Positions 1-64,000 of a stretch of 64,000 nucleotides of DNA are shown piece by piece. The position numbers and the translations under genes are program-made. The notes beneath the pieces were generated by a model. That model saw nothing but the letters and a program-made list of their open reading frames with translations. It was not told the DNA's origin and did not search any database. Source of the DNA: Candidatus Limnocylindrales bacterium (GTDB lineage Bacteria > Moduliflexota > Moduliflexia > Moduliflexales > JAUQPW01); assembly GCA_035559535.1 (NCBI GenBank), contig DATMBG010000051.1, forward strand, positions 248,001-312,000, in the 5' to 3' direction. Numbering within the stretch: position 1 is the stretch's first letter; every line of letters starts with the position of its first letter.

Positions 1-365
1 CGGCGGAACCTATGTCCATGATTCGAACAACTTTAGCCCAAAAGCGCGAAGAAAGTAAGGATAAACAAACCGTCTTGGGCCCGGCATTGGAAACCCAGAA
101 TCAGAAGGATCAGGAACTTCAAACCTTGGATTCCGGACCGGGTTGCCCTTTTTCGCAAATAGTGTCCGATGCCTTTGCCCATAATACCTCTTCATCTGGT
201 AAAGAGCCTGTTTGGACCGCAGAAGCTGAGAAACGGCTAGAACGGATTCCAGGCTTTGTAAGGCCTATGGTAAAAAAGGGTGTTGAGATGTACGCCAGGG
301 AACGGGGCTATAGCGAAATAAATGAAGCCGTTATGGATGAAGCTAGAGGAAGATTCGGCATGTGA
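1..365 (+). CDS. PCP_red (protochlorophyllide reductase C-terminal-like) domain protein; probably 5'-truncated by the window edge
   Basis: C-terminal WTAEAEKRLERIPGFVRPMVKKGVEMYARERG matches the PCP_red pattern W..EA..RL..IP.FVR. The frame is open back to position 3. Confidence 0.7.
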   Translation, partial: AEPMSMIRTTLAQKREESKDKQTVLGPALETQNQKDQELQTLDSGPGCPFSQIVSDAFAHNTSSSGKEPVWTAEAEKRLERIPGFVRPMVKKGVEMYARERGYSEINEAVMDEARGRFGM

Positions 366-373
366 GATAAGTT

Positions 374-880
374 ATGAGCTATCTGGCTATTTTCATTCTC
401 TGGTTACATGTTTTAGCAGTTATTACCTGGATTGGGGGAATGATTTTCACGCTGGTAACCCTTGTCCCTAATCTGAAAACGCCTTTGTCCATTGAACAAC
501 TACGGCTTTTTCAGAATGCCCAGACCCGATTTCACTTCCTTGCGGCAAGGGCCGCCGAAATTATTGTGCTGACCGGTATTTTCAATGTGCTGATTCGTGG
601 ATATTATTCTCAATTTCAATATTCCCCGGCTTATATGTGGATACTTACCTTAAAAATCATCCTCCTCGGAGTGATGATTGCGATCCGGGTGATAAGTTCC
701 CGTACGGCGGTTTCGAAGATCAGTGATTTTCTTTTGACCCTCCCACCTGCTAAACAGTTCACCGACCAAATACCCGATTCTATTATGCAATTACAACGAA
801 AGTCCCAATATTTCTTGATGATTAATACGGTGCTTGGGATGGTCGTTCTGTTTCTGGCTCTCATGCTCAGGAATTTTTGA
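374..880 (+). CDS. CopD/DUF4149-like four-TM membrane protein
   Basis: WLHVLAVITWIGG...LTGIFN...LKIIL pattern typical of CopD/DUF4149-type proteins; hydrophobic helices. Confidence 0.6.
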   Translation: MSYLAIFILWLHVLAVITWIGGMIFTLVTLVPNLKTPLSIEQLRLFQNAQTRFHFLAARAAEIIVLTGIFNVLIRGYYSQFQYSPAYMWILTLKIILLGVMIAIRVISSRTAVSKISDFLLTLPPAKQFTDQIPDSIMQLQRKSQYFLMINTVLGMVVLFLALMLRNF

Positions 881-982
881 GGTGGGAAGATGTCCTGTTG
901 AATACCTCTACAGCCGGGGAGCCCAACTTAAAAAGTAACGGGAGGTCCTCATTTAATTCCTAAATTTAAAAATCGAAAAATT

Positions 983-2308
983 ATGGAGTATAGAGTTCAC
1001 ACCATCTCCTGGAACATTACCAAACGATGCAATATCCAGTGTGCCCATTGTTATCTGGATGCTGCCTACAGAACCGGGGAACGGATCGGGGAATTAAGTA
1101 CCGAAGAATGCTTCCGAATTATTGACCAGATTGAAGAGGTAAATCCCCATGCTTTATTGATTCTGACGGGAGGAGAACCTCTATTAAGAAAGGATATTTT
1201 TGAGATTGCCCGCTACGCTTCGCAGAAAAAATTTATGGTCGTTATCGGAACGAACGGGACCATTCTCAATGATAAACTGGTACAGAAAATGGTGGCGGCG
1301 GGAGTTAAAGGGGTCAGTATCAGTCTTCATTCGGTAAGACCGGAAGCCCATGACCACTTTACCCAGGTTCCTGGATCCTGGCAAAAAGCAGTCCGAGGGG
1401 CTCAAGTCCTCAAGAGGAATCAGGTGGAGTTTATTATCCAGACTTCTACCATGTCCTGGAATTACGATGAAATCCCCAGGATTGTGGATTTTGCCTATGA
1501 ACTGGGGGCCCGGTTTTTCAACCTTTACTTTCTTGTGTGTACCGGTCGAGGCCAGGGACTTAGTGGAAAGGATATTAGCGAAGCCCGGTATGAAGCCATG
1601 CTGGTGCAGGTATTTGAGATGCAAAAGAAGTATCAGGGTAAAATGCTTATCAGTGCCAAGTGTACCCCTCAATATAAACGGATTGTTTACGAAGCTGATC
1701 CCAACTCTCCTTACCTCAAGAGCTACTCAGGCGGCTGTCCGGCAGCTACCCACTATGCCCAGATTACTCCCACCGGGGAAGTAACCCCCTGTCCTTATAT
1801 GTCTATTCCCTTAGGAAATGTCAGAAAGAAATCCTTTGCCGAGATCTGGCATACCTCACCCCTTCTTAATCAGCTTCGAGATCGAAAACTTCTCCAGGGA
1901 AGGTGTGGAAGTTGCGAATTTAAGGTGGTTTGTAGTGGATGTCGGGCCAGGGCTTTTGCAGAGACGGGTAACTACCTTGCCGAAGATCCCTCCTGTCAGT
2001 ATGAGCCTGGTAAGTATAATTTTGTGGAGATTAAATTGGAGGAGACACTCACCCTCGGTCTGGAAGCAGACTTTCAATTAACCTGGACGGATGAAGCTAA
2101 AAAACGACTGGAAATGATTCCTTCTTTTGCCCGTGGAATGGTTATAAAAGGCGTGGAAGGTTATGCTCGAAGTAAGGGTTATTCGGTGATTACTCCCGAG
2201 TTGATGAAAGAAGTCCGGGAGAAGGCCATGCAGAATATGGGAGGTATGTTTTCTTTATTTAAGAAGAATGAAAACAATCTCCTACAGATTCAAGATCTAA
2301 AGAATTAA
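983..2308 (+). CDS. Radical SAM/SPASM protein, AhbC/AhbD (NirJ-like heme synthesis) family, with C-terminal PCP_red domain
   Basis: CNIQCAHC motif and TGGEPLLR. SPASM cysteines GCPAA..PCPY..CGSC..CSGCRARA..DPSC. C-terminal WTDEAKKRLEMIPSFAR. Confidence 0.75.
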   Translation: MEYRVHTISWNITKRCNIQCAHCYLDAAYRTGERIGELSTEECFRIIDQIEEVNPHALLILTGGEPLLRKDIFEIARYASQKKFMVVIGTNGTILNDKLVQKMVAAGVKGVSISLHSVRPEAHDHFTQVPGSWQKAVRGAQVLKRNQVEFIIQTSTMSWNYDEIPRIVDFAYELGARFFNLYFLVCTGRGQGLSGKDISEARYEAMLVQVFEMQKKYQGKMLISAKCTPQYKRIVYEADPNSPYLKSYSGGCPAATHYAQITPTGEVTPCPYMSIPLGNVRKKSFAEIWHTSPLLNQLRDRKLLQGRCGSCEFKVVCSGCRARAFAETGNYLAEDPSCQYEPGKYNFVEIKLEETLTLGLEADFQLTWTDEAKKRLEMIPSFARGMVIKGVEGYARSKGYSVITPELMKEVREKAMQNMGGMFSLFKKNENNLLQIQDLKN

Positions 2309-2319
2309 TTTCGAGATCC

Positions 2320-2721
2320 ATGACCACCCCATCCAAAAAGTTTCATCAGGCGGCTCTTGTTTACCTGATAGGAGCCATCCTGGTCGTTTTTTTGACTATT
2401 TTCTTGGGCGGTACGCCCGAGCGAAAAAGCGGTGAACTTCGCTCCCTCATCCCCGCAGCTATTATTTTACCCATTTTAGCCGGGCTCGTTTATAAGGAAT
2501 TTCGTATCCTGACCAAAATTTTAGCCGTACTGGCCGGAATTCGAACCCTGGTATTTTTACTGAACTTTTTGGGCTTCCAGATTGGATACGATTTTCATGC
2601 TCATACCGTTAAATTCAGCTCAGAGAATCTCTTTACGTTTAACTATCTCTATCTTGTTACAGGACTTTTAACGGGCTTTATCTGTTACATGCTGGCGCGA
2701 GCAGCCTGGGATCTTTCGTAG
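2320..2721 (+). CDS. Hypothetical four-TM membrane protein
   Basis: 133-aa hydrophobic ORF starting 11 bp after the radical SAM gene. Confidence 0.6.
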   Translation: MTTPSKKFHQAALVYLIGAILVVFLTIFLGGTPERKSGELRSLIPAAIILPILAGLVYKEFRILTKILAVLAGIRTLVFLLNFLGFQIGYDFHAHTVKFSSENLFTFNYLYLVTGLLTGFICYMLARAAWDLS

Positions 2722-2745
2722 GGGCGGAGGGCCCTCTGCCCGTAC
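2718..2745. repeat. GTAG-type REP-like palindrome
   Basis: gtaggggcggagggccctctgcccgtac; contains the TAG stop codon of the upstream ORF. Confidence 0.55.
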
Positions 2746-2800
2746 AAAACTAAGTACTGAGTGCCGAGTAACTACTTATCACTCGGTACTCAGCACTGTC

Positions 2801-4000
2801 TTACGTTAAAAGCCCTTCACTGGGAGCTATTTCATACTCTCTTAATCCCTCGATATCTTGTTCTTCTTCTCCGGTAACCCTGGCCAAAAACCGCCGAATC
2901 AGAGGACCAAATTTATGGTACTCCAGGAGGAACGCATCATGACCGTAAAGTGAGTTAATGTTGTAGTATTCCACATAGGAGCCATTGGCCCGCAGGGCAC
3001 GTACAAGCTCCTCAGAACGGTAGGGCGGAAAAAGCCAGTCTCCGGCAAAGGAGATAACCAGAGATTTACAGGTAATCCGCTTAAAGGATTCCTCCAGGCT
3101 ACTGTATCCTTCTGAGGCATCGTATAAGTCCATAGCCCGCAATAAATAGAGGTAGCAGTTGGCATCGAATCTTTGAACGAACTTTTCACCCTGGTATTCC
3201 AAATATCTTTCCACATCGAAAGGGCTGGTCAGGTCATGTTTCATCTTTTCAGGGTTTAGATGCCGTCGGCCAAATTTTTCCCACATGGAGTGGTCACTGA
3301 GATAAGTGATATGACCGATCATTCTGGCGATAGCCAATCCTTTCTTGGGCGCTTGTTTTCCGTAATAATCTCCATGGTTCCAGTTTGGATCTGCCATGAT
3401 GGCCTCCTGGGCAACCTTATGAAAGGCGATACCCTGAGGGGTGACACAATAGCCAGTAGCAATGGGAATAATAGAACGGACCATATGGGAATAGCGGAGT
3501 CCCCATTCCAGAACCTTCATCCCGGCCGAAGATCCCCCTGCTACTGCCACTAAACTCTTCACTCCCAGGTAATCGATCAACTTCTTTTGAACCTCTACCA
3601 TGTCTCCCATGGTAATAATAGGAAAGGACATTCCATAGGGTTTTCCGGTTTTTGGGTTAATGGAAGCCGGACCTGTGGTACCTCTACAACCTCCCAGATT
3701 ATTGCAGCAGATAACAAAGTACTTACTGGTATCGAAGGGTTTTCCAGGTCCGATAATGGGATCCCACCAGCCGGGATATTTATCCTCTTCTGAATATCTT
3801 CCAGCAGCATGGGCATCTCCGGTCAGGGAGTGAATCACCAGGATGGCATTATCTCGGGTAGCGTTTAGAGTCCCATAAGTTTCATAGGCTACCGTGATAG
3901 GACTCAATTCTGCACGGTTCTCTAAAACGAACGTTTCTGGCGGTTGGACAAGGGTACAGGTCTGGGTTTTTACAATTCCGACAGAACCTTGATCGGTCAT
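2801..4000 (-). CDS. metX: Homoserine O-acetyltransferase
   Basis: HSLTGDAH, NNLGGCRGTTGP, GGSSAGM nucleophile elbow, RFDAN, YGHDAFL; lies downstream of metY. Start set at ATG 4000 because the longer N-terminus is a translated heptamer repeat. Confidence 0.9.
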   Translation of the reverse strand: MTDQGSVGIVKTQTCTLVQPPETFVLENRAELSPITVAYETYGTLNATRDNAILVIHSLTGDAHAAGRYSEEDKYPGWWDPIIGPGKPFDTSKYFVICCNNLGGCRGTTGPASINPKTGKPYGMSFPIITMGDMVEVQKKLIDYLGVKSLVAVAGGSSAGMKVLEWGLRYSHMVRSIIPIATGYCVTPQGIAFHKVAQEAIMADPNWNHGDYYGKQAPKKGLAIARMIGHITYLSDHSMWEKFGRRHLNPEKMKHDLTSPFDVERYLEYQGEKFVQRFDANCYLYLLRAMDLYDASEGYSSLEESFKRITCKSLVISFAGDWLFPPYRSEELVRALRANGSYVEYYNINSLYGHDAFLLEYHKFGPLIRRFLARVTGEEEQDIEGLREYEIAPSEGLLT

Positions 4001-4099
4001 TTTTTTGTCCGTTGTTCGTTGTCCGTTGTCCATTGTTTGTTCGAGAAGATAATAAATTTCTCAACAAAGGACAACCGACAACGGACAGCAGACGAAAAA

Positions 4100-5392
4100 C
4101 TACTTTTTCTGTGATTTTTCTAAGGCCTGTTCAATGTCCCAGATAATATCTTCCACATCTTCCAGTCCGATGGACAGGCGGATCATATCTGGAGTAACAC
4201 CACTTGCCAGACGTTCCTCCTCACTCAAGCGACGATGGGTAGTACTGGCAGGATGGATAACCAGACTTTTCGCATCTCCGACATTGGCCAAATGGGAGAG
4301 TAACTCCACACTTTCAATAAATTTAATTCCAGCTTCAACCCCACCCTTAATTCCAAAGGTCATAATGGAACCGGCTCCACGAGGTAAGTACTTCTGAGCC
4401 AGTTTGTAATAAGGGCTATCCGGCAGGCCCGGATAATTAACCCAGGTTACCAGGGGATGTTCACTCAAATACTTGGCCACGGCCAGCCCATTCTGACAAT
4501 GCTGCTTCATTCGAAGGGAAAGGGTTTCAAGTCCCTGGAGCATCAAGAAGGCATTAAAAGGACTCATACAGGCCCCAAAATCTCGCATCATCTCCGCCCG
4601 GACCTTCATAATGTACGCAAAATTTCCGAAAGTTTCGTAGAACTTCATGTTATGGTAACCCGGTGAAGGTTCTACTAACTCCGGAAAGGTTCCGTTATCC
4701 CACGGAAAATTCCCGGAGTCTACAATGACACCCCCGATGGAAGTTCCATGTCCTCCAATAAATTTAGTAGCCGAGTGAACTACAATATCGGCTCCGAACT
4801 CAAAAGGTCGACAAAGGTAAGGGGTGGCAAAGGTGTTATCCACCATAAAAAGAAGGCCAGCTTCGTGGGCGATTTTAGCCACAGCCTCCAAATCCAACAC
4901 ATCGATTTTAGGATTTCCCATGATTTCGCCGTAGAGGAGCTTGGTCTTACGGGTCAGAGCTTTCCTGAAATTCTCAGGATCATCCGGGTTTACAAAAGTT
5001 GTTTTAATACCGAATCGCTTGAAAGCAATGGCAAACTGATTACGAGTTCCCCCATACAGATTGGTGGAGGATACAATTTCATCTCCTTCCTTAAGGAGAG
5101 ATAAAATGGCCGTAGCCTGGGCGGCCTGACCTGAAGCGGTTGCCAGAGCACCGACTCCCCCTTCCAGGGCAGCCATCCTCTCTTCAAATACCGCCACCGT
5201 TGGATTCATAATGCGGGAATAAATACTCCCAAACCGGTTGAGTTCAAACAGATCGGCTGCATGCTGAGTATTCTCAAAGACAAAAGAAGTCGTTTGATAA
5301 ATGGGAACAGCCCTGGCTCCCGTATTGCTGTCCGGTCTTTGTCCGGCATGGATCATGAGCGTATTAAATCCAAATCTTCTATCTTGTGCCAT
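4100..5392 (-). CDS. metY: O-acetylhomoserine aminocarboxypropyltransferase/sulfhydrylase
   Basis: [32 protein letters not shown]-lysine motif, [20 protein letters not shown]. Confidence 0.93.
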
Positions 5393-5408
5393 GTAAACTC
5401 CCTTAGAA

Positions 5409-5513
5409 AGTGGGAGAGTATGGAGGTATGGGAGTATAGAAGTAAATTCTCCCGCTCCTCACCCCTCCCCACTTCCATACTCCCACACTCCCCTACTCCC
5501 ATACCTCCATACT
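5409..5513. repeat. Inverted-arm octamer (GGGAGTAT/ATACTCCC) tandem-repeat hairpin
   Basis: gggagagtatggaggtatgggagtat ... cttccatactcccacactccctactccccatacctccatactc. Confidence 0.7.
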
Positions 5514-5514
5514 C

Positions 5515-6009
5515 TTAAATCTTTCTAGACGTAATAACCCCCGTATTAAGTCCTACCAAATTAAGGCCCTGGAAAAACCGGCAATGTTCTATTTTCACAC
5601 AACGATCCATTACAACTTCTAAGCCAGCCTCCCTGGCACGTTTAGCCGCTTCTTCGTTGATAATTCCCAGTTGCATCCAGATGACTTTCGCTCCAATAGC
5701 AATGGCTTCTTCCACAATAGGGGGTACGTCCTCTGGCTTTCGAAAGATATCCACAATCTCTACAGGTTCCGGAATATCTTTAAGGGACTTATAGCAGCGA
5801 AGACCTAAAATTTCCTCATAATTGGGATTTACAGGGAATATTTTATACCCCTGGCTTTTCATATGAATAGCCGCCCGGTAGCTCGGACGAGAAGGTTCTG
5901 GAGAAAGCCCAACCATGGCGATATTTTTATACTTAAGTAAAATATCTCGGGTTGATAGAGAGAAATTACCGGTTTCGATTCCTGCAAATTTTCCCATGTA
6001 TTTGTTCAT
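5515..6009 (-). CDS. CoA-binding protein (YccU family)
   Basis: IAMVGLS..RPS, PVNP, VDIFR, IWMQLG, VVMDRC; first gene of the metY-metX unit. Confidence 0.88.
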   Translation of the reverse strand: MNKYMGKFAGIETGNFSLSTRDILLKYKNIAMVGLSPEPSRPSYRAAIHMKSQGYKIFPVNPNYEEILGLRCYKSLKDIPEPVEIVDIFRKPEDVPPIVEEAIAIGAKVIWMQLGIINEEAAKRAREAGLEVVMDRCVKIEHCRFFQGLNLVGLNTGVITSRKI

Positions 6010-6085
6010 GGCTGATTTTTTATGATAAATAGGAGTTCATCATCTTAATAAATCATAAAAACCAGCTTAAATCGGTTACTGATAA

Positions 6086-6114
6086 AGTCTAGTTACCGGA
6101 TAACCTCCTGTCAA
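6086..6114 (-). promoter_or_regulatory. Sigma70-type promoter of the CoA-binding-metY-metX operon
   Basis: TTGACA-17 nt-TAGACT on the minus strand; the spacer contains the palindrome GTTA-N5-TAAC. Confidence 0.6.
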
Positions 6115-6161
6115 ACAAAATCTGATCTACAGCGTTGCTCTCTTAATTCAAAGATTCCTTC

Positions 6162-6379
6162 TATTACTTCGTAAAGTTAGATTTGAATAGCTCTTCTACC
6201 CTCCCCCCAACTCCCTCTCCCGAGGCTTCGGAAGAGGGGGCGCTTGGGGAGTTGTGGAGATTTGCTGGCTCCCCTCTCCGCCCCCACCCCTTCCCTCCCC
6301 GGCCACGGGGAGGGTGAGGGAGGGGGAGAGGGACCGGGGGTGAAGGAGAATCACACAGAATTAACTTTCCAAGGTACTA
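6162..6379. mobile_element. MITE-like non-autonomous element with imperfect TIRs and TA at both ends
   Basis: Left end tattacttcgtaaagttagattt; right end gaattaactttccaaggtacta; GC-rich internal hairpins; homologous to 33752-33958. Confidence 0.6.
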
Positions 6380-6507
6380 CCTTTGTACCGGATCTTTGAT
6401 TGTAAAGTATCTTCCGTTCCTGTGGAAACAGGTTATTTCATTTTTTGCTTCAGAACGCTACCCTGTTCCCGGAGAAGGACCCGGTGACCCGTTCGGTTAG
6501 GACTTTT

Positions 6508-7224
6508 TTAAATCTCCTGATCCTTGGGTAGAATCATAATTTGTGGTATTCTCACATGATCGGGCTGTTCCAATATAAACCGTACACACCGGGCTACCTC
6601 TTCAGGTTGCAAGGGTCTCGGTATATTCAAGGAATCTTTTGGATGAACTTTATAATCCCGATGAAGTTCGGTCAGGATAAGTCCCGGTTGAATACAACTG
6701 ATCTTTACATTGGTACGTGCCAACTCCACCCGTAGCGCTTCTGATAAAGCTTCTAAAGCAAACTTAGTTCCGGCATAGGCCCCTGCCATGGGACGTATCT
6801 TGGTTCCCAGTACACTGGAGGTATTTATCAAGTGTCCGTGGTTTTGAGAAAGAAAATATTTAACCGCTACATACGCGACCCTGTAAGCGGCCTCCACATT
6901 GACCCGTACCATTTGACAAACCTTATCTATATTGATTTCAGGGATGGAACCGACTTCAATCATTCCGGCGTTATTCAACACAATATCACACCGCCCAAAG
7001 GTTTTTAAAGCCTTATCCAGCAACCTTTGAGGTAAATCGACCTCGGTAATCTCTCCGGCTATAAAAACAGTCTCTTTAAGTTCCGAGGAAAGTTTTTCCA
7101 GCCGATCGGCTCTACGAGCGGTAAGAACTAACTTCACTCCTGCTTCATGAAGGTTTCGGGCTACTGCCGCTCCAACTCCACTGCTGGCCCCGGTGATGAT
7201 GGCCACTTTATCTTTCAAATTCAT
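6508..7224 (-). CDS. Short-chain dehydrogenase/reductase (YdfG-like clade)
   Basis: TGASSGVG, NNAG, YAGTK. Start at MNLKDK (7224); the extra N-terminus in the ORF track is translated repeat DNA. Confidence 0.88.
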   Translation of the reverse strand: MNLKDKVAIITGASSGVGAAVARNLHEAGVKLVLTARRADRLEKLSSELKETVFIAGEITEVDLPQRLLDKALKTFGRCDIVLNNAGMIEVGSIPEINIDKVCQMVRVNVEAAYRVAYVAVKYFLSQNHGHLINTSSVLGTKIRPMAGAYAGTKFALEALSEALRVELARTNVKISCIQPGLILTELHRDYKVHPKDSLNIPRPLQPEEVARCVRFILEQPDHVRIPQIMILPKDQEI

Positions 7225-7285
7225 ATCAGAATATTCCTCTTTAAGCCGAACCCCTCCTATCCCCATAGCATCAGGATAAAAAGGT

Positions 7286-7468
7286 AGCCCCGCGGCGGGG
7301 CGACCTGTGGATAGCCCCCGGCGTGAGCCAGGGGAAACAGGATAACAGGATCCTTTAAGCCACAACGGGGCGACCTGTTTAATCACCAGGGAGCTTGAAA
7401 AAATTCTGAATTTCTGAACCCCCCGACCTTTCGTCGGGAGCTACCAACCGTTCGCCTCTGATGGGGCT
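7286..7468. repeat. Composite REP/REPIN-like inverted repeat cluster
   Basis: agccccgcggcggggcgacctgtggatagcccccggcgtgagccagggg, a partial second copy, and an inverted homolog cccccgacctttcgtcgggagctaccaaccgttcgcctctgatggggct. Confidence 0.6.
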
Positions 7469-7625
7469 TTTCGACTTATGCTGGTGTGTATACCTCCTAT
7501 CCCCCTTTGAGAAGGGCCAGGAGAGTCCGGCTTCTCTCCCAAATCAACTCCACCTCTAAACTATCCCAGCCTGCTTTTGTTTCTAAAATAGTTTAAGCAA
7601 GGATGAGATGTCAAGCAGAATAGTA

Positions 7626-7654
7626 TTGACGCCGAAGTAGATCCCGGGTATGCT
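7626..7654 (+). promoter_or_regulatory. Sigma70-type promoter of the FAD-oxidoreductase operon
   Basis: TTGACG-17 nt-TATGCT. Confidence 0.5.
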
Positions 7655-7719
7655 TTTAATGATTTGTAAAGCAAATAAAACGACTCCAGAATTTTCTTTA
7701 GAAAGGATAACAAAATTCT

Positions 7720-9132
7720 ATGGCAGGTACTTCCATTGAAGAGCGGTTATATGAGCAATTGATAGGAATTCTAGGGAAGACCAATGTTTCAGACAACGAT
7801 CTGGAACGGTTTGTATATTCTGGAAGCGCGGGGGTTTCTATGCCGCCTCGGCGGGTCATAGGGGAATATGGACCTGGAAGTCCTCCAGCTTTCATAGTTT
7901 GGCCGGAAACCACAAGGCAGGTGGTAGAATTGGTTCGTCTGGCCAATAAGGAAAAGATCCCTCTGGTCCCTATGGGAGGAAGTGTTGGTTTACGAGGGGG
8001 AAGTCTTCCCTTGAGCTCAAACGCCATTGTGGTGGATATTAAAAAGATGCATAAAATTCTGGATATCCATCCCGATGCCATGACCATAACCGTCCAGGCC
8101 GGAATTGTTCGACCCGAAATGGATGAGGTGCTGGCAGCTAAAGGTTTTTGGTTTCCCCATGATCCTCCCTCCCATCCTGTTTCCGCCATCGGTGGATTTA
8201 TATCGACGGCTGCAGCCGGCTGGTGGCTCCCCAAGTATGGATACATGGGGGATCTTCTCCTGGCCTTGGAGGTAGTACTCCCTACCGGACAGATTCTGAG
8301 AACCAAACCCGTGATGAAACATTCGGTAGGACCCAATTTAAACTGGCTCTTTGTTGGGGCTGCAGGTACTTTAGGGATTATTACCGAAGCCACCTTGAAG
8401 ATTTATCCCTTACCTGAAGCCCGCTATACCCGGGTTTATACCTTTGATTCCTTTCATAAAGCCTACCGGGCTGCCTATGAGATTAACAAACGGGATTTGA
8501 ATCCCTATGTAATGCGGGTTGGAGATGATGGGCATAGTAAGGTTTATTTAGGCCGTGCCCTTCAAACTCCTGAGCTGACAGGTTTTACGTTGGTAGTAGG
8601 GTTTGATGGAATGAAGGAAATGGTTGAGCTTCAGGATCGATTGGCTCGAGAAATCGCACTTCGCTATGGAGGTAGAGATTGGGGCCTGGAGTTGGGACAG
8701 CGTTTCTGGGATACACGGCTCAGCTACTGGAAACAAAGAAAATCCACCGAATACTCCACCGATGTCATTACCACAGCAGCTACCTTTGATAAGATAGAGA
8801 GTTTATATACGGCCGTTCGTTCCCTTTATGATCGATTAGGAGTTCACTTTTCTATCCATATCCCCCATTTCACTCCCAAGGGAGCCTCCCTTTACTGTAT
8901 CTTTAAACAACCTGTGAGTCCCGAAGGATTAGAGTTAAATCGACGGGTTTGGGAGGAGGGAATTCCCCTTGTTCTTCAACATGGAGGGACCCTGGAACAT
9001 CATCATGAAATCGGTTATTATCTGTCTCGATACGTTTCATCGGAGTTAGGGACCGGATTAGAAGTTTTACGCGCTATTAAAAAGGCCCTGGACCCGAATA
9101 ACATCTTAAACCCTGGAAAACTGGCACTATAA
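7720..9132 (+). CDS. FAD-binding oxidoreductase, VAO/GlcD/alkyl-DHAP-synthase-like family
   Basis: PMGGSVGLRGG, AIGGFIST, GPNLNWLFVGAAGTLGIITEA, HHHEIG, DPNNILNPGKL. Confidence 0.85.
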   Translation: MAGTSIEERLYEQLIGILGKTNVSDNDLERFVYSGSAGVSMPPRRVIGEYGPGSPPAFIVWPETTRQVVELVRLANKEKIPLVPMGGSVGLRGGSLPLSSNAIVVDIKKMHKILDIHPDAMTITVQAGIVRPEMDEVLAAKGFWFPHDPPSHPVSAIGGFISTAAAGWWLPKYGYMGDLLLALEVVLPTGQILRTKPVMKHSVGPNLNWLFVGAAGTLGIITEATLKIYPLPEARYTRVYTFDSFHKAYRAAYEINKRDLNPYVMRVGDDGHSKVYLGRALQTPELTGFTLVVGFDGMKEMVELQDRLAREIALRYGGRDWGLELGQRFWDTRLSYWKQRKSTEYSTDVITTAATFDKIESLYTAVRSLYDRLGVHFSIHIPHFTPKGASLYCIFKQPVSPEGLELNRRVWEEGIPLVLQHGGTLEHHHEIGYYLSRYVSSELGTGLEVLRAIKKALDPNNILNPGKLAL

Positions 9133-9201
9133 AAATCCTGTCCACGGAGGAACCCGAAGGACCTAAGTGAATAAACACTTCAGGGTTCTTCGTGGTCCTG
9201 G

Positions 9202-10365
9202 GTGGATCGATTAAACCACGTGTACCTGGAAATTCATACAGCGGATATTCTTTCCTGTAATATCTGTTCGTTTAAGTATTGCCGGGGAGCCTGTCCGGTT
9301 TATGATATGGTACGTTCAGAGGGTATAGCTCCTTCGGGTTTCAACCACTATGCTTTAGGCATATTGAAGGGAATGATCCCTTACACCCCTTCTGCTGCGG
9401 AACAGATTTACAAATGCATGACCTGCGGGGCCTGTCGAACCGACGGATGTGTAGTTCCGGGTTTTGGTGACCCTATCGATACCCCCCGAATTATTGAAGC
9501 CATGCGGGCCGAAATTGTAGAGCAGGGGATGGCTCCACAATCTGTCCGGGCACTGGCTCAACGAATACTGGAAACCGGTAATCCCTATGGAGAGCCCCCG
9601 GAGGCCCGGGGAGCCTGGTTACCGGTCTCCCTTCTATCTGAGAGGCAGGCCGATATTTTATATTTCATGGGTTGTGCAGCCGGATACGGATATCCGGCTC
9701 CCGCCCAGGCGGCCCTCCGCTTGTTAGAAAAGGCCAGAGTACCGGTTATACTTTTAGGAAACCGGGAACCCTGTTGCGGGCTGACTCTGTTCTCCATAGG
9801 TGAACGAAAGAAAGCCGCCGAGTTAGCACGCCGGAATGTAGAAACCTTGCAGGCTACAGGAGTTCAGGAAGTCATCTTTTCCGATGCAGGCTGCTATCGC
9901 GCTTTCAAGAAAGTCTACCCGGAGGAATTGAAGGTATCTGTTCCTTTTAAGGTTTACCATATTACAGAGTACCTGGAACGTCTGGTCCTGGAAGATCGTC
10001 TGACCTTTAAAAAGAAGCTAGAAAAAAAAGTAACCTATCATGACCCCTGTAACCTGGGTATCCAGTCAGGGGTTTATGAGGCTCCAAGAAATCTTCTCGG
10101 CAAGATTCCCGGGTTGAAATATATAGAGATGAAAAAGACGCGGGATAAAACGCGATCCGTAGGGGTAGGAGGAGGATTTGAATTCATTTTTCCTGAGATG
10201 GCCAAAGAGCTTGCTTTAAAGCGTATTGAGGAAGCCCAGGCTACAGAAGCTGAAATTCTTGTAAGCGCCTGTCCTGCTGTCGAAGCTCATCTCACCGCTA
10301 CTGCCTCGGGACAAACAGGACTTTTAATCCAGGATATAACCGAACTTTTGGTTGAAGCCCTGTAG
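9202..10365 (+). CDS. Fe-S binding protein, GlcF/GlpC/HdrD-like (4Fe-4S dicluster plus CCG domains)
   Basis: CNICSFKYCRGACP, CMTCGAC...C, FMGC, PCCG, YHDPC. Confidence 0.83.
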   Translation: MDRLNHVYLEIHTADILSCNICSFKYCRGACPVYDMVRSEGIAPSGFNHYALGILKGMIPYTPSAAEQIYKCMTCGACRTDGCVVPGFGDPIDTPRIIEAMRAEIVEQGMAPQSVRALAQRILETGNPYGEPPEARGAWLPVSLLSERQADILYFMGCAAGYGYPAPAQAALRLLEKARVPVILLGNREPCCGLTLFSIGERKKAAELARRNVETLQATGVQEVIFSDAGCYRAFKKVYPEELKVSVPFKVYHITEYLERLVLEDRLTFKKKLEKKVTYHDPCNLGIQSGVYEAPRNLLGKIPGLKYIEMKKTRDKTRSVGVGGGFEFIFPEMAKELALKRIEEAQATEAEILVSACPAVEAHLTATASGQTGLLIQDITELLVEAL

Positions 10366-10502
10366 AAGGTAAACTTATGATCCAGGGATTTCAAAACCGA
10401 GGGATAGTATGGGATTATATTAAACCCAGGAGAGGGTAATTTGTCGTCTCTAAATAGTTCCTTTAAGGAAGAAGGAACCATTTATGAGAGCCCATTTTTT
10501 AT

Positions 10503-11045
10503 ATGTCATCTATTCAAAGGACCATTAACCGGACTGTCTTAGAATTGGTTCAAGGAGATATAACCGAATTGGCGACCGATGCCATTGTCAATGCGGCCAA
10601 TACCGCCCTGATTCTCGGGTCTGGAGTAGCCGGAGCTATAAGGAAGAAAGGTGGACCTCGTATCCAGGAGGAATGCAACCGAATTGGAGGTACCCATGTG
10701 GGAGGGGCCGTGATTACAACGGGAGGAAATCTTCCTGCCAGATATGTTATCCACGCGGTAGGTCCTCGATGGGGAGAAGGGAATGAGGACGATAAACTTC
10801 GGCAGGCTACTTTAAACAGCTTAAAGCTGGCCGATCAGCATCAACTCAAAAGCATAGCCTTTCCGGCCATCAGTACCGGAGTTTTTGGTTTTCCCATGGA
10901 CCGGTGTGCTCGAATTATGCTTACCACGACCCGGGAATATCTTCAAGGAGATACAGGATTAGAGAAAGTAGTATTTTGTCTCTGGGATACTCCTGCCTTT
11001 GAAACCTTTCGGTCGGTTTTAGAAGAGTTATCTTCTGACATTTGA
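10503..11045 (+). CDS. Macro domain (ADP-ribose-binding/O-acetyl-ADP-ribose deacetylase-like) protein
   Basis: QGDIT, AIVNAAN, GSGVAGAI, VIHAVGP, SIAFPAISTGVFGFP. Confidence 0.9.
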   Translation: MSSIQRTINRTVLELVQGDITELATDAIVNAANTALILGSGVAGAIRKKGGPRIQEECNRIGGTHVGGAVITTGGNLPARYVIHAVGPRWGEGNEDDKLRQATLNSLKLADQHQLKSIAFPAISTGVFGFPMDRCARIMLTTTREYLQGDTGLEKVVFCLWDTPAFETFRSVLEELSSDI

Positions 11046-11301
11046 AGTAGGGAACAAAGTACGATGTCGTAACCAGGTATGGGAAGTTATTAAGATTAAA
11101 GATAATGGAGATGGTTCCTGGGAGGTAAGGCTCTATCCTGAAAATGAAGGGAAGCCCCAATCCTTCCTCTACCTCCCATACTTCCATCGAACCTGTCCGT
11201 TCTGCCATCGATTATCTCACAGATTGCTGAAAAAACCTTTTGATTATTTCCAGGAGCTGGGAACCATCATAGATTTGCTTTATCCGCTGCAGATGGAGTA
11301 G
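11035..11301 (+). pseudogene. Possible remnant of the 5' end of a SNF2-like helicase gene
   Basis: 88-codon open frame with no canonical start (CTG): LTFEVGNKVRCRNQVWEVIKIKDNGDGSWEVRL...; resembles F..G..VR.R...W.V N-termini from memory only. Confidence 0.3.
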
Positions 11302-11326
11302 GGGCGTACGGCCGTACGCCCCTACT
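11297..11326. repeat. Perfect 30-bp GTAG-type REP palindrome followed by a T-run (possible terminator)
   Basis: agtaggggcgtacggccgtacgcccctact followed by a T-run. Confidence 0.7.
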
Positions 11327-11362
11327 TTTTTATCGAAACGCCAGGCGAGAAGGTATCAGTAT

Positions 11363-11539
11363 ATGACCAAACCTTATGAAGACGAAATCGCTGCGAATCT
11401 TGATCGTGCTGAGGAGTCGATACAAGCAGCAAAAATATTGCTTGCAGCAAATCACTTTGATTTTGCAGCATCTCGTGCCTATTATAGGAGAGATTCTATT
11501 CAGTTTGATATTACTCGTCCTTATGCAAAAAACCTTTAA
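11363..11539 (+). pseudogene. Truncated HEPN-domain protein (N-terminal half)
   Basis: MTKPYEDEIAANLDRAEESIQAAKILLAANHFDFAASRAYY matches the HEPN N-terminus (A..RAYY). Similarity stops after about 41 codons and no R-x4-6-H/Y motif is present. Confidence 0.6.
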
Positions 11540-12698
11540 AATCGCTGGCGGAGACCTGTTCCCGGGCTACGGCCTGACCAATCCGGCATAAAGCTTCGAT
11601 TTGATCCACACAATCTATTTCTGAAACCCGGTCCAGATCAATGTCCCTGGGTAAACCCAGCTCGTCAAAGCGTTTTCGTGTGAAGGAAACGGTATAACGA
11701 TGATACGTTAACATCCTGGTCGCGAAGGTAATAGCCCGCGCATCTATGGACCTTGTCGAGGGAAAGTTGGATTTGGGAGCATTGACTTGCAATTGCTCCA
11801 CGTCATTTGTGGTCGGCATATCGGCATCGTCCATTTCATAATCCATCCACCTCGGCTTAGGTGTATGGCTGATAAGCTTCATGAGTAAGTTCTGCTGTAC
11901 ATTGACATCGTCCATAAGAACTTTGACTATATAGTTGGCCCAGTGGACAAGGGTATAATTTTGCGCTTTGTCTCTGGCAATTTTATTCTGCTTAAATCCC
12001 GTACCTATCGAGATGAGTAAAATTTTATCTACCCCGGTATCCCACCCGGCACTATATCCCGGTATCGTCGCCTCAAGAAATAATTGAAAGGAAGGATTAT
12101 TGAACATACTGACTCCGCCGTCTATGAAGTCCAGTCTCCGTCCATCCGGTAAGGTAATCCGGTGGGGAGGGAAAAAGGTCGGTGCTGCAGAACTGGCTCT
12201 AACCAAATGCCAGAGCGGAATTCTGCTGTTCTCTTCAAAGAATTTGTTCCTGGGACTGTTAACAAAAAACCAGGGTGTACCGGTGTTTATATTTTTGGCA
12301 ACAATCATCAGCAGGGTCCGTAATTGGTCTGAACCTAAGGTGATATCTCCCAGAAGATATTGGAGTTGCCGTTCTAAAGGCTCTGGGTTGTATTTTGACC
12401 ATAACCGACCCCACAACCACCGCTTTTGAAAGACCCGAGGTCCTAATCGTATATAAAAATCCCGTAACTCCCTTGCCGACAAACCCATGGCAAGCCCTGC
12501 GGTCAGGATCGAACCTGTGCTTGTACCCCCTATGAAGTCAAAATAATCTGCCAGACACCGCCAGCGAGAGTCAGGTCGACAAAGAATATCCTCGATCTTA
12601 ATAAGAATCTCGATGGCAATTAAGCCGCGAATACCTCCTCCATCTATGGAAAGCAGACGCTTGGGACGTTTTAAGGCGAGCCTTTCACTTGGAGTCAT
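11511..12698 (-). CDS. Patatin-like phospholipase
   Basis: DGGGIRG oxyanion motif, GTSTG nucleophile, ASSAAPTFF, DGG catalytic Asp. Confidence 0.88.
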   Translation of the reverse strand: MTPSERLALKRPKRLLSIDGGGIRGLIAIEILIKIEDILCRPDSRWRCLADYFDFIGGTSTGSILTAGLAMGLSARELRDFYIRLGPRVFQKRWLWGRLWSKYNPEPLERQLQYLLGDITLGSDQLRTLLMIVAKNINTGTPWFFVNSPRNKFFEENSRIPLWHLVRASSAAPTFFPPHRITLPDGRRLDFIDGGVSMFNNPSFQLFLEATIPGYSAGWDTGVDKILLISIGTGFKQNKIARDKAQNYTLVHWANYIVKVLMDDVNVQQNLLMKLISHTPKPRWMDYEMDDADMPTTNDVEQLQVNAPKSNFPSTRSIDARAITFATRMLTYHRYTVSFTRKRFDELGLPRDIDLDRVSEIDCVDQIEALCRIGQAVAREQVSASDFKGFLHKDE

Positions 12699-12741
12699 CT
12701 TTCAACACGAACCGTGAATCGCACATCCTGAACTCGTTATT

Positions 12742-15700
12742 TTAATTATTTAATTGAACCGAAACTATCTTTGAAACTCCAGGCTCTTCCATGGTAATTC
12801 CATACATAAGATGCGCAATTTCCATGGTTCTTTTGTTGTGGGTAATAATGATAAACTGGGTGGTGCGGGCCATATCTTGTAGGAGGTTTAAAAATCGTCC
12901 TACATTGGCATCATCCAGGGGAGCGTCTACTTCGTCCAGAATGCAAAAGGGACTGGGCTTGATAAGGAAAATGGAGAAAAGCAAGGCAATACTGATCAAC
13001 GCTTTTTCCCCTCCCGACATTAAGGAAATTTTCTGAAGCCGCTTACCGGAAGGTTGGGCGAGAATTTCAACCCCGGTCTCTAAAATGTTCCCGGGGTCCG
13101 TTAATCGAAGCTCGGCAGAACCCCCTTCAAAGAGTTTTTGAAAAACTCCCTTAAAACTTGCGTTGATCGTGTTAAAGGCTTCTATAAAACGAGCCTCTGT
13201 AGTGGCATCGATCTTCTGAATGGTGGCGTAAAGGGAGTTCATAGATTCTGTTAAATCGGCCTGCTGATTGGAAAGAAAATCATACCGCTCCTGAAGGGCC
13301 TGATACTCTTCAATGGCAGCCAGGTTCACATTCCCTAAGTTGGCCAGCTTCTCCTTTAAGGCTTCAATGCTTTCTTCGATTTCCTGATCGGAGAGCGGAG
13401 AAGCTGAAGTGCGGGAAGTTGTGGAGGTGAAAGAAGTTTCTTCCCTGACTTCAAACTCCTCCAGGGGTAATCCTAACTCCGAGGTGATCCGCTCTTTAAT
13501 ATGCTCAAGGGTAACGCGCAGTTCGGTATTTTTAATTTCTTCAGCCTTTAATTTTTCATGGATAACCCCATAACTTTCCTCACGCTCTTTTAAAATTCGC
13601 TCAGTATTTTCCAATTCCCTGGCGGCAGCAAAATGTTTTTCCTGATGAGCCTTTTCCTTTTTCTCAAGCTTTTCCCTGGAATCCAGGAGGCTCTCAAGGA
13701 CGTCCTGGGTTTCTTGAATGGCTATTTCATACTCCTCTCGTCGATTTCGGGCCGTGGTAATCCGCTCCTGAGTCTCCTGGATCTGTAAAGCCAGGGATTG
13801 ATTCCGTTCTGTAAGCCGCCTGATATCCTGGTCGAGACCGCGTAGTTTTTCCTTCAGAGCCGTATAATGAACTTTGCTATCGGTCAGCCCGGCTACCGCT
13901 TGATCCTGTTGTTCTCGACTCTGTTGAACTTTATTTTGTAGGTCAGCAATTCTCTCCTCCTTTTCGACCTTTTTTTCCTCCAGATTCTGTTTGATTCCAA
14001 GGGTTTTGGATAATTCCCCATCTATTCCCGTTATCTCCTGACTCAGTTGAGACTGCTCCAGGTCTATAAACTCTAAACGCTTTCTTAACTGCTCCAGGTC
14101 TCTTTCTAACTGGTTTACGGCATTTTCTTTATTGATCAAATTGATTTCCTGCTCGCGTCGCGTCTTCTCTAAATTTTTTAAAGCACCCTGGTAAAGCTCA
14201 AGCTTATTTTTAATTTCACCTTCTACCTGAAGAAGCCTTTGTAAACCCCGTTCATAGTTTTCGACCTGCTGTTTTAACCTATCCATTTCTCCCTTTTTGG
14301 CTAAAAAACCGGTCTCCAACCGCTGGCTCGCCCCCCCATAAAGGACTCCTTGAGAGTCCAAAACTTCTCCTCCCCGGGTGACACAAATCAAAAAGGGATA
14401 CTTTTGATGAACCCGAATCGCTTTTTCTAAGTTTTCTACAACAACTATCGAATCTAATAGAATCTGAATCGTTTCCTTAAATTCGGCTTTACAGGTGATG
14501 AAATCAAATGCCTTCCCGATGATATCAGGATCCTCATTAAGGATAGATGCAGGGACAGAAAGACCCGGGGATGCGGGGATAATCCCTTGATTCTTCGATT
14601 CCTGCCCCTCTGTATTCCAGGAGACGGTATCGCCATGCCTGAAAGGCATAAAATAGCCTCGCCCTGATTTCGTTTCTCGTAAAAACCCGATCGCTTCTAT
14701 TCCCTTCTGATAGGTCTCTACAATCAGAGTTTGAATTTTATCTCCAAGGATCGCTTCAATGGCGACTTCATAGCCCGGTTTGGCTTTAATTAAATCCAGG
14801 ACGGTAGATTGGATCCCCAATCTTTGGGAAAGATCGGGATTTAACAAAAGAGATCGGGTACCTTCTTTGAATCCGGCATAGGTTTTCTGAAGCTCTTTCA
14901 GCGATTCGTAACGAGAACGATTCAAACTGAGCCGATCCTTCAATAAGCTTATTTTTCTATCGAGTTCTTGAAGCGTTTTTTCGATACCCTGAATCTTTTC
15001 CTTTAAAACAGGTTCCGTTTTATCCAGTTCTCCCCTCTTCTCCTGAAGCTCCTGAACCACCCCCTTCAGGCTCTCCAATTCTGCTTCCTTTTCTTTCCTC
15101 TGGACTTCTATCGCCTCTCGTTCCTTCTTCAGCCTGATCAGGTTCAAAGAAACTCTCTCCTTATCTTTTTTCAGCCGAAGAATTAGATTATTTCCCCGGG
15201 TTAAGTCCATGAGGAGATTCATGAGCTGGCCTTTTTCTTTGTCCAGTTGAGCCTGCGCTTCCGAGAGCTGGAAGTTCAAGATCTTCACGCTTTCCTCCTG
15301 ACTCTCCAGATTCCGCTGATAATGGGTTATCTCTTGAGATAACTCTTCCCATTGGGTCTTTTGGGCCTGAATTTCCTCTTCTGTTTCTTCTTGCTCTTTT
15401 CGAAGCCGGGAAAGGATCTCATCTCCTTTTTCCAGGATAATTTTTTGATCCAGAAGCTGTTGTCGTAGCTGCTCTAATTTTGCTTCATGTAACTGGATGG
15501 TGCTGGATACACCCTGGAGTTGTTGTCGAATCGTATTCAAATTTTCTTCGGCTTTCTGGAGCTTCTCCCTTTTTTGAATGGCTTCTTCTTGAAGGGCGGA
15601 GATCTCGGTTTTTAGTTGGGCCACCTCTCCCTGTAAGGTTTGCAACAAAAGGGTACTCTGCTCCAATTTTTCTCCTAAAGCTCGATACCGGGAGCGATAA

Positions 15701-16386
15701 AGTCGGGTCTGAAGAGCCTTTATTTCGTTCAAATAACTCTGATAACGTTCTGCTTTTTTAACCTGTCTTTTAACCGACTCCAGTTGACGTTGGACTTCCA
15801 GGATGATATCTTGAACCCGGGTTAAATTGAGCCGGGTGGCTTCTAACTTCTCCAGGGTCGCTTTCTTGCGAGCTTTGTACTTGGTAATACCGGCAGCTTC
15901 TTCGATAAGGGCCCTTCGCTCTTCGGGCTTCGCATGGATAATGAGATCAATTTTTCCTTGCTCGGCGATGGAATAAGCCCGGGCTCCAATCCCGGTGTCC
16001 ATAAAAAGTTCTTGAATATCTCGTAAACGACACGGTTTTTTATTCAGAAAATACTCTCCCTCTCCGGAGCGAAACACACGACGGGTAATGAGGATCTCAC
16101 TGTACTCCAGGGGAAGAACTCCGGCAGGATCTACAAATCGAAGGGAAACCTCGGCCATCCCCAAGGGCTTCCGATTTTTGTTGCCATTGAAGATCACGTC
16201 TTCCATGGAATCGCCCCGCATATGCTTGGCACTCTGCTCCCCCAATGCCCATCGAACGGCATCAATCAGGTTGCTCTTCCCACAACCATTAGGACCTACA
16301 ATGACGGTTATGCCGGGTGGAAGGGTTAAATGAATCTTCTCTGGAAAAGATTTAAATCCAGATAGTATAATCTCTTCTAAGTACAT
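12742..16386 (-). CDS. smc: Chromosome segregation protein SMC
   Basis: GFKSF, Walker A GPNGCGKSN, long coiled coils with a central hinge, signature MSGGEK, Walker B/D-loop LDEVDAPLD. Confidence 0.96.
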   Translation of the reverse strand: MYLEEIILSGFKSFPEKIHLTLPPGITVIVGPNGCGKSNLIDAVRWALGEQSAKHMRGDSMEDVIFNGNKNRKPLGMAEVSLRFVDPAGVLPLEYSEILITRRVFRSGEGEYFLNKKPCRLRDIQELFMDTGIGARAYSIAEQGKIDLIIHAKPEERRALIEEAAGITKYKARKKATLEKLEATRLNLTRVQDIILEVQRQLESVKRQVKKAERYQSYLNEIKALQTRLYRSRYRALGEKLEQSTLLLQTLQGEVAQLKTEISALQEEAIQKREKLQKAEENLNTIRQQLQGVSSTIQLHEAKLEQLRQQLLDQKIILEKGDEILSRLRKEQEETEEEIQAQKTQWEELSQEITHYQRNLESQEESVKILNFQLSEAQAQLDKEKGQLMNLLMDLTRGNNLILRLKKDKERVSLNLIRLKKEREAIEVQRKEKEAELESLKGVVQELQEKRGELDKTEPVLKEKIQGIEKTLQELDRKISLLKDRLSLNRSRYESLKELQKTYAGFKEGTRSLLLNPDLSQRLGIQSTVLDLIKAKPGYEVAIEAILGDKIQTLIVETYQKGIEAIGFLRETKSGRGYFMPFRHGDTVSWNTEGQESKNQGIIPASPGLSVPASILNEDPDIIGKAFDFITCKAEFKETIQILLDSIVVVENLEKAIRVHQKYPFLICVTRGGEVLDSQGVLYGGASQRLETGFLAKKGEMDRLKQQVENYERGLQRLLQVEGEIKNKLELYQGALKNLEKTRREQEINLINKENAVNQLERDLEQLRKRLEFIDLEQSQLSQEITGIDGELSKTLGIKQNLEEKKVEKEERIADLQNKVQQSREQQDQAVAGLTDSKVHYTALKEKLRGLDQDIRRLTERNQSLALQIQETQERITTARNRREEYEIAIQETQDVLESLLDSREKLEKKEKAHQEKHFAAARELENTERILKEREESYGVIHEKLKAEEIKNTELRVTLEHIKERITSELGLPLEEFEVREETSFTSTTSRTSASPLSDQEIEESIEALKEKLANLGNVNLAAIEEYQALQERYDFLSNQQADLTESMNSLYATIQKIDATTEARFIEAFNTINASFKGVFQKLFEGGSAELRLTDPGNILETGVEILAQPSGKRLQKISLMSGGEKALISIALLFSIFLIKPSPFCILDEVDAPLDDANVGRFLNLLQDMARTTQFIIITHNKRTMEIAHLMYGITMEEPGVSKIVSVQLNN

Positions 16387-16414
16387 AACTTCATCTGAAA
16401 CGTCAGGAGGTTTT

Positions 16415-16485
16415 TAACTTTAGTTAGCCGCTAACTCTAGATATTTTTTGAAAACTAACTTTAGTTAATCAACCAAAAAAGTCAA
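16415..16485 (-). promoter_or_regulatory. Putative smc promoter with repeated TAAC-N4-GTTA boxes
   Basis: TTGACT-16 nt-TAAAGT on the minus strand; taactttagtta occurs at 16415 and 16456. Confidence 0.35.
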
Positions 16486-16708
16486 GTTTTTTCTTGTCAA
16501 GAAGTTCTAAAAAACTTTATCTAACATACACAGTCGAATGTATTTGTAAAGGGAAAAAAATAGATCCAGAAACAAAAACTACAATTATCTTGACAAGTGA
16601 CAGGGATATAATAAAACGGAACTTGAGAAAGGGACAAAAAACAGACTTCTATTGAAAATTTTTTATTCACCAATTTTCAATTGAAAAGATCTGAGGATCC
16701 TAGATGGT

Positions 16709-17989
16709 ATGAAGGAAAAGGTTGTATTGGCTTACTCGGGTGGTTTAGACACATCGGTTTCCATCAAATGGCTTCAAGAAAAATATAATATGGACGTCAT
16801 TGCCCTGACCGTTGATGTAGGTCAAGGAGATGACCTGGATGCCATCAAAAAGAAAGCCATTCAGGTGGGGGCCATTAAATCTATCGTGGTAGACGCCCGG
16901 GAGTTATTTGTGAAATATTTCGTGTTCCCGGCCTTACAAGCCGGGGCTATCTATGAGGGGGAATATCCTTTAGCCACTGCCTTAGCCCGACCTCTTATTG
17001 CCAAGTTACTGGTTGATGTGGCCTGTTCCGAAGGGGCCACAGCGGTAGCCCATGGCTGTACAGGGAAAGGGAACGACCAGGTTCGATTTGATGTTTCGAT
17101 CCATACCCTGGCTCCCCAGCTTAAAATCATTGGTCCGGTTCGAGAATGGCGTATGACGCGGGACGAAGAGATTGAATATGCCAAAAAACATGGAATTCCG
17201 ATACCGGTTACTTTAGAGAGTCCTTACAGTGTAGATCAAAATCTTTGGGGGCGGAGTATTGAGGCAGGTGTTCTGGAAGATCCCTGGATAGAACCTCCCG
17301 AGGAGATTTATGAATGGACCGTTAATCCGGCCAGGGCTCCGGATACCCCTCAGTATCTGGAAATTGGGTTTGAGCAGGGAATTCCCACAAGTTTAGATGG
17401 GGTTCCCATGGATGGGATTACCCTCATTACCCGGCTCAATAAACTGGCGGGTCAACATGGAATTGGGCGGATAGATCATCTGGAAAATCGCCTGGTGGGT
17501 ATCAAGTCCCGGGAGATCTATGAAGCCCCGGCAGCCACCGTTCTTCATAAAGCCCATCAGGCCTTAGAGGATATGACCCTTTCTAAAGACGCGGCCCGAT
17601 TTAAAACCCTTGTTTCCAAGGAATATGCCGATCTAATTTATAACGGTCTTTGGTTTTCAGCCCTTCACCAAGATCTATTGGCTTTTGTTGCCAGCAACCA
17701 GCGTTATGTAACCGGTACCGTCCGGGTGAAGCTTTTTAAAGGCGTTTGTAGCGTAGTTGGGCGCAAGTCACCCTATTCCCTCTATAATCTGGCTCTGGCC
17801 ACCTACGATTCACGGGACACCTTTGACCATAGTGCGGCGCTGGGATTTATCAAGATTCATGGCTTGGCCCAGAAAACCCAGGCCCAGGTGCAACTCCTGG
17901 GGGAAACCGCTACAGTCAAAGAACTTCCTTCCATCACACCACCCACTCTAAATAAGGAACAGATGGAAATCATTGAAAATACACAATAA
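16709..17989 (+). CDS. argG: Argininosuccinate synthase
   Basis: [40 protein letters not shown]. Confidence 0.96.
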
Positions 17990-18061
17990 CCAGCCCAAAG
18001 TCCCAAGCCCAAAGCTTCTGATTCCCAGGACTCTGGACTTGGGGCTTTAGACTTAGGGATA

Positions 18062-18841
18062 ATGATTCGAGAAAATTGGGTAAAGAAAGCAATACGTTCT
18101 GGGAAAAAAACCATTGGTGGATGGCTTCAGTTGGGCAGTCCTATGGCAGCGGAAATTATGGCCCATGCAGGATTTGATTGGCTTCTGGTAGATTGTGAAC
18201 ATAGCCCGGCGGATTTTCAAACTCTGATGTTGCAATATCAGGCCATGAGTGCAACGAATACGATTCCTCTCTGCCGGGCTCCCTGGAACGATTTAGTAGC
18301 CATCAAGAGAATTCTGGACGTAGGGGCCTATGGGGTCATGGTTCCCTGGGTCAATAATCAGGAACAGGCTGAAATGGCCGTGAAAGCCTGTAAATATCCT
18401 CCAGAGGGTCTACGAGGCGTAGCTACCAGCGTTCGTGCTGCAGGGTATACACGAAATGGTGCTGAATATCTCAAGCGGGCCAACGAAGAGATCATGGTCA
18501 TCGTCCAAATCGAAACTTCAACCGCCGTCCGTAACATCAAAGAAATCCTCTCGGTCAAAGGAATCGACGTGGTTTTCATCGGGCCTAATGATCTCTCCAC
18601 GGCTATGGGATATCCAGGAAATCGCGAACATCCGGAAGTTCAGGCGGCGATTGCTACCATTGAAAAGGCAGCAAAAGAAGCTGGAGTCGCTTTGGGGACT
18701 GTTTCCAGTAGCCTGGAACACGCTAAACAGCTCTGGGATAAGGGCTATCAATTCATCCATCTATCCGGAGATGTAACCCTTCTTGCAAAAGGATCTACCG
18801 AAGTGGTTAACAAATTTAGGAGTGAAGTCAAACAAGAATAA
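18062..18841 (+). CDS. HpcH/HpaI family aldolase
   Basis: GFDWLLVDCEHS, LDVGAYGVMVP, YPPEGLRG, QIET, FIGPNDLS. Confidence 0.9.
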   Translation: MIRENWVKKAIRSGKKTIGGWLQLGSPMAAEIMAHAGFDWLLVDCEHSPADFQTLMLQYQAMSATNTIPLCRAPWNDLVAIKRILDVGAYGVMVPWVNNQEQAEMAVKACKYPPEGLRGVATSVRAAGYTRNGAEYLKRANEEIMVIVQIETSTAVRNIKEILSVKGIDVVFIGPNDLSTAMGYPGNREHPEVQAAIATIEKAAKEAGVALGTVSSSLEHAKQLWDKGYQFIHLSGDVTLLAKGSTEVVNKFRSEVKQE

Positions 18842-18922
18842 ACAAGAATAATCTAAAGTCTAAAGTCCAGAATCCAGAGCTCCAACGGCTCTGGACCTTG
18901 GATTTTAGATTTATGAAAGAGG

Positions 18923-19702
18923 ATGCAATTTCCGAGTTTCGACTTAAACGGTCGTGTTGCTCTGGTTACTGGTGGAGGTCGAGGGATAGGACGGGCGATT
19001 GCCCTGGCCCTGGCCCATGCAGGGGCCGATGTGGCTATTAGTGGACGGACTACCTCCCAACTTCAGGAGACTGCCGAAGATATCAGCAAATTGGGACGTA
19101 AATCCCTGGCCGTAACGGCAGATGTCTCAAAGCTACAGGATATCGAAAATATGGTCCATACCGTAGTCAGCGAGTTTGGGAGACTGGATATCCTGGTGAA
19201 CAATGCAGGAATTAATAAACGGGTTCCTTCTCTGGAAGTTACCGAGGAACTCTGGGATAGCATTGTCGATACCAACCTTAAGGGAACTTTCTTTTGCTGT
19301 CAGGCTGCCGGCAGAATCATGCTGAAACAGGGAAAAGGGAAAATTATTAATATCTGTTCCCTGACCAGCCAGATCGGTATGACGACCATAGCCCCTTATG
19401 GCGCCACCAAATCCGGAGTCTTGGGGCTTACCCGATCCCTGGCCGCTGAATGGGCCAGATACGGAATTAATGTAAACGCCATCGGTCCGGGCTATCATGA
19501 AACGGACTTGACCCGCCCCCTTTTGGAAAACAAAGCCTGGCTGGAAAAGCTGATGCCTCGAATTCCCATAGGACGAGTTGGAACCACCGAAGATCTCATG
19601 GGAGCCGCCGTCTTCCTTGCTTCAGATGCTTCTAATTATGTGAGTGGCGAAATTATCTATGTCGATGGCGGATTCTTATCCGGTTGGAACTGGAATTTAT
19701 AG
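18923..19702 (+). CDS. SDR oxidoreductase (gluconate 5-dehydrogenase/KduD-like)
   Basis: TGGGRGIG, NNAG, YGATK, VNAIGPG, VDGG. Confidence 0.87.
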   Translation: MQFPSFDLNGRVALVTGGGRGIGRAIALALAHAGADVAISGRTTSQLQETAEDISKLGRKSLAVTADVSKLQDIENMVHTVVSEFGRLDILVNNAGINKRVPSLEVTEELWDSIVDTNLKGTFFCCQAAGRIMLKQGKGKIINICSLTSQIGMTTIAPYGATKSGVLGLTRSLAAEWARYGINVNAIGPGYHETDLTRPLLENKAWLEKLMPRIPIGRVGTTEDLMGAAVFLASDASNYVSGEIIYVDGGFLSGWNWNL

Positions 19703-19914
19703 GCCCGGTGTGACAACCTTAATTGTTTTTCTGTAGGAAGGTCGGTAACTTCCAGGGACCCACAGGGCTAGACAGGTTATCCCTTGATAGCCTCCCAGGG
19801 AATCTCTGTGGGGGATTTAGGAGGTCTTGGAAAGGCCTCCAGAGAAAAAAACAGGTAAAGCTAAATGAACCGGGGGGGAAAGGGGGGTTCAGCAAATTAA
19901 TCTATTCTATCCTA

Positions 19915-20415
19915 TCACTTGCCGGATGGATAGGCACCCAGATAAGATTTAATAAACCGCTGAATGATTTCTTCGTTATACTCTTTCAATTTGGCCAGTT
20001 TTCCCCAGGCCGTTAAGGCAATGAGAGTATCCATCTTGGGATAAGGTGCGACAAATACCCCTTCATAGGCCTGGGCGATCTTCTCCAGTTTGGCTACCAG
20101 GTCGTCGCAATGGGTACAATTGTATTGAATAAAAATCCCTCCATGTTCCAACTCATGGACCTGGATCTCCTCAGGGACAGGGGTCTTTAAAATTTTCTGT
20201 CCCACGTGTATCTCCACGTGGGGTCCTGAGGTCGGAGGAATGGTATTATAGGGGGCATGGGCCTGACCCGGATGAATATGAACCGGTGGCATCACCGGAA
20301 CCGAAAATTCATCAGCCGGGGACTTCTCTTGTGCAAAAACCTGTAAACAAGGGAGGCTGAGCAAAAATAGACCAAACCCTATTCTATAAATCCTGTAAAG
20401 TAAATCCTTTCTCAT
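19915..20415 (-). CDS. DUF3105 family exported protein
   Basis: Signal peptide; YNTIPPTSGPH, VHELEHGGIFIQY, IALTAWG. Confidence 0.8.
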   Translation of the reverse strand: MRKDLLYRIYRIGFGLFLLSLPCLQVFAQEKSPADEFSVPVMPPVHIHPGQAHAPYNTIPPTSGPHVEIHVGQKILKTPVPEEIQVHELEHGGIFIQYNCTHCDDLVAKLEKIAQAYEGVFVAPYPKMDTLIALTAWGKLAKLKEYNEEIIQRFIKSYLGAYPSGK

Positions 20416-20677
20416 AACCTAAGAACTCCTTCTTTAAATAAACTTTTGTCGGGCGAGAACTTAAATCTCCTGGTTCCTGATCCAACAGACCCCAGAGGGT
20501 TCCTTTGAAGCTACCTAATCTCCTGAAGATACCATACGTCAACCTACATAAAATTGTCAACTTTGAGATTTACTCTTGCCTGATTTGTATAAATAAAATA
20601 ACTTATGGTTTATCTGGAGGATGAGAGGTTATACCACACCATAAACTAAAAAGTTTGAACGAAAAGGAGATCAGCCT

Positions 20678-21067
20678 ATGGGATCGGAAAGTTGGCATGA
20701 ACCCTATGAAAAAATCAGTGAGAAAACCTTAAATATGTCCAGAGCAATTAAATCTCTCATGGAAGAGTTGGAAGCCATTGATTGGTACCAACAGCGGGTC
20801 GATGTATGTACAGATGAAGAGCTAAGAAAAATTCTGGCTCATAACCGCGATGAAGAAATGGAACATGCTGCCATGGTCCTGGAGTGGATTCGACGAAATA
20901 ATCCGACTTTTGAAGGACATTTGCGGACCTATCTCTTCAGTGAAGGAGAAATTACTCAAATAGAAGCCATAGAAATGAAGAATAGTAAACCCGGACCATC
21001 TTCAGAGAACGTTCGAACTTCTATTCCTAAAACCGTCGGAAGCTTAAAGCAGAGAAAGGAGAGTTAA
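20678..21067 (+). CDS. Encapsulated ferritin (EncFtn) cargo with C-terminal targeting peptide
   Basis: EELEAIDWYQQR and HNRDEEMEH ferroxidase motifs; C-terminal KTVGSLK; AAGGAG RBS. Confidence 0.9.
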   Translation: MGSESWHEPYEKISEKTLNMSRAIKSLMEELEAIDWYQQRVDVCTDEELRKILAHNRDEEMEHAAMVLEWIRRNNPTFEGHLRTYLFSEGEITQIEAIEMKNSKPGPSSENVRTSIPKTVGSLKQRKES

Positions 21068-21072
21068 TTGTT

Positions 21073-21882
21073 ATGAAATATCTCAATCGAGAAGCTGCCC
21101 CGATTAGCTCAAAGGTTTGGGAGGAAATTGATGAACTGGTTGTTTCCACGGCGAAAAGTTTATTGGTGGGGAGAAAATTGCTAGATGTGGAAGGCCCCCT
21201 CGGGCTCGGCTTTAAAGCCCTCGTTTCGAAAACAGAGCGGATAGCAGAAGCAGGACCCCCCCTGGCGGCTAAAATTCTCTGTAGTCCTACCCTTCCTATA
21301 CCCCAGATTTACAGTTCCTTTTCTTTAAGTATCAGCATGATCGAAGCCTATGAAACTTATCATCAACCTCTAGACCTGGATGCAGCATTTCAAGCCGCTA
21401 AAAACTGTATCCTTAAAGAGGATGAGCTGGTATTTTTCGGTTATGAAAGCCTCTCCATTACAGGTATTCTTAACACACCCGGTGTCCATAAGATCCCGTT
21501 GGGGGATTGGAGTCGAGTCGGTCAGGCCATCGAAGATGTGATCCAGGCGGCCAATCAACTGGATAAAGCAGGCTATCCGGGCCCCTATGCCCTGGCTCTG
21601 GCTTCACCTCTTTATAACAGCCTGTTTCGACTGTATAAAGACAGCGATGTTCTCCAAATCGAAAATCTACGTTCTCTGGTTACAGAAGGGATTTTTAAAA
21701 CCCCTGTGCTTCAAAACAAAGGAGTACTTTTAGATACGGTTAACGGTAACCAGATTATTCTGGGTCAGGATCTGATGACCTCGTTCTCCGGATTTGGAGA
21801 GGTTTTTTATGAATTTACTATCTCTGAAAGTCTGGTTCCAAATATTGGAACTCCAGAGGCCATTTGTATTATTTCTGCCTGA
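21073..21882 (+). CDS. Family 1 encapsulin shell protein (Linocin M18-like)
   Basis: MKYLNREAAPIS..VWEEID, GRKLLDVEGPLG, EDELVFFG, GYPGPYAL, ILGQDL; directly follows the cargo gene. Confidence 0.9.
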   Translation: MKYLNREAAPISSKVWEEIDELVVSTAKSLLVGRKLLDVEGPLGLGFKALVSKTERIAEAGPPLAAKILCSPTLPIPQIYSSFSLSISMIEAYETYHQPLDLDAAFQAAKNCILKEDELVFFGYESLSITGILNTPGVHKIPLGDWSRVGQAIEDVIQAANQLDKAGYPGPYALALASPLYNSLFRLYKDSDVLQIENLRSLVTEGIFKTPVLQNKGVLLDTVNGNQIILGQDLMTSFSGFGEVFYEFTISESLVPNIGTPEAICIISA

Positions 21883-21961
21883 AGCAGGAAAGATGGGAAG
21901 GTGGGGGTATGGAAGTATGGGAGGGTAGAAGTAAGGGGGTATGGAAGTGAGGGAATGGGAG

Positions 21962-21999
21962 AAAGAAGAGGAGGACTCCTGAGTTCGTCCTCTTTTCTC
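21962..21999. terminator. Putative bidirectional terminator between encapsulin and the clostripain-like gene
   Basis: agaagaggaggact-cctg-agttcgtcctcttttct hairpin between convergent genes, preceded by an octamer repeat run. Confidence 0.4.
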
Positions 22000-22003
22000 A
22001 GGC

Positions 22004-23191
22004 TTAAATTCGAGCTCGTTTAACCTGTTGAGTCGGTACAAACTCCAGGTAAGCCCTTAGAAATTCTATCCAATTTGGGCAGGTTTCGGCAAAATCTAGC
22101 TTTTGGTAATAAGGAGTTAAGATTCTCTTATTTTCTGGGAAAAAGATTCCCACCCTTCGGGTATCGGAAGTATCCTTTGTTTTAGGCGTTTCAAAGACCA
22201 GGGTGTTTAGGCTGCTGAGAAGTCTTTCCGCCTCTTCTTTAAGATCATCTCGATTTTCTACCTTCAAAAGAGTTGCCAGATCATAAAGATCGACGTAGTT
22301 GGGATTGGAAAATACTTGAACTTCTCTCCGAACCTGGGAAAAGAATCCGTACATTTGAGACAGGTGGGTTTTAAGGATCAGAGCTAAACGATCCAATGAT
22401 CGGACCACCGGATCAAGATGACTTAGGTTCAATAAAGATAGCTCTTTTCCCGGAGATCCCTGCTGTTGCTTTACCCAGGCTCTTACCAAATCTTCAAGGG
22501 AGAGGTCTGGCTGCTTCGCCGGGATTTCGAATATTTCTCCCTGTACCCAGGGTTTTTTCCTTGCTTCCTCCCCTGAACCGATCACAACATGTACTGCTCC
22601 TTTGATCTCATTAACCCCTTCCAATAGATTTGGCAGACATCCATCCAGACCCAGGATTCCCAATCGGATTCCAGATTCCTGCAGGGCCTTTTTGAGTTCA
22701 AGGATGTCTAAGAAGTCCCGAAGGCTTGCCTGTCGATCCGTATAAACGGTTTCCATGAGCTCCTGTTGGGTCAGGATAGTCTTCGCTGTACTAAAAAAAA
22801 TAGCCCGAGCGACTGCTTCATAGGGAAAAGGAGTTCGGTACAAAGGTTTAGATTTGAACCCTTGAATATTCCAGGGATTTCCATGATTCCAGATTATCAA
22901 GATGTAATGGTCTGCGGCAGAGTACTCTTGACTCCATCTTAAAAAGTTACCCAGACTTTTCTCATCTCCTGGGGAATCTTCTTGAAGGGTTTGAATAAGA
23001 TGAATCTGTCCTTGTTGAATTCGATAGCGGCTTATCTCCTCCTCCTGTTGATGGGTTATTTCGATAAGAAGAGAAATATTTTTTTCGGTTTGAACTCTCC
23101 GGAGTTCTTCAAAAAGAGAGGGTAACCGATCTCCTTCCTTCAGGTGATTACACCCGGGGATATAAATCATGCAGGTTTGATGTATTGACAT
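22004..23191 (-). CDS. Clostripain-related (peptidase C11) protein, no signal peptide
   Basis: HYILIIWNHG (catalytic His), LGLDGCL (catalytic Cys), YVDLYDL, GIFFP, LDFA...W..FL. Confidence 0.72.
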   Translation of the reverse strand: MSIHQTCMIYIPGCNHLKEGDRLPSLFEELRRVQTEKNISLLIEITHQQEEEISRYRIQQGQIHLIQTLQEDSPGDEKSLGNFLRWSQEYSAADHYILIIWNHGNPWNIQGFKSKPLYRTPFPYEAVARAIFFSTAKTILTQQELMETVYTDRQASLRDFLDILELKKALQESGIRLGILGLDGCLPNLLEGVNEIKGAVHVVIGSGEEARKKPWVQGEIFEIPAKQPDLSLEDLVRAWVKQQQGSPGKELSLLNLSHLDPVVRSLDRLALILKTHLSQMYGFFSQVRREVQVFSNPNYVDLYDLATLLKVENRDDLKEEAERLLSSLNTLVFETPKTKDTSDTRRVGIFFPENKRILTPYYQKLDFAETCPNWIEFLRAYLEFVPTQQVKRARI

Positions 23192-23449
23192 AATTTCGTT
23201 AGAATCTTTACCGCTTCTCGATTCGTTAAAAAATAATCTATTTAATTACTCCCTCAGCTATAAAGTTGAGCAATTTCTTACCTTGTCAAGACAATACTCT
23301 TTCAGGTACCTGTATTTATCTTGCGGGTGTGGTTTTTTCTATCTTCTGGTAAATCCCCCTTTTGAAAGGAAGCAGGGAGGACGCTGAGATATCCAAGAAA
23401 CAGCAAATATGATATTATACCCATTAGATAGGGAAACATGGCCTGAATT

Positions 23450-23510
23450 GTAGAGGCAGCCCTCTGTGGCTACCCTATTTAAGGGCGATTCCATCAGGAT
23501 TGTCCTCTCT
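23450..23510. repeat. GTAG-type REP pair
   Basis: gtagaggcagccctctgtggctaccct followed by agggcgattccatcaggattgtcctct; similar to 61802-61829. Confidence 0.45.
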
Positions 23511-23619
23511 GCCTATTATGCCTATTATGTGATCTCTTTAGGAAGAATTAGTATAATTTGTCTTCTCAAGGTAAGGGAAGTATTATTTTATCTTGGAAAG
23601 GATTAAAGAATAGAGAGCC

Positions 23620-24081
23620 TTATACCCTTTTGAATCGTTGCTCTAAGGCTTGCCGTCGAAAATTGAAAATATCCCACAATTTAGGTCCTACCACCCAACG
23701 ATGGAGAAGTCGTCCAATCGGCCCCATATAAAGAGCATAATGAATAATATCCTGTATCTCGATACCGTCATCGGTTTCACGGAAAAGATGCTGATGATGC
23801 CAAAAGCGATAAGGTCCAAAACGTTGCTCATCTACGAAGAGATGGGGTTCGACCATATGAGTGATCTCTGTTACCCAGGATAAAGGGATGTTTAAAATTG
23901 GACTGATCTTATACATTATGATCAGCCCTACGTACATCTTTTCCGGTAGTTGTGAGGTAACCCTGAATCTTAACCAGGGCGGGGTGATTTGAGCTAGATT
24001 TCTGGGATCTAGGAAAAAAGTCCATGCCGTATCTATTCCAATGGGTAAGTACTGACGAAAATGCAAACGATAAAGCTTCAT
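23620..24081 (-). CDS. SRPBCC family protein
   Basis: WTFFLDPRNLAQITPP, WVTEITH, FVDEQRFGPYRFWHHQH, IFNFR; start taken at MKLYRL. Confidence 0.85.
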   Translation of the reverse strand: MKLYRLHFRQYLPIGIDTAWTFFLDPRNLAQITPPWLRFRVTSQLPEKMYVGLIIMYKISPILNIPLSWVTEITHMVEPHLFVDEQRFGPYRFWHHQHLFRETDDGIEIQDIIHYALYMGPIGRLLHRWVVGPKLWDIFNFRRQALEQRFKRV

Positions 24082-24144
24082 AGAGAGCTTAAAAGTCCTT
24101 CTCACCTTAACGTACACAATATCTGTAACTTCCCATAAAACGAA

Positions 24145-25095
24145 TTATACATGATTCCGTAGCATAAGTTCGGCGGGATAAGGATTCAGATAGGTTTGTT
24201 CTAAGACCCATGGGATAGGATGGTGCCGGAGGTGATGACGAAGCAAGGTAATGGGGACAATCAGAGGAACCAAACCTTTTCGGTAATCTTCCAGGTAGGA
24301 TATCAATTCAGCTTTATCCTGGGAATCTAAAACTTTTTTTAGAAACCCCAGCAGGTGGTAGAGCACATCGACATGTTTTTTGGTTGTTACTTTAACTTTG
24401 AGGGCAGTCATAAACAGCTCTCCGTACTCCCGTAAAAGATCCTGCATGGGGATTTTTCCAGTCTGGGCTACCAGACGACCCAGTTTTTGGTAATACTCCC
24501 GGCTATGGGAAAGCAGGGTCAATTTATGTTGGGTATGAAAACGTATCAAATCTTTGGGTTCTGGGTTTATCCTGAGTAATTCAGTCCATCGATAATAAGA
24601 AAAAACCCGTTCGATGAAGTTTTCTCGCAAGCGCAGATCCTGCAAGCGGCCTTCTTCTTCAATGGGTAGTAGAGGAAATCGCCGAATCAGCGCCTCGGCA
24701 AAAAGTCCTCGCCCTTTTCTCTGAGGAGCTCCCTTTTCTCCGTAAACACGAACCCGCTCCATTCCACAGGAAGGAGAGTCCTTCTTCAGGATATATCCGT
24801 GGAGATTTAGTTGAGCGAGTTCTTCTAAACGCTTTTCAGCAAAGCAGGCCATGATTTCCGTCAAATCGGTTTTTGAGTGGGGTGCAATGAGATGGGGAGT
24901 AGATAAAGTGTCAACCAGTCGTAGACTTTCTCGGGGAGTACCCAATCCCATCTCGATCTCCGGACAAACCGGAATCCACTGGAAAAACTTTCCAAGCGTC
25001 TCGGTAATAAAAGGATCTTTCTTGTGACCGCCATCAAAACGAACTCTTGCTCCTAATAAACAACTGCTGATGCCTATACGAATAGCCGGTATCAT
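24145..25095 (-). CDS. DUF523/DUF1722 (YbgA; 2-thiouracil desulfurase-like) protein
   Basis: IGISSCLLG..VRFDGGHK, VCPE..GLGTPRE, SPSCG, EEEGRL, YLNPYP. Confidence 0.88.
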   Translation of the reverse strand: MIPAIRIGISSCLLGARVRFDGGHKKDPFITETLGKFFQWIPVCPEIEMGLGTPRESLRLVDTLSTPHLIAPHSKTDLTEIMACFAEKRLEELAQLNLHGYILKKDSPSCGMERVRVYGEKGAPQRKGRGLFAEALIRRFPLLPIEEEGRLQDLRLRENFIERVFSYYRWTELLRINPEPKDLIRFHTQHKLTLLSHSREYYQKLGRLVAQTGKIPMQDLLREYGELFMTALKVKVTTKKHVDVLYHLLGFLKKVLDSQDKAELISYLEDYRKGLVPLIVPITLLRHHLRHHPIPWVLEQTYLNPYPAELMLRNHV

Positions 25096-25498
25096 ACTGC
25101 AAAACACTCAGGGTGCTTTGGGTTGTCCCATGACCGGAAAGTAGAGAAACTTGAAACCCTTGTGGGAAATACTTTCCTTACTTTTCTTTAATGATCTGGA
25201 ATAAAGGGTTTTATCTCTACACACCCACAGACGATGAGAATTTCATATGGATAGATTGAACGTTTTTAGAAAAAAGAATTAATTTATTAATGTAGTTTTT
25301 ACTCTGACCATTAGAATAGCAGCATCCTATTGAGAAGTCAAGGTGTTTGGTTTTTGTAAAAATGGGTTTAATTTAGCCACAGAGCCTACCGAAGATCCGG
25401 GGATTAAAAGAGAAGTTCTTCCCAATGGAATCTTCGGGTTTAGGGCAGGCTGTGGGGTTTTAGGATGTAACCTATCGTGTTGATATTCTATGTAGCCT

Positions 25499-26431
25499 AT
25501 GGGAACAGGCAAAATAAAGAAGAGGTTCAAGCAATTTTTAACCTTAGGTTTTCTAATTTATCTTTTTTCTCCCCCTGTAGCTTATAGTAAACTTCAAGAC
25601 TTTCCGTATGGAAACTCTGGAAAAAATTTCAATCAGCAGGTGGTTATTAACATTCCGGCCTATCGGCTGGTTCTTTATACACCAGATGGGGGCGATTCCT
25701 GGCGAACCTTAACCATTCCTATTGGAGTTGGAAGGGGAACGGAATTTTCTAACCAGACTCCAACCGGGGAGGGATATCTTTACGCCAAGGCAACCGGGGT
25801 TGTGTTTCGGTATGGGGATCAAAATCCGGAAGACCTGGTTGGAAAGGTAATTGAGTACTCCTACACCTTTGATAAAAAAACCCTCAAACCCATCAAGATT
25901 CCCATGCCGAAGGATATGAAGTCGATATTCATGTCCATTCTCAGTGATGAAACCCAGGAAGTCTATGAGCAGTTTGTACTTCATCAGACAACTGATTGGT
26001 ATACTGTCGGAGCTCCCAGTTCTAATGGTTGTATTCGAATCGATACGGAAGACATGCAGATTTTATATGATTACCTGGCCCCTGAGATCAGATCTGGCAG
26101 ATTCCCTCGTGCTGTGCCTATTTCGATTCGTTATGAAATTGTTGAGTATAACGAGCCGCGGGAAGAGCTGGTCCTTCATGCGAACATTTACCATAAACCT
26201 TTGGATTATTTTGACGAGGTTTTAAAAATTTTGCAACAGCAACGTATTGATTTAAGGAGGATAGACTTCTCTCGGCTGAAATGGTACATTGACACTGCAG
26301 AAGCTCAATTTCAGTCAATCGAACAATACATTCGAAAAAAATTAAGTCGACCTCCTGCTAAACGGCTTCTCTTAGATAAAGAGAAAGAACAGCTCCATTA
26401 TTCTATTTTCCTGGAAGAAATCTTGAGATAA
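25499..26431 (+). CDS. L,D-transpeptidase (YkuD) family protein
   Basis: Signal peptide; VINIPAYRL, IGVGR..QTPTG, LHQT...SSNGCIR. Confidence 0.72.
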   Translation: MGTGKIKKRFKQFLTLGFLIYLFSPPVAYSKLQDFPYGNSGKNFNQQVVINIPAYRLVLYTPDGGDSWRTLTIPIGVGRGTEFSNQTPTGEGYLYAKATGVVFRYGDQNPEDLVGKVIEYSYTFDKKTLKPIKIPMPKDMKSIFMSILSDETQEVYEQFVLHQTTDWYTVGAPSSNGCIRIDTEDMQILYDYLAPEIRSGRFPRAVPISIRYEIVEYNEPREELVLHANIYHKPLDYFDEVLKILQQQRIDLRRIDFSRLKWYIDTAEAQFQSIEQYIRKKLSRPPAKRLLLDKEKEQLHYSIFLEEILR

Positions 26432-26522
26432 GACCTAAAACCTAAAAGGTAAAAATTAAATTTTAAATTTGAGGTAGGTTTAGCTCTTTACGTTTTAGGT
26501 TTTAGGTTTTATGTTTTAGGAT

Positions 26523-27851
26523 ATGAATGACGACGATACAATATCTGCTAACGATCCCGAAAAGAGTTATAAAATCGAAGAAAAAGAACCTCCCCGTACC
26601 TTACCCGGGCCTAATGGAAATTTAAACTATCCGATTTCGCAACCCCCCATCAAACGGAAGATTTCTTTTACGAAAAATATTAAACGCAGGGTCCTTTATG
26701 GGCTTATCCTCGTTTTACTCGTTATAGGGGTGGCTTATGGGGTTAAACTTTATCACTTTTACTTAAATCATGAAACCACCGATAACGCCCAGGTAGAAGG
26801 TCGGATTATCACCATCAGTCCCAGGACTGCCGGGGTTGTAGAGAAAGTTTTGGTAGATGTAAACCAGCGTGTAAAAGCAGATCAATTGCTTGTACAATTG
26901 AATACCAGGCCTTTAGCTATTGAAGTAGAACAAGCGAAGGCAGCCGTTGAGGTCATCAAAGCCAAGTTAGCGTCTGCGCGCCTGTCGGTGCCCCTCGAGC
27001 AAAATCGGACAGATGCAAAAATCACAGAGGCCAGAGCACAAGCAGAAGCCATGAGAAAAAGTCTTGCAACGGCTCAAGCGGAGTTAACCCGTATAGAGAA
27101 GGAAACCCTCGGGTATAAAGCTCAAATGGAAAAGGCGGAACTGGATCGAAGGCGGTTAGAGCAACTCCACGCGAAAGGAGTCATTCCTCAGCAACAGCTC
27201 GATGCAGCGATCTCAGACTACAATGTGGCTCGGTCTAATTATGAAGCCTCCCTGGCTTCTCAACGGGTCGCCGCGGCAAAGATTGAGTCTCTTAAAAACC
27301 AGATTAAACAGACCGAAGCCCAGATAGTCTTGGCTCAAACGGGTCATACCGAGACGGAAATGAAAGGTCAGGAAGCTAAATCTCTGGAGGCCGAGCTGGC
27401 CCAGGCCGAGGCGAATCTGGACGCAGCCCTGCTCAGACTCTCCTATACCGAAATTAGAGCCCCGGTAGATGGAATTATTGGGAAGAGATCGGTGGAAGTC
27501 GGAGAAAGGGTCAATGTAGGTCAGCCTTTAATGGCCCTTATTCCCGATGAGGTCTGGATTGTTGCAAATTTGAAGGAAACTCAACTGGAGTATGTCCGTG
27601 TCGGTCAACCGGTGGAATTTACAGTGGATGCCTATCCAGGAAAGGTATTTAAGGGAAAGGTAGAAAGTATCAGCCCTGCAACCGGTGCGAAATTTTCCCT
27701 TTTACCTCCCGATAATGCCACCGGTAACTTTACCAAGGTTGTTCAACGGGTCCCTGTGCGAATTACCATCGAGGGAGACCCTGAGTATCCCATCCGACCT
27801 GGGATGTCTGTGTTTGTAACCATTGATATCAGTAGTGCCCGTGCAAAGTAA
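26523..27851 (+). CDS. emrA: EmrA/HlyD family membrane fusion protein
   Basis: TDNAQV, IRAPVDG, ANLKETQL, FSLLPPDNATGNFTKVVQRVPVRI. Confidence 0.9.
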   Translation: MNDDDTISANDPEKSYKIEEKEPPRTLPGPNGNLNYPISQPPIKRKISFTKNIKRRVLYGLILVLLVIGVAYGVKLYHFYLNHETTDNAQVEGRIITISPRTAGVVEKVLVDVNQRVKADQLLVQLNTRPLAIEVEQAKAAVEVIKAKLASARLSVPLEQNRTDAKITEARAQAEAMRKSLATAQAELTRIEKETLGYKAQMEKAELDRRRLEQLHAKGVIPQQQLDAAISDYNVARSNYEASLASQRVAAAKIESLKNQIKQTEAQIVLAQTGHTETEMKGQEAKSLEAELAQAEANLDAALLRLSYTEIRAPVDGIIGKRSVEVGERVNVGQPLMALIPDEVWIVANLKETQLEYVRVGQPVEFTVDAYPGKVFKGKVESISPATGAKFSLLPPDNATGNFTKVVQRVPVRITIEGDPEYPIRPGMSVFVTIDISSARAK

Positions 27852-27932
27852 ACAGGCAAAAGGCGAAAGGGCAAATGAAATCTTTCTTTTACCTTTCGCC
27901 TTTTGCCTTTTGATTTTTACCTTTTGTCTTCT

Positions 27933-29474
27933 GTGAAACCTCAGCACAAATGGATTATCATCTTGATAGCCGTTCTGGGAACCCTTCTCCAGGCTATCGA
28001 TGTGAGCATCGTAAACGTAGCATTACCCCATATGATGGGTAATCTGGGGGCGACGCTGGACGAAATCAACTGGGTGGTTACAGGTTATATTATCGCCAAT
28101 GTCATTGTTCTTCCTTTAACAGGCTGGTTTACGGCCTGGTTAGGACGAAAAAGATTTTTAGCATTATCTATCGGAATCTTTACCGTCGCCTCTTTTTTTT
28201 GTGGAATTGCCTGGAGCGTCGAAACCCTTGTTTTCTTTCGAATCATTCAGGGAATGGGAGGAGGGGCCCTTATCCCAAGCTCCCAATCCCTCCTCATGGA
28301 AACCTTTCCCCCTAAAGAACAGGGAGGGGCCATGGCGGCTTTTGGAGTAGGCACCATGGTCGGTCCCACGTTGGGACCGACCTTAGGAGGTTGGATTACC
28401 GATAATTATAATTGGCCCTGGATCTTTTATATCAACATCCCCGTCGGGGGCCTTGCCTTACTGCTGGCCTATTTCTTTCTACAAGATTCTACCCACTCTA
28501 AAAACCCAGCCCCCCAGGTAGACTACCTGGGGATCATCTTACTGGCTATAGGCGTTGGATGTATGCAGGTGATCCTGGAGCTTGGGGAACGGAAAGACTG
28601 GTTCGAATCCAATGGAATTAAAACACTCAGTCTTTTAACCGGGCTGGCTTTAATCAGCTTCGTCTGGTGGGAGCTCCGAATTGATCATCCTGCGGTCAAC
28701 TTGAAGGTTTTGACTAACCGTTCTCTTTGGGTCGGTACTGTGATCGCTACCTTTTTAGGAGTCGGACTCATGGGACCTACCTTTCTACTTCCAGTTTTTT
28801 TACAAACCCTGTTAAATTACACGGCCTGGCAGACCGGAAAGGCGATCCTCCTCAGTTCCATTTCTACCGCCATTGCTATGTTTATTTCGGGTAAACTGAT
28901 GACCAGAATTTCCCCTCAATACGTCATTGCTATGGGAATAGGTGCTTTTAGCCTGGGTCTCTACAAAATGTCCCAGTTTACGCTGGAAATTGGGACCTCC
29001 GATCTGGTCGTTCCTCAGATCCTACGAGGAATTGGAATCGGCTTTATGTTTGTTCCCCTGAGTATAGCAGCCCTCAGTACCCTGGAAAAAAAAGACATGG
29101 CCAGTGCCTCCGGCATTTACACCTTCATGCGCCAGACCGGTGGGAGTTTCGGTATCGCGATTCTCGTCACCTTTCTCAAACAAAGGGAAATTTTTCACCG
29201 ATCCATTCTGAGTGAATACCTCCATCCTCTAAATCCTTTAACCACCCAACGATTGCAAATACTGGAACAGGGACTTCTGGCCAAAGGCATTAATCCAGAA
29301 TCCTCGAGTAAGATCGCTTTGAACCTCTTAGATCATACCGTAACCCGACAGGCTTTACTTCTCTCCTTTCGAGACGCTTTTCTGCTCATCGCAGTTCTGA
29401 TCATAATCACCTTTCCTTTCCTTTTTCTCCTGCGACGAAAGAAAAGCTCCGTTCAGATTGTCCTGGGAGATTAA
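27933..29474 (+). CDS. emrB: DHA2/EmrB family MFS efflux permease
   Basis: DVSIVNVALP, WVVTGY, GPTLGGWITDNYNWPWIFYINIPVG, about 14 TMs; start taken at GTG 27933. Confidence 0.9.
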   Translation: MKPQHKWIIILIAVLGTLLQAIDVSIVNVALPHMMGNLGATLDEINWVVTGYIIANVIVLPLTGWFTAWLGRKRFLALSIGIFTVASFFCGIAWSVETLVFFRIIQGMGGGALIPSSQSLLMETFPPKEQGGAMAAFGVGTMVGPTLGPTLGGWITDNYNWPWIFYINIPVGGLALLLAYFFLQDSTHSKNPAPQVDYLGIILLAIGVGCMQVILELGERKDWFESNGIKTLSLLTGLALISFVWWELRIDHPAVNLKVLTNRSLWVGTVIATFLGVGLMGPTFLLPVFLQTLLNYTAWQTGKAILLSSISTAIAMFISGKLMTRISPQYVIAMGIGAFSLGLYKMSQFTLEIGTSDLVVPQILRGIGIGFMFVPLSIAALSTLEKKDMASASGIYTFMRQTGGSFGIAILVTFLKQREIFHRSILSEYLHPLNPLTTQRLQILEQGLLAKGINPESSSKIALNLLDHTVTRQALLLSFRDAFLLIAVLIIITFPFLFLLRRKKSSVQIVLGD

Positions 29475-29487
29475 AAGTACCCTGTCT

Positions 29488-30054
29488 CTATAGCTGAGAA
29501 AGGATCTCCTCCCTTTTCTTCCGATATTCTTCGGGAGTAATGAGATTCTTCTGAAATAGCTCCCAGAGGGTTTGTAGCCGTTCCGGAATGCGACTTTTTT
29601 CCAATTCCTTTTCTTTTTCCAGAGTTTTTTCTTTCTGGGTCATCTTGAACATGCGCATCAGTTCCTCTTTTACCACCTCACGATTTTGCCTGAAATAATA
29701 ATCTGCTACCATCCCCATGGCCCAGGTTGTTCCATAAACTTTGGAAAGATTCGCAATGATCCCAATACCGGGTATAAACCGAACTAACTGACGCAGTACC
29801 ATACTTCCTCCAATGGAGGAGAGAATTTCAAAGATAACTTTCTTATCCAATGCGTAACCGTATACCTTTCCAATAGCTCGAACCATGGTTACTTGAATGG
29901 GTGTTTCTATAAAAGGAACCGGAGACATGGCTAATACAGAAGCAGCTAAAGCAGAAGCATGGATAATCTGCTCGATCACTTTATCCCGTTCCTCAGGGGT
30001 CGCATCATCAAAGTCGCCGGATATGAGTTTTTGAATAGTTTCTTCGTAATTCAT
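29488..30054 (-). CDS. DUF697/YcjF-like protein with C-terminal SHOCT domain
   Basis: SPVPF..PIQVTMV..IG..YG, FIPGIG, TWAMG; C-terminal L..L...LITPEEYRKKREEIL. Confidence 0.65.
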   Translation of the reverse strand: MNYEETIQKLISGDFDDATPEERDKVIEQIIHASALAASVLAMSPVPFIETPIQVTMVRAIGKVYGYALDKKVIFEILSSIGGSMVLRQLVRFIPGIGIIANLSKVYGTTWAMGMVADYYFRQNREVVKEELMRMFKMTQKEKTLEKEKELEKSRIPERLQTLWELFQKNLITPEEYRKKREEILSQL

Positions 30055-30061
30055 AAAATAC

Positions 30062-30283
30062 CTATTTTTCCTCCTGTTTAAAGGTATCTACTTCAAAGAT
30101 AGGCCCTATATTTCCAACACTCATTAAATCTTCTCGTATTTGCCCGGTTACAACAACCCGGGCACCATCTTGATAAAGACCGGGATCACCCCCGATCAGC
30201 TCGTAATGATCTCCGCTGTCGGTAATAAGTTCCCAGAATCGGGTTCCAAGTTGGTGAAACTTTAAAGTTCCTCGAAGAGTCAA
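30062..30283 (-). CDS. Small hypothetical beta-barrel-like protein associated with the S8 peptidase
   Basis: LTLRGTLK..LGTRFWELITDSGDHYEL...VVVTGQIREDLMSVGNIGPIFEV; start taken at TTG 30283 because the upstream part of the tracked ORF is repeat DNA. Confidence 0.6.
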   Translation of the reverse strand: MTLRGTLKFHQLGTRFWELITDSGDHYELIGGDPGLYQDGARVVVTGQIREDLMSVGNIGPIFEVDTFKQEEK

Positions 30284-30291
30284 TTTAAGAA

Positions 30292-30469
30292 AGAAGTGGG
30301 GGGAGTGTAAGAGTATGGGAGTGGGGGAGTGGGAGAGTATGGGGTAATATTTCTTATCCTCCCATACTTCCATACCTTGAAAAGTCTTTTCATTTAGAAA
30401 GTAACTGGCAAGTATACTCCCCCACTCCCATACTCTTACACTCCCACACCTCCATACTCCCACACTTCT
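30292..30469. repeat. Repeat element copy 1: octamer arms around a conserved unique core
   Basis: 40-bp core 30379-30418 is identical to 37737-37776. Confidence 0.75.
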
Positions 30470-32273
30470 ACGAGGGTTTTCCTGCAAGGTAAGCTAATCC
30501 AAATGAAAAAAAGGCATTCACTAAAAGCCAGGTTTTATCCAGCAGAAAATTTCCAGGAATATAAGCAACTGTTGCCGAAGTTAGAAGAGCATCTACCAAC
30601 AGATGACCGGTCAGACCCAGGGTAAAGCCCAGGGCAAAACGGTTGAGGGATTTTGTGCTTAACAAGGTTATGATCAAAAGAAGGGGGAACATCGCGCTAT
30701 GAAACAACGGGTTTAAATCTGAAATCCTCCCCAACACAGAATAATCTAGGTCTGGAAAAGCTCGGGTAAAGGGTGTTATACCCTTGCTTAATAGGCCAGG
30801 TAATGGAAAAAAATTCAGGAAAAAAAGTCCTGAGGAAGCCCACAGGAGCCCAAGCCAGAAAAGAAGTCGGGGAAGCTTTTTGGGCAGGTGAAATCCTCTA
30901 AGGAGTTTAAAATAGATCCAGGCTAATAAGATCGCCACCAGGAGATACTTTAATCTGACAGGTATGATCATCGTTTGCGGAACAAAGATATCCGGTCGGA
31001 GGGAAGAGACGGCAGCGGCTGCATTGAGGAGTCCGGCGCCGTATTTCTCATCCGGGTTTTCTCCTGGAACGACGTTTGAAAGAGACTCTCCCTGTTGGGT
31101 ATGCCGGGTCGCACTGGCCTTGAGTATTTTCTCTACTTCATCGGGATTTTTCACTCCCAGGGAGATGATCAGAGCCGCTGTACCCGCTACATGGGGTGCT
31201 GCCATGGAAGTTCCCTGGAAATATTCATAACCATCCCGGGTTGGATCCATGTATCCAATGGTATTTTGAAGGATTCCATAACTGATACCCTTACTGGTAT
31301 CTCCACCCGGCGCAGCCAGGTCGATCTCCGGACCGTAGCTGGAATAAGGGGCCAGGGTTCCATTCGGTCCCAGGGCAGAGACACCTATACAATGAGGATC
31401 GGAGGCCGGAAAGCTCACCCCTCTACGACCTGAATTCCCGGCTGCACAGACCAGGGTCACACCTTTATCATGGGCATAGGCCATGGCTTCTTGAATAGTT
31501 CTACTGGGGAAAAAGCCCCCTAAACTTAAATTGATAACCTGTGCCCCGTGATCTGCCGCATATTGGATAGCTTCAGCAATATCGGCTATATTCCCGAACC
31601 CAAACCGATTCAAAACTTTTAACGGCATGATGGTAGCTTCATAGGCTATTCCTGCCACCCCAATCCTATTATGGGTTGACTGGGCAATAGTTCCGGCTAC
31701 ATGGGTTCCATGACCGTTATCATCATTGGGATGGGTATCATCATCGATAAAGTCATAACCCTCTGTAAATTGAGTATTTGCCAGATCTTGGACCCGGTGG
31801 TAAACCCCTTTTCGGTCTTGATAATCTTCATAGGCAACTCCTGTATCGATAACAGCCACAATAACCCCTTTTCCATGGGTTTTGTCCCAAGCTTCCGGCA
31901 TCTGAATGAACTTCATGTTCCATTGTTTATCAAAAAGTGGATCATTGGGAATTTCAAAAGCCTGATAAAGATAATTGGGTTCTACATATTCAACAGTAGC
32001 CTCGGCAGCTAAAGCCTGTAGGAGTTTTTGAAGCTTATCAGAATCCATCCCTGCCTTTGAAAATCGGGTAAGGGCTTCCGGCTTTGAGAAAATGCTGTTA
32101 TAGGTTAATTGAATTCCATACTTATGGGCAATTTTCTCAATCTCTTCTTGGGGAAGATTGTCTTTAAAATTAACAATTACCTCCCCATCATCCTCCTGGG
32201 CAGCACTTTGTAGGGGGAAAAAAGATAGGAAACCGATTAGATAATAAACTATAAAATACCAACGATAAATCAT
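30468..32273 (-). CDS. Subtilisin-like S8 serine peptidase with prodomain and C-terminal multi-TM region
   Basis: VAVIDTG (Asp), HGTHVAGTI (His), AAGN, GTSMAAPHVAG (Ser); signal peptide; hydrophobic C-terminus. Confidence 0.92.
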   Translation of the reverse strand: MIYRWYFIVYYLIGFLSFFPLQSAAQEDDGEVIVNFKDNLPQEEIEKIAHKYGIQLTYNSIFSKPEALTRFSKAGMDSDKLQKLLQALAAEATVEYVEPNYLYQAFEIPNDPLFDKQWNMKFIQMPEAWDKTHGKGVIVAVIDTGVAYEDYQDRKGVYHRVQDLANTQFTEGYDFIDDDTHPNDDNGHGTHVAGTIAQSTHNRIGVAGIAYEATIMPLKVLNRFGFGNIADIAEAIQYAADHGAQVINLSLGGFFPSRTIQEAMAYAHDKGVTLVCAAGNSGRRGVSFPASDPHCIGVSALGPNGTLAPYSSYGPEIDLAAPGGDTSKGISYGILQNTIGYMDPTRDGYEYFQGTSMAAPHVAGTAALIISLGVKNPDEVEKILKASATRHTQQGESLSNVVPGENPDEKYGAGLLNAAAAVSSLRPDIFVPQTMIIPVRLKYLLVAILLAWIYFKLLRGFHLPKKLPRLLFWLGLLWASSGLFFLNFFPLPGLLSKGITPFTRAFPDLDYSVLGRISDLNPLFHSAMFPLLLIITLLSTKSLNRFALGFTLGLTGHLLVDALLTSATVAYIPGNFLLDKTWLLVNAFFSFGLAYLAGKPS

Positions 32274-32307
32274 ATGTTTGTCTCCTGATTGGTAAAGACT
32301 TTAAAAT

Positions 32308-32336
32308 ATTATCCCAAAACAGGAGAGGTTTGTCAA
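32308..32336 (-). promoter_or_regulatory. Sigma70-type promoter of the S8 peptidase unit
   Basis: TTGACA-17 nt-GATAAT. Confidence 0.45.
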
Positions 32337-32378
32337 TCTTTTTTCACCTGCCTGCTTCCCTCTCTCCGGTTTCTGTTT

Positions 32379-33695
32379 TTAATCATAATACTCGAGTCCT
32401 AGATGGGTAATTAATTCCTCCCCCCGGATATAGCGTAAGGTATTTTTAAGCTTCATAAGCTGGATGAAAAGATCATGTTCAGGGTAAAGCTCAGGGGCAC
32501 ACATGGGACTTTTAAAGTAAAACGAGAGCCATTCCTGGATTCCACGCATATTGCATCTTTGAGCCAAATCCATGAAGAGAGCCAGATCCAGAACGATGGG
32601 GGCTGCCAGAATGCTATCTCTGCAGAGGAAGTTAATCTTAATTTGCATGGGATATCCCAGCCAACCAAAGATATCGATATTATCCCAACCTTCCTTGTTA
32701 TCCCCCCGGGGTGGATAGTAATGAATGTGGACCTGATGAATAACCTTCTCATAAAGTTCCGGATAGAGATCTGGCTGAAGGATGTAATTAAGGGCCGATA
32801 GCTTGCTTTCTTCCTTGGTTTTGAAAGAAGCCGGATCATCCAGGACTTCTCCGTCTCGATTTCCGAGAAGGTTAGTAGAAAACCAACCCTTTAGACCCAG
32901 AACTCTGGATTTTAAACCGGGGGCAAGGATGGTTTTCATAAGGGTTTGTCCGGTTTTAAAATCCTTCCCGGCTATGGGAACCCCATTCTGATTGGATAAC
33001 TCGATCAAAGCCGGTATATCAATCGTGAGGTTAGGAGCTCCATTGGCAAAGGGGACTCCTGAACAAAGTGCGGCATAGGCGTAAATCATGCTGGGGGCAA
33101 TTTTGGGATGATTTTCTTTTAATCCCGATTCAAAGTTCTGGAGACTCTGATGGACTTCATCGGGTTCTAAAAAAGACTCTGTACTGGCACACCAAATCAT
33201 AACCATCCGGGATAAATTCCACTCTTTTTTGAAACGCTGAATATCTTCCATAAGTTGATGGGCTAAATCCATCTTGTTCTGCCCTTTTTTGATATTATCA
33301 CCGGAAAGTCGTTTAACATAAGCCTGATCAAATACAGCGCGCCAGGGGACGATAGCTTCCAGTTCCTTCCGAACCTGATCCAGTAGACTTTTCTCAATAA
33401 CACCCGCTTTCAAAGCCGCCTGATAACCGTTATCTTGAAAGATATCCCAGGCTCCAAAAACCAGATCTTCCAGTTTAGCTAAAGGGACGAAATCTTTAAT
33501 CTTAGGAACCCGCTTATCGGTTCGCTTTCCCAGACGAATCGTTCCGAGCTGGGTGAGAGATCCAATGGGGTGGCCCAGACCTTTCTTAATAAGCTCAACA
33601 CCCGCTATCAAAGTGGTACTGACGGCCCCTAATCCCGGAAGTAAAATCCCCAATCGACCTTCCGCAGGTTTAATAGAAATGCCTTTTTCTATCAT
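32379..33695 (-). CDS. ino1: myo-Inositol-1-phosphate synthase
   Basis: GLGAV, GKDFKTGQT, NLLGNRDG, GDNKEGWD, DSILAAP, LSFYFKSP. Confidence 0.92.
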   Translation of the reverse strand: MIEKGISIKPAEGRLGILLPGLGAVSTTLIAGVELIKKGLGHPIGSLTQLGTIRLGKRTDKRVPKIKDFVPLAKLEDLVFGAWDIFQDNGYQAALKAGVIEKSLLDQVRKELEAIVPWRAVFDQAYVKRLSGDNIKKGQNKMDLAHQLMEDIQRFKKEWNLSRMVMIWCASTESFLEPDEVHQSLQNFESGLKENHPKIAPSMIYAYAALCSGVPFANGAPNLTIDIPALIELSNQNGVPIAGKDFKTGQTLMKTILAPGLKSRVLGLKGWFSTNLLGNRDGEVLDDPASFKTKEESKLSALNYILQPDLYPELYEKVIHQVHIHYYPPRGDNKEGWDNIDIFGWLGYPMQIKINFLCRDSILAAPIVLDLALFMDLAQRCNMRGIQEWLSFYFKSPMCAPELYPEHDLFIQLMKLKNTLRYIRGEELITHLGLEYYD

Positions 33696-33751
33696 GAAAG
33701 TAGCATCAAGCTAGAGAAATACAAAGTATAGGGAAGGTGAGCTAAAGTGCT

Positions 33752-33958
33752 TAGTACTTTGTAAAGTTAGATTTGAGTAACCGTTCTGCCCTCACCCCCA
33801 ACCCCTCCTCCCCCCCTCTTCCATCCCCCGTGGACGGGGGATGGAAGGAGGGTATTTGGGAAGTTGATCCGGAGATCCTCCAGCTTCCCTCTCCCACGTT
33901 GTGGGAGAGGGGTCAGGGGTGAGGGAAAGCGATGCAAAATTAGCTTTACAAAGTCCTA
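33752..33958. mobile_element. MITE-like non-autonomous element with TIRs and TA at both ends
   Basis: Left end tagtactttgtaaagttag; right end ttagctttacaaagtccta; homologous to 6162-6379. Confidence 0.65.
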
Positions 33959-34122
33959 AAGAGCTAAAGTTAATTTTCTACTTTAGACACCTCCTTATAC
34001 CCTGTGTTCCCCTAGCTCGGATTAAAATTTAGATCTATAAAGGTATGGGAATATAGTTTTTTAAATACGACCCCTAATTTGAGGATGTCAATGGAAATAA
34101 GGAAGGAAGTACCACAAAAAAG

Positions 34123-34150
34123 TTGACTTTATCCAAAAGGTAGATATAAA
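34123..34150 (+). promoter_or_regulatory. Putative sigma70 promoter of the cheA-like/cheY unit
   Basis: TTGACT-16 nt-TATAAA; GGAGG RBS upstream of the GTG start at 34204. Confidence 0.4.
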
Positions 34151-34203
34151 GAATATAACTTTTAAAGGAACAAAAGTAAAACCCTCTCAGGGAGGATGGG
34201 GTT

Positions 34204-37200
34204 GTGAAGAGAATCAAGCTTTATGGTGTTAAAGATCCAAATATTTCAAGCCAGTTGATACTAGCTAAAGAAAAAGGGTTTTTTGATGAAGAAGGTCTGC
34301 AAGTGGAATATCGACTTCTTCCCTCCGGAACCATAATGCCGGATGAAGTGATTCAGGCCAAGGAGAAGCCTTTTGCTTTTACTCAGACTCCGGTTACCAC
34401 GCTCATTCTTCAGGATCGAGGCCTGGATGTTAAAATTGTGGCCCCTCTGGCAGATATTTCTGGAACTCAACAGGTTGTGATTCGGGAGGATTCTGGAATT
34501 GTAACTCCCAGAGATTTAGAGGGAAAGAAAATAGGAATGGCGCAAGGGGCCGCGGTTTATATTGCCCTTCAGAGTATGGCCCGGGAGTTTGGAGTAGATC
34601 TGACGCGGATTACCTTTGTAGACCTGCTTCCTGCTCAACAGTTAGAAGCACTACAACGGGGAGAAATCGACGGAATGGCGTGTTGGGAACCCTGGACCAG
34701 CCGGGCCCAGGCCATAGGAGGTAAATTTTATTTCTCCGGTTCCCGTTCGGCCATACCGGGCTATGAGGAAGAGATTAACTGGTTGGTAGACCAAAGTGTC
34801 CTCATGGTTTTGAACGAGAATCTTCAACAACATCCGGATACGGTTAAAGCTCTGATTCGGGCCTTTAAAAAAGCAACGGATTTCATTAATGAGAATCCAG
34901 AAGAAGCGGCCATGATTTTATCGGGACCCCTGTCTGCTGATAAAATCGAGCTGGATAAAATTCTGGCCCTCAATAAATACTCCATGAAGATGGATAACCT
35001 CTTTAAAATAGGGCTTCTCTCCTTTCGAGAGCTCCTATTTCAAAATGGGGTCATCTCCACCATGCCCGAGGAAAAGAGATTGTATACAACGGAATGGTTG
35101 GAGGCTGTAGAGCCTTCTCTGGTTCTCATAACCCGTGAAGGGGAGGTTGTGGAGGAAGAAGAAAATGAAGAGTTTTTGGAAATTTTCTTTGAGGAGGCCG
35201 GTGATATCCTGGAAGGTCTGGAGAAAGGAATCCTGGCCCTTGAGAAAGCCCCTGGAGATCGAAATATTCTAAGAAATGTTATAACGGCCTCCCACACGTT
35301 AAAAGGTAATTCAGGATTCCTCGGATTTGAAAAGATTAATTCCCTGAGCCGCCATATGGAAGAGACCCTTAAGGCCGTTCAGAAATCTGACGGAATTATT
35401 ACCCAGGGTTTGATTACCGTTCTCTTTAATTGCCTGGATACTCTTCGGAGATTGGTCAATGACTATAAAACAGATAAAACCAGCCCCCTGGATCTCACAC
35501 CGCTATTAACAAAAATTAATCAACTGGTATCGGAGTCCTTAACCGAAACAGCCGTTTCCCTGGTTCATCAGCAGGAAGAAGGTATTGAACTGATTGGATA
35601 TGAAGAAGTAAAACTTAAGGAAGCTCAAGAAAAAGGAAAAAGAGTATTCCGAATAGAGATAGAATTTGCACCCGATTGGTCTCTGCACTCTGCAGGTGCT
35701 TTTATGGTAACTCGCAAGCTCTCCCGATTGGGGGAGGTTATCAAGGTGGACCCCCCTTTAGGGAGTGGTGAACTAAAAAAAACAAATCACTTCCAACTCA
35801 TCCTGGCCAGTAGCGCACCTGAGGAGTTGATCCAACGTCGGGGAAAGGTAGCCGCAGTTGTTCAGACTATTCGTATATCTCCCTTTGCACTTCCCTCCTT
35901 ATCTGAAACCCACAGGGTAGAGGTCCTTTCACCGGGTTCAGAGCCTGTGACCTCCTATTCCGTAGACGAGGAGTTCGAAATCTCTTCCTATACTCCTGTT
36001 ACTTCTACACCGTCGGCTAAAAAAACCTTACGGGTAGACTATCAACTACTGGATGAAATTATGAACGTGGTTGGGGAACTGGTTATCGGAGGAGCCACCC
36101 TTTCCCAAGGTCTAAGTAAATTAAATGCCATTTTTCCTACCGGAGAAACAGCCCGTTTGATCGAGCAACTTATGAAGACCAATACGCTGGTTCGAAAAAA
36201 TTTGTTGAACCTACAAGAGAATATCATGAAGGTTCGTATGATGCCGATCGATGTGGTATTTAAACGTTTCCCTCGATTGGTCAGAGATCTGGCTCTAAAA
36301 AAAGGTAAAGAAGTGAAGCTGGAAATAACCGGAGAGCACACCGAACTGGATAAAGCCATCCTGGATCTGATCGGGGAGCCTTTAACGAAACTTCTTCGAA
36401 GTATTGTGGAATACGGAATTGAACCCCCCTCTCTACGAGCCCAACTGGGTAAACCGACCACAGGTAGAGTAAGTCTCAACTCTTACCATGCCGGTAATCA
36501 AATTATTATCGAAATTTCCGATGATGGCCGAGGAACCGACCTGGTTCGGGTGAAAAACCTGGCCGTCGAACATAAATTTTTTACCCCCGAGGAAGCTGAA
36601 AATCTCTCCATTTCGGACCTTTTTAATGTATTCTTTAATCGGGGATTGGTCATCCCTGAAAGCGAGGAAAACTCTTTTCTGTTCGGTCCAGGAATCCAGA
36701 GTGCTCGTAAGGTCATCGAAGAGCTTAATGGCACCCTAGAAGTCGAAAGCCAACTGAATAAGGGAACCCGATTTATCGTTAAACTCCCTTTAACTTTAGC
36801 CATTATTCAAGCCCTTCTTCTGGAAATCGGAAACCGGGTTTTTGCCATTCCCTTATCGCTGGTGGTAGAAGTCCTGAGAATTTCAACAAAAAACATCGAA
36901 ATCATAGGAAAACAGGAAGTTTTTCAACTCAGAGGTCAGGTCATTCACCTCCTGAGACCTTACGATATTCTGGGAGTTCCTCCACCTAAAATCCAGAATG
37001 AGAAATTATTTGTGGTGGTGGTACGGGTTGCACGGGATGAATTGGTGGGGATTGTCACAGACCAACCTTTAGAAAAAGAAGAACTGGTCATCAAATCCTT
37101 GGATACTAAAATTGTCAAAACAGATATTATTTCCAGTGCTTCCAAACTGGGAGACGGACGGGTGATTCTCATTTTGGATGTACCCGCCCTCATTAGCAAG

Positions 37201-37221
37201 ATGTATAACCGGGAGTACTAA
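34204..37221 (+). CDS. cheA: Solute-binding domain (SsuA/NMT1-like)-Hpt-P2-dimerisation-degenerate HATPase-CheW fusion; CheA-like protein
   Basis: N-terminal AKEKGFF.EEGL, DLEGKKIG, GEIDGMACWEP. Hpt HTLKG. P3 LRVD..LLDEIMNVVGELVI..RMMP..FPRLVRDL. DDGRG, PLTLAII, and CheW-like C-terminus LGDGRVILILDV. Confidence 0.85.
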   Translation: MKRIKLYGVKDPNISSQLILAKEKGFFDEEGLQVEYRLLPSGTIMPDEVIQAKEKPFAFTQTPVTTLILQDRGLDVKIVAPLADISGTQQVVIREDSGIVTPRDLEGKKIGMAQGAAVYIALQSMAREFGVDLTRITFVDLLPAQQLEALQRGEIDGMACWEPWTSRAQAIGGKFYFSGSRSAIPGYEEEINWLVDQSVLMVLNENLQQHPDTVKALIRAFKKATDFINENPEEAAMILSGPLSADKIELDKILALNKYSMKMDNLFKIGLLSFRELLFQNGVISTMPEEKRLYTTEWLEAVEPSLVLITREGEVVEEEENEEFLEIFFEEAGDILEGLEKGILALEKAPGDRNILRNVITASHTLKGNSGFLGFEKINSLSRHMEETLKAVQKSDGIITQGLITVLFNCLDTLRRLVNDYKTDKTSPLDLTPLLTKINQLVSESLTETAVSLVHQQEEGIELIGYEEVKLKEAQEKGKRVFRIEIEFAPDWSLHSAGAFMVTRKLSRLGEVIKVDPPLGSGELKKTNHFQLILASSAPEELIQRRGKVAAVVQTIRISPFALPSLSETHRVEVLSPGSEPVTSYSVDEEFEISSYTPVTSTPSAKKTLRVDYQLLDEIMNVVGELVIGGATLSQGLSKLNAIFPTGETARLIEQLMKTNTLVRKNLLNLQENIMKVRMMPIDVVFKRFPRLVRDLALKKGKEVKLEITGEHTELDKAILDLIGEPLTKLLRSIVEYGIEPPSLRAQLGKPTTGRVSLNSYHAGNQIIIEISDDGRGTDLVRVKNLAVEHKFFTPEEAENLSISDLFNVFFNRGLVIPESEENSFLFGPGIQSARKVIEELNGTLEVESQLNKGTRFIVKLPLTLAIIQALLLEIGNRVFAIPLSLVVEVLRISTKNIEIIGKQEVFQLRGQVIHLLRPYDILGVPPPKIQNEKLFVVVVRVARDELVGIVTDQPLEKEELVIKSLDTKIVKTDIISSASKLGDGRVILILDVPALISKMYNREY

Positions 37222-37245
37222 AACTGAGTACCCGGTACTCCAATT

Positions 37246-37647
37246 ATGGCCGAGATTCTCAAAAAAGATGGAAAAAAATTTCGATTTCTCTTGGTCGACG
37301 ATTCTCGATTTGCGCGTATAAGCTTAAGTAAGGTGGTCGAACAGGTGGGAGGGGAAGTCGTTGGGGAAGCTACGTCGGGTGAGGAAGCTCTCCGTCGTTT
37401 TGAAGAACTCAGACCCGACATCGTGACCATGGATATGTCCTTACCCGATACGGACGGAATTACCCTGGTCCGACGTTTTATGGGAATAAATCCCCAGACC
37501 CTTATTATTCTGATCAGTGGAATCTCCCATGAGGAGGTAATCGAAGAGGCTTTACGTGCAGGAGCCGAGCATTTTATTTCTAAACCCCTAAACCTAAATA
37601 AAGCCGTTGAGATCGTACGGTGGGTTTTGGAAGAATCAGACCGATAA
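37246..37647 (+). CDS. cheY: Single-domain response regulator (CheY-like)
   Basis: LVDD, PDIVTMD phosphoacceptor Asp, ISG, SKP; 24 bp downstream of the CheA-like gene. Confidence 0.82.
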   Translation: MAEILKKDGKKFRFLLVDDSRFARISLSKVVEQVGGEVVGEATSGEEALRRFEELRPDIVTMDMSLPDTDGITLVRRFMGINPQTLIILISGISHEEVIEEALRAGAEHFISKPLNLNKAVEIVRWVLEESDR

Positions 37648-37652
37648 AAACA

Positions 37653-37832
37653 AGGGTGGGAGTGTGGGGATGTGGAAGTGTGGGGGTATGGGAGTATGGG
37701 GGTAATATTTCTTATACTCTTATACTTCCATACTTCGAAAAGTCTTTTCATTTAGAAAGTAACTGGCAAGTATACTTCTACACTCCCACACTCCCATACT
37801 TTCACACTCCCATACCCCCACACCTCCACCCT
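37653..37832. repeat. Repeat element copy 2: octamer arms around a conserved unique core; likely acts as terminator between convergent genes
   Basis: 40-bp core is identical to 30379-30418; followed by a T-run. Confidence 0.75.
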
Positions 37833-37838
37833 ATTTTT

Positions 37839-38753
37839 TTAAACGAATGTTAACCAGTTATACTTATCTTCGGTTTTGCCACTGGTAATAGCAAAAAATT
37901 TAGCCTGAATCCGTTCGGTGATAGGCCCACGGGTACCGCTTCCAATCTTGATTTTATCCACAGAACGGATAGGAGTAATTTCGGCCGCCGTGCCTGTAAA
38001 AAAGATTTCATCTGCGATATACAAGAACTCCCGAAGTAAGGGTTGTTCGCGAACTTCATAACCAAAATCTCGGGCTATGGTTATGGCACATTCTCGGGTA
38101 ATACCCGGTAGGATAGATTGAGCCGTCAAAGGGGTATAAATAATCCCGTTTTTAATGATAAACAAATTTTCACCACTTCCCTCGCTCAGGTAACCAAATA
38201 TATCCAGGCTGATTCCTTCTCGATAGCCATCTTCCAGGGCTTCCAAAACCATCAACTGGGAACTTAAATAATTTCCACCAGCTTTAGCCATAGAGGGAAT
38301 GGTTCCGGGAGCCACTCTTCTCCAGGAGGAGACACATACATCTACCCCGTTTTCAATGGCTTCTGACCCTAAATAGGCCCCCCATTCGATCACAGCAATG
38401 GCCACATTCACCGGACATGTCTTTGGATTCACGCCGATTTCCTTATATCCCCGAAAGGCCACCGGTCGAATATAACAGCTCTTTAAGCGGTTTACCCGGA
38501 TGGTCTCTAAAATGGCATCCCGTAACTCGGCTCTGGAATAAGGAATGTCCATGCGATAAATTTTGGCAGAATCATAAAGACGGGTCAAATGCTGATCTAA
38601 ACAGAAGACCGCCGGACCTTTAGCTGTATTATAACAACGAAGCCCTTCAAAGACACTGGAGCCATAATGTACCACATGGGATAATACATGGATTTTAGCG
38701 TCTTGCCAGGGAACAAACTTTCCGTCAAACCAAATTTTTTCAGATTCTTTCAT
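37839..38753 (-). CDS. ilvE: Branched-chain amino acid aminotransferase
   Basis: [45 protein letters not shown]; start taken at MKESEK. Confidence 0.95.
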
Positions 38754-38937
38754 TGAATATTCAGTGATGAATAATGAGTGATTAGTCATGAGTAAGGGGT
38801 AGAGAATTCAGAACTCAGAATTACCGCCTAATCGCTTTTGACCATGACTCATGGGATTAGAACAGATTTAGAACTCGAAATCACTTCTAACTCCTGGCTT
38901 CTGACTTCTAACCTCACTCATAGCTCATCACCCAGGC

Positions 38938-40098
38938 TTATTTTCTCGCCCATATTTTCCATATAGGTTTTTTTCTTTGTTTTCTAATCAGACCCAAATT
39001 TAACCGAACCTCTTCGTAGTCTGGTTTTAGTTGAAGCGCCTTCTCATAAACCTCTCTGGCTTGATCCCACATCTGCCGCTCCTCATAAATAAGACCCATC
39101 ATATAATAAATAGATGGATTATTTGGCTCTATTTGTAAAGCTTCTTTACATTTTGCAATGGCATCCCTTGGCCTTTGGCTGTCTAAAAGATCACAGGCTT
39201 CATCCAGCAAGGAACTTACTTTAGAGTTTATTGCCGGTTCAGGTTTTAAACGCTGCCTGGAGGACCCTACTTCCCTAGATTCCGGATTAAGAGATTCCGA
39301 AACCTCTGCTTTAATCTCTTCCCCAGGACCCTCAGAAGCCAGGGTTGAAACCTGCTCGGTTTCTGCTTTTGGTTCCTTTTGAATCATAGGAGAAGGAGAT
39401 ATAGAAGAAGAGGAAGGCACTTCTAAGATTTCTTTCTGAATAGGGGGGTTTTCTAAAGTCGGTCTGGATTGACTTTTTTTCCCCTTTAAAGCCAAAGCCA
39501 GGTAATTCTTTGCCTTTTCATCATAAGGAGTCAGGGTCAGAACCTTCTCTAAAATAGGAATAGCTGCTTCAAAATTTTTCTGTTGCAGATAGAGAACACT
39601 TAAATTTTTCTGGGATTGCAGGTCATCTGGATTAATCTCTACGGCCTTTTCAAGAGCTTTTAAAGCTTCCGACCACATCTTTTTTTGACCATAGATAACC
39701 CCCAGATTACGATATCCGTCCAGATGGCGAGGGTTTAATTCAACCACCCTCTGAAAACTTTTCAGGGCTTCATCAAACATCCTTTTTTTCAAAAAATCCA
39801 TTCCCTGCTGAGCGGCCTTATCTGCTTCCTGGACCGCCATCTCAGAAGCTACTTTTGCTAAAGGGGACTCCAAAGCTTCCTCTGATATGGGTGGAGAGGC
39901 AGATTCTTTTTTAACGGCCCTTTCTGAGAAAGATGTCGAAACTTCCTCCCATCCCGACGGAGGAGTGGAAGTAGAATCTTCTTTCTTAATAAAGAAAATA
40001 TTCTGACAGCGGGGACATTTAATATTAGCCCCCTGGGGAGGTATTTTGGCGGCATCTACATTCCCTTGGGCCCCACAATGGCTGCACTGAACTCTCAT
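38938..40098 (-). CDS. MJ0042-type zinc-ribbon plus TPR-repeat protein
   Basis: CSHC...CPRC N-terminus; several TPR repeats separated by Pro/Ser/Glu-rich linkers. Confidence 0.8.
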   Translation of the reverse strand: MRVQCSHCGAQGNVDAAKIPPQGANIKCPRCQNIFFIKKEDSTSTPPSGWEEVSTSFSERAVKKESASPPISEEALESPLAKVASEMAVQEADKAAQQGMDFLKKRMFDEALKSFQRVVELNPRHLDGYRNLGVIYGQKKMWSEALKALEKAVEINPDDLQSQKNLSVLYLQQKNFEAAIPILEKVLTLTPYDEKAKNYLALALKGKKSQSRPTLENPPIQKEILEVPSSSSISPSPMIQKEPKAETEQVSTLASEGPGEEIKAEVSESLNPESREVGSSRQRLKPEPAINSKVSSLLDEACDLLDSQRPRDAIAKCKEALQIEPNNPSIYYMMGLIYEERQMWDQAREVYEKALQLKPDYEEVRLNLGLIRKQRKKPIWKIWARK

Positions 40099-40529
40099 GA
40101 TTTTCCTCCTTTGGGGAGGTTAAATCCAGGTACCTGGACCTCTCAATCTGTTTTTACCCGTTTACCCATGGAGATTCCTTTACCGTACCAGTTCTCTCAG
40201 AAGAAATTTGCCTGATCCTTATAAGGAATATATCGTTTACTATGGATTATAATACCCCAGGAGATTTGTCAAGTTTAAAAAGCAACCCATTCAGGAGTCA
40301 GAATTCAAAACCAGGAGCCAGAAGCTAAAAGTCAGAAGGAAAAGAATTCTTAAGTTTGATTCCTGAATTCTGATTCCCGGATTTTGACTCCCGACTCCTG
40401 AGGAATAAGAAGAGAAAAGTTATTGACTTTCCCTAAGGTAAGGTATAACGTTACACAAAGTTTTAAATCCCTGATTCAGAGTTCCAAACTGGAAAAATTT
40501 GGAATTTTGAAATCCGGGATTTTGCCTGC

Positions 40530-41177
40530 ATGATGCCATCCTCCTTATATCTCAAGCAAATAGAGTTGGGACCCATGGAAAATTTCGTTTATCTCATAGG
40601 GGATCCTGAAACCCGAGAAGCAGCTGTGGTAGATCCGGCCTGGGACGTAGATACAATTCTGAAAATTGCCCAACAGGATGAAATGAATATTACTAAAATC
40701 TTCATCACCCATCATCATCCAGATCATACTAACGGGATCGAAGAACTCTTAAACCATGTTCAGGCAAAAGTTTATATACAAAAAGCAGAAGCCGAGTTCA
40801 TGAAGCGAATCTGGTCGGATACCGTCAAAGTAGAAAGTGGAGACGTTATCCGGGTTGGGAACATCCCGGTCACCTTTCTTCACACCCCAGGGCATACCCC
40901 GGGTTCCCAATGTTTTCTTTTAGATAATAAACTCATTTCAGGAGATACTCTATTTATAGGATTTTGTGGACGTTGTGATCTGCCGGGTGGAAATCCTGAA
41001 CAGATGTATGATAGCCTGTACAACCGGTTAGGGAAACTGGATGGCCGAACCCTCCTCTACCCGGGACATAATTACGGAAAAACACCGGTTTCGACCTTGG
41101 AGGAGGAAAGAAAACAGAATCCTTATCTGCAATTCCAGTCTTTAGAAGACTTTGTGAAATTTAGAATGAGGAGATAA
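40530..41177 (+). CDS. MBL-fold metallo-hydrolase (glyoxalase II-like)
   Basis: THHHPDH, HTPGHTPGS, SGDTLF, GRCD, YPGHNY. Confidence 0.88.
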   Translation: MMPSSLYLKQIELGPMENFVYLIGDPETREAAVVDPAWDVDTILKIAQQDEMNITKIFITHHHPDHTNGIEELLNHVQAKVYIQKAEAEFMKRIWSDTVKVESGDVIRVGNIPVTFLHTPGHTPGSQCFLLDNKLISGDTLFIGFCGRCDLPGGNPEQMYDSLYNRLGKLDGRTLLYPGHNYGKTPVSTLEEERKQNPYLQFQSLEDFVKFRMRR

Positions 41178-41179
41178 AT

Positions 41180-42364
41180 ATGGGCATTGCAAATCAAGTA
41201 GCCATTATTGGAACCGGCCTGTGCAAGTTTGGAGAGAACTTCGAGATGGGGTATACCGATATGCTGGTAGAAGCCTGTCTTGAAGCTTTCCAGGACGCCG
41301 GAATTGAACCCAAACAGATTCAGGCAGCCTGGTTAGGGACTTACCTTCCTTTTTCTTGGGGATTTGAAGGAGTTGCTGGAACTGCGGTTGCCGAACCCCT
41401 TAACCTGTATCCCATCCCCGTTGTTCGAGTTTCCAACTATTGCTGTACAGGTATGGAAGCCGTACGAAATGCCGCCTTAGCCGTTGCAGCGGGTGAATAT
41501 GATTTGGTTCTGGCTGTAGGGGTCGAAAAGATGCGCGAAGTTCCACCCCGAGGAAGCCTGGTTGCCCAGCATGTAGAACGCGGACATCCCCTGTACGCCA
41601 AGGGGCGTACGGCACCTGGAATGTTTGCCCTGCTGGCCACCCGGTACTTGGAAGAGTATGGGATTGGAGAAGAGTATCTGGCTAAGGTGGCCGTAAAAAA
41701 TCACTATCACGGTAGCTTAAATCCCAAGGCCCATTTTCAAAAGGAGATTACCGAGGATATGGTACGAAAAGCCCCTCGGATAGCCGAGCCTTTGGGACTT
41801 CTGGATTGTTGTCCTACAACCGACGGAGCTGCCGCTGTTATTTTAACCCGTATTGATTTAGCTCCTCAATTTACCAGGGATTATGTGGTGATTCAGGGTG
41901 TTGGAACCGCCGTAACAGGCGGCTACTATACCGCCCAATTCGACCCTACCTTTTCTTTTACTGGCTTTCGATCGACCCGGGAAGCTGCGGCTATTGCTTA
42001 CAAACAGGCTGGCATCCAAAATCCGATGCGGGAAATCGATGTGGTTCAATGTCACGATTGTTTCACCATTACCGAAATCATCAATTATGAAGACCTGGGT
42101 TTCTGTGAAAAGGGTAAAGGCTGGCAGCTTATTCGAGACGGGGTTACCCGACTGGATGGGGAACTCCCGGTCAACACCGATGGTGGCTTAAAGGCTTGCG
42201 GTCACCCGGTAGGCGCTTCGGGAGTCCGTATGATTGCCCACATCTGCGACCAACTACGAGGTCGAGCCGGGAAAATGCAGGTGAAAAACGCCCGCCGAGG
42301 TCTGGCTCACACCTTGGGGGGACCTGGGTCTATCTCTACGGTATTCGTGCTAGGACGGGATTAA
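41180..42364 (+). CDS. Thiolase family protein (SCP2/archaeal-type acetyl-CoA acetyltransferase-like)
   Basis: NYCCTG, GVEKM, TDGAAA, HDCF, GHPVGASG, HTLGG. Confidence 0.85.
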   Translation: MGIANQVAIIGTGLCKFGENFEMGYTDMLVEACLEAFQDAGIEPKQIQAAWLGTYLPFSWGFEGVAGTAVAEPLNLYPIPVVRVSNYCCTGMEAVRNAALAVAAGEYDLVLAVGVEKMREVPPRGSLVAQHVERGHPLYAKGRTAPGMFALLATRYLEEYGIGEEYLAKVAVKNHYHGSLNPKAHFQKEITEDMVRKAPRIAEPLGLLDCCPTTDGAAAVILTRIDLAPQFTRDYVVIQGVGTAVTGGYYTAQFDPTFSFTGFRSTREAAAIAYKQAGIQNPMREIDVVQCHDCFTITEIINYEDLGFCEKGKGWQLIRDGVTRLDGELPVNTDGGLKACGHPVGASGVRMIAHICDQLRGRAGKMQVKNARRGLAHTLGGPGSISTVFVLGRD

Positions 42365-42472
42365 GTCTCATCTTAAACCTCACCCTTTTCACACGGGTAA
42401 ATCCAGGGTTCAGTTCAGACCGGTCTATGGCAAAGTAAAACAGGTACCGGCTGTTAGAAACGATGAGGCTTA
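42362..42472. repeat. 111-bp TA-bounded inverted-repeat element (possible MITE or terminator)
   Basis: taagtctcatc ... gatgaggctta; the left TA is part of the thiolase stop codon. Confidence 0.4.
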
Positions 42473-42516
42473 CGTTTCCTTTTACCTTTCCCTGTTAAGA
42501 AAAGTTAAAGAGTCCA

Positions 42517-42963
42517 TCATTCTTGTTCGGGGAAAAAATTATCATCTAATATTTGTTCGAAAGAAAAGGGGCACTTTATTGGAAAGTGCCTCAGGTCAAT
42601 ACCTGTCTCATCTTCAGCTTTCAACTTAGCTTTTTGATAAGCTATCTCGATTCCCTGCTCAAGTTCCTGACGAAGGCTAGGACTTTCGTTCAGCAATTCC
42701 TGTATATCCAGGCGTTGAGTAATTATAGTATTTTTCCCACTTTTTGAACGTCTTACGGGTTGGAATTGCCACTTTAAAAGATAAACGAGTAAAAGGGTCA
42801 ACCGGTTCATTAACTCTTGCTTTTCACTTCTACCCATAGCCTCCAGTTCCTCTGCTACGTTTTCCGTATCAACTTCTGAAAATTTTCCTTGACGAATTAA
42901 TTCTGCATTTTTCATCAACCAGGCATAAAAGTCTTTCTCATAATCCTTAACAATTTTTTCCAT
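42517..42963 (-). CDS. DUF29 family protein
   Basis: YEKDFYAW, NVAEELEAMGRSE, LLKWQFQP, SPSL, FPIKCPFSFEQILDDNFFP. Confidence 0.88.
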   Translation of the reverse strand: MEKIVKDYEKDFYAWLMKNAELIRQGKFSEVDTENVAEELEAMGRSEKQELMNRLTLLLVYLLKWQFQPVRRSKSGKNTIITQRLDIQELLNESPSLRQELEQGIEIAYQKAKLKAEDETGIDLRHFPIKCPFSFEQILDDNFFPEQE

Positions 42964-43032
42964 AACTCCCTCTCACACTCCCATACTCCCACACTCCCAT
43001 ACCCCTCACACTTTCATGCTTTTCGTAGCCCT

Positions 43033-44667
43033 TCATTGAGAAGCCCTGGTCTGCTCCAGAAGTTGTACAATACTTACATCCCCGGGATCCAGAATGAGGG
43101 CGTTTTTCCATTCCTTGACAGCCTGCTCTAGATTCCCTAACTTGAAGTAGGCAATACCTATGTTTTTATGGATGGCCGGGTTGAAGGGGTTGATCTGGTT
43201 AGATTCCCAGTAATTTTGTATGGCCCGGGTATAATCCCCCTGAGCCAGATAAATATCTCCCAGGTTGGTATAGGTCGTGACATAGTTCGGATTACTGGCC
43301 ACGGCCTTTTCAAGTTGTTCTTTAGCCTTATACAGATCTCCAAGCTCCATATAGGCTAGAGCCAGCTTGTTGAGAATAAAAGGTGAGTTGGGAGCATTCC
43401 GTAACGCCCTTTGATATTCCAGAACTGCGGCCTGTCTCCGCCCGATTCTACGAAAATCATCTCCGCGTTTGACCTGCTCACGGGCCTGGAAAGATTGAAT
43501 TTCCTCGAATAACGCTTCCTCCTCGGGATTGGGACCTTTGAGTTTAAAATTCTCCCCTTCCAGCCCAGGGGTTTTCTTTAAATTTTTACCTTTGAGAAAT
43601 TCTTTCCACCCCTTTTCAAAATCTCCATAGCTCTTTCCCAGGGCTTCGCTTACGGCAACGGAAGCCGGAACACCTTTTTTGAGGATATTCATGATTTTGG
43701 GGAGGATTCCGGAGCCACCGGTCGTGGTAATATATTCCACCGCAGAAGCGACTTCCACAAAGGCCAATTGAACCTCTTCCTGACTATTCAATTTCACCAG
43801 AGAAGGCTCCATTTGTTGAAAGCCGATCAGGGTATTGGTATCCAAAGCCCTGGCCAGAAGATCTTCTGAAAAAGGAGTCAGATAATCCCCTCTAATATCT
43901 TTCCAGAGTTTTTCATGATACTTGGCGGTTCCCTCGTGTAGCCAGATGGGAGTGTTATTGTTGCTGGTCCGTACGATGACATAGTGGACATATTCATGGG
44001 TTAAGGTATCCATCCACCGATATCCCCGGAGTAAGGTCCAGGGGGATGCCATTACAATTTTGTTGAATTTAGTAATAGCAATAGCACCCGAGACTTCAAT
44101 GTCTCTTTTGGAAAGGCTGGAAGCTGCATTGAAACTATCTGCATCGGGATAAATTTCCACCAAAATTTTTTCCTCAGGAAAGTATTGAAATTCTTTCCCG
44201 ATCTTTTCATAGGCTTTTTCTAAAGTATCCAGGGCATAATCTACCAAAATCCGATCTATTTTAGGATCCAATCGTAGAATAAAATGGGCACTTTCGTATT
44301 GGGTAAAAGATCGGGTGAGTTCCTCTAGAGTTTTAACAAAACTCTGAAATCCCTGGATTTGTTGATCATGGGGGGTTTTTGTATTGACTTGCTCCAAGAT
44401 CTCTAAAGACTTTGCATAATTTCCTTGAAGGAAGTAAATTTTAGCCAGGAGCGCAAGAAGTTGAGGGTTTTGAGGATCTTTTTCAAGAGCCTGGGAAATC
44501 TGCTTGTAGGCAGGAGTTACATTCCAACTCCTTAAATTCTCCTCGGCAGTCTCAATCACTTTTGACCAATCCTCTGCCTGAAGGGAGCTGGATGAGAAAT
44601 TGATTAGGCACAGAGCAAAGCTCAATAAAATTATAAGGTGTATGCTAGGGGTATTCCATGATTTCAT
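43033..44667 (-). CDS. Exported TPR plus peptidase MA-like (HExxH) protein
   Basis: Signal peptide, TPR repeats, LTHEYVH...PIWLHEGTA zincin motif. Confidence 0.8.
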   Translation of the reverse strand: MKSWNTPSIHLIILLSFALCLINFSSSSLQAEDWSKVIETAEENLRSWNVTPAYKQISQALEKDPQNPQLLALLAKIYFLQGNYAKSLEILEQVNTKTPHDQQIQGFQSFVKTLEELTRSFTQYESAHFILRLDPKIDRILVDYALDTLEKAYEKIGKEFQYFPEEKILVEIYPDADSFNAASSLSKRDIEVSGAIAITKFNKIVMASPWTLLRGYRWMDTLTHEYVHYVIVRTSNNNTPIWLHEGTAKYHEKLWKDIRGDYLTPFSEDLLARALDTNTLIGFQQMEPSLVKLNSQEEVQLAFVEVASAVEYITTTGGSGILPKIMNILKKGVPASVAVSEALGKSYGDFEKGWKEFLKGKNLKKTPGLEGENFKLKGPNPEEEALFEEIQSFQAREQVKRGDDFRRIGRRQAAVLEYQRALRNAPNSPFILNKLALAYMELGDLYKAKEQLEKAVASNPNYVTTYTNLGDIYLAQGDYTRAIQNYWESNQINPFNPAIHKNIGIAYFKLGNLEQAVKEWKNALILDPGDVSIVQLLEQTRASQ

Positions 44668-44757
44668 GTATTAAAGTCCTTTCTTAGGTCAGATAGATAT
44701 TGTTTTTCTTAATAAAATGCCATATTCTCTCCAGACGGTCAACTTAAAAATTTGCCT

Positions 44758-45804
44758 ATGTATTTAACCGAATTCGATTTTGATCTTCCTCCAGAACTTA
44801 TTGCTCAATATCCGACCGAGTCTCGGGAACAGTCCCGTTTAATGGTGGTTAACCGAACTACGGGGGAAATCCGCCACACAAAATTCCATCATCTTTCTGA
44901 ATATTTAACTCCTCCAGACGTTTTGGTTCTCAATGACACCAAGGTCATCCCGGCCCGGCTTAAAGGTCGAAAACGTTCTACGGGAGGTAAAGTAGAAGTG
45001 CTGCTCCTGAGGCCTCTGGAAAGGGAGACTTCTGAAACTTATACCTGGGAAGCTCTCATCCGGGGCCATATTCGGATCGGAGAAATACTTGTCTTTGGAG
45101 ATCATCAACTTATAGGCGTTGTAAAAGAGAAGGATGCCACAGGTAAGGGTGTGGTAGAATTTCAGAATCCAGGAGATTTTAGAGCTTGCCTGGATAAGCT
45201 TGGAGAAATACCTCTTCCACCTTATATCAAAAGGCCCGAAGGGATCTCTGCTCTGGATCGGGAGCGTTATCAAACAGTTTATGCCAGGGAAGAGGGTTCT
45301 GTGGCGGCTCCTACGGCTGGTCTTCATTTTTCTGAGGGGTTGCTGAAAAAATTATTGGAAAAAGGCATAGAGATCGTCATGGTTACCCTCCATGTAGGAC
45401 CTGGAACTTTTCGACCTGTCCAAAACGAAGTTATCGAAGAACATAAAATCGATCCCGAATGGTATACCCTTTCCGAAGAAGCTGCCCATATTCTAACCCG
45501 GGCAAGGGAGGAAGGGCGACGTATTATAGCCGTTGGAACAACGACCACCCGTCTTCTGGAGTTTATTTATTTGAAACATGGAAGGCTGGTTCCGGGAAGT
45601 GGATGGGCAGACCTATTCATCTACCCGGGATTTAAATTCAATGTAATTCAGGCTCTCATAACGAATTTTCACTTGCCCCGATCTACCCTTTTAATGCTGG
45701 TCTATGCCTTTGGCGGACGAGAACTTATGCAAAGAGCTTATCAAGAAGCTATTCAGCATCGTTACCGATTTTATAGCTATGGGGACGCCATGTTGATTGT
45801 ATAA
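44758..45804 (+). CDS. queA: S-adenosylmethionine:tRNA ribosyltransferase-isomerase
   Basis: FDLPPELIAQYP, NDTKVIPAR, PLPPYI, AAPTAGLHF, TNFHLPRSTL, FYSYGDAM. Confidence 0.96.
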   Translation: MYLTEFDFDLPPELIAQYPTESREQSRLMVVNRTTGEIRHTKFHHLSEYLTPPDVLVLNDTKVIPARLKGRKRSTGGKVEVLLLRPLERETSETYTWEALIRGHIRIGEILVFGDHQLIGVVKEKDATGKGVVEFQNPGDFRACLDKLGEIPLPPYIKRPEGISALDRERYQTVYAREEGSVAAPTAGLHFSEGLLKKLLEKGIEIVMVTLHVGPGTFRPVQNEVIEEHKIDPEWYTLSEEAAHILTRAREEGRRIIAVGTTTTRLLEFIYLKHGRLVPGSGWADLFIYPGFKFNVIQALITNFHLPRSTLLMLVYAFGGRELMQRAYQEAIQHRYRFYSYGDAMLIV

Positions 45805-45850
45805 ATCCCAAGTCCAAAGGGCGGACGTAAAAAAAGAAGAGTTCTGGCTT

Positions 45851-46375
45851 TTAATATTTAAATTCGTTTAATTCCTTTTCGACCCGGTCCAGGTACTTAG
45901 TTTCTTCGGTGGAAGAGGAGGGATGAACAGGTAGGCTAGTGGAACTTTTCTTTCGTCTTACCCAGATGAGACTGATCAGAGCTATAACTCCTATTCCATT
46001 TAGAAGGATGAGATAAGGCAAATACCAGAGGGTTAAGAAAAAGCCTTTCTTGGGTGGTGCGGCAAGGATATTTTCTCCATAAACGTCTACAAAATATTGA
46101 ATAATCTGTTCTTTCGTTTCACCCTGGGCAATTTTTTGACGGATTAATTCTCGTAGCTGACCTCCTTCTCCGGAAGGACAGTCGATGAGCAATTGGCCCG
46201 GACAGGCAGGGCTCATAATTTCACGGGCGACCTCCTCCATGGTTAAAGCCCGAACGGGTTGGGCAGGAAAGAAAATCTGGAAGAGAAGAAACCCGGATAC
46301 CAGAAGGCTATAGGTTAAAAAATCCTTTTTTCCCCAAAAGGGATCCCTGAGGACTCGTAAAACAGATAAACTCAT
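45851..46375 (-). CDS. ccmH: Cytochrome c biogenesis CcmH/NrfF-like protein with a variant cysteine motif
   Basis: IMSPACPGQLLIDCPS, GETKEQIIQYFVDVYGENILAAPP, then a TM helix; ATGA overlap with the upstream nuclease gene. Confidence 0.65.
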   Translation of the reverse strand: MSLSVLRVLRDPFWGKKDFLTYSLLVSGFLLFQIFFPAQPVRALTMEEVAREIMSPACPGQLLIDCPSGEGGQLRELIRQKIAQGETKEQIIQYFVDVYGENILAAPPKKGFFLTLWYLPYLILLNGIGVIALISLIWVRRKKSSTSLPVHPSSSTEETKYLDRVEKELNEFKY

Positions 46376-47187
46376 GGGCATTCTCTAGCTTTTCTCCATC
46401 CGGCTATACGGGCTTCCCTTTCTGTCGAAAACCATCGCTCGCCGGACAGCGTATCAACGATAGTTTCTCCATACCTTAAACAGGAAGGGATAAAATATCG
46501 TTTCTCTCCAGATTGGGTAATGTCCCCCTTAATGGTCCGCTCCAGACCCCTTGAATTATAACAGGCTCCCCACAATCCCCTTTTATTTAATTTAGCTTCC
46601 CTCTCGGCTTCTTGCAAGAGTCTGGCATATTTCGGAAGATAACTTTTAGGATCATAGTATCTTCCATATCCTTGCCTGAGTAAATACTCATTAACAAATA
46701 TCCAATGTCTTCCTCTTTTTACAAAGACATAGCGGAGGAGTCGTCCGTATTTATCGTGGTCTTCCCGGTCTGATTCCAGAAAGACTTTTTGACCCTGGAC
46801 CCATTCTGCATTTTTTGTTTCGGCCTCAAAGCTATAACATTCCCACATCGGTTGCCAGTCTTTTCCATTAAACCGGTATATTTCCGGAGTATCCACTCCG
46901 ATATACCGAATTGTTTCCCCCCGATCGGTTTCTACTGTATCCCCATCTTTTACCTTTACAATGGTTGCGAATTCTCGACGAAAATTCCAGGGAACCGGGT
47001 TGGGTCTGAGAGTAACCTTCTCCGGCTCCGGAGGAGGATCTGGAAAGATATTTCCACTTCTCAGCTCTACGACCTCTTTGAATAGGATTTCGGCCTTGGG
47101 TTTTAGAAAATACCAGGATCTTAGAAGTAAAGCAAGGAGGAGAAAAACAGCGATATATCTGTTAAAATATTTTTTTAGAATTGACAA
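46372..47187 (-). CDS. Thermonuclease (SNase) family protein with C-terminal IKG...GERWF domain
   Basis: DGDT, IRYIGVDTPE, DKYGRLLRYV, EAKLNKRGLW; N-terminal TM anchor. Confidence 0.85.
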   Translation of the reverse strand: MSILKKYFNRYIAVFLLLALLLRSWYFLKPKAEILFKEVVELRSGNIFPDPPPEPEKVTLRPNPVPWNFRREFATIVKVKDGDTVETDRGETIRYIGVDTPEIYRFNGKDWQPMWECYSFEAETKNAEWVQGQKVFLESDREDHDKYGRLLRYVFVKRGRHWIFVNEYLLRQGYGRYYDPKSYLPKYARLLQEAEREAKLNKRGLWGACYNSRGLERTIKGDITQSGEKRYFIPSCLRYGETIVDTLSGERWFSTEREARIAGWRKARECP

Positions 47188-47235
47188 CGATTCTTAAACT
47201 AATCCTTAGCCAGTACCCCCTACGCCAGCAGGAAA

Positions 47236-47769
47236 TTAAAGATTCGCTTTTATTTCATCCAGAACTTTGCTGAAGCTCATATAGCTTCCTTTATCAAAGA
47301 GAGCTATGATCACCTTTTCAAGGGAGGTATCTCCTTTAAGGTGATCGCAAATAACTCCCAGCATGATGCGGGCGCATTCTTCTACTGGAAAACCTGCAAC
47401 TCCGGTTCCTATAGCCGGAAAAGCAATACTTTTCAGATTCCTTTCTTCGGCCCTAAGAAGACTATTTTTTGTACATTTAGCAAGGCTATCCCTACTGGGT
47501 TTGGCACCCTGTTCTGCGCCCACTGCATGAATAACATAAATAGAAGGAAGATTTCCCGCTGTGGTGACAATAGCCTCTCCCACCGGAGCCGGTCCTTGGG
47601 CGATAGCCTCTTCTTCGATAATTCGACCCCCTTTGGTCTTGATGGCACTGGCAACCCCGGATCCCATCCAAAGTTTATCATTAGCCGCGCTTACAATGGC
47701 ATCGACTTCCAATTCGGTTAAATCACCTTGAATAACAGAAAGGGTTGTATTACGGATCGTCAAACTCAT
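47236..47769 (-). CDS. Macro domain protein (second paralog)
   Basis: QGDLT, AIVSAAN, GSGVASAI, VIHAVG, SIAFPAIGTGVAGFP. Confidence 0.88.
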   Translation of the reverse strand: MSLTIRNTTLSVIQGDLTELEVDAIVSAANDKLWMGSGVASAIKTKGGRIIEEEAIAQGPAPVGEAIVTTAGNLPSIYVIHAVGAEQGAKPSRDSLAKCTKNSLLRAEERNLKSIAFPAIGTGVAGFPVEECARIMLGVICDHLKGDTSLEKVIIALFDKGSYMSFSKVLDEIKANL

Positions 47770-47887
47770 TATCTAGGTCTTTTAAAATTATTATAGGACG
47801 GAGAATGGCGAGCGCTCCAGAGAAAATAAAAGTAACGCTCCACATCCCACGCCTTGATTGGTTTTATTATGTTCTCTTATATCCGTG

Positions 47888-48379
47888 TTAAAATCCTAAT
47901 TTAGATAAAAGTTTATTCAGAATTCTGGCTCCTTTCAAACGATTAAGTTGAGCTACTTCCTGTTCTTTAAAGTTTTCTTTAACCTTAAAAATTAACGGAA
48001 GTATTTTGAGTTTAGCTTCCTCTAGAGATTCCTTGTAGTCATTGAGAACCCGACTGATGGCGGATAATTGAGTTTGACCCGCCCAGATTCCTTTACAGGT
48101 TTTACAATGATGTAACTGAATTCCCGAAGAGTAGGCATAGATAAACCTTGTTAAATTAATCTGGCATTGGGGGCACAAGAGAAATTCACTCGCTTGGTTG
48201 CCAGTTCCCGGTTCAGGAGATATATGTGGGTCACCAAGTCCATCGAATCCGAGATTTTTAACCTGTCCAAATCGAGATTCTGGAAACCAGAAAGCTTTAC
48301 AGGGAGAGCACTTATAAAGCAAAATATCCTGATAAAAGTACTCTTCTAAAGAAAGATGACACCTAGGACAAAGATACAC
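47888..48379 (-). CDS. Double zf-TFIIB-type zinc-ribbon protein
   Basis: CPRC..CSPC..W and CPQC..CKTCKGIW. Confidence 0.72.
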   Translation of the reverse strand: MYLCPRCHLSLEEYFYQDILLYKCSPCKAFWFPESRFGQVKNLGFDGLGDPHISPEPGTGNQASEFLLCPQCQINLTRFIYAYSSGIQLHHCKTCKGIWAGQTQLSAISRVLNDYKESLEEAKLKILPLIFKVKENFKEQEVAQLNRLKGARILNKLLSKLGF

Positions 48380-48513
48380 CCGTTAGTCTTTTATGGATCC
48401 TACATAAATCCTACGGATTTAACCCTACATCCGCCTGTTGTGTAGGCCCCATTTTATAACCTGAGAACAGCCGTTTACCCGAAGATAATCCATACGAAAA
48501 TACGATGAGCACC

Positions 48514-48542
48514 AACATATCCCAAAGGGAATTTTTTGTCAA
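48514..48542 (-). promoter_or_regulatory. Sigma70-type promoter upstream of the zinc-ribbon gene
   Basis: TTGACA-17 nt-TATGTT. Confidence 0.5.
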
Positions 48543-48551
48543 GTGTTGTAT

Positions 48552-48593
48552 AAAAACAAAGAAAGGGATAATCCTCTACCCGATTATCCCTTT
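48552..48593 (-). terminator. Intrinsic terminator of the SOD gene
   Basis: 12-bp perfect stem aaagggataatc/gattatcccttt followed by a U-rich tract on the minus strand. Confidence 0.65.
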
Positions 48594-48658
48594 TCCACCC
48601 ATAAGCGATCTTTTAAAAAGCTCAATTCCTTCGATCTGATATAACGGAATGGGTTTCC

Positions 48659-49261
48659 TTATAAAGTTATTTGGGGGGCTTTACTAAACCTTCTTACTAC
48701 GGCTCCCCAGTCGATGGCCCTGAAAAATGCCTCAATATAATCTGCACGCTTCAATCCATAATCAATCATAAAAGCATGTTCAAAGACATCCATAATAAGA
48801 AGGGGAATACCACCTCCAAGATGTCCCACATCATGTTCATTAATCCAGGTATTGAAAAGCCGATTGGCAATGGGATCAAGATAAAGAACGGCCCATCCAA
48901 TGCCGCGCATGGTACCGGTGGCTTTAAAATCACTTTCCCAATTTTCATAGGAGCCATATTCTTGGGTCAATTTCTGAGAAAAGGGTGAACCTTTATCTAG
49001 AGGGTTTCCACCCTTTGCCATATTACCGAAATAATATTCGTGCAGACGCATGCCGTTAAATTCCCATCCAAATCTACGTTTTAATTCGGCATATTCCGGC
49101 GTTCCGGCTTTTCCTTCTTTATGTAACTGGGTCAGAGTACTCAGCAATTTGTTGGTATTGGTGACATAACCCTGGTAAAGGGTAAAGTGATTTTTTAAGA
49201 GCTGATCGCTAAAACCTGGAGTACCTAATAAATGATCAAAGTTTTTTGCTTCGTAAGTCAT
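48659..49261 (-). CDS. Fe/Mn superoxide dismutase family protein
   Basis: Metal ligands in NHFTLY, LHEYYF and DVFEHAF; GIGW; GGAGG RBS. Confidence 0.88.
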   Translation of the reverse strand: MTYEAKNFDHLLGTPGFSDQLLKNHFTLYQGYVTNTNKLLSTLTQLHKEGKAGTPEYAELKRRFGWEFNGMRLHEYYFGNMAKGGNPLDKGSPFSQKLTQEYGSYENWESDFKATGTMRGIGWAVLYLDPIANRLFNTWINEHDVGHLGGGIPLLIMDVFEHAFMIDYGLKRADYIEAFFRAIDWGAVVRRFSKAPQITL

Positions 49262-49584
49262 TTTAACCTCCTCGCACTCATTTGTCTTCTAAAAGATCCT
49301 AATAAAGGGTGAAATCAAACCCCTTAGGCGCCAAACGCCAGGTGAAATAATACCCTTAGGACCCACTCCTCCCCCCGGAGAGAGGATTCAACCGCATTCT
49401 TCTCTCCCCTGTGAAGCAGGGGGCGGGAATGGTACACCCCGGGTTTAGCAGTTTAGCGCTTTTGGGTGTGATACGTCTCCTCTCTAGCCATAGGTAAGAC
49501 CTATAGATATCTCATCCTATCATTTGGACTAGAGATTTACCTATTTATCTTGTGTACCTTAAGCTGACCTTTGTCAAGCCAGAA

Positions 49585-50652
49585 TTATCGTTTCAAGGTA
49601 ACCCTCTCGCCAACTTCGATCATTTTGATACTTTCTGTAACCAACGCCGTTGCCGTGTTTTCCTGTACGCTAAGGATTACAAGACGTCCTAAAGCCCTTT
49701 TGGGATAGCCTTCACCTATTTTCCTATAAATGATAAACTGATCTCCCGGTTGAACGCCCTGCAAGGCTCCTACATCTAAATAAACTATATCATTGGCTGC
49801 AATTCCGATTCGAGCTTCCTTTTCGGTTAATATGAAGGCCTGAAGTTCTCCATCTACCACCAAGCAGCAAGTTTTTGAATCGCCTACTGGAGGTTTTGCA
49901 TAGGGAATAGATAACTCTGAAGCAGGAACCAGCTCATCCCCCTGCTGCATGTAATCATAGGTTTTAATAATTTCTGCACACGAGATATTCTCCTCCAGAC
50001 AATCTATTTTAACGCGTCCCAAAACCTTAATAAGGGTTCCTATAAATTGAGAGGTTATGGGATGAAATACCTCCCTTTCTATGCGATAGGCCACCAAGAT
50101 ATCTCCAGGCTTTACCTGCTGAGCTCTACCTCTATTTACATAAATCAAATCTCCAAATGTCAAACCCAATTTACCCTCTTCAGAATTGATAATGGTAGCC
50201 ACCTTTTTTAATTTAAGCTCAGCAGCCCGTTCCGGCACTAAAAAACCGGCTGATTCAATCTCATCTACAGAAGATACGATCAAGGGAGGTGGTCGAAAAG
50301 GGGGTACTTCAATGGGTTTCTCGATGGGAAGTCCATACCAGGGTTTTGCCAGTCTGTCAAATCCTCTTTCCTCTCCAACCTTCTTGCTCCAGGCCCCCGA
50401 ATACCCTAAGGTATCTCCCGGATAGATACGATGGGGATTTTTTATAGCCGGATTCTCTTTTTGGAGTTTTCTCCAGTCTTCCGGGCTCTCCAAATATCTT
50501 CCAGCTATGCCTCGAAGCGTATCTCCGTATTTAACTACGTAATCTTCTTCAGATAAATCCTTCTGAGATTTTGGTTGTGCCTTCACAGAAACATTAAAAA
50601 AACCTATACCGATGCTTACTGCCAGGATGAACAGTTTCAATAAGGAATTCAT
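49585..50652 (-). CDS. LysM peptidoglycan-binding exported protein
   Basis: Signal peptide; YVVKYGDTLRGIA..W..NP.IKNPHRIYPGD; repeated beta domains D.VY...G....V.PGD. Confidence 0.83.
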   Translation of the reverse strand: MNSLLKLFILAVSIGIGFFNVSVKAQPKSQKDLSEEDYVVKYGDTLRGIAGRYLESPEDWRKLQKENPAIKNPHRIYPGDTLGYSGAWSKKVGEERGFDRLAKPWYGLPIEKPIEVPPFRPPPLIVSSVDEIESAGFLVPERAAELKLKKVATIINSEEGKLGLTFGDLIYVNRGRAQQVKPGDILVAYRIEREVFHPITSQFIGTLIKVLGRVKIDCLEENISCAEIIKTYDYMQQGDELVPASELSIPYAKPPVGDSKTCCLVVDGELQAFILTEKEARIGIAANDIVYLDVGALQGVQPGDQFIIYRKIGEGYPKRALGRLVILSVQENTATALVTESIKMIEVGERVTLKR

Positions 50653-50778
50653 AGTTTTTTTGTCTGTTATCCGTTGTTTCAGATCTAGCCGTTTTACAAT
50701 TCCCTTGAAAAGAAGATCATCAAGCAGGCTATTCTAAACAACGGGTAACAGACAACCCACGATAAACCAGGGGACCCT

Positions 50779-51690
50779 CTACAGCCGACTAATTTCACTT
50801 AACTTCTTATTGGCTTTAGTGCGAATCCTATCGATACGTCCGTAGCGTCGGATTACCTCATTGAGTGTAGCTCGAGCTTTATCATACTGTCTCAACTCTG
50901 CGTAAGCATAGCCCAACTTCAGATAAGCATCTGGAACTTTATTTCCATTGGGGTAGCGATCCAGAACCTGCTGGAAGGATTGAATAGCCCGGTAATAGTC
51001 TTTTTGTGCATAGTAAGCTTCACCGGCCCAGTAATACGCATTATCTGCAAGATCACTGGTAGGATACCCATAGGCCAGTTGTTCAAATTTTATGGCTGCC
51101 TGAGTATAGTCTCCTCGGTTAAAATACCCCATGGCTTCACTATAAAGTTGCTGAGGAGACAGTCCATAAGGTTCCGGTGGAGGAGCATTGAAGGGGGTAT
51201 TCGGTGAATAATAATCCCAGGGTTGACCGGGAAGAGGGGGAACCTCGTAATCCCGGTTATAGGGATCATTTAAGCCGGGGTAATAAGGTCCGTATGGGCC
51301 GGATCCCGGTTCTTGAGGATAAGGTGGATAGGCATAGGGATAGGCATAACCCATTGAAGGACCGTAATCGGGAGGTCCACCTGGAATCTGCCGGATGTCC
51401 ATAGGAGGTCGGTTCGGTCTAAAATCTAAGGGAGGCTGATCTGGTTGAGGGTAATTTTGGGGGTAACCGGGAGGTGGCTCTGTGGGGGGATAAGCCGGAT
51501 AAATGGGAGGATTACCGGGAACAGGAATTGCCACCGGGTTTTGACTTCCTACCGGAGTTTTCTCCTGGCTGGTAATTCGGCCGTAGACCGATTTAGAAAT
51601 CATTAAACTGCTACTTAGGATCATCACCAAAGCAATTAAAGCCAGCTTTGAAATAAAGGATTTCACAGCTACCTCTCCTCTCGTTCCCAT
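50779..51690 (-). CDS. CpoB/YbgF-like TPR protein with a long Pro/Tyr-rich N-terminal region
   Basis: YPTSDLADNAYYWAGEAYY, YPNGNKVPDAYLKLG; signal/TM segment followed by a Pro-rich stretch. Confidence 0.78.
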   Translation of the reverse strand: MGTRGEVAVKSFISKLALIALVMILSSSLMISKSVYGRITSQEKTPVGSQNPVAIPVPGNPPIYPAYPPTEPPPGYPQNYPQPDQPPLDFRPNRPPMDIRQIPGGPPDYGPSMGYAYPYAYPPYPQEPGSGPYGPYYPGLNDPYNRDYEVPPLPGQPWDYYSPNTPFNAPPPEPYGLSPQQLYSEAMGYFNRGDYTQAAIKFEQLAYGYPTSDLADNAYYWAGEAYYAQKDYYRAIQSFQQVLDRYPNGNKVPDAYLKLGYAYAELRQYDKARATLNEVIRRYGRIDRIRTKANKKLSEISRL

Positions 51691-51840
51691 CTTTCACCCT
51701 GGGGAGGCAGGGTTCAGGGGATTGGCAGGACATTCAAGTTTATTCGAAGACCAGGCTTCCAAAATACGATAGGTATAACTGTGTGATATTTCCCTGGATC
51801 GTGTCAAGGAAAAAATTACGGATTTTTAAGGAGTTAGATT

Positions 51841-53067
51841 TTAGACTCCAAAAAGCCCTTTATGAAAGCCCCCTTCAAAGGTCCAGGAACTCCGGATGAT
51901 TTCCGCTAACCTTTGCACGCCTTCCTCAATTTCTTCAGGTTTGGGACTTACAAAATTCAATCGAAGGGTATTGTGACCATCCCCCCGGGGAAAGAAGGTT
52001 CGACCTGGAACAAAAGCGACCTTTTTTTCTTCCATGGCAACTTTTAACAGGTCCTCAGCATGCAGGGAATCCGGAAGTGTTAAAAGGAGAAACATACCGC
52101 CTTCCGGGTGAGTCCAACTGACTTCCCGGGGAAAGTAGTGTTCCAGGCATTGCAGGAGGATATCCCGCTTTTTCTTGTAAGCTTTACAGAGCCGCTGAAT
52201 CTGGGGTTCCAACTGGCCATTGATACAATAACGATATACCACCCGCTGCCAGAAAGTATTAGTATGTAAATCGGTAATCTGCTTTACCTGGGCTATTCGG
52301 TCCATGAGTTCCTTTTCCGCTGCAATCCACCCCACGCGAATTCCCGGAGCAATGGTTTTTGAGAAAGTTCCCGTTGAGATAACTACGTGTCCCCCTTTAA
52401 AGGCTCTCAGGGAAGGTAAAGAATCTCCCTCATAGCGTAAATCTCCATAGGCATTATCCTCCAGAATAGGAACGTTATAGCGCTCGGCCAGAGCAACCAG
52501 CTTTTCCCGTCGGTTTAAGGAAAGAGTTATTCCCGTCGGATTCTGAAAGTTAGGAAGGGTATAAATCATTTTCGGGGTCTGGGTTTTTAGAAGTTCTTCC
52601 ACCTGATCCACTATCATACCTTCCCCATCCATAGAAACTGGGAGATACTCGGCTTGATAGCTATCAAAAATCTGGAGTCCTGCAAGGTAGGAGGGGTTTT
52701 CGATGATAATTTTATCGCCAGGGTCTAGGAGAATTCGGGCGGCTAAATCCAGACCCTGCTGAGAGCCATGGGTAATGAGCACATTATCGGCGGAAGTCCT
52801 CTCACCCTGTCGGGTTAACCTCTCGGCAATAAAGCTCCTTAAAGCGGGGTACCCCTCCGCTGCACTGTACTGTAAAGCTATTTTGCCTTCCTCTTGAAAA
52901 ACCTCATTACATAATTTCTGTAATTCTTCCAGGGGAAAGAGTTCGGCATCCGGCAACCCACTGGCAAAATTAATAAACTGAGACTGTGTCACTACCTTTA
53001 AGATTTCCATAATAGCTGAAGGCGCAACCCGTTCCATTCGCTTTGAATATTTTTCGGTCCATTTCAT
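51841..53067 (-). CDS. PLP-dependent class I aminotransferase (LysN/2-aminoadipate transaminase-like)
   Basis: FASGLPD, GSQQGLD, PNFQNPTG, EDNAY, TFSKTIAPGIRVGW, PEGGMF, LRLNF. Confidence 0.88.
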   Translation of the reverse strand: MKWTEKYSKRMERVAPSAIMEILKVVTQSQFINFASGLPDAELFPLEELQKLCNEVFQEEGKIALQYSAAEGYPALRSFIAERLTRQGERTSADNVLITHGSQQGLDLAARILLDPGDKIIIENPSYLAGLQIFDSYQAEYLPVSMDGEGMIVDQVEELLKTQTPKMIYTLPNFQNPTGITLSLNRREKLVALAERYNVPILEDNAYGDLRYEGDSLPSLRAFKGGHVVISTGTFSKTIAPGIRVGWIAAEKELMDRIAQVKQITDLHTNTFWQRVVYRYCINGQLEPQIQRLCKAYKKKRDILLQCLEHYFPREVSWTHPEGGMFLLLTLPDSLHAEDLLKVAMEEKKVAFVPGRTFFPRGDGHNTLRLNFVSPKPEEIEEGVQRLAEIIRSSWTFEGGFHKGLFGV

Positions 53068-53275
53068 AAATCGTAAACTTCCTCTCCTTTCTATTTCGAA
53101 TACCTATATGAAGGCTATTCGGCTATCTTATCTTCAAAACACCCTTTTGAATGTCTTTATAGCTAAGGGTGAGAAGTATTTTGTCCCGGTATATGTTTAT
53201 CACTATGATAGAATCCGGTGGGTTTGTCAAATTAAAAAAGGAAACTACTTCCAGGTAATCTAACTAAGGAAATCC

Positions 53276-53304
53276 TTGACATATTTTTTCAAGATAGTTA
53301 TCCT
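53276..53304 (+). promoter_or_regulatory. Sigma70-type promoter upstream of the NYN gene (divergent partner TTGACA-17-CATAGT at 53202-53230)
   Basis: TTGACA-17 nt-TATCCT. Confidence 0.45.
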
Positions 53305-53441
53305 ACTATAAGCGAATTTGCTCTTTGACAGTATGAAAGGTAAAATTTAATAGCTCCTGGTTAACTAAGCCGGTAAGGTCCTTAAGGGGAGAGTTAATAG
53401 AAACCGTGTATTTGATTTAAAATTAATAAGGAGTATGTAAA

Positions 53442-54023
53442 ATGGATCGAGTGGGTATATTTGTAGATGTCCAAAATATTTGGAAAACTTTTGGAAAAAT
53501 AAAATATGATGTTTTATTAGCGCATGCCCAAAAAAATCGAAAATTAGTCAGAGCTTCGGCCTTTATGAGCTATGATCCGGAGGATGAAGGTCAGCACAAT
53601 TTTATGAGAGCCCTGAGCCATCTGGGATACCGGGTGGTCAGCAAACCTATTCGTCGCCTACCCGATGGAAGTATCAAAGGTAATATCGATTTGGAATTCG
53701 CTATTGACGCGCTTACCTTAGGCAAATATTTAGATGTAGCCGTTCTGGTTACCGGAGATGGGGATTTTGTTAAACTGGTTGAAGCCTTGGGCCATATGGG
53801 TACCCGGGTTGAAGTCATCGGACCTGATGCTAATACGGCCATCGAGTTGATTTATGCTGCCGATCATTACACCAATTTAAGCCATCTCGAAGGGATCGTA
53901 GAAAGTCCAGAGCCCGGTGGGGATCGAAACTTTAACCATTATAGTGAAAAGCTGGCCAAGAAGCAGAACGAGTATACTAATCGTTTTGAAGGGAGAGTCT
54001 CTTATAGGCCAGGTTCAACGTAG
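53442..54023 (+). CDS. NYN domain (LabA/DUF88) protein
   Basis: IFVDVQN, KGNIDLEFAID, VTGDGDF, EL..AAD. Confidence 0.88.
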   Translation: MDRVGIFVDVQNIWKTFGKIKYDVLLAHAQKNRKLVRASAFMSYDPEDEGQHNFMRALSHLGYRVVSKPIRRLPDGSIKGNIDLEFAIDALTLGKYLDVAVLVTGDGDFVKLVEALGHMGTRVEVIGPDANTAIELIYAADHYTNLSHLEGIVESPEPGGDRNFNHYSEKLAKKQNEYTNRFEGRVSYRPGST

Positions 54024-54121
54024 GATCTTAATCTGTGAAACGTAACGCGTAAAACGGAGGGCTTTCTATCTGATGGCTTTCGTTTTACGTATTACGTAAT
54101 AAGTAGCTTAAACGTCCTCGT

Positions 54122-55219
54122 TTGAGTATTAGCAAATTTAAGCTCAATATTGACAATGCGCTGACACTTCTTCTGATTTTTGTACCTGTCAGTTTTTTCC
54201 TTGAGTTCACCCATGCCCGTCCTCCTTTTATATTCATCTCTTCTGCCTTGTCTATTCTTCCTTTAGCCGGACTTATGGGTAAGGCTACCGAGCATCTGGC
54301 AAGTAGAACCAGTGCGGGTATAAGTGGTTTGTTGAACGCTACGTTTGGTAATGCAGCCGAGCTAATTATCGCTTTAATGGGAATTCGAGCGGGACTCTTT
54401 AACATGGTTAAAGCGTCTATTACCGGGTCCATTGTAGGAAATATCCTTTTCGTCTTGGGACTTGCTATTTTTTTGGGTGGATTAAAACGGGAAAAACAGA
54501 ACTTCAATAGCTTGGCAGCCAGTGTAGGGTCTACCATGTTAACCTTATCGGTTATATCTCTGCTGATTCCGGCCGTCTTTACCCAAACTGCCCACTTTCA
54601 GAATCCCTCTCAAAAATTTATTCTCAGCGAAGAACTCAGCCTGGCCATTTCGATAATCCTTATCCTGGTTTACCTGTGTGGACTTATTTTTTCCCTTAAA
54701 ACTCACAAGCATCTGGTTCGTGAGACCGACTCAGAAACCCGGGATGAAACAGAATCCCACTGGGGGGTAAAAAAATCCCTTCTCATCCTTTTCATATCCA
54801 CCGTTACCATTGCCTTTATCAGTGAGTTCCTGGTTACTTCCCTTTCACCTACGGCACAGGTCCTGGGACTTACCGAACTCTTTATGGGAATTATTGTAAT
54901 TGCTATCATTGGTAATGCAGCAGAACACAGTACTGCCGTCCTGGTGGCGATTAAAAATAAAATGGATTTAAGCATGAATATTGCAGTTGGCTCAAGTATC
55001 CAAATCGCTTTGTTTGTCGCTCCGGTTTTGGTCATCACGAGTTATTTAATGGGTACTCCCATGGATCTGGAATTTACCTTACTAGAAGTGGTTGCAGTAG
55101 CCATCTCTGTAGCGGTTGTAAGCCTTATCTCCCTGGATGGGGAATCCAACTGGTTGGAAGGGATTCAATTGCTGGCAGTTTATGCCATTCTCGCTATTGT
55201 ATTTTTCCTCGCACCCTAA
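54122..55219 (+). CDS. cax: Ca2+/H+ exchanger (CAX/ChaA family)
   Basis: Alpha repeats [12 protein letters not shown] and [24 protein letters not shown]. Confidence 0.92.
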
Positions 55220-55302
55220 AAGACAGTGAGCAGTAGGCAGTAAGCAGTGAGCAATGAAAAATCAAACAGCTCACTACCTACTGCCTGCTCCCCACTGAGG
55301 TT

Positions 55303-56190
55303 ATGAAAATTCGTAAAGCGGTTTTTCCGGCAGCAGGTTTGGGTACCCGGTTTCTTCCGGCTACCAAAGCACAACCTAAAGAAATGCTCCCGGTAGTGGA
55401 TAAACCCACCATTCAATATGTAGTTGAAGAAGCCGTCGAAGCGGGTATTGAAGATATTGTTATTATTACAGGCCGAGGTAAACGAGCCATTGAAGACCAT
55501 TTTGATATTTCCTTTGAGCTGGAATATAATTTACATAATAAAGGAAAGATAGAGGAATTGAATGAGATCCGTCATATCTCTGAAATGCTCACCGTGTGTT
55601 ATGTACGGCAAAAACAACCCCTCGGACTGGGGCACGCCATCCTAACGGCAAAGGATATCATAGGCGAAGAACCTTTTGCCGTCTTGCTCGGAGATGATAT
55701 TATTTACTCTAAATCCCCTTGTATTAAGCAATTGATAGAGGTACATAATCGGTATAATTGTTCTGTGGTGGCCGTCAGACGAGTTGATAAGAAAGAAGTT
55801 CAGAGTTATGGAATTATCGATGCTAAAGAAATAGAGCCTCGAATTTATCGGGTCCTGGATATGATAGAAAAACCGGTTCCTGAAGAGGCCCCCTCGAATC
55901 TTGCTATTATGGGGCGGTATATTTTAACCCCTGAAATTTTTGATGTGCTGGCTGAGGTTAAACCCGATCAACGGGGTGAAATTCAACTGACCGATGGGTT
56001 GAAAGCCTTACTTTCAAAACAGGTGATCTATGGATATGAATTTGAAGGGATCCGCTATGATATCGGAAATAAATTGGGTTTTTTAACGGCAACCGTTGAA
56101 TTTGCGCTTCGGAGGGCTGATTTAGGGGATGATTTTAGAAAATATTTGCAGAGCCTGGACTTAAATAAAAGCTGGATTGAATCCGTTTAA
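55303..56190 (+). CDS. galU: UTP--glucose-1-phosphate uridylyltransferase
   Basis: AAGLGTRFLPATKAQPKEMLP, LGLGHA, LGDD, EKP, GEIQLTD. Confidence 0.95.
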   Translation: MKIRKAVFPAAGLGTRFLPATKAQPKEMLPVVDKPTIQYVVEEAVEAGIEDIVIITGRGKRAIEDHFDISFELEYNLHNKGKIEELNEIRHISEMLTVCYVRQKQPLGLGHAILTAKDIIGEEPFAVLLGDDIIYSKSPCIKQLIEVHNRYNCSVVAVRRVDKKEVQSYGIIDAKEIEPRIYRVLDMIEKPVPEEAPSNLAIMGRYILTPEIFDVLAEVKPDQRGEIQLTDGLKALLSKQVIYGYEFEGIRYDIGNKLGFLTATVEFALRRADLGDDFRKYLQSLDLNKSWIESV

Positions 56191-56193
56191 TAC

Positions 56194-56269
56194 AGGACGC
56201 GGAGATATGGAGACCCGGGGACTTGGGGGACACGGGGAAAAGTTTCCGCGTCTCCATATCTCCGCGTCC
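56194..56269. repeat. Octamer-based (ACGCGGAG/CTCCGCGT) inverted-repeat hairpin
   Basis: aggacgcggagatatggagac ... gtctccatatctccgcgtcct perfect arms. Confidence 0.7.
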
Positions 56270-56286
56270 TAAAACTCCTCATCCCC

Positions 56287-57255
56287 GTGTTTCTCATCGT
56301 TTTAGTAGGACCTACCGGAGTAGGTAAAACTGAAGTTGCTCTAGAACTGGCCCAACGGCTGAAGACAGAAATTATAAGTGCAGATTCCAGACAGGTTTAT
56401 AAATACATGGATGTCGGTACGGCTAAACCTACCCGAAGCCAACAGGAGCTGGTTCGGCATTATCTGATCGATCTGATAGAACCAGATCAGATTTATTCTG
56501 CCGCAGATTATGCCCGGGATGCCGGGCAGGTGATACAGCAATTCCATACCCGTGGACAAATCCCCCTGTTGGTGGGTGGAACCGGCCTATATATTCGTGC
56601 GGTTACGGAAGGAATTTTTGAAGGGCCGGGGGCGGACCCAGATTTTCGTCAGGAAATGGAACGGTTGGCCGGTCTTTATGGAAGTGATTATTTACACTGC
56701 AAACTCCAAAGGATAGATCCCGAGACGGCCTTACGCCTCCATGCCCATGACCTGGTTCGAATTATTCGGGCATTGGAGGTTTATCATCTCACCGGTAAAC
56801 CCCTTTCCTATCATCATAAACAGAGTTCGTGGGGACACCTCCGCTATCCGACTTGCTTTCTGGGTCTGACCCGACCCCGGGAAGAGCTCTACCACCGAAT
56901 CAACCGTCGGGTAGAAGCTATGATCGCACAAGGTTTTGTTGAGGAAGTTAAGACGCTCTTAGAAAAAGGTTATCAGCCAAGCCTGCATGCGATGCAATCG
57001 CTGGGCTATAAACAGATGACTGAATTCATCTTAAAAGGAGGGAGTTTGGATAAAACCGTTCTAGACATTCAAAAAGAAACCCGTCACTATGCGAAACGAC
57101 AACTTACCTGGTTTCGACAAAACCCCCGAATTACTTGGCTCCATCTTTTAGAATCCCAAGCCCCTTCAGAGGTTATACAGCAGTGTCTCAGGCTTATAAA
57201 GGCTTTCTACTCCAAAGTCAAGCCTAAAGACTTTAAAAACTCAATATCCAATTGA
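56287..57255 (+). CDS. miaA: tRNA dimethylallyltransferase
   Basis: GPTGVGKT, SADSRQVY, GTAKP, VGGTGLY, RALEV, YAKRQLTWF. Confidence 0.95.
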   Translation: MFLIVLVGPTGVGKTEVALELAQRLKTEIISADSRQVYKYMDVGTAKPTRSQQELVRHYLIDLIEPDQIYSAADYARDAGQVIQQFHTRGQIPLLVGGTGLYIRAVTEGIFEGPGADPDFRQEMERLAGLYGSDYLHCKLQRIDPETALRLHAHDLVRIIRALEVYHLTGKPLSYHHKQSSWGHLRYPTCFLGLTRPREELYHRINRRVEAMIAQGFVEEVKTLLEKGYQPSLHAMQSLGYKQMTEFILKGGSLDKTVLDIQKETRHYAKRQLTWFRQNPRITWLHLLESQAPSEVIQQCLRLIKAFYSKVKPKDFKNSISN

Positions 57256-57539
57256 TTAAGCTCGAAGGAAACTGGTTGATCCGATGGCTCAAATCCTTCC
57301 TCCCTTTGACTGGTGTCTACCACCTCCTCTGCAGGTAAAGTTTCTTCTTCTTCGGACTTATCTTGCAGGTCATCTCTTTTATGAAGGAGGATCCCCGAGA
57401 AGACCGATAAAACAATCTCATAACCTTCCTGCCCGGCTAACTCCAAAGCATTTGAAAGCTCCTGAGAGTCTCTCAAGCTATTTTGGATAGCTTCCGTAAT
57501 CATCTGTATAATCTTATTTCTGATTTCCTCGTCTTCCAT
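57207..57539 (-). CDS. Hypothetical acidic protein convergent with and overlapping the miaA 3' end
   Basis: MEDEEIRNKII...AIQNSLRDS..GYEIVL...FELNQLDIEFLKSLGL; start uncertain (57539, 57605 or 57620). Confidence 0.65.
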   Translation of the reverse strand: MEDEEIRNKIIQMITEAIQNSLRDSQELSNALELAGQEGYEIVLSVFSGILLHKRDDLQDKSEEEETLPAEEVVDTSQREEGFEPSDQPVSFELNQLDIEFLKSLGLTLE

Positions 57540-57745
57540 GAGATCACATGCGCGTATGTGCTTGAATGTCAGCCGATGGAAAGGATCCTTAACGCTTCTG
57601 TACACTCATGCACGCGGCATCTCATCCTCCGATTCAATAAATATTGGTTTTTATTCACCAAGTTAGTTATAAGAAATCACTTTATCATATTTTAAGTAAA
57701 AAGGTTATGTTAAATAGGCTTCTTGGTGAATAAACCTCTCTTAGA

Positions 57746-57774
57746 AAGATATCTTTTCAATTCAAAAAGATCAA
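57746..57774 (-). promoter_or_regulatory. Putative sigma70 promoter giving an approximately 200-nt leader
   Basis: TTGATC-17 nt-TATCTT. Confidence 0.35.
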
Positions 57775-57914
57775 GTAAAAAATCAGGATTCTTATCACCA
57801 GGTAAGTCTTTAAACTTAGATTTGCAAAATAGATACCAAAACAAGTAAAAAATTGAGAATCTTTGTAGAGTTTAAGAAGAGATATCCTCCAGGAGGCAGA
57901 AGAATTTTCCATTT

Positions 57915-60113
57915 TTAAGGTTTCGTGCTTCCATAAATCCTTCGATAAACATTCCAGTTCCTTAAGACCAGTTTGACATAATTTCGAGTCTCGCGAAAAG
58001 GGATATTTTCTACTATTTCATCGGAATCCAGGCGTTCAAAATCCTTCCACCATCTTTCTATAGCCCCGGGTCCTGCATTATAACCGGCCACAGCCTTAAA
58101 AAGGTTTCCGTTAAATCGATTCAGCAGATAGGCTAAGTACCAGGTTCCAAAGGCAATATTGGTCTCCGGCTCGTATAAAAGGTCCGGGTGGAATCCTCTA
58201 AAATTGACCTGTTCTGCAATATACTTCCCGGTGGGAGGAATAATTTGCATAAGGCCCATCGCGTTGGAAGGAGAAAGGGATTTAACATTGTATCCGCTTT
58301 CCTGTCTGATTAGACCTGCTACCAGGAAAGGATCTAACCGATACTTTTCTGAATATTTCTGAATTTCTTTCTCGTATGCTAAAGGATATTTTAACTTCTC
58401 CAACCTATACGGAAAGTTTTGGATCTGGAGTTGTTTGAGATCCTCTTTAATTTGCATAACCAATTTGATACAAGCTAGGTAGTCTTTGACTTCACAATAG
58501 GCCCGACCCATGAGATATTTAAAAAGTAAATCTTCTTGGGAAGGGGTTTGGGGTTTGAATCCTTCCAGGAGATACTGAATTTCCCTGGATGCATAAGGCG
58601 TTAAGTAAACCTGACTTAGCTCGAGGGCTTTGGGAAGATGACTCCACGTCCGATTATAAGTAGTTTCCTCTATTCTACCCTTCAGGGTATTCAAAAAGGT
58701 CTGCCATTTATTTGTTGTGAAAAGATCCAAAGCTTCCCCCTCATAGGCATCTGGCCGTTGATTTTCTTTCTTCGTTTCCGGCTGTTGATTCTCCGGATCT
58801 GCCTTTAACTTTTTTAACCTCATCTCGGCCAGAACTGCATAATAAGATTCTTCATGATGATCTATGAGCTCCCGATAGTTTACCAGGGCCTCCTCTATTT
58901 TGTTCTGTTTTTCCGCAGATCGCCCTTTCCAGTAAAGGGCCTCGTCTTTGTAATCCCGAAAAGTTTGAATAATCGTTGAGAATAGACTGTCTGCTCTGGA
59001 ATATTGACCAAGCTGGTAGTAATCCCATCCAGCACGCCAGAGGGCATCTTCTGCCAGTGAGCTATCGGGATATTGCTCTCGTATTCTGGTATACCAGGTT
59101 GCAGCCTCTAGAAGTTTCCCTTGCTTTTCGCTGAGCTGACCCAGCAGGTAAAGGGCTTTATCTGCCCACATACTTTTGGAATATCCGGTAAGGATCCTCA
59201 AAAGGGCTTCTTTATGACTGTGTAAATTCCCCATTTCATAAAGCGCTCGGGCAATAACATTTTCATCCTTAGAATCCCTTATCAGATTATTTAAGAGGTT
59301 AATACTCTCCACTTTCTTTCCGGCTTTGTTATAAGCCTCTGCTAATTCAAAGGAAGCCTCTATACGAAAGGGACTCTGGGGGTATTGGGCTAGAAGGATA
59401 CGGTATAAATCGATGGCTTTTTGATAAACTTTGGCTGTAAAGGCAGCCCTGGCACCGTCATAAAGCATCTGCTCGGTCAAAAGAGGTGGAGACAGTCCCT
59501 TCTCCTTAAGAATTCCATTCATCCTTCTTTCTGCCTCCCAGGTATCCTCATGATTAGGATAATAAAGAATGAGTTGTTGATAAGCTTCAACGGCTTCTTT
59601 CCAGCTCTGTAGCCCTTCTAAGGATTGTCCCAGCTTGTAGTAAAGTTCTGCCTTATTTACCACAGAGGGAACCTTCACCAGTTCCCCAAGTAATTGGGCA
59701 GCTTCCCCATATCTTTGCTTGCGGAGCAAAATCTCAGCCTCTGCTTGCCGAACCTCATAAAGCAGAGGAAATTCTGGGTATACTTTATCGAGGTATTGAT
59801 AAATCGAGAGGGCTTCTTCATATTTCTCCAGGCGGTTAAGGGTTTGAGCCAGGTAAAACAAAACATACTCTTCAAGTTCTTTATATTGGCCTTTCAAAGT
59901 TTCAAAACTTTTCCAGGCTTTTTCATATTCCCCTCGATCAAAATAAGAGACGCCCTGGATAAAAAGGGTTCTATTTTTATCCAGGGAACTTAAAGAATTC
60001 AGGGATGGTTCAACATTCTGCTGAAAGGGAGAAAGGGTTTTGGGTGTCAGTAAAACCACAAAAACCATGGTAACCGTAACCACAAAAAAAAGAATTTCCA
60101 GGGATTGTCTCAT
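57915..60113 (-). CDS. Soluble lytic murein transglycosylase (Slt-like) with TPR repeats
   Basis: IRQES catalytic Glu, AMGLMQI, YNAGPG, IPFRETRNYV; N-terminal anchor and TPRs. Confidence 0.9.
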   Translation of the reverse strand: MRQSLEILFFVVTVTMVFVVLLTPKTLSPFQQNVEPSLNSLSSLDKNRTLFIQGVSYFDRGEYEKAWKSFETLKGQYKELEEYVLFYLAQTLNRLEKYEEALSIYQYLDKVYPEFPLLYEVRQAEAEILLRKQRYGEAAQLLGELVKVPSVVNKAELYYKLGQSLEGLQSWKEAVEAYQQLILYYPNHEDTWEAERRMNGILKEKGLSPPLLTEQMLYDGARAAFTAKVYQKAIDLYRILLAQYPQSPFRIEASFELAEAYNKAGKKVESINLLNNLIRDSKDENVIARALYEMGNLHSHKEALLRILTGYSKSMWADKALYLLGQLSEKQGKLLEAATWYTRIREQYPDSSLAEDALWRAGWDYYQLGQYSRADSLFSTIIQTFRDYKDEALYWKGRSAEKQNKIEEALVNYRELIDHHEESYYAVLAEMRLKKLKADPENQQPETKKENQRPDAYEGEALDLFTTNKWQTFLNTLKGRIEETTYNRTWSHLPKALELSQVYLTPYASREIQYLLEGFKPQTPSQEDLLFKYLMGRAYCEVKDYLACIKLVMQIKEDLKQLQIQNFPYRLEKLKYPLAYEKEIQKYSEKYRLDPFLVAGLIRQESGYNVKSLSPSNAMGLMQIIPPTGKYIAEQVNFRGFHPDLLYEPETNIAFGTWYLAYLLNRFNGNLFKAVAGYNAGPGAIERWWKDFERLDSDEIVENIPFRETRNYVKLVLRNWNVYRRIYGSTKP

Positions 60114-60131
60114 AAAATTGTGGGGAACCTC

Positions 60132-60227
60132 GTACTTTATTACTTCAATTTGGTTGGATAGAAAAGATCCACCTGGGGGTGGAATCCAACGAGAACTCGC
60201 CTTGTCGGAATTAAAGTAACAAAGTAC
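60132..60227. repeat. 96-bp element with 19-bp imperfect TIRs resembling the MITE ends
   Basis: gtactttattacttcaatt ... aattaaagtaacaaagtac. Confidence 0.45.
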
Positions 60228-60347
60228 TGGAAGGTTCTGAGGATCTTATCTTTTACTCTACCCCTGTATAATACTTAAATAGAAATATCCTATAACCGGC
60301 AGGGCGACCACCCAGCCCTTAAACTCTATAAATACAAAGAATATGAA

Positions 60348-61646
60348 TCATCCTTGAAGGTTTATTTTAATGGTTATGATAGCCCCTAGTGTGATGAGTA
60401 AGCTAGCCATGGCATAATTGGGAAAAAATCCCAGCCATTGAGTTAAATAACCACTCACAAGGGTGCCAAAGATCTTAGAAAATCCGATAACCGTATTATA
60501 AACGCCCAAAGCTTCTCCTTCCAATCCTTTTTTAGATAAGGAAGCCACAATGGTAGATCCAGACACCACGATCAGGGCCCAAAAAAATCCAGAAAGGGCA
60601 TCCACCAGGATAATCAGGGGGATCTTCAGAAATCCCAATTCCACGAAGCCGAGGAGACCATAGAATAAAAAGATGGCGGACCGACAGGTTGTTCCGATAA
60701 TCTGCAGTTTTCCACGTTTCGCTTGTTTGACCCATACCCCTGCATAGGCGTAAAAGAATGAAGAGGAGCTCGTTCGGACGATATTAATGATATAAACCCA
60801 ATACTCCGGAATGCCGATTCGATCCCGGAGGTAAAGGGGAAACACGGTGTAGGACATTAAAACCCCTGAGAAGATGAGGAAGGTGGCTAAAAAATACCAC
60901 TTTAAGGGACGGCTGAGAGTCTCTCCAAGATTTCCCAACTGGCCGGGATTTAGAAAAAAAACGAGTCTTCGGGGGAGGTACATGACCTTTTCGATAACTT
61001 CAAAGCCAGGGTAACGGCCTACGACCTTGACATACTCCATCCGATCCTCTCGGGATTTAGGTTCTGGAATCCAGATCCTGGCTAAGTAGGCTGCAAGCAA
61101 AGAGAGAATCCCCATGAGAACAAAAGCCAGGCGCATACTTATAGCTTTGGCAAAGGTATGGCTAAGGAGGGGAATGAGAATAACCCCCAGGACCAATCCC
61201 CCCACCCAACCCCATCCACCCACTTTATTAAAGATGCCAAAGGATTCGCTCCAGTCCTCCCTTCGGGAGGTTTCCATCACCAGGATTGCCGAAACGGGAG
61301 CCAGTGCTGCAGAGGACAGACCAAAGAAAAAAGAAAGAACACCGAATTGAAAGGTATTTTGAGCCAGGCTCATGAGAAGGAAGGAAACTCCAGAACCTGC
61401 AAATCCCAGAACAATGAGAACCTTTCGTTTATGAAGTCTATCGGAAAGAGTTCCCCAGAGGATCGAAGCGGGAACAGCCGCAATAGAGGTTAAGGAGAGA
61501 ACGACCCCAACAGTCCCCAGTTCACCCTTTAAAATATCCTTGACAAAGAAAGGGATGAGCAATGAAGAAAGTCCTTCCGAGAGTTTATAAAATACGAAGG
61601 AATAATACCATCGAGTTTTAATCCTGCTTACTGCTGTTTTTAGCAC
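60348..61646 (-). CDS. MFS transporter
   Basis: About 12 TMs; WGTLSDRLHKRK motif A. Confidence 0.85.
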   Translation of the reverse strand: MLKTAVSRIKTRWYYSFVFYKLSEGLSSLLIPFFVKDILKGELGTVGVVLSLTSIAAVPASILWGTLSDRLHKRKVLIVLGFAGSGVSFLLMSLAQNTFQFGVLSFFFGLSSAALAPVSAILVMETSRREDWSESFGIFNKVGGWGWVGGLVLGVILIPLLSHTFAKAISMRLAFVLMGILSLLAAYLARIWIPEPKSREDRMEYVKVVGRYPGFEVIEKVMYLPRRLVFFLNPGQLGNLGETLSRPLKWYFLATFLIFSGVLMSYTVFPLYLRDRIGIPEYWVYIINIVRTSSSSFFYAYAGVWVKQAKRGKLQIIGTTCRSAIFLFYGLLGFVELGFLKIPLIILVDALSGFFWALIVVSGSTIVASLSKKGLEGEALGVYNTVIGFSKIFGTLVSGYLTQWLGFFPNYAMASLLITLGAIITIKINLQG

Positions 61647-61801
61647 TTTTTCAACCTATGCCCTGGAGGATCAAATTAAACTTACCCTTGGGGGAAGAGT
61701 TTCTCGCAACGACACAAAGAATGCAAAGAAAAAATAAAATAAATTTAAAAATTTTTCTGAAGCTATCTTTTATCTTTTCGTGGGGGAATGGGATCTGGCC
61801 G

Positions 61802-61829
61802 GTAAGGGCAGCCCCCGGAGGACTGCCCT
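61802..61829. repeat. REP-like palindrome
   Basis: gtaagggcagcccccggaggactgccct. Confidence 0.45.
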
Positions 61830-61861
61830 GGTGATTTGAGGGCCCTTCGGGAGAAAATATA

Positions 61862-63253
61862 TCAAATACTTCCTTCTTCCTGAAGGGCCCGGAGGGTTGC
61901 TTCAAAAGCCTTTACGGTAATTTCTACATCCTCCTCGGTATGGGCCGAAGAGGTCATCCCCCCTTCTCGCATGATGTCTACTCCATTAAGAATCATTCCC
62001 TGTCGGAGTTTATAGATGAGGTCTGGGTTTGCTTTACCCTTTAGAAGATGGTAATCCAGGTTATAAACTTTGAAGTTAGGATCGGAGGCCTGAGCCGGAT
62101 CAATTCCTATCAGGAAATGAAAATCTGAAAAATCTCCATAAACATACCAATCCACCCCCAGCTTTCGGATAACTTCATTCATTCCATCCCGAAGAGCTTT
62201 GGCAATGGCATTGGCCTTTTGGATATCTTCCCCGGATTCAAGGATTCTTAAAGTCGTCAGACCTGCGCTGGCCGAAAGGGGATTTGCATTGTAGGTTCCT
62301 GGATGGTACATCTTCTTATGGCGATTCCAGTGGGGATCATCTTTTCTGAACTCAAGGTATTCCATAATGTCCTTTCGCCCGGCAACGGCTCCGCCGGGAA
62401 GTCCACCTGCAACGATTTTGGCCATTGTGGTTAAGTCCGGTTTAATCTTATAAAATTCCTGGGCACCGCCAGGAGCAACCCGAAATCCTGTGATAACCTC
62501 GTCAAAGATTAAGATGACCCCATATTGGGCCGTTAGTCGCCTCAACTCCGGCAGAAAGGCCGGATCGGTAGGAATCATTCCATAGGATCCACCGGTAGGT
62601 TCGATAATCACACAAGCGATATCCTGATGATGTTCCTTTAAGATTTTTTCCAAAGCTTTCGTATCATTGGGGGGACAGAGGATTACGCTTCCGATGACAT
62701 CATCCAAAAGTCCTGGAGAGATAGGGACTTCATAAGGGGGGTTAACTCCTATAGCTACATTATCATGCCAGCCATGAAAGTGGCCTTCGAACTTGACCAC
62801 CCGGGTCTTATTTGAAAAAGCCCTGGACAGTCGAATGGCCATGAGAGTTGCTTCGGTTCCAGAGCTGGTAAAGCGAACCCTCTCGGCAGAAGGGACCATT
62901 TTGATAATCTGAGCCCCCCATTCAACTTCCAGAGCATGGCAGGCCCCGTAGTGAGTTCCTTTCTCCAGTTGTTCCTGGACCGCCTTAAGAACCACCGGAT
63001 GACCATGTCCTAAAATAAGAGCTCCATGTCCAACCCAATAATCGACATATTCTCTATCGTCTTCATCCCACTTTCTGGACCCTTTAGCTCTTTTAACATA
63101 AATAGGAAAAGGCGTCATGTATCGCCCATCATGGGTTACCCCACTTGGAAAAATCTTCTGGGCTTGTTCATAAAGTGCTTTAGATTTAGGGAGTGCGGCT
63201 TGATAGGCATCCGTTAGACTTAGAGCAAGCTGAGAAACTGCCTGACTGGCCAT
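61862..63253 (-). CDS. Class III PLP aminotransferase, glutamate-1-semialdehyde aminomutase-like
   Basis: SSGTEATLMAIRL, FEGHFHG, FDEVITGFR, MAKIVAGGLP, GTYNANP; divergent from canonical HemL (PSGVTHDGR instead of PGGVNSPVR). Confidence 0.8.
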   Translation of the reverse strand: MASQAVSQLALSLTDAYQAALPKSKALYEQAQKIFPSGVTHDGRYMTPFPIYVKRAKGSRKWDEDDREYVDYWVGHGALILGHGHPVVLKAVQEQLEKGTHYGACHALEVEWGAQIIKMVPSAERVRFTSSGTEATLMAIRLSRAFSNKTRVVKFEGHFHGWHDNVAIGVNPPYEVPISPGLLDDVIGSVILCPPNDTKALEKILKEHHQDIACVIIEPTGGSYGMIPTDPAFLPELRRLTAQYGVILIFDEVITGFRVAPGGAQEFYKIKPDLTTMAKIVAGGLPGGAVAGRKDIMEYLEFRKDDPHWNRHKKMYHPGTYNANPLSASAGLTTLRILESGEDIQKANAIAKALRDGMNEVIRKLGVDWYVYGDFSDFHFLIGIDPAQASDPNFKVYNLDYHLLKGKANPDLIYKLRQGMILNGVDIMREGGMTSSAHTEEDVEITVKAFEATLRALQEEGSI

Positions 63254-63314
63254 GGGTCACCTCCTACACGGTTTGTTGTCCGTAGTCAATTTAGGAAGAG
63301 CAACGGACAACGGA

Positions 63315-64000
63315 TTAAAGTTGTTTATATTCTTCCAATAAATCTACGAGTCGATCAACCACAGCCGCTACAATTTTTTCTCCTGTATCCACCGAAGCAA
63401 CGGTCGGGTCTCCCATAATTCCCTTAGAAGTAGATTCTGCAAAATCAAAACCGATGGTTACAGACCCCGAATCCAAAAGATCCTTTATTCCATAAGAAAT
63501 ACCGAACCGTGATTTAGGGGTCCAGGTTTCTTTACTTATCTGGCTGGTATCTACCAGATTTGGACGTAAATAAAGCTGAAGGGAAGTTTCAAGCTCACAG
63601 GCATGTCCCATTCCACCCGGTTCACTTTTTCGGATGGCCCGGATCTCATCGGCTGCCAGGTCCCAATAGGAAGTTGCCAATATTTTAGTTCGATGGGTTC
63701 GCATAAAGTCATTGACTACTAAATTAATTAAGGCCCGATTTCCTCCGTGTCCATTTAAAATGAGGATTTTTTTAAATCCATGGTGATAAAGACTATCACA
63801 GATATCCTTGAGCAGATCCAGGAAGGTTTCCAGTCGAAGGGTAAGGGTACCTTGAAATCCCATATGATGAGGGGAATACCCAAACCAGACCGGTGGACAT
63901 ACCAGAACATCTCTCCTTTTGAGGGCGGCCCTCTTTGCAATTTCCAAAGAACTATGAATATCCGTATCAACCGGCAAATGGGGTCCGTGCTGCTCAATGG
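63315..64000 (-). CDS. Creatininase family protein; 5'-truncated by the window edge
   Basis: IEQHGPHLPVDTD, GYSPHH, NGHGGN, GHACELETS, GIMGDP. Confidence 0.88.
   Translation of the reverse strand, partial: IEQHGPHLPVDTDIHSSLEIAKRAALKRRDVLVCPPVWFGYSPHHMGFQGTLTLRLETFLDLLKDICDSLYHHGFKKILILNGHGGNRALINLVVNDFMRTHRTKILATSYWDLAADEIRAIRKSEPGGMGHACELETSLQLYLRPNLVDTSQISKETWTPKSRFGISYGIKDLLDSGSVTIGFDFAESTSKGIMGDPTVASVDTGEKIVAAVVDRLVDLLEEYKQL

Follow-up and report, generated by a model that had tools for sequence, protein, structure and literature searches.

The window (the whole stretch of 64,000 nucleotides that was analysed) contains a signalling module of two genes, genuine and inherited vertically in a KSB3/Moduliflexus-type lineage: a CheA-class gene fused to a binding-protein-like domain, and a cheY gene (Table 1). 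As a whole, the pair is best explained as an intracellular small-molecule signalling module of a binding-domain-CheA with a dedicated CheY, an explanation that we favour as slightly more probable than not. The fusion protein consists, in this order, of a domain of the NMT1/SsuA/TauA fold (N-domain), an acidic linker and Hpt-P2-P3-HATPase-CheW, and purifying selection acts on all of its domains (dN/dS 0.03-0.19).

Table 1. Coordinates of the fusion gene, its domains and key residues, and the cheY gene in the window.
Feature	Residues	Position	Strand	Basis or remark
Shine-Dalgarno-like GGGAGG		34190..34195	+	8-13 nt ahead of the GTG start
Whole fusion gene	1-1005	34204..37221	+	ORF of 1005 aa: N-terminal binding-protein-like domain and CheA P1-P5
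N-domain, cytoplasmic, NMT1/SsuA/TauA-fold, two-lobed binding domain	1-307	34204..35124	+	Pfam NMT1 (17-235) and NMT1_2 (16-236), AF2, Foldseek
Acidic linker ITREGEVVEEEENEE	308-322	35125..35169	+	
P1 (Hpt)	323-415	35170..35448	+	Pfam Hpt, E 1.3e-10, 41.8 bits (cut-off 24.6)
Phospho-accepting His364	364	35293-35295	+	motif HTLKGNSG in P1
P2, CheY-binding domain	481-547	35644..35844	+	Pfam P2, E 1.7e-8, 34.9 bits (cut-off 23)
P3, dimerisation domain	607-677	36022..36234	+	Pfam H-kinase_dim, E 3.8e-13; aligned to T. maritima CheA
P4, ATPase-fold domain, non-canonical nucleotide site	678-866	36235..36801	+	Pfam HATPase_c (741-864), E 3.5e-10
Lys729	729	36388-36390	+	at the Mg-coordinating N-box His position of CheA
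Ser733	733	36400-36402	+	at the Mg-coordinating N-box Asn position of CheA
P5, CheW-like domain	869-998	36808..37197	+	Pfam CheW, E 2.3e-22
cheY, single-domain response regulator	133 aa	37246..37647	+	Response_reg, E 3.5e-25

In the phylum of the window (Moduliflexus/Vecturithrix, KSB3), 9/9 species genomes have the fusion gene in a single copy, and the full architecture is common to 30 protein clusters of 50-100% identity. Metagenome contigs from other studies run across the junction, one of 4206 nt (run X7) covering 34001-37649 and another from run X3 spanning 34942-35565, which leaves no room for a chimera at this place. The cheY gene starts 24 bp past the CheA stop, as had been read from the window, and it lies directly 3' of the fusion gene in 8/8 related loci. 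By Pfam, the neighbours of the pair in the window are an inositol-1-P synthase, an aminotransferase and a TPR protein, and no che gene besides cheY was found near the fusion gene. In the sister family, the pair is flanked by a GlgC-like gene and a phosphohexomutase gene in 7/7 loci (L017-L023, tblastn), though these flanks are absent from the window's genus and the synteny is that of one family only. The fusion gene and cheY travel as a two-gene unit among differing neighbourhoods, and those in the sister family may weakly point to sugar-phosphate or glycogen metabolism. Literature searches for an NMT1/SsuA-type domain joined to CheA found no description, in line with the first-pass annotation, which knew of no characterised protein of this architecture.

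The N-domain had been assigned to the SsuA/TauA/NMT1 type at residues of about 1-307, and the evidence for this is strong: Pfam NMT1 matched with E 7.5e-30 (104.9 bits, cut-off 20.5), its AF2 model had pLDDT 95.6 and pTM 0.91, and the best Foldseek matches were TauA (6ssy) and SsuA (2x26), with TM 0.72-0.81 to 6ssy, 2x26 and 3uif. The motifs named previously, AKEKGFFDEEGL (21-32), DLEGKKIG (104-111) and GEIDGMACWEPW (153-164), are all present in the ORF translation, together with the acidic linker, which was read as REGEVVEEEENEE at about 311-323. Between clades, conservation is highest in the N-domain (68% identity vs 41-56% for P1-P5), whereas the linker shows only 39%. In the AF2 model of residues 1-445, the N-domain had no fixed packing on P1 (pTM 0.56, from a shallow alignment of 32 rows), and pLDDT was below 50 at residues 305-324.

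It is evident that the N-domain lacks an export signal. The ORF starts with GTG, and an upstream start or a longer N-terminus is excluded because of an in-frame TAA at 34177-34179. The first beta-strand starts three residues after the N-terminus, and hydropathy found no signal peptide or transmembrane segment in the fusion protein (maximal 12-residue value of 0.45 in residues 1-45), so that the reading of a leaderless protein stands. The sole 19-residue segment above 1.6 in the protein (2.01 at residue 857) is the hydrophobic P4-P5 linker LPLTLAIIQALL, which is also present in ordinary CheAs. Hydrophobic leaders are present, by contrast, on four ordinary NMT1-type binding proteins that this genome encodes, and the nearest non-fused relatives (37-42% identity) are lipoproteins with signal peptides. 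Pfam scanning of the window neighbours detected no ABC transporter genes adjoining the fusion gene.

With regard to the ligand, a sulfonate-, nitrate- or pyrimidine-like class had been proposed, and this found no support in detail. The N-domain scored 109.3 bits against NCBIfam SsuA_fam, under its cut-off of 163.5, and 45.7 bits against taurine_ABC_bnd, under its cut-off of 304. The periplasmic alkanesulfonate-binding proteins SsuA and TauA have the same fold, the Pfam NMT1 match and a pocket Gly and Trp in common with the N-domain, but differ from it in having a signal peptide and adjacent ABC genes. The reported ligand contacts of TauA include Gly61, Gly79, Glu106, Thr132, Asp205 and Trp176 (PMC6906117). 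In an approximate pairwise phmmer alignment at about 16% identity, these correspond to Gly42, Thr60, Gln89, Ala117, Ser198 and Trp161, so that of the six only Gly61 and Trp176 are retained and the two acidic residues that grip the amine of taurine are Gln and Ser. The seven positions equivalent to TauA contacts showed a mean conservation of 0.92 vs 0.67 overall, with four of them invariant in 123/123 sequences; 0.26% of random draws of seven positions matched this conservation, though buried positions tend toward conservation regardless. As judged from these alignments, the predicted pocket is conserved, yet not taurine-like.

In the CheA half, His364 is invariant in 30/30 family members, and P2, P3 and P5 are all above the Pfam cut-offs in the canonical order. 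The protein is colinear with residues 2-378 of T. maritima CheA, with E 1e-73 over P3-P5, and is below the NCBIfam cut-offs for CheA equivalogs (CheA_Halo, 300 vs 950 bits; PRK10547, 282.9 vs 793). P5 is among the best-conserved parts (56% identity between clades), with dN/dS of 0.029, the same value as for P3. The partner CheY has an intact active site (Asp18, Asp19, Asp63, Ser91 and Lys113), all of which are invariant in 9/9, as is the alpha4-beta5-alpha5 face. Its best PDB matches are the CheY proteins of P. horikoshii and T. maritima (E 3e-30), while it scored under the cut-off of NCBIfam CheY_Halo (79.5 vs 200). The window's genome, at 95.8% completeness, yielded no match to FliM or flagellin. 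The pair shares with the canonical CheA-CheY of T. maritima or E. coli the P1(Hpt)-P2-P3-P4-P5 order, the HTLKGN motif and the adjacent intact cheY, and differs in the additional N-terminal domain of 307 residues, in the absence of any other che gene nearby, in the host without these flagellar proteins and, in the window's clade, in P4.

The description as a full CheA is accurate in that all the domains are present, but not in the catalytic sense, with both the N-box and the G2 box of P4 being non-canonical. The motifs were read from an alignment to T. maritima CheA (1b3q/3ja6) and a motif table of 30 family members. In E. coli CheA, His376 and Asn380 are reported to coordinate Mg2+ (PMC10410752), and the window protein has Lys729 and Ser733 in their place. 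Both residues are replaced in 7/7 of the window's clade (His by Lys or Asn, Asn by Ser), vs retention of His and Asn in 20/23 sequences of the sister clade. The G2 box reads G828-P-G830-I-Q832 instead of G-x-G-x-G; its third glycine is gone in 6/7 of the window's clade, within which the box varies, and the sister clade is also non-canonical here (GERSGM). The second F-box Phe is Leu in the window protein. On the other hand, the G1 box DDGRG (773-777), the GT block and the overall fold are retained, and dN/dS of P4 is 0.048, indicating strong purifying selection. The canonical SGRGVGM/LD is present in 4/4 further CheAs from this genome, and a canonical N-box was seen in two of them. Because the Mg-ATP residues of the N-box and part of the G2 box are replaced, autokinase activity in the window's clade is doubtful. 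The earlier proposal that the N-domain controls CheY phosphorylation presumes an active kinase, which is in doubt for the window's clade.

We suppose that the N-terminus of a CheA-class protein acquired a cytoplasmic copy of an SsuA/TauA-fold binding protein of an ABC transporter, which would serve as a Venus-flytrap sensor of an intracellular, probably anionic, small molecule. Its opening and closing would be relayed through the short acidic tether to the adjoining P1, and this movement may alter phosphoryl flow from His364 of P1 to Asp63 of CheY. CheY, as the dedicated product of the second gene in a lineage presumably without flagella, would dock on P2 and, once phosphorylated, act on a target that is conserved and non-flagellar. 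The Mg-ATP site of P4 is rebuilt in the window's clade (Lys729, Ser733, Glu736 and Tyr737, with the degenerate G2), so that the loading of His364 is the uncertain step; it may occur by non-canonical catalysis or in trans by a canonical CheA of the genome. It speaks against this explanation that a ligand may find no autokinase activity to act on in the window's clade.

A serious possibility, though somewhat short of probable, is that the window's clade has no autophosphorylation at all and retains P4 as a structural or regulatory domain, the protein being a ligand-gated phosphorelay, sink or scaffold. His364 would then be loaded in trans by a canonical CheA in a shared array via P3/P5, or from phosphorylated CheY. 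This overlaps with the explanation that we favour, the sole difference being the catalytic step. It fits the clade-wide loss of the Mg2+-coordinating residues, the variable G2 and the canonical sites of the other CheAs in the genome; moreover, P3-P5 must be used for something because they are under strong purifying selection (dN/dS 0.03-0.05). There is a precedent in Rhodobacter sphaeroides, where CheA3 is reported to be phosphorylated by CheA4 (PMC6829392), a model for a CheA that is defective in the ATP site and still passes phosphate to CheY. However, CheA3 is without P3 and P4 and has a phosphatase domain, unlike the window protein with its complete, selected P3-P4, and the intact G1, GT block and fold, like the sequence as such, are compatible with a rebuilt yet active site. 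It is unlikely, in our estimation, that the N-domain is instead a protein-protein module that docks receivers or CheY, or gathers CheA and the NMT1-REC paralogues at a shared partner or location. Among the best 120 shorter homologues, 116 have the N-domain fused to a CheY-like receiver; six genomes of the sister family have 4-7 such genes each, and the window's CheY shares 41% identity with their receiver. In such proteins, the N-domain could serve for output or docking instead of input, and this paralogue family therefore makes a pure kinase-input reading of the N-domain less certain. Such docking would also resemble the known complex in which the REC protein NasT is held by NasS, a cytoplasmic homologue of binding proteins (PMC3795266). 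The NasS contact is itself ligand-controlled, so the two readings are not exclusive. The CheA fusion works without the paralogues, since it occurs in two genera, the window's and another, in which no NMT1-REC paralogue was found. Furthermore, conservation is found at cleft-equivalent positions, not only on the surface, and is shared with the solute-binding secreted relatives.

The first-pass annotation had suggested that the module could act without a receptor, and this part found no support. A truly receptor-independent CheA, with the N-domain taking over all input from MCP/CheW and P5 left as a relic or put to some other use, would explain why Pfam found no MCP, CheW, CheB or CheR gene adjoining the pair in the window, nor in nine scanned flank ORFs of relatives (six in L017, two in L023 and one in L020), and it would suit a pair that moves between neighbourhoods as a unit of two genes. 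We nevertheless find it improbable. P5 is strongly conserved. The genome also encodes about 8 MCPs: their signalling domains were matched in 8 ORFs, of which four lie outside the cheA clusters, and CheW domains gave 17 matches. Orphan CheA genes commonly rely on receptors encoded at other loci. The module may thus be coupled to receptors and need not be receptor-less; the conserved P5 suggests that the module still sits with CheW and receptors, adding a metabolic input. More improbable still is the wider view that, in an entire phylum of filamentous bacteria that glide and have no flagella, a CheA-class protein reads an intracellular metabolite independently of receptors and signals through a dedicated CheY to a non-flagellar target, with the window's lineage as a ligand-gated phosphorelay. 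If it were true, the neighbourhoods would suggest as the metabolite a sugar phosphate linked to the metabolism of glycogen or pentoses, the sensing would be done by a captured transporter binding domain, and the NMT1-REC paralogues would represent short-circuited forms of the sensor. Hardly credible, finally, is an enzymatic N-domain like cytoplasmic THI5 or DszB, or a fusion created by assembly or gene calling. THI5/THI13 and DszB do appear among the sequence and fold matches, but transport binding proteins are the best matches and THI5 is weak (E 5e-7, 20% identity), and the artefact is ruled out by the 30 independent clusters, the 9/9 genomes and the bridging contigs.

Cytoplasmic sensors of this fold have precedents in NasS with NasT and in the C-terminal domains of NrtC/CmpC. 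NasS of Paracoccus denitrificans is described as a cytoplasmic homologue of ABC binding proteins without a signal sequence, which senses nitrate/nitrite with the REC protein NasT (PMC3795266). The N-domain has in common with it the broad NrtA/SsuA superfamily, the lack of a leader and the association with REC/CheY. NasS, on the other hand, is a separate protein that controls an ANTAR RNA-binding regulator via complex formation, not phosphotransfer, and the N-domain is nearer to SsuA/TauA than to NrtA (2g29 was only 46th in the fold search). The regulatory C-terminal domains of NrtC/CmpC, from cyanobacterial nitrate/bicarbonate ABC transporters, are cytoplasmic modules of the same fold and were among the fold matches (8wm7_C, 9uak and 9uai, TM 0.68-0.75), but they are fused to an ABC ATPase, not a kinase, and their sequence similarity to the N-domain is marginal (E about 1e-3). 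Azospirillum brasilense CheA1 is reported to have a functionally separate extra domain, TMX, N-terminal to the prototypical CheA domains (PMC8561660); TMX is a seven-helix membrane domain, whereas the N-domain is soluble and has a binding-protein fold.

The gene pair consists of a fusion gene for a 1005-aa protein, in which an NMT1-type binding domain (N-domain) is joined by a linker to the CheA domains P1-P5, and, 24 bp later, a gene for a 133-aa receiver protein with Asp18, Asp19, Asp63, Ser91 and Lys113, whose closest solved structures are CheY proteins. The first-pass annotation had noticed this fusion with its cheY, and ORF reading and Pfam searches bear out the observation as well as the motifs and coordinates assigned to the fusion gene. 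Its interpretation as a receptor-less system that senses an intracellular small molecule is partly supported: the fusion is cytoplasmic and cheY is conserved, but "receptor-less" is unproven and the ATP site is non-canonical. The most likely reading, in which we place somewhat better than even confidence, is that a cytoplasmic ligand-binding input domain would sit on a CheA-CheY phosphotransfer pair.

Features of the fusion locus and its surroundings in the window, and of the corresponding cluster in the sister family
Feature	Position	Strand	Remark
Fusion gene	34204-37221	+	1005 aa
NMT1 / NMT1_2	residues 16-236		Pfam E 7.5e-30
Hpt	residues 323-415		Pfam E 1.3e-10
P2	residues 481-547		Pfam E 1.7e-8
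H-kinase_dim	residues 607-677		Pfam E 3.8e-13
HATPase_c	residues 741-864		Pfam E 3.5e-10
CheW	residues 869-998		Pfam E 2.3e-22
cheY	37246-37647	+	133 aa
Myo-inositol-1-phosphate synthase	32379-33695	-	upstream flank, divergent from fusion gene
Class IV aminotransferase, then TPR protein		-	downstream flank; Pfam
Subtilase with C-terminal DUF5942	30468-32273	-	
(GTRTGGGR)n repeat	5418-5512; 30313-30465; 37646-37839; 42977-43002		dispersed octamer
141-aa "ORF"	30062-30487		overlaps one repeat copy
C-rich then G-rich runs	33780-33940		intergenic, upstream of fusion gene
Palindrome CCATCCCCCGTGGACGGGGGATGG	33821-33844		near-perfect
GlgC-like/NMT1-CheA/CheY/mutase cluster	about 6500-13300 in each of the sister-family loci L017-L023	same strand	

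The fusion protein begins at a GTG with GGGAGG 8 nt ahead, and an in-frame TAA 27 nt upstream makes a longer N-terminus impossible. The first beta-strand starts three residues into the protein and no hydrophobic leader was found, so that the earlier claim of an N-terminus free of a signal peptide stands. The sole strongly hydrophobic 19-residue window is at residue 857; this is the P4-P5 linker LPLTLAIIQALL, for which T. maritima CheA has an aligned counterpart. In the same genome, four ordinary proteins of the NMT1 type carry hydrophobic leaders, and the nearest non-fused relatives in a library of 1.8 billion proteins, at 37-42% identity, are lipoproteins that have signal peptides. An assembly chimera at the junction is refuted, because another study yielded a single metagenome contig (run X7) over the whole of 34001-37649, the junction is also crossed by an X3 contig (34942-35565), and the same fusion recurs in 30 protein clusters with 50-97% identity to the window protein, its own cluster aside. 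Among the 33 N-domain matches longer than 543 aa, 32 are the CheA fusion and one is an N-domain fused to a CheY-like receiver (NMT1-REC), with no other long architecture.

Exactly one fusion gene is present in each of the nine species genomes of the window's phylum in the genome collection, and the named relatives that carry it are Ca. Moduliflexus (UASB14), Ca. Vecturithrix (UASB270) and "KSB3" MAGs. The cheY gene lies directly downstream in all eight full-length loci, as the first-pass annotation had proposed to check; its product shares 65-70% identity with the window copy across the sister family and 95% within the window's own genus, and the active site and the alpha4-beta5-alpha5 face are invariant (9/9). 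Neither FliM nor flagellin was found in the window's genome (95.8% complete), and KSB3 organisms are described as gliding, non-flagellar filaments (PMC4312070). Thus, the target of CheY is not a flagellar switch. The flanking genes in the window are on the opposite strand and non-che in a Pfam scan, and a promoter/terminator scan of 33600-38000 gave counts at shuffle level (8 vs 6.5 and 6 vs 6.4).

Folded alone from 123 aligned sequences, the N-domain gave pLDDT 95.6 and pTM 0.91. Its top structural matches are TauA (6ssy) and SsuA (2x26, 3ksx, 3uif) with TM 0.72-0.81 and 14-19% identity, and the matches include cytoplasmic fold relatives (NrtC/CmpC regulatory domains, Thi5 and DszB); its scores are below the curated cut-offs for both SsuA and TauA. 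It is the part best conserved between the clades, at 68% identity vs 41-56% for P1-P5. The TauA ligand contacts described in PMC6906117 were mapped by a phmmer alignment, controlled with four TauA residues whose identity is known but approximate because of the low sequence identity: Gly61, Gly79, Glu106, Ser109, Thr132, Trp176 and Asp205 correspond to Gly42, Thr60, Gln89, Val92, Ala117, Trp161 and Ser198 of the window protein, respectively. In this approximate mapping, four of the seven positions are invariant in 123/123 family sequences, and mean conservation of the seven is 0.92 vs 0.67 overall, which random seven-position sets reach in 0.26%. We read the N-domain as having a conserved predicted cleft that would bind something, and the predicted ligand is not taurine, since both acidic residues that hold the taurine amine are neutral in the window protein. 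Complex prediction of the N-domain (123 rows) with CheY (9 rows) scored 0.12 and 0.05 vs a mark of 0.32 and is neutral on binding. A two-domain AF2 model of residues 1-445 (32 rows; pTM 0.56, linker pLDDT <50) gave no fixed arrangement of N-domain and P1; it is uninformative on their packing because the N-domain was modelled worse there than alone.

With regard to the kinase core, alignment with T. maritima CheA shows the N-box of the ATP site as LTKLLRSIVEYGIE vs LLHLLRNAIDHGIE and the G2 box as FGPGIQSA vs SGRGVGMD; the replaced N-box residues correspond to E. coli His376 and Asn380, given as Mg2+-coordinating in PMC10410752. Ser, Glu and Tyr at the altered N-box positions are common to 7/7 of the window's clade (members at >=75% identity), and in the sister clade the N-box His and Asn are kept in 20/23, with a G2 box that is also odd (GERSGM). 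Four other CheAs of the window's genome have canonical G2 boxes, and a regex search saw a canonical N-box in two of these four. ATP-Mg-dependent autophosphorylation in the window's lineage appears doubtful from these motifs, and we rate the possibility that the window's copy no longer autophosphorylates as real, though a little short of even. In R. sphaeroides, the P1 domain of one CheA is loaded by another, as described for CheA3/CheA4 (PMC6829392). On the other hand, P4 is not decaying: within the clade, P4 and P1 have the same identity (0.80), and comparison of the window with a relative at 95% identity gives a dN/dS of 0.048 for P4, 0.029 for each of P3 and P5, and 0.10 for the N-domain. 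P4 is thus used for something.

The N-domain search also found 295 shorter proteins, and 116 of the best 120 are of the NMT1-REC form (~460 aa; 47-60% identity). The domain is leaderless in the sister-family NMT1-REC proteins (loci L024-L042), and six sister-family genomes have 4-7 copies each; the two genomes of the window's genus have none, nor has one further genus. In an unrooted tree that took every second NMT1-REC row (57/114), one branch (SH-aLRT 96) sets the nine CheA-fused N-domains apart, and only this separation is usable. Rooting on four ordinary binding proteins encoded in the window's genome gave saturated outgroup branches (length 10) that did not form one group, so that the tree gives no order of origin for the two forms. 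The data speak neither for nor against an origin of NMT1-REC in which a cheA-cheY operon lost its CheA core: the NMT1-REC receiver and the window's CheY share 41% identity, and this receiver did not look clearly closer to that CheY than ordinary CheYs. Two putative genes in public data have other forms: P0131 (441 aa, on a 45-kb contig, 67% identity) is an N-domain followed by an Hpt domain only, and P0212 (312 aa, 46% identity) is a stand-alone leaderless copy.

The NMT1-REC neighbours vary between loci. Phosphopentomutase DeoB adjoins NMT1-REC in locus L025 (Pfam and NCBIfam; 550 bits vs a cut-off of 256), the locus where the assignment was made, and L026 and L027 have a same-strand ORF of 391-393 aa after NMT1-REC; MFS transporters adjoin it in two loci, and CheR-HEAT-CheR in L042 (scanned), which L024 matches in ORF sizes. 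All seven sister-family NMT1-CheA loci carry on one strand, with spacers of 50-130 bp, a GlgC-like nucleotidyltransferase, NMT1-CheA, CheY and a phosphohexomutase-superfamily enzyme. In L020 the cluster is followed by an isoamylase-type gene, identified there by Pfam, and L022 has an equally long ORF (724 aa). The cluster and the DeoB neighbours weakly suggest that the module's ligand or output may concern sugar phosphates. This lead does not extend to the window's own genome: the four-gene arrangement is absent from its genus, the 608-aa mutase of the sister family has no orthologue in the genome (best match 30% identity), and the GlgC-like gene is on another contig than the fusion.

As for receptor coupling, no MCP, CheW, CheB or CheR gene was found beside the pair in the Pfam-scanned neighbours of the window, nor among nine scanned flanking ORFs of the sister-family loci L017, L023 and L020. 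On the other hand, P5 is conserved and under selection, and the window's genome has MCP signalling domains in 8 ORFs (four away from any cheA), 17 CheW-domain matches and five P3-containing CheAs, which leaves the absence of a receptor unproven. Besides the pair, at least four che clusters whose CheAs are canonical occur in this genome; contigs C7, C12, C15, C25 and C58 carry these clusters and the MCP and CheW-domain matches.

CheA is the textbook kinase without a sensor of its own, under control of receptor arrays only. A CheA whose own polypeptide includes a cytoplasmic ligand-binding domain, in single copy throughout a candidate phylum, would be a natural test of whether and how a metabolite can gate the kinase directly. 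The two clades are a ready comparison, with the Mg-ATP N-box kept in one and replaced in the other and P4 under selection in both, and in NMT1-REC the captured domain is joined directly to a receiver; three architectures are thus available for dissecting how Venus-flytrap domains talk to two-component parts. Cytoplasmic binding-protein sensors are already known (NasS, NrtC/CmpC), and A. brasilense CheA1 is also described as a CheA with an extra N-terminal domain (PMC8561660). Our literature search found no description of the binding-domain/CheA combination; the words "CheA", "substrate-binding" and "glycogen" are absent from the main text of the KSB3 genome paper (PMC4312070), whose Table S8 may list such genes. 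That paper attributes filamentous bulking in anaerobic wastewater reactors to KSB3 organisms, which gives their sensory wiring some applied interest. Public records name the fusion proteins and their relatives "ABC transporter substrate-binding protein" or "CheA", and NMT1-REC proteins "ABC transporter substrate-binding protein" or "response regulator"; the transporter name is misleading for such proteins.

The octamer (GTRTGGGR)n has 15 matches in the window vs 0 expected, and directly after the cheY stop it builds an imperfect inverted repeat of considerable length, with 58-nt arms that are 79% complementary and lie 78 nt from each other. This repeat may act as a hairpin where the cheY and aminotransferase genes converge. 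Metagenome contig depth leaps from 30 to 347 at 37596-37700, where many contigs end. The 141-aa "ORF" that overlaps another copy may not be a gene. The C-rich and G-rich runs upstream of the fusion gene surround the palindrome, which is present in a single copy in the window.

Follow-up and report, generated by a model that had tools for sequence, protein, structure and literature searches.

A sensor-fused CheA-family protein of Moduliflexota with a degenerate Mg-ATP site and an intact phosphotransfer histidine

CheA has been described in a recent genome-wide survey as a kinase that lacks a sensor domain and in which HATPase_c is both the best-conserved part and the one that defines its role (PMC10782961). 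The gene analyzed here, encoded in a 64,000-nucleotide stretch of DNA (the window) from an uncultured, filamentous lineage related to Moduliflexota/KSB3, belongs to a family that departs from both statements, since its members hold a built-in solute-binding sensor and one of its subclades conserves a kinase domain that is apparently non-catalytic. The question raised by this locus is what a CheA-like protein does when the residues that hold Mg-ATP have been replaced while the histidine of its Hpt domain, the partner domains, and the neighboring response regulator are all kept.

Domain architecture and genetic context

The gene and its neighbor comprise the following features, all of them on the forward strand:

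34204..37221, + strand, whole CheA-family gene (1005 aa, GTG start, NMT1-Hpt-P2-P3-P4-P5)
34204..35103, + strand, solute-binding fold of class II, SsuA/TauA/NMT1 type (residues 1-300; Pfam NMT1, 7.5e-30)
35170..35448, + strand, P1/Hpt domain (residues 323-415; Pfam and PDB P1 matches)
35644..35844, + strand, P2 CheY-docking domain (residues 481-547; Pfam P2, 34.9 bits, cutoff 23)
36022..36234, + strand, P3 dimerisation domain (residues 607-677; Pfam; dN/dS 0.029)
36235..36807, + strand, full-size P4 domain of the HATPase_c type with a degenerate Mg-ATP site (residues 678-868)
36808..37197, + strand, P5 CheW-like domain (residues 869-998; Pfam CheW, 79.5 bits; dN/dS 0.029)
37246..37647, + strand, CheY-type single-domain response regulator (Pfam; co-oriented, 24 nt downstream)

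The reading frame is open across its 1005 codons, and the CheA domains appear in the order Hpt (1.3e-10), P2 (1.7e-08), H-kinase_dim (3.8e-13), HATPase_c (3.5e-10), and CheW (2.3e-22), all with Pfam scores above gathering. A phmmer search of the PDB matched P3-P5 of CheA at 9.4e-73, with 1b3q and 3ja6 as strong matches (about 1e-72), and the P2 block was modeled by AF2 with a pLDDT of 85-94. The protein scores far below the cutoffs of the two NCBIfam CheA equivalogs (NF041336, 300 bits versus a cutoff of 950; NF007835, 283 versus 793), which is weak evidence because both models are lineage-specific. In the Hpt domain, the HTLKG motif holds the phosphorylatable His364 (codon 35293-35295), with Lys367 and Glu386 as its partners, and these His/Lys/Glu columns are kept in 121/121 aligned sequences. 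Glu386 is the residue that we take to be needed for kinase-type phosphorylation of P1.

Within the family of sensor-fused CheAs, conservation is highest in the N-terminal domain. When modeled alone, this domain reaches an AF2 pLDDT of 97.1, its first strand begins at residue 2, and it resembles TauA/SsuA with a Foldseek TM of about 0.8; in NCBIfam it scores 105 bits, below the cutoff of 163.5 for SsuA_fam (TIGR01728). Even in the longest ORF that the frame allows, the domain begins at residue 2-17, so that a signal peptide would not fit, and the domain presumably acts as a sensor in the cytoplasm. A comparable case is the C-terminal domain of a cyanobacterial bicarbonate transporter (PDB 9uak; Foldseek TM 0.75), which shares the fold of the NMT1/SsuA/CmpA group and acts as an intracellular regulatory ligand sensor, although its fusion partner is an ABC ATPase and not a CheA. 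No ABC transporter genes adjoin the CheA-like gene in the window. An MFS transporter and a HlyD-type membrane-fusion gene are encoded about 5-8 kb upstream (26523-29474). A complex prediction for the NMT1 domain with P1 and P3-P5 (score 0.00) speaks neither for nor against an interaction. No printed description of an NMT1-CheA fusion was found in a limited literature collection, and the terms NMT1, SBP, PF09084, Moduliflex, and KSB3 are absent from the main text and three supplements of PMC10782961.

The response regulator matches CheY structures in the PDB with 2.9e-30 and 1.6e-27, and its active-site residues D18, D19, D63, S91, and K113 are intact and unvarying in the five orthologues aligned. 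A cheY gene adjoins the CheA-like gene both in the window and in all eight orthologous loci (L001-L008). Genes for MCPsignal proteins, stand-alone CheW, CheB, and CheR were found neither among the 55 window ORFs scanned nor in the scanned ORFs (at least 90 aa, passing a non-overlap filter) of the 10 kb flanking L001, L002, L005, and L008 on each side. A scan for promoters and terminators between 33500 and 38000 yielded 8 and 6 such sites, respectively, no excess over shuffled sequences, so that it is uninformative about an operon.

According to these data, the gene encodes a lineage-specific protein of the CheA family, in which a cytoplasmic SsuA/NMT1-type domain precedes P1-P5 and which has a dedicated CheY as its partner. 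This family of sensor-fused CheAs is restricted to Moduliflexota (KSB3). Like canonical CheA from E. coli and T. maritima, the protein shows the P1-P2-P3-P4-P5 order, the Hpt His/Lys/Glu set, and an adjacent CheY. It differs from them in five changed P4 residues (H376K, N380S, H384Y, G470L, and R471F), in the lack of MCP, CheW, CheB, and CheR genes nearby, and in its N-terminal sensor, since CheA is described as devoid of such a domain (PMC10782961).

Residues lost and kept in P4

The equivalences in P4 come from a residue-by-residue alignment to CheA from T. maritima (1b3q, 3ja6) and E. coli (6s1k); residue numbers follow E. coli CheA and were checked against the residues named in PMC10410752. 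The motifs are placed as follows:

36379..36417, + strand, degenerate N box PLTKLLRSIVEYG (H376K, N380S, H384Y)
36520..36534, + strand, intact G1 box DDGRG (D420, D421, G422, G424)
36634..36705, + strand, remodelled F box, ATP lid, and G2 box, FNRGLVI ... FLFGPGIQSA (G470L, R471F)
36634..36654, + strand, F box FNRGLVI (translation)
36676..36705, + strand, G2 box FLFGPGIQSA (translation; G472 and G474 kept)

In CheA, His376 and Asn380 have been assigned to Mg2+ coordination, and Asp420/Gly422, Gly470/472/474, and Thr499 are also named for the P4 site (PMC10410752); D420 contacts the adenine, while H376 and R379 contact the phosphates (PMC12767644). This set is incomplete in the window protein, where H376, N380, and G470 are changed and D420, G422, G472, G474, and T499 are present. 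The complete list of P4 substitutions comprises H376K, N380S (Ser733; codon AGT, 36400-36402), H384Y, P457R, F459L, S460V, T461I, G470L, R471F, and M475I, and the retained residues are R379, D420, D421, G422, G424, F455, G458, G472, G474, and G498-T499.

A preliminary description of this DNA had claimed that the N-box Asn is replaced by Ser with the loss of both His, and that the F box departs from that of CheA, while the G1 box, the Hpt motif, and the frame are preserved. All of this is borne out by the translation, with the qualification that F459L taken alone is a common natural variant, present in 31 of 120 short CheA matches and in 7 of 88 sequences of the census described below. The G2 box, which had likewise been set against the CheA motif, departs from it only in part: G470L and R471F are real, but two of its three glycines survive.

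The weight of these losses becomes apparent when CheA relatives are compared, for which a MAFFT census with 88 non-family CheA proteins and a separate set of 120 short CheA matches were used. All 88 retain H376, R379, N380, H384, G385, G470, R471, G472, and G474, and the 117 non-family short matches all retain H376, N380, H384, D420, G422, G470, G472, and G474; the sole deviants among the 120 are three fragments of the same sensor-fused family. Thus, H376, N380, and H384 are intact in 205/205 non-family relatives. Because these relatives keep the residues throughout, the motif loss in P4 is more than chance.

Within the family, the substitutions differ between two subclades. N380S and H384Y are common to the eight proteins of subclade A and to locus L001, and the P4 substitutions are shared by orthologues down to 75% identity. 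Subclade A keeps R379 and G472 in all eight proteins and G474 in five of them, the threonine of the GT block is present in all of L001-L008 as well as in the window protein, and the G1 box is unvarying both in an 80-sequence alignment (A2) and, as DDGxG, in the 33 family members. In the sister subclade B (about 50-54% identity), the N box is intact in 23/25 proteins while the F/G2 lid is lost, and the erosion of the N box is sporadic (N380H in P0022, P0028, and L008; H376L in P0029; H376Y in L005). The eroded lid residues also differ, being G470 in subclade A and G472 and G458 in subclade B, a difference which may mean that catalysis had become less constrained before the two subclades diverged. 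The lid varies more than any other segment of P4 in this family (conservation of 52-61% in subclade A and 49% in subclade B), whereas in canonical CheA the same segment is the best conserved of the domain (73%).

Selection on P4 and its modeled fold

In the comparison of the window with L001, the single DNA pair on which the subclade-A dN/dS values are based, the whole gene shows a dN/dS of 0.085 and P4 one of 0.048 (43.5 synonymous and 8.5 non-synonymous differences). In this pair equally strong constraint acts on P3, P4, and P5, and the value of 0.048 indicates that P4 is not decaying. The full-length AF2 model (mean pLDDT 72, pTM 0.46, poor in the NMT1 part) was used for P4 only; there, pLDDT is 79-92 outside the lid, which is the lowest-scoring part of the domain, and the modeled P4 superposes on that of T. 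maritima with a Foldseek TM of 0.85-0.93 over about 185 columns.

In subclade A, then, P4 lacks residues for binding Mg2+ and the phosphates of ATP, but it retains its fold, the G1 aspartate that contacts the adenine, and the GT block, and it is under strong purifying selection. Of the checks proposed in the preliminary description, that on shared substitutions is borne out in 8/8 subclade-A proteins, and that on purifying selection in the pair with L001. Of the two sequence signs that together had been named against a pseudokinase, the first, intact motifs in orthologues, is found in the N box of most subclade-B proteins, yet the window copy evolves under purifying selection and not neutrally. 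That description did not mention the N-terminal sensor, the restriction of the family to one lineage, the loss of the lid in subclade B as well, or the lack of receptor and adaptation genes in the vicinity.

Possible roles of a degenerate P4 beside an intact Hpt domain

The explanation that we consider the best, held tentatively at slightly less than an even chance, is that the window protein is a CheA pseudokinase maintained by selection, which receives its phosphoryl groups in trans and passes them on under the control of a ligand. The proposal of a pseudokinase with an intact Hpt, already made from the first inspection of the DNA, has gained comparative support in the shared substitutions, the low dN/dS, the retained fold, and the intact Hpt residues, P2, and CheY. 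According to this explanation, P4 would no longer carry out the normal Mg-ATP-dependent phosphorylation of P1, which is what would make the protein a pseudokinase, and would be kept for a structural or a regulatory function, perhaps with nucleotide binding preserved. Phosphoryl groups would still pass between His364 and CheY, as the His/Lys/Glu residues of P1, the P2 domain, and the active site of CheY are all intact. His364 would most likely be charged in trans, either by other CheA kinases of such genomes or by a receiver domain, and the phosphate throughput would be set by the fused sensor and not by MCP receptors. Given that the Hpt histidine, CheY, and the solute-binding sensor are kept while the Mg-ATP residues are lost, phosphate signals are probably relayed rather than generated.

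Regarding the donor, two genomes of the phylum other than that of the window, both hosts of subclade B, have been reported to encode 17 and 19 CheA genes of COG0643 (Table S8, PMC4312070), and many CheA and CheW paralogues are found in genomes of the phylum (PMC4312070). A CheA4-like core kinase was found neither in the 64-kb window nor in the flanks of L001. A search for short core paralogues with residues 607-1005 returned none that was family-specific and none above 53% identity; its best three short relatives (52-53%) are subclade-B-like fragments and the remaining ones are ordinary CheA pieces (about 38-45%), with no subclade-A-specific core kinase among them.

The closest precedent, by analogy, is CheA3 from Cereibacter (Rhodobacter) sphaeroides, which has a degenerate HATPase_c domain, lacks autophosphorylation activity, and relies on CheA4 (PMC10782961), being phosphorylated in trans (PMC10782961; PMC6829392). 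The likeness, which is one of description and uses the definition given in PMC10782961 rather than homology to CheA3 itself, lies in an intact N-terminal Hpt, a C-terminal CheW-like domain, and a HATPase_c domain without the Mg2+/ATP residues. The comparison with CheA3/CheA4, suggested in the preliminary description, holds to that extent and fails elsewhere: the kinase domain of CheA3 lacks one whole helix and parts of two others, whereas P4 of the window protein is full-size; CheA4 shares an operon with CheA3, while no core kinase accompanies the window protein in the 64 kb; and CheA3 has no fused sensor domain and is encoded in a chemoreceptor cluster.

More distant parallels are offered by DivL from Caulobacter and RcsD from enterobacteria, which are histidine-kinase-derived proteins that serve non-catalytic signaling, the latter joining a kinase-like part devoid of catalysis to a functional Hpt, through which phosphate is relayed. 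Both are membrane-bound proteins of the HisKA type and do not belong to the CheA class, so their likeness to the window protein is functional only.

The strongest alternative, which we regard as unlikely, is that P4 has remained catalytically active and binds nucleotide in an unorthodox site, in which an early remodelling of the lid was followed in subclade A by new Mg2+ ligands (Ser733, Glu736, and Lys729); the Mg2+ site may be formed by Ser or mediated by water, or Lys at position 376 may replace His. This would account for a P4 constrained to the same degree as P3 and P5, for the retention of G1, the GT threonine, R379, G472, and, in part of subclade A, G474, and for a full P1/P2/CheY set without another kinase nearby, and G2 has been viewed as not important for nucleotide affinity (PMC10410752). 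Nevertheless, N380 and H376 are named as the residues that coordinate Mg2+ (PMC10410752) and do not vary in the other CheAs compared, three N-box residues have changed together with G470/R471, no part of P4 evolves faster than the lid within the family, and the sporadic erosion of the N box in subclade B is the pattern expected if catalysis is dispensable.

Less probable still is a role as a phosphate sink or buffer, in which CheY would be phosphorylated elsewhere, by a kinase or by acetyl phosphate, and would transfer the phosphoryl group back to His364 under modulation by the sensor. The intact Hpt, P2, and CheY and a P4 that looks dead fit this idea, sink roles for CheA-associated modules have been discussed (PMC10782961), and KSB3 organisms are described as fermenters (PMC4312070). 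However, a His~P sink from which phosphate has no way out is saturated at stoichiometric amounts, Pfam revealed no phosphatase domain, and the tight conservation of P3, P4, and P5 is left unexplained.

There is only a slim chance that the protein serves as a scaffold independently of phosphorylation, or that it enters arrays or heterodimerises with active CheAs and damps them in a dominant-negative manner, as could be imagined from the strong constraint on P3 and P5 and the abundance of CheA and CheW paralogues in the phylum (PMC4312070). A pure scaffold would need none of the conserved His364, Lys367, Glu386, P2, and dedicated CheY; no receptor or CheW genes are located nearby; and heterodimers are unlikely because P3 is only about 34% identical to that of the nearest canonical CheAs. 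A decaying pseudogene copy of CheA, to which the several degraded catalytic motifs might point, has a negligible probability in view of the open frame, the substitutions shared by orthologues, the low dN/dS of both the gene and P4, and the conserved CheY.

Should the pseudokinase be confirmed, it would represent a second case after CheA3, structurally different from it, with a stepwise loss that can be followed across living relatives, the lid first and then the N box. A subclade-B protein and the window protein would constitute a natural pair to dissect the contribution of each motif and the role of a dead P4. It would also hint that, in the filaments that cause bulking in anaerobic digesters, carbon storage is under Che-like control. 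A broader reading, unlikely when all of its parts are taken together, would join these elements into a one-protein, receptor-independent module, in which the cytoplasmic domain senses a metabolite directly and the dead P4, turned into a regulatory or nucleotide-sensing domain without catalysis, gates the phosphate between His364 and CheY, in a family that began with the regulation of glycogen and phosphosugar metabolism and lost the lid and then, in the lineage of the window, the Mg-ATP site. As for the ligand, our guess is an anion from metabolism, for instance a sulfonate or a sugar phosphate. The proposed origin in glycogen/phosphosugar regulation is based on the order glgC-like gene, NMT1-CheA, cheY, phosphoglucomutase-like gene, which is kept in 7/7 subclade-B loci.

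The NMT1-CheA gene and its P4 domain

The entire finding lies inside one open reading frame, which encodes a CheA behind an NMT1/SsuA-like N-terminal domain (NMT1-CheA). Its Pfam domains and its neighbours, of which both flanking genes appear unrelated in function, are as follows:

34204-37221, + strand: NMT1-CheA, 1005 codons, GTG start
residues 17-235: NMT1/THI5-like domain
residues 323-415: Hpt domain (P1)
residues 481-547: P2 domain
residues 607-677: H-kinase_dim
residues 741-864: HATPase_c, a weak match (40.7 bits, beginning at profile position 20)
residues 869-998: CheW-like domain
37246-37647, + strand: CheY-type receiver, 133 aa, 24 nt downstream of NMT1-CheA
32379-33695, opposite strand: myo-inositol-1-phosphate synthase, flanking gene
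37839-38789, opposite strand: class IV aminotransferase, flanking gene

The domain scan covered 55 of the 72 window ORFs of at least 110 aa (the other 17 being duplicates or nested in longer ORFs), and none of the 55 holds an MCP signalling, CheW, CheB, CheR or second HATPase_c domain.

The preliminary description noted that the P4 kinase domain looks catalytically dead, and all the motif strings on which it relied were found, in frame, upon translation of the ORF. Window P4 was aligned at residue level with CheA from Thermotoga maritima (1b3q, 3ja6; E about 1e-72) and Escherichia coli (6s1k); numbering follows the latter, since a count along the 6s1k chain reproduces the motif residue numbers given in PMC10410752. 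The changes found are H376K, N380S and H384Y in the N box, P457R, F459L, S460V and T461I in the F box, and G470L, R471F and M475I in G2, while R379, D420, D421, G422, G424, F455, G458, G472, G474 and T499 of the GT block are retained. The motif description was accurate, with two refinements: two of the three G2 glycines remain, and F459L often occurs naturally in other CheAs (7 of 88 in the first CheA set, 31 of 120 among the short matches listed). Taken together, the changed and retained residues indicate a pocket whose phosphate and Mg2+ half would be broken and whose adenine half (D420, T499) would be intact.

The N-box losses are seen in none of the non-family CheAs compared. A search of 5.8 billion proteins listed 120 relatives, and in their MAFFT alignment all 88 CheAs from outside the family keep H376, R379, N380, H384, G385, the G1 residues, G470, R471, G472 and G474. 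A second search, limited to short proteins, listed 120 further matches; the full H376/N380/H384/D420/G422/G470/G472/G474 signature is present in 117 of 117 non-family matches, and the three without it are fragments of the NMT1-CheA family.

In the AF2 model of the entire protein (input alignment of 80 rows), the P4 block shows a pLDDT of 79-92, and the lid (the F-to-G2 segment) only 62-65. Foldseek matched the modelled P4 to T. maritima P4 crystals with a target-normalised TM of 0.85-0.93, an rmsd of 1.7-3.6 Å and about 41% identity, and P4 is therefore predicted to be a GHKL-type domain of full size.

Two subclades and the maintenance of P4

Among the relatives listed, the NMT1-CheA architecture is common to P0002-P0033, which, to judge from the names of their sources, come from Candidatus Vecturithrix and candidate division KSB3. 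The family consists of two well-supported sister clades, A and B, with SH-aLRT values of 100 (family), 99 (A) and 99 (B) and stem lengths of 0.58 (A) and 0.40 (B) on a P3-P5 tree built in quick IQ-TREE mode with the trait columns left in. Subclade A comprises P0001-P0008 (75-100% identity to the query; P0002 is the window protein), and position 376 is K in five and N in three of them. Subclade B holds 25 sequences with about 50-54% identity to the query. P0271, a subclade-B-like protein of 498 aa on a 45-kb contig, contains P3-P4-P5 only; either the protein is truly this short or one gene was called as two.

The N box of subclade B is largely retained (H376 in 24/25, H384 in 22/25), with sporadic erosion: N380H in the sister pair P0022/P0028 and in locus L008, H376L in P0029 and H376Y in locus L005. 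The L005 copy, from UASB270, lies at L005:9941-12967, and that of KSB3 DOLJORAL78 (L008:9119-12154) combines N380H with H384Q. The lid of subclade B has also been lost (R471 in 0/25, G472 in 1/25, G458 in 0/25, PGFST motif absent). Because the eroded lid positions differ, G470 in A and G472 and G458 in B, lid constraint had probably been relaxed already in their common ancestor. Within P4, conservation across the family is lowest in the F-to-G2 segment (52-61% in A, 49% within B); in canonical CheAs, by contrast, no other part of P4 is as conserved (73% vs 63% for P4 overall).

The N-terminal domain is specific to the family, and a genome scan with its alignment returned 16 loci. L001, from an unclassified MAG, belongs to subclade A, with 96% identity over that domain and the same motifs as the window; L002-L008 are subclade-B orthologues from Ca. 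Moduliflexus, Ca. Vecturithrix and one KSB3 MAG, covering two classes of Ca. Moduliflexota.

Nei-Gojobori dN/dS, window vs L001 (the sole subclade-A DNA pair)
P4: 0.048 (43.5 synonymous, 8.5 non-synonymous differences)
P3: 0.029
P5: 0.029
NMT1: 0.099
P1: 0.131
Whole gene: 0.085

Four subclade-B pairs gave 0.023-0.075 for P4, and P4 protein conservation between P0001 and P0006-P0008 (72-77%) agrees with the subclade-A value. Such low ratios argue that the degenerate domain is maintained and not decaying, in subclade A from one DNA pair. The preliminary description had proposed looking for the substitutions in orthologues under purifying selection: N380S and H384Y occur in 8/8 subclade-A sequences with no neutral decay of P4, but N380 is present in 23/25 of subclade B.

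Phosphotransfer parts, fused sensor and gene context

The retention of the Hpt histidine, claimed in the same description, is borne out: 121/121 aligned sequences retain His364, Lys367 and the Glu at +22. P2 is found by Pfam and modelled confidently by AF2. The window CheY has 5/5 catalytic-site residues, in the PDB it matches CheY proteins best, and its identity over five orthologous loci is 65-95%; cheY directly follows NMT1-CheA in the window and in all eight loci L001-L008. The phosphotransfer parts (Hpt, P2, CheY) thus appear intact.

Residues 1-300 are modelled as a class II binding-protein fold (pLDDT 97). TauA and SsuA are the nearest solved structures (TM about 0.8), and the Foldseek matches include a regulatory domain that belongs to a bicarbonate transporter and is cytoplasmic. 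Even in the longest possible ORF, strand 1 of the predicted domain begins at residue 2, which would leave no room for an export signal. This domain is the family's most conserved part (68% identity between A and B, compared with 40% for P1). When 1.84 billion cluster representatives were searched, the family was represented by P0012 alone, followed by NMT1-receiver fusions (P0122, P0123, P0125, P0138) and, beyond them, ordinary secreted binding proteins with 35-44% identity. The same Moduliflexota genomes encode NMT1-REC paralogues of 459-508 aa (L009-L016; e.g., L009:9995-12618), in which an NMT1-type domain 50-52% identical is joined to a receiver domain; four of the eight are directly followed by phosphopentomutase (DeoB, 550 bits) and Smr-domain genes.

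In subclade B, the order glgC-like, NMT1-CheA, cheY, phosphoglucomutase-like is found in 7/7 loci (L002-L008), with a CHASE2-sigma54 activator divergently upstream. These neighbours suggest that glycogen or phosphosugar metabolism is under Che-like control. At L002:8099-15242, for instance, the pair lies between a GlgC-like glucose-1-phosphate adenylyltransferase and the phosphoglucomutase-like gene; a GlgX-like isoamylase is also present in L005 and L007, and pgk, tpi and secG lie farther upstream. The subclade-A neighbourhood (window, L001) retains cheY only. A scan of the 10-kb flanks on both sides in L001, L002, L005 and L008, covering non-overlapping ORFs of at least 90 aa, found no receptor, CheW or adaptation genes.

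Interpretation, precedent and window neighbours

The most economical reading of these sequence data is that the window protein is a conserved CheA pseudokinase. P4 would no longer hold Mg-ATP productively, being kept for a structural or regulatory role, while phosphate would still be passed by P1, P2 and CheY, and input would come from the fused sensor and not from chemoreceptors. Charging in trans is favoured as the source of phosphate for His364, because all three P1 residues are present, PMC4312070 gives 17-19 CheA homologues for genomes of the phylum (Table S8) and describes filaments that glide, lack flagella and have more than 60 MCPs, and CheA3/CheA4 provide a precedent (PMC10782961, section 10). 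Alternatively, the protein may be an unorthodox but active kinase, a sink for reverse transfer or a pure scaffold. Only a pseudogene is excluded, as P4 is maintained under purifying selection.

Degenerate kinase domains are of a kind already known, from CheA3 and from pseudo-histidine kinases such as DivL and RcsD. The kinase domain of CheA3 is a truncated remnant, whereas window P4 appears full-size. What is new is a full-size P4 under apparent purifying selection whose Mg-ATP site has suffered point losses, a gradation of loss among living relatives, a CheA fused to a solute-binding-type sensor, and an orphan CheA-CheY pair away from any chemosensory cluster in the scanned flanks. The architecture survey PMC10782961 presents CheA without a sensor domain and with HATPase_c as its most conserved domain; its text and three supplements do not mention an NMT1 fusion to CheA, and no description was found in the other literature searched.

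Elsewhere in the window, an EncFtn gene (encapsulated-ferritin-like, 129 aa) is directly followed by the encapsulin shell Linocin_M18 (269 aa) at 20678-21882, a cargo-shell nanocompartment pair. A radical SAM/SPASM protein (983-2308) ends in a PCP_red (protochlorophyllide-reductase 57 kD) domain, as does the incomplete ORF with which the window opens (3-365). At 30468-32273, a DUF5942 membrane region forms the C-terminal part of an S8 subtilase, a fusion also found in L001 with the same neighbours, and two stand-alone Macro-domain proteins (10503-11045 and 47236-47769) occur within the 64 kb.
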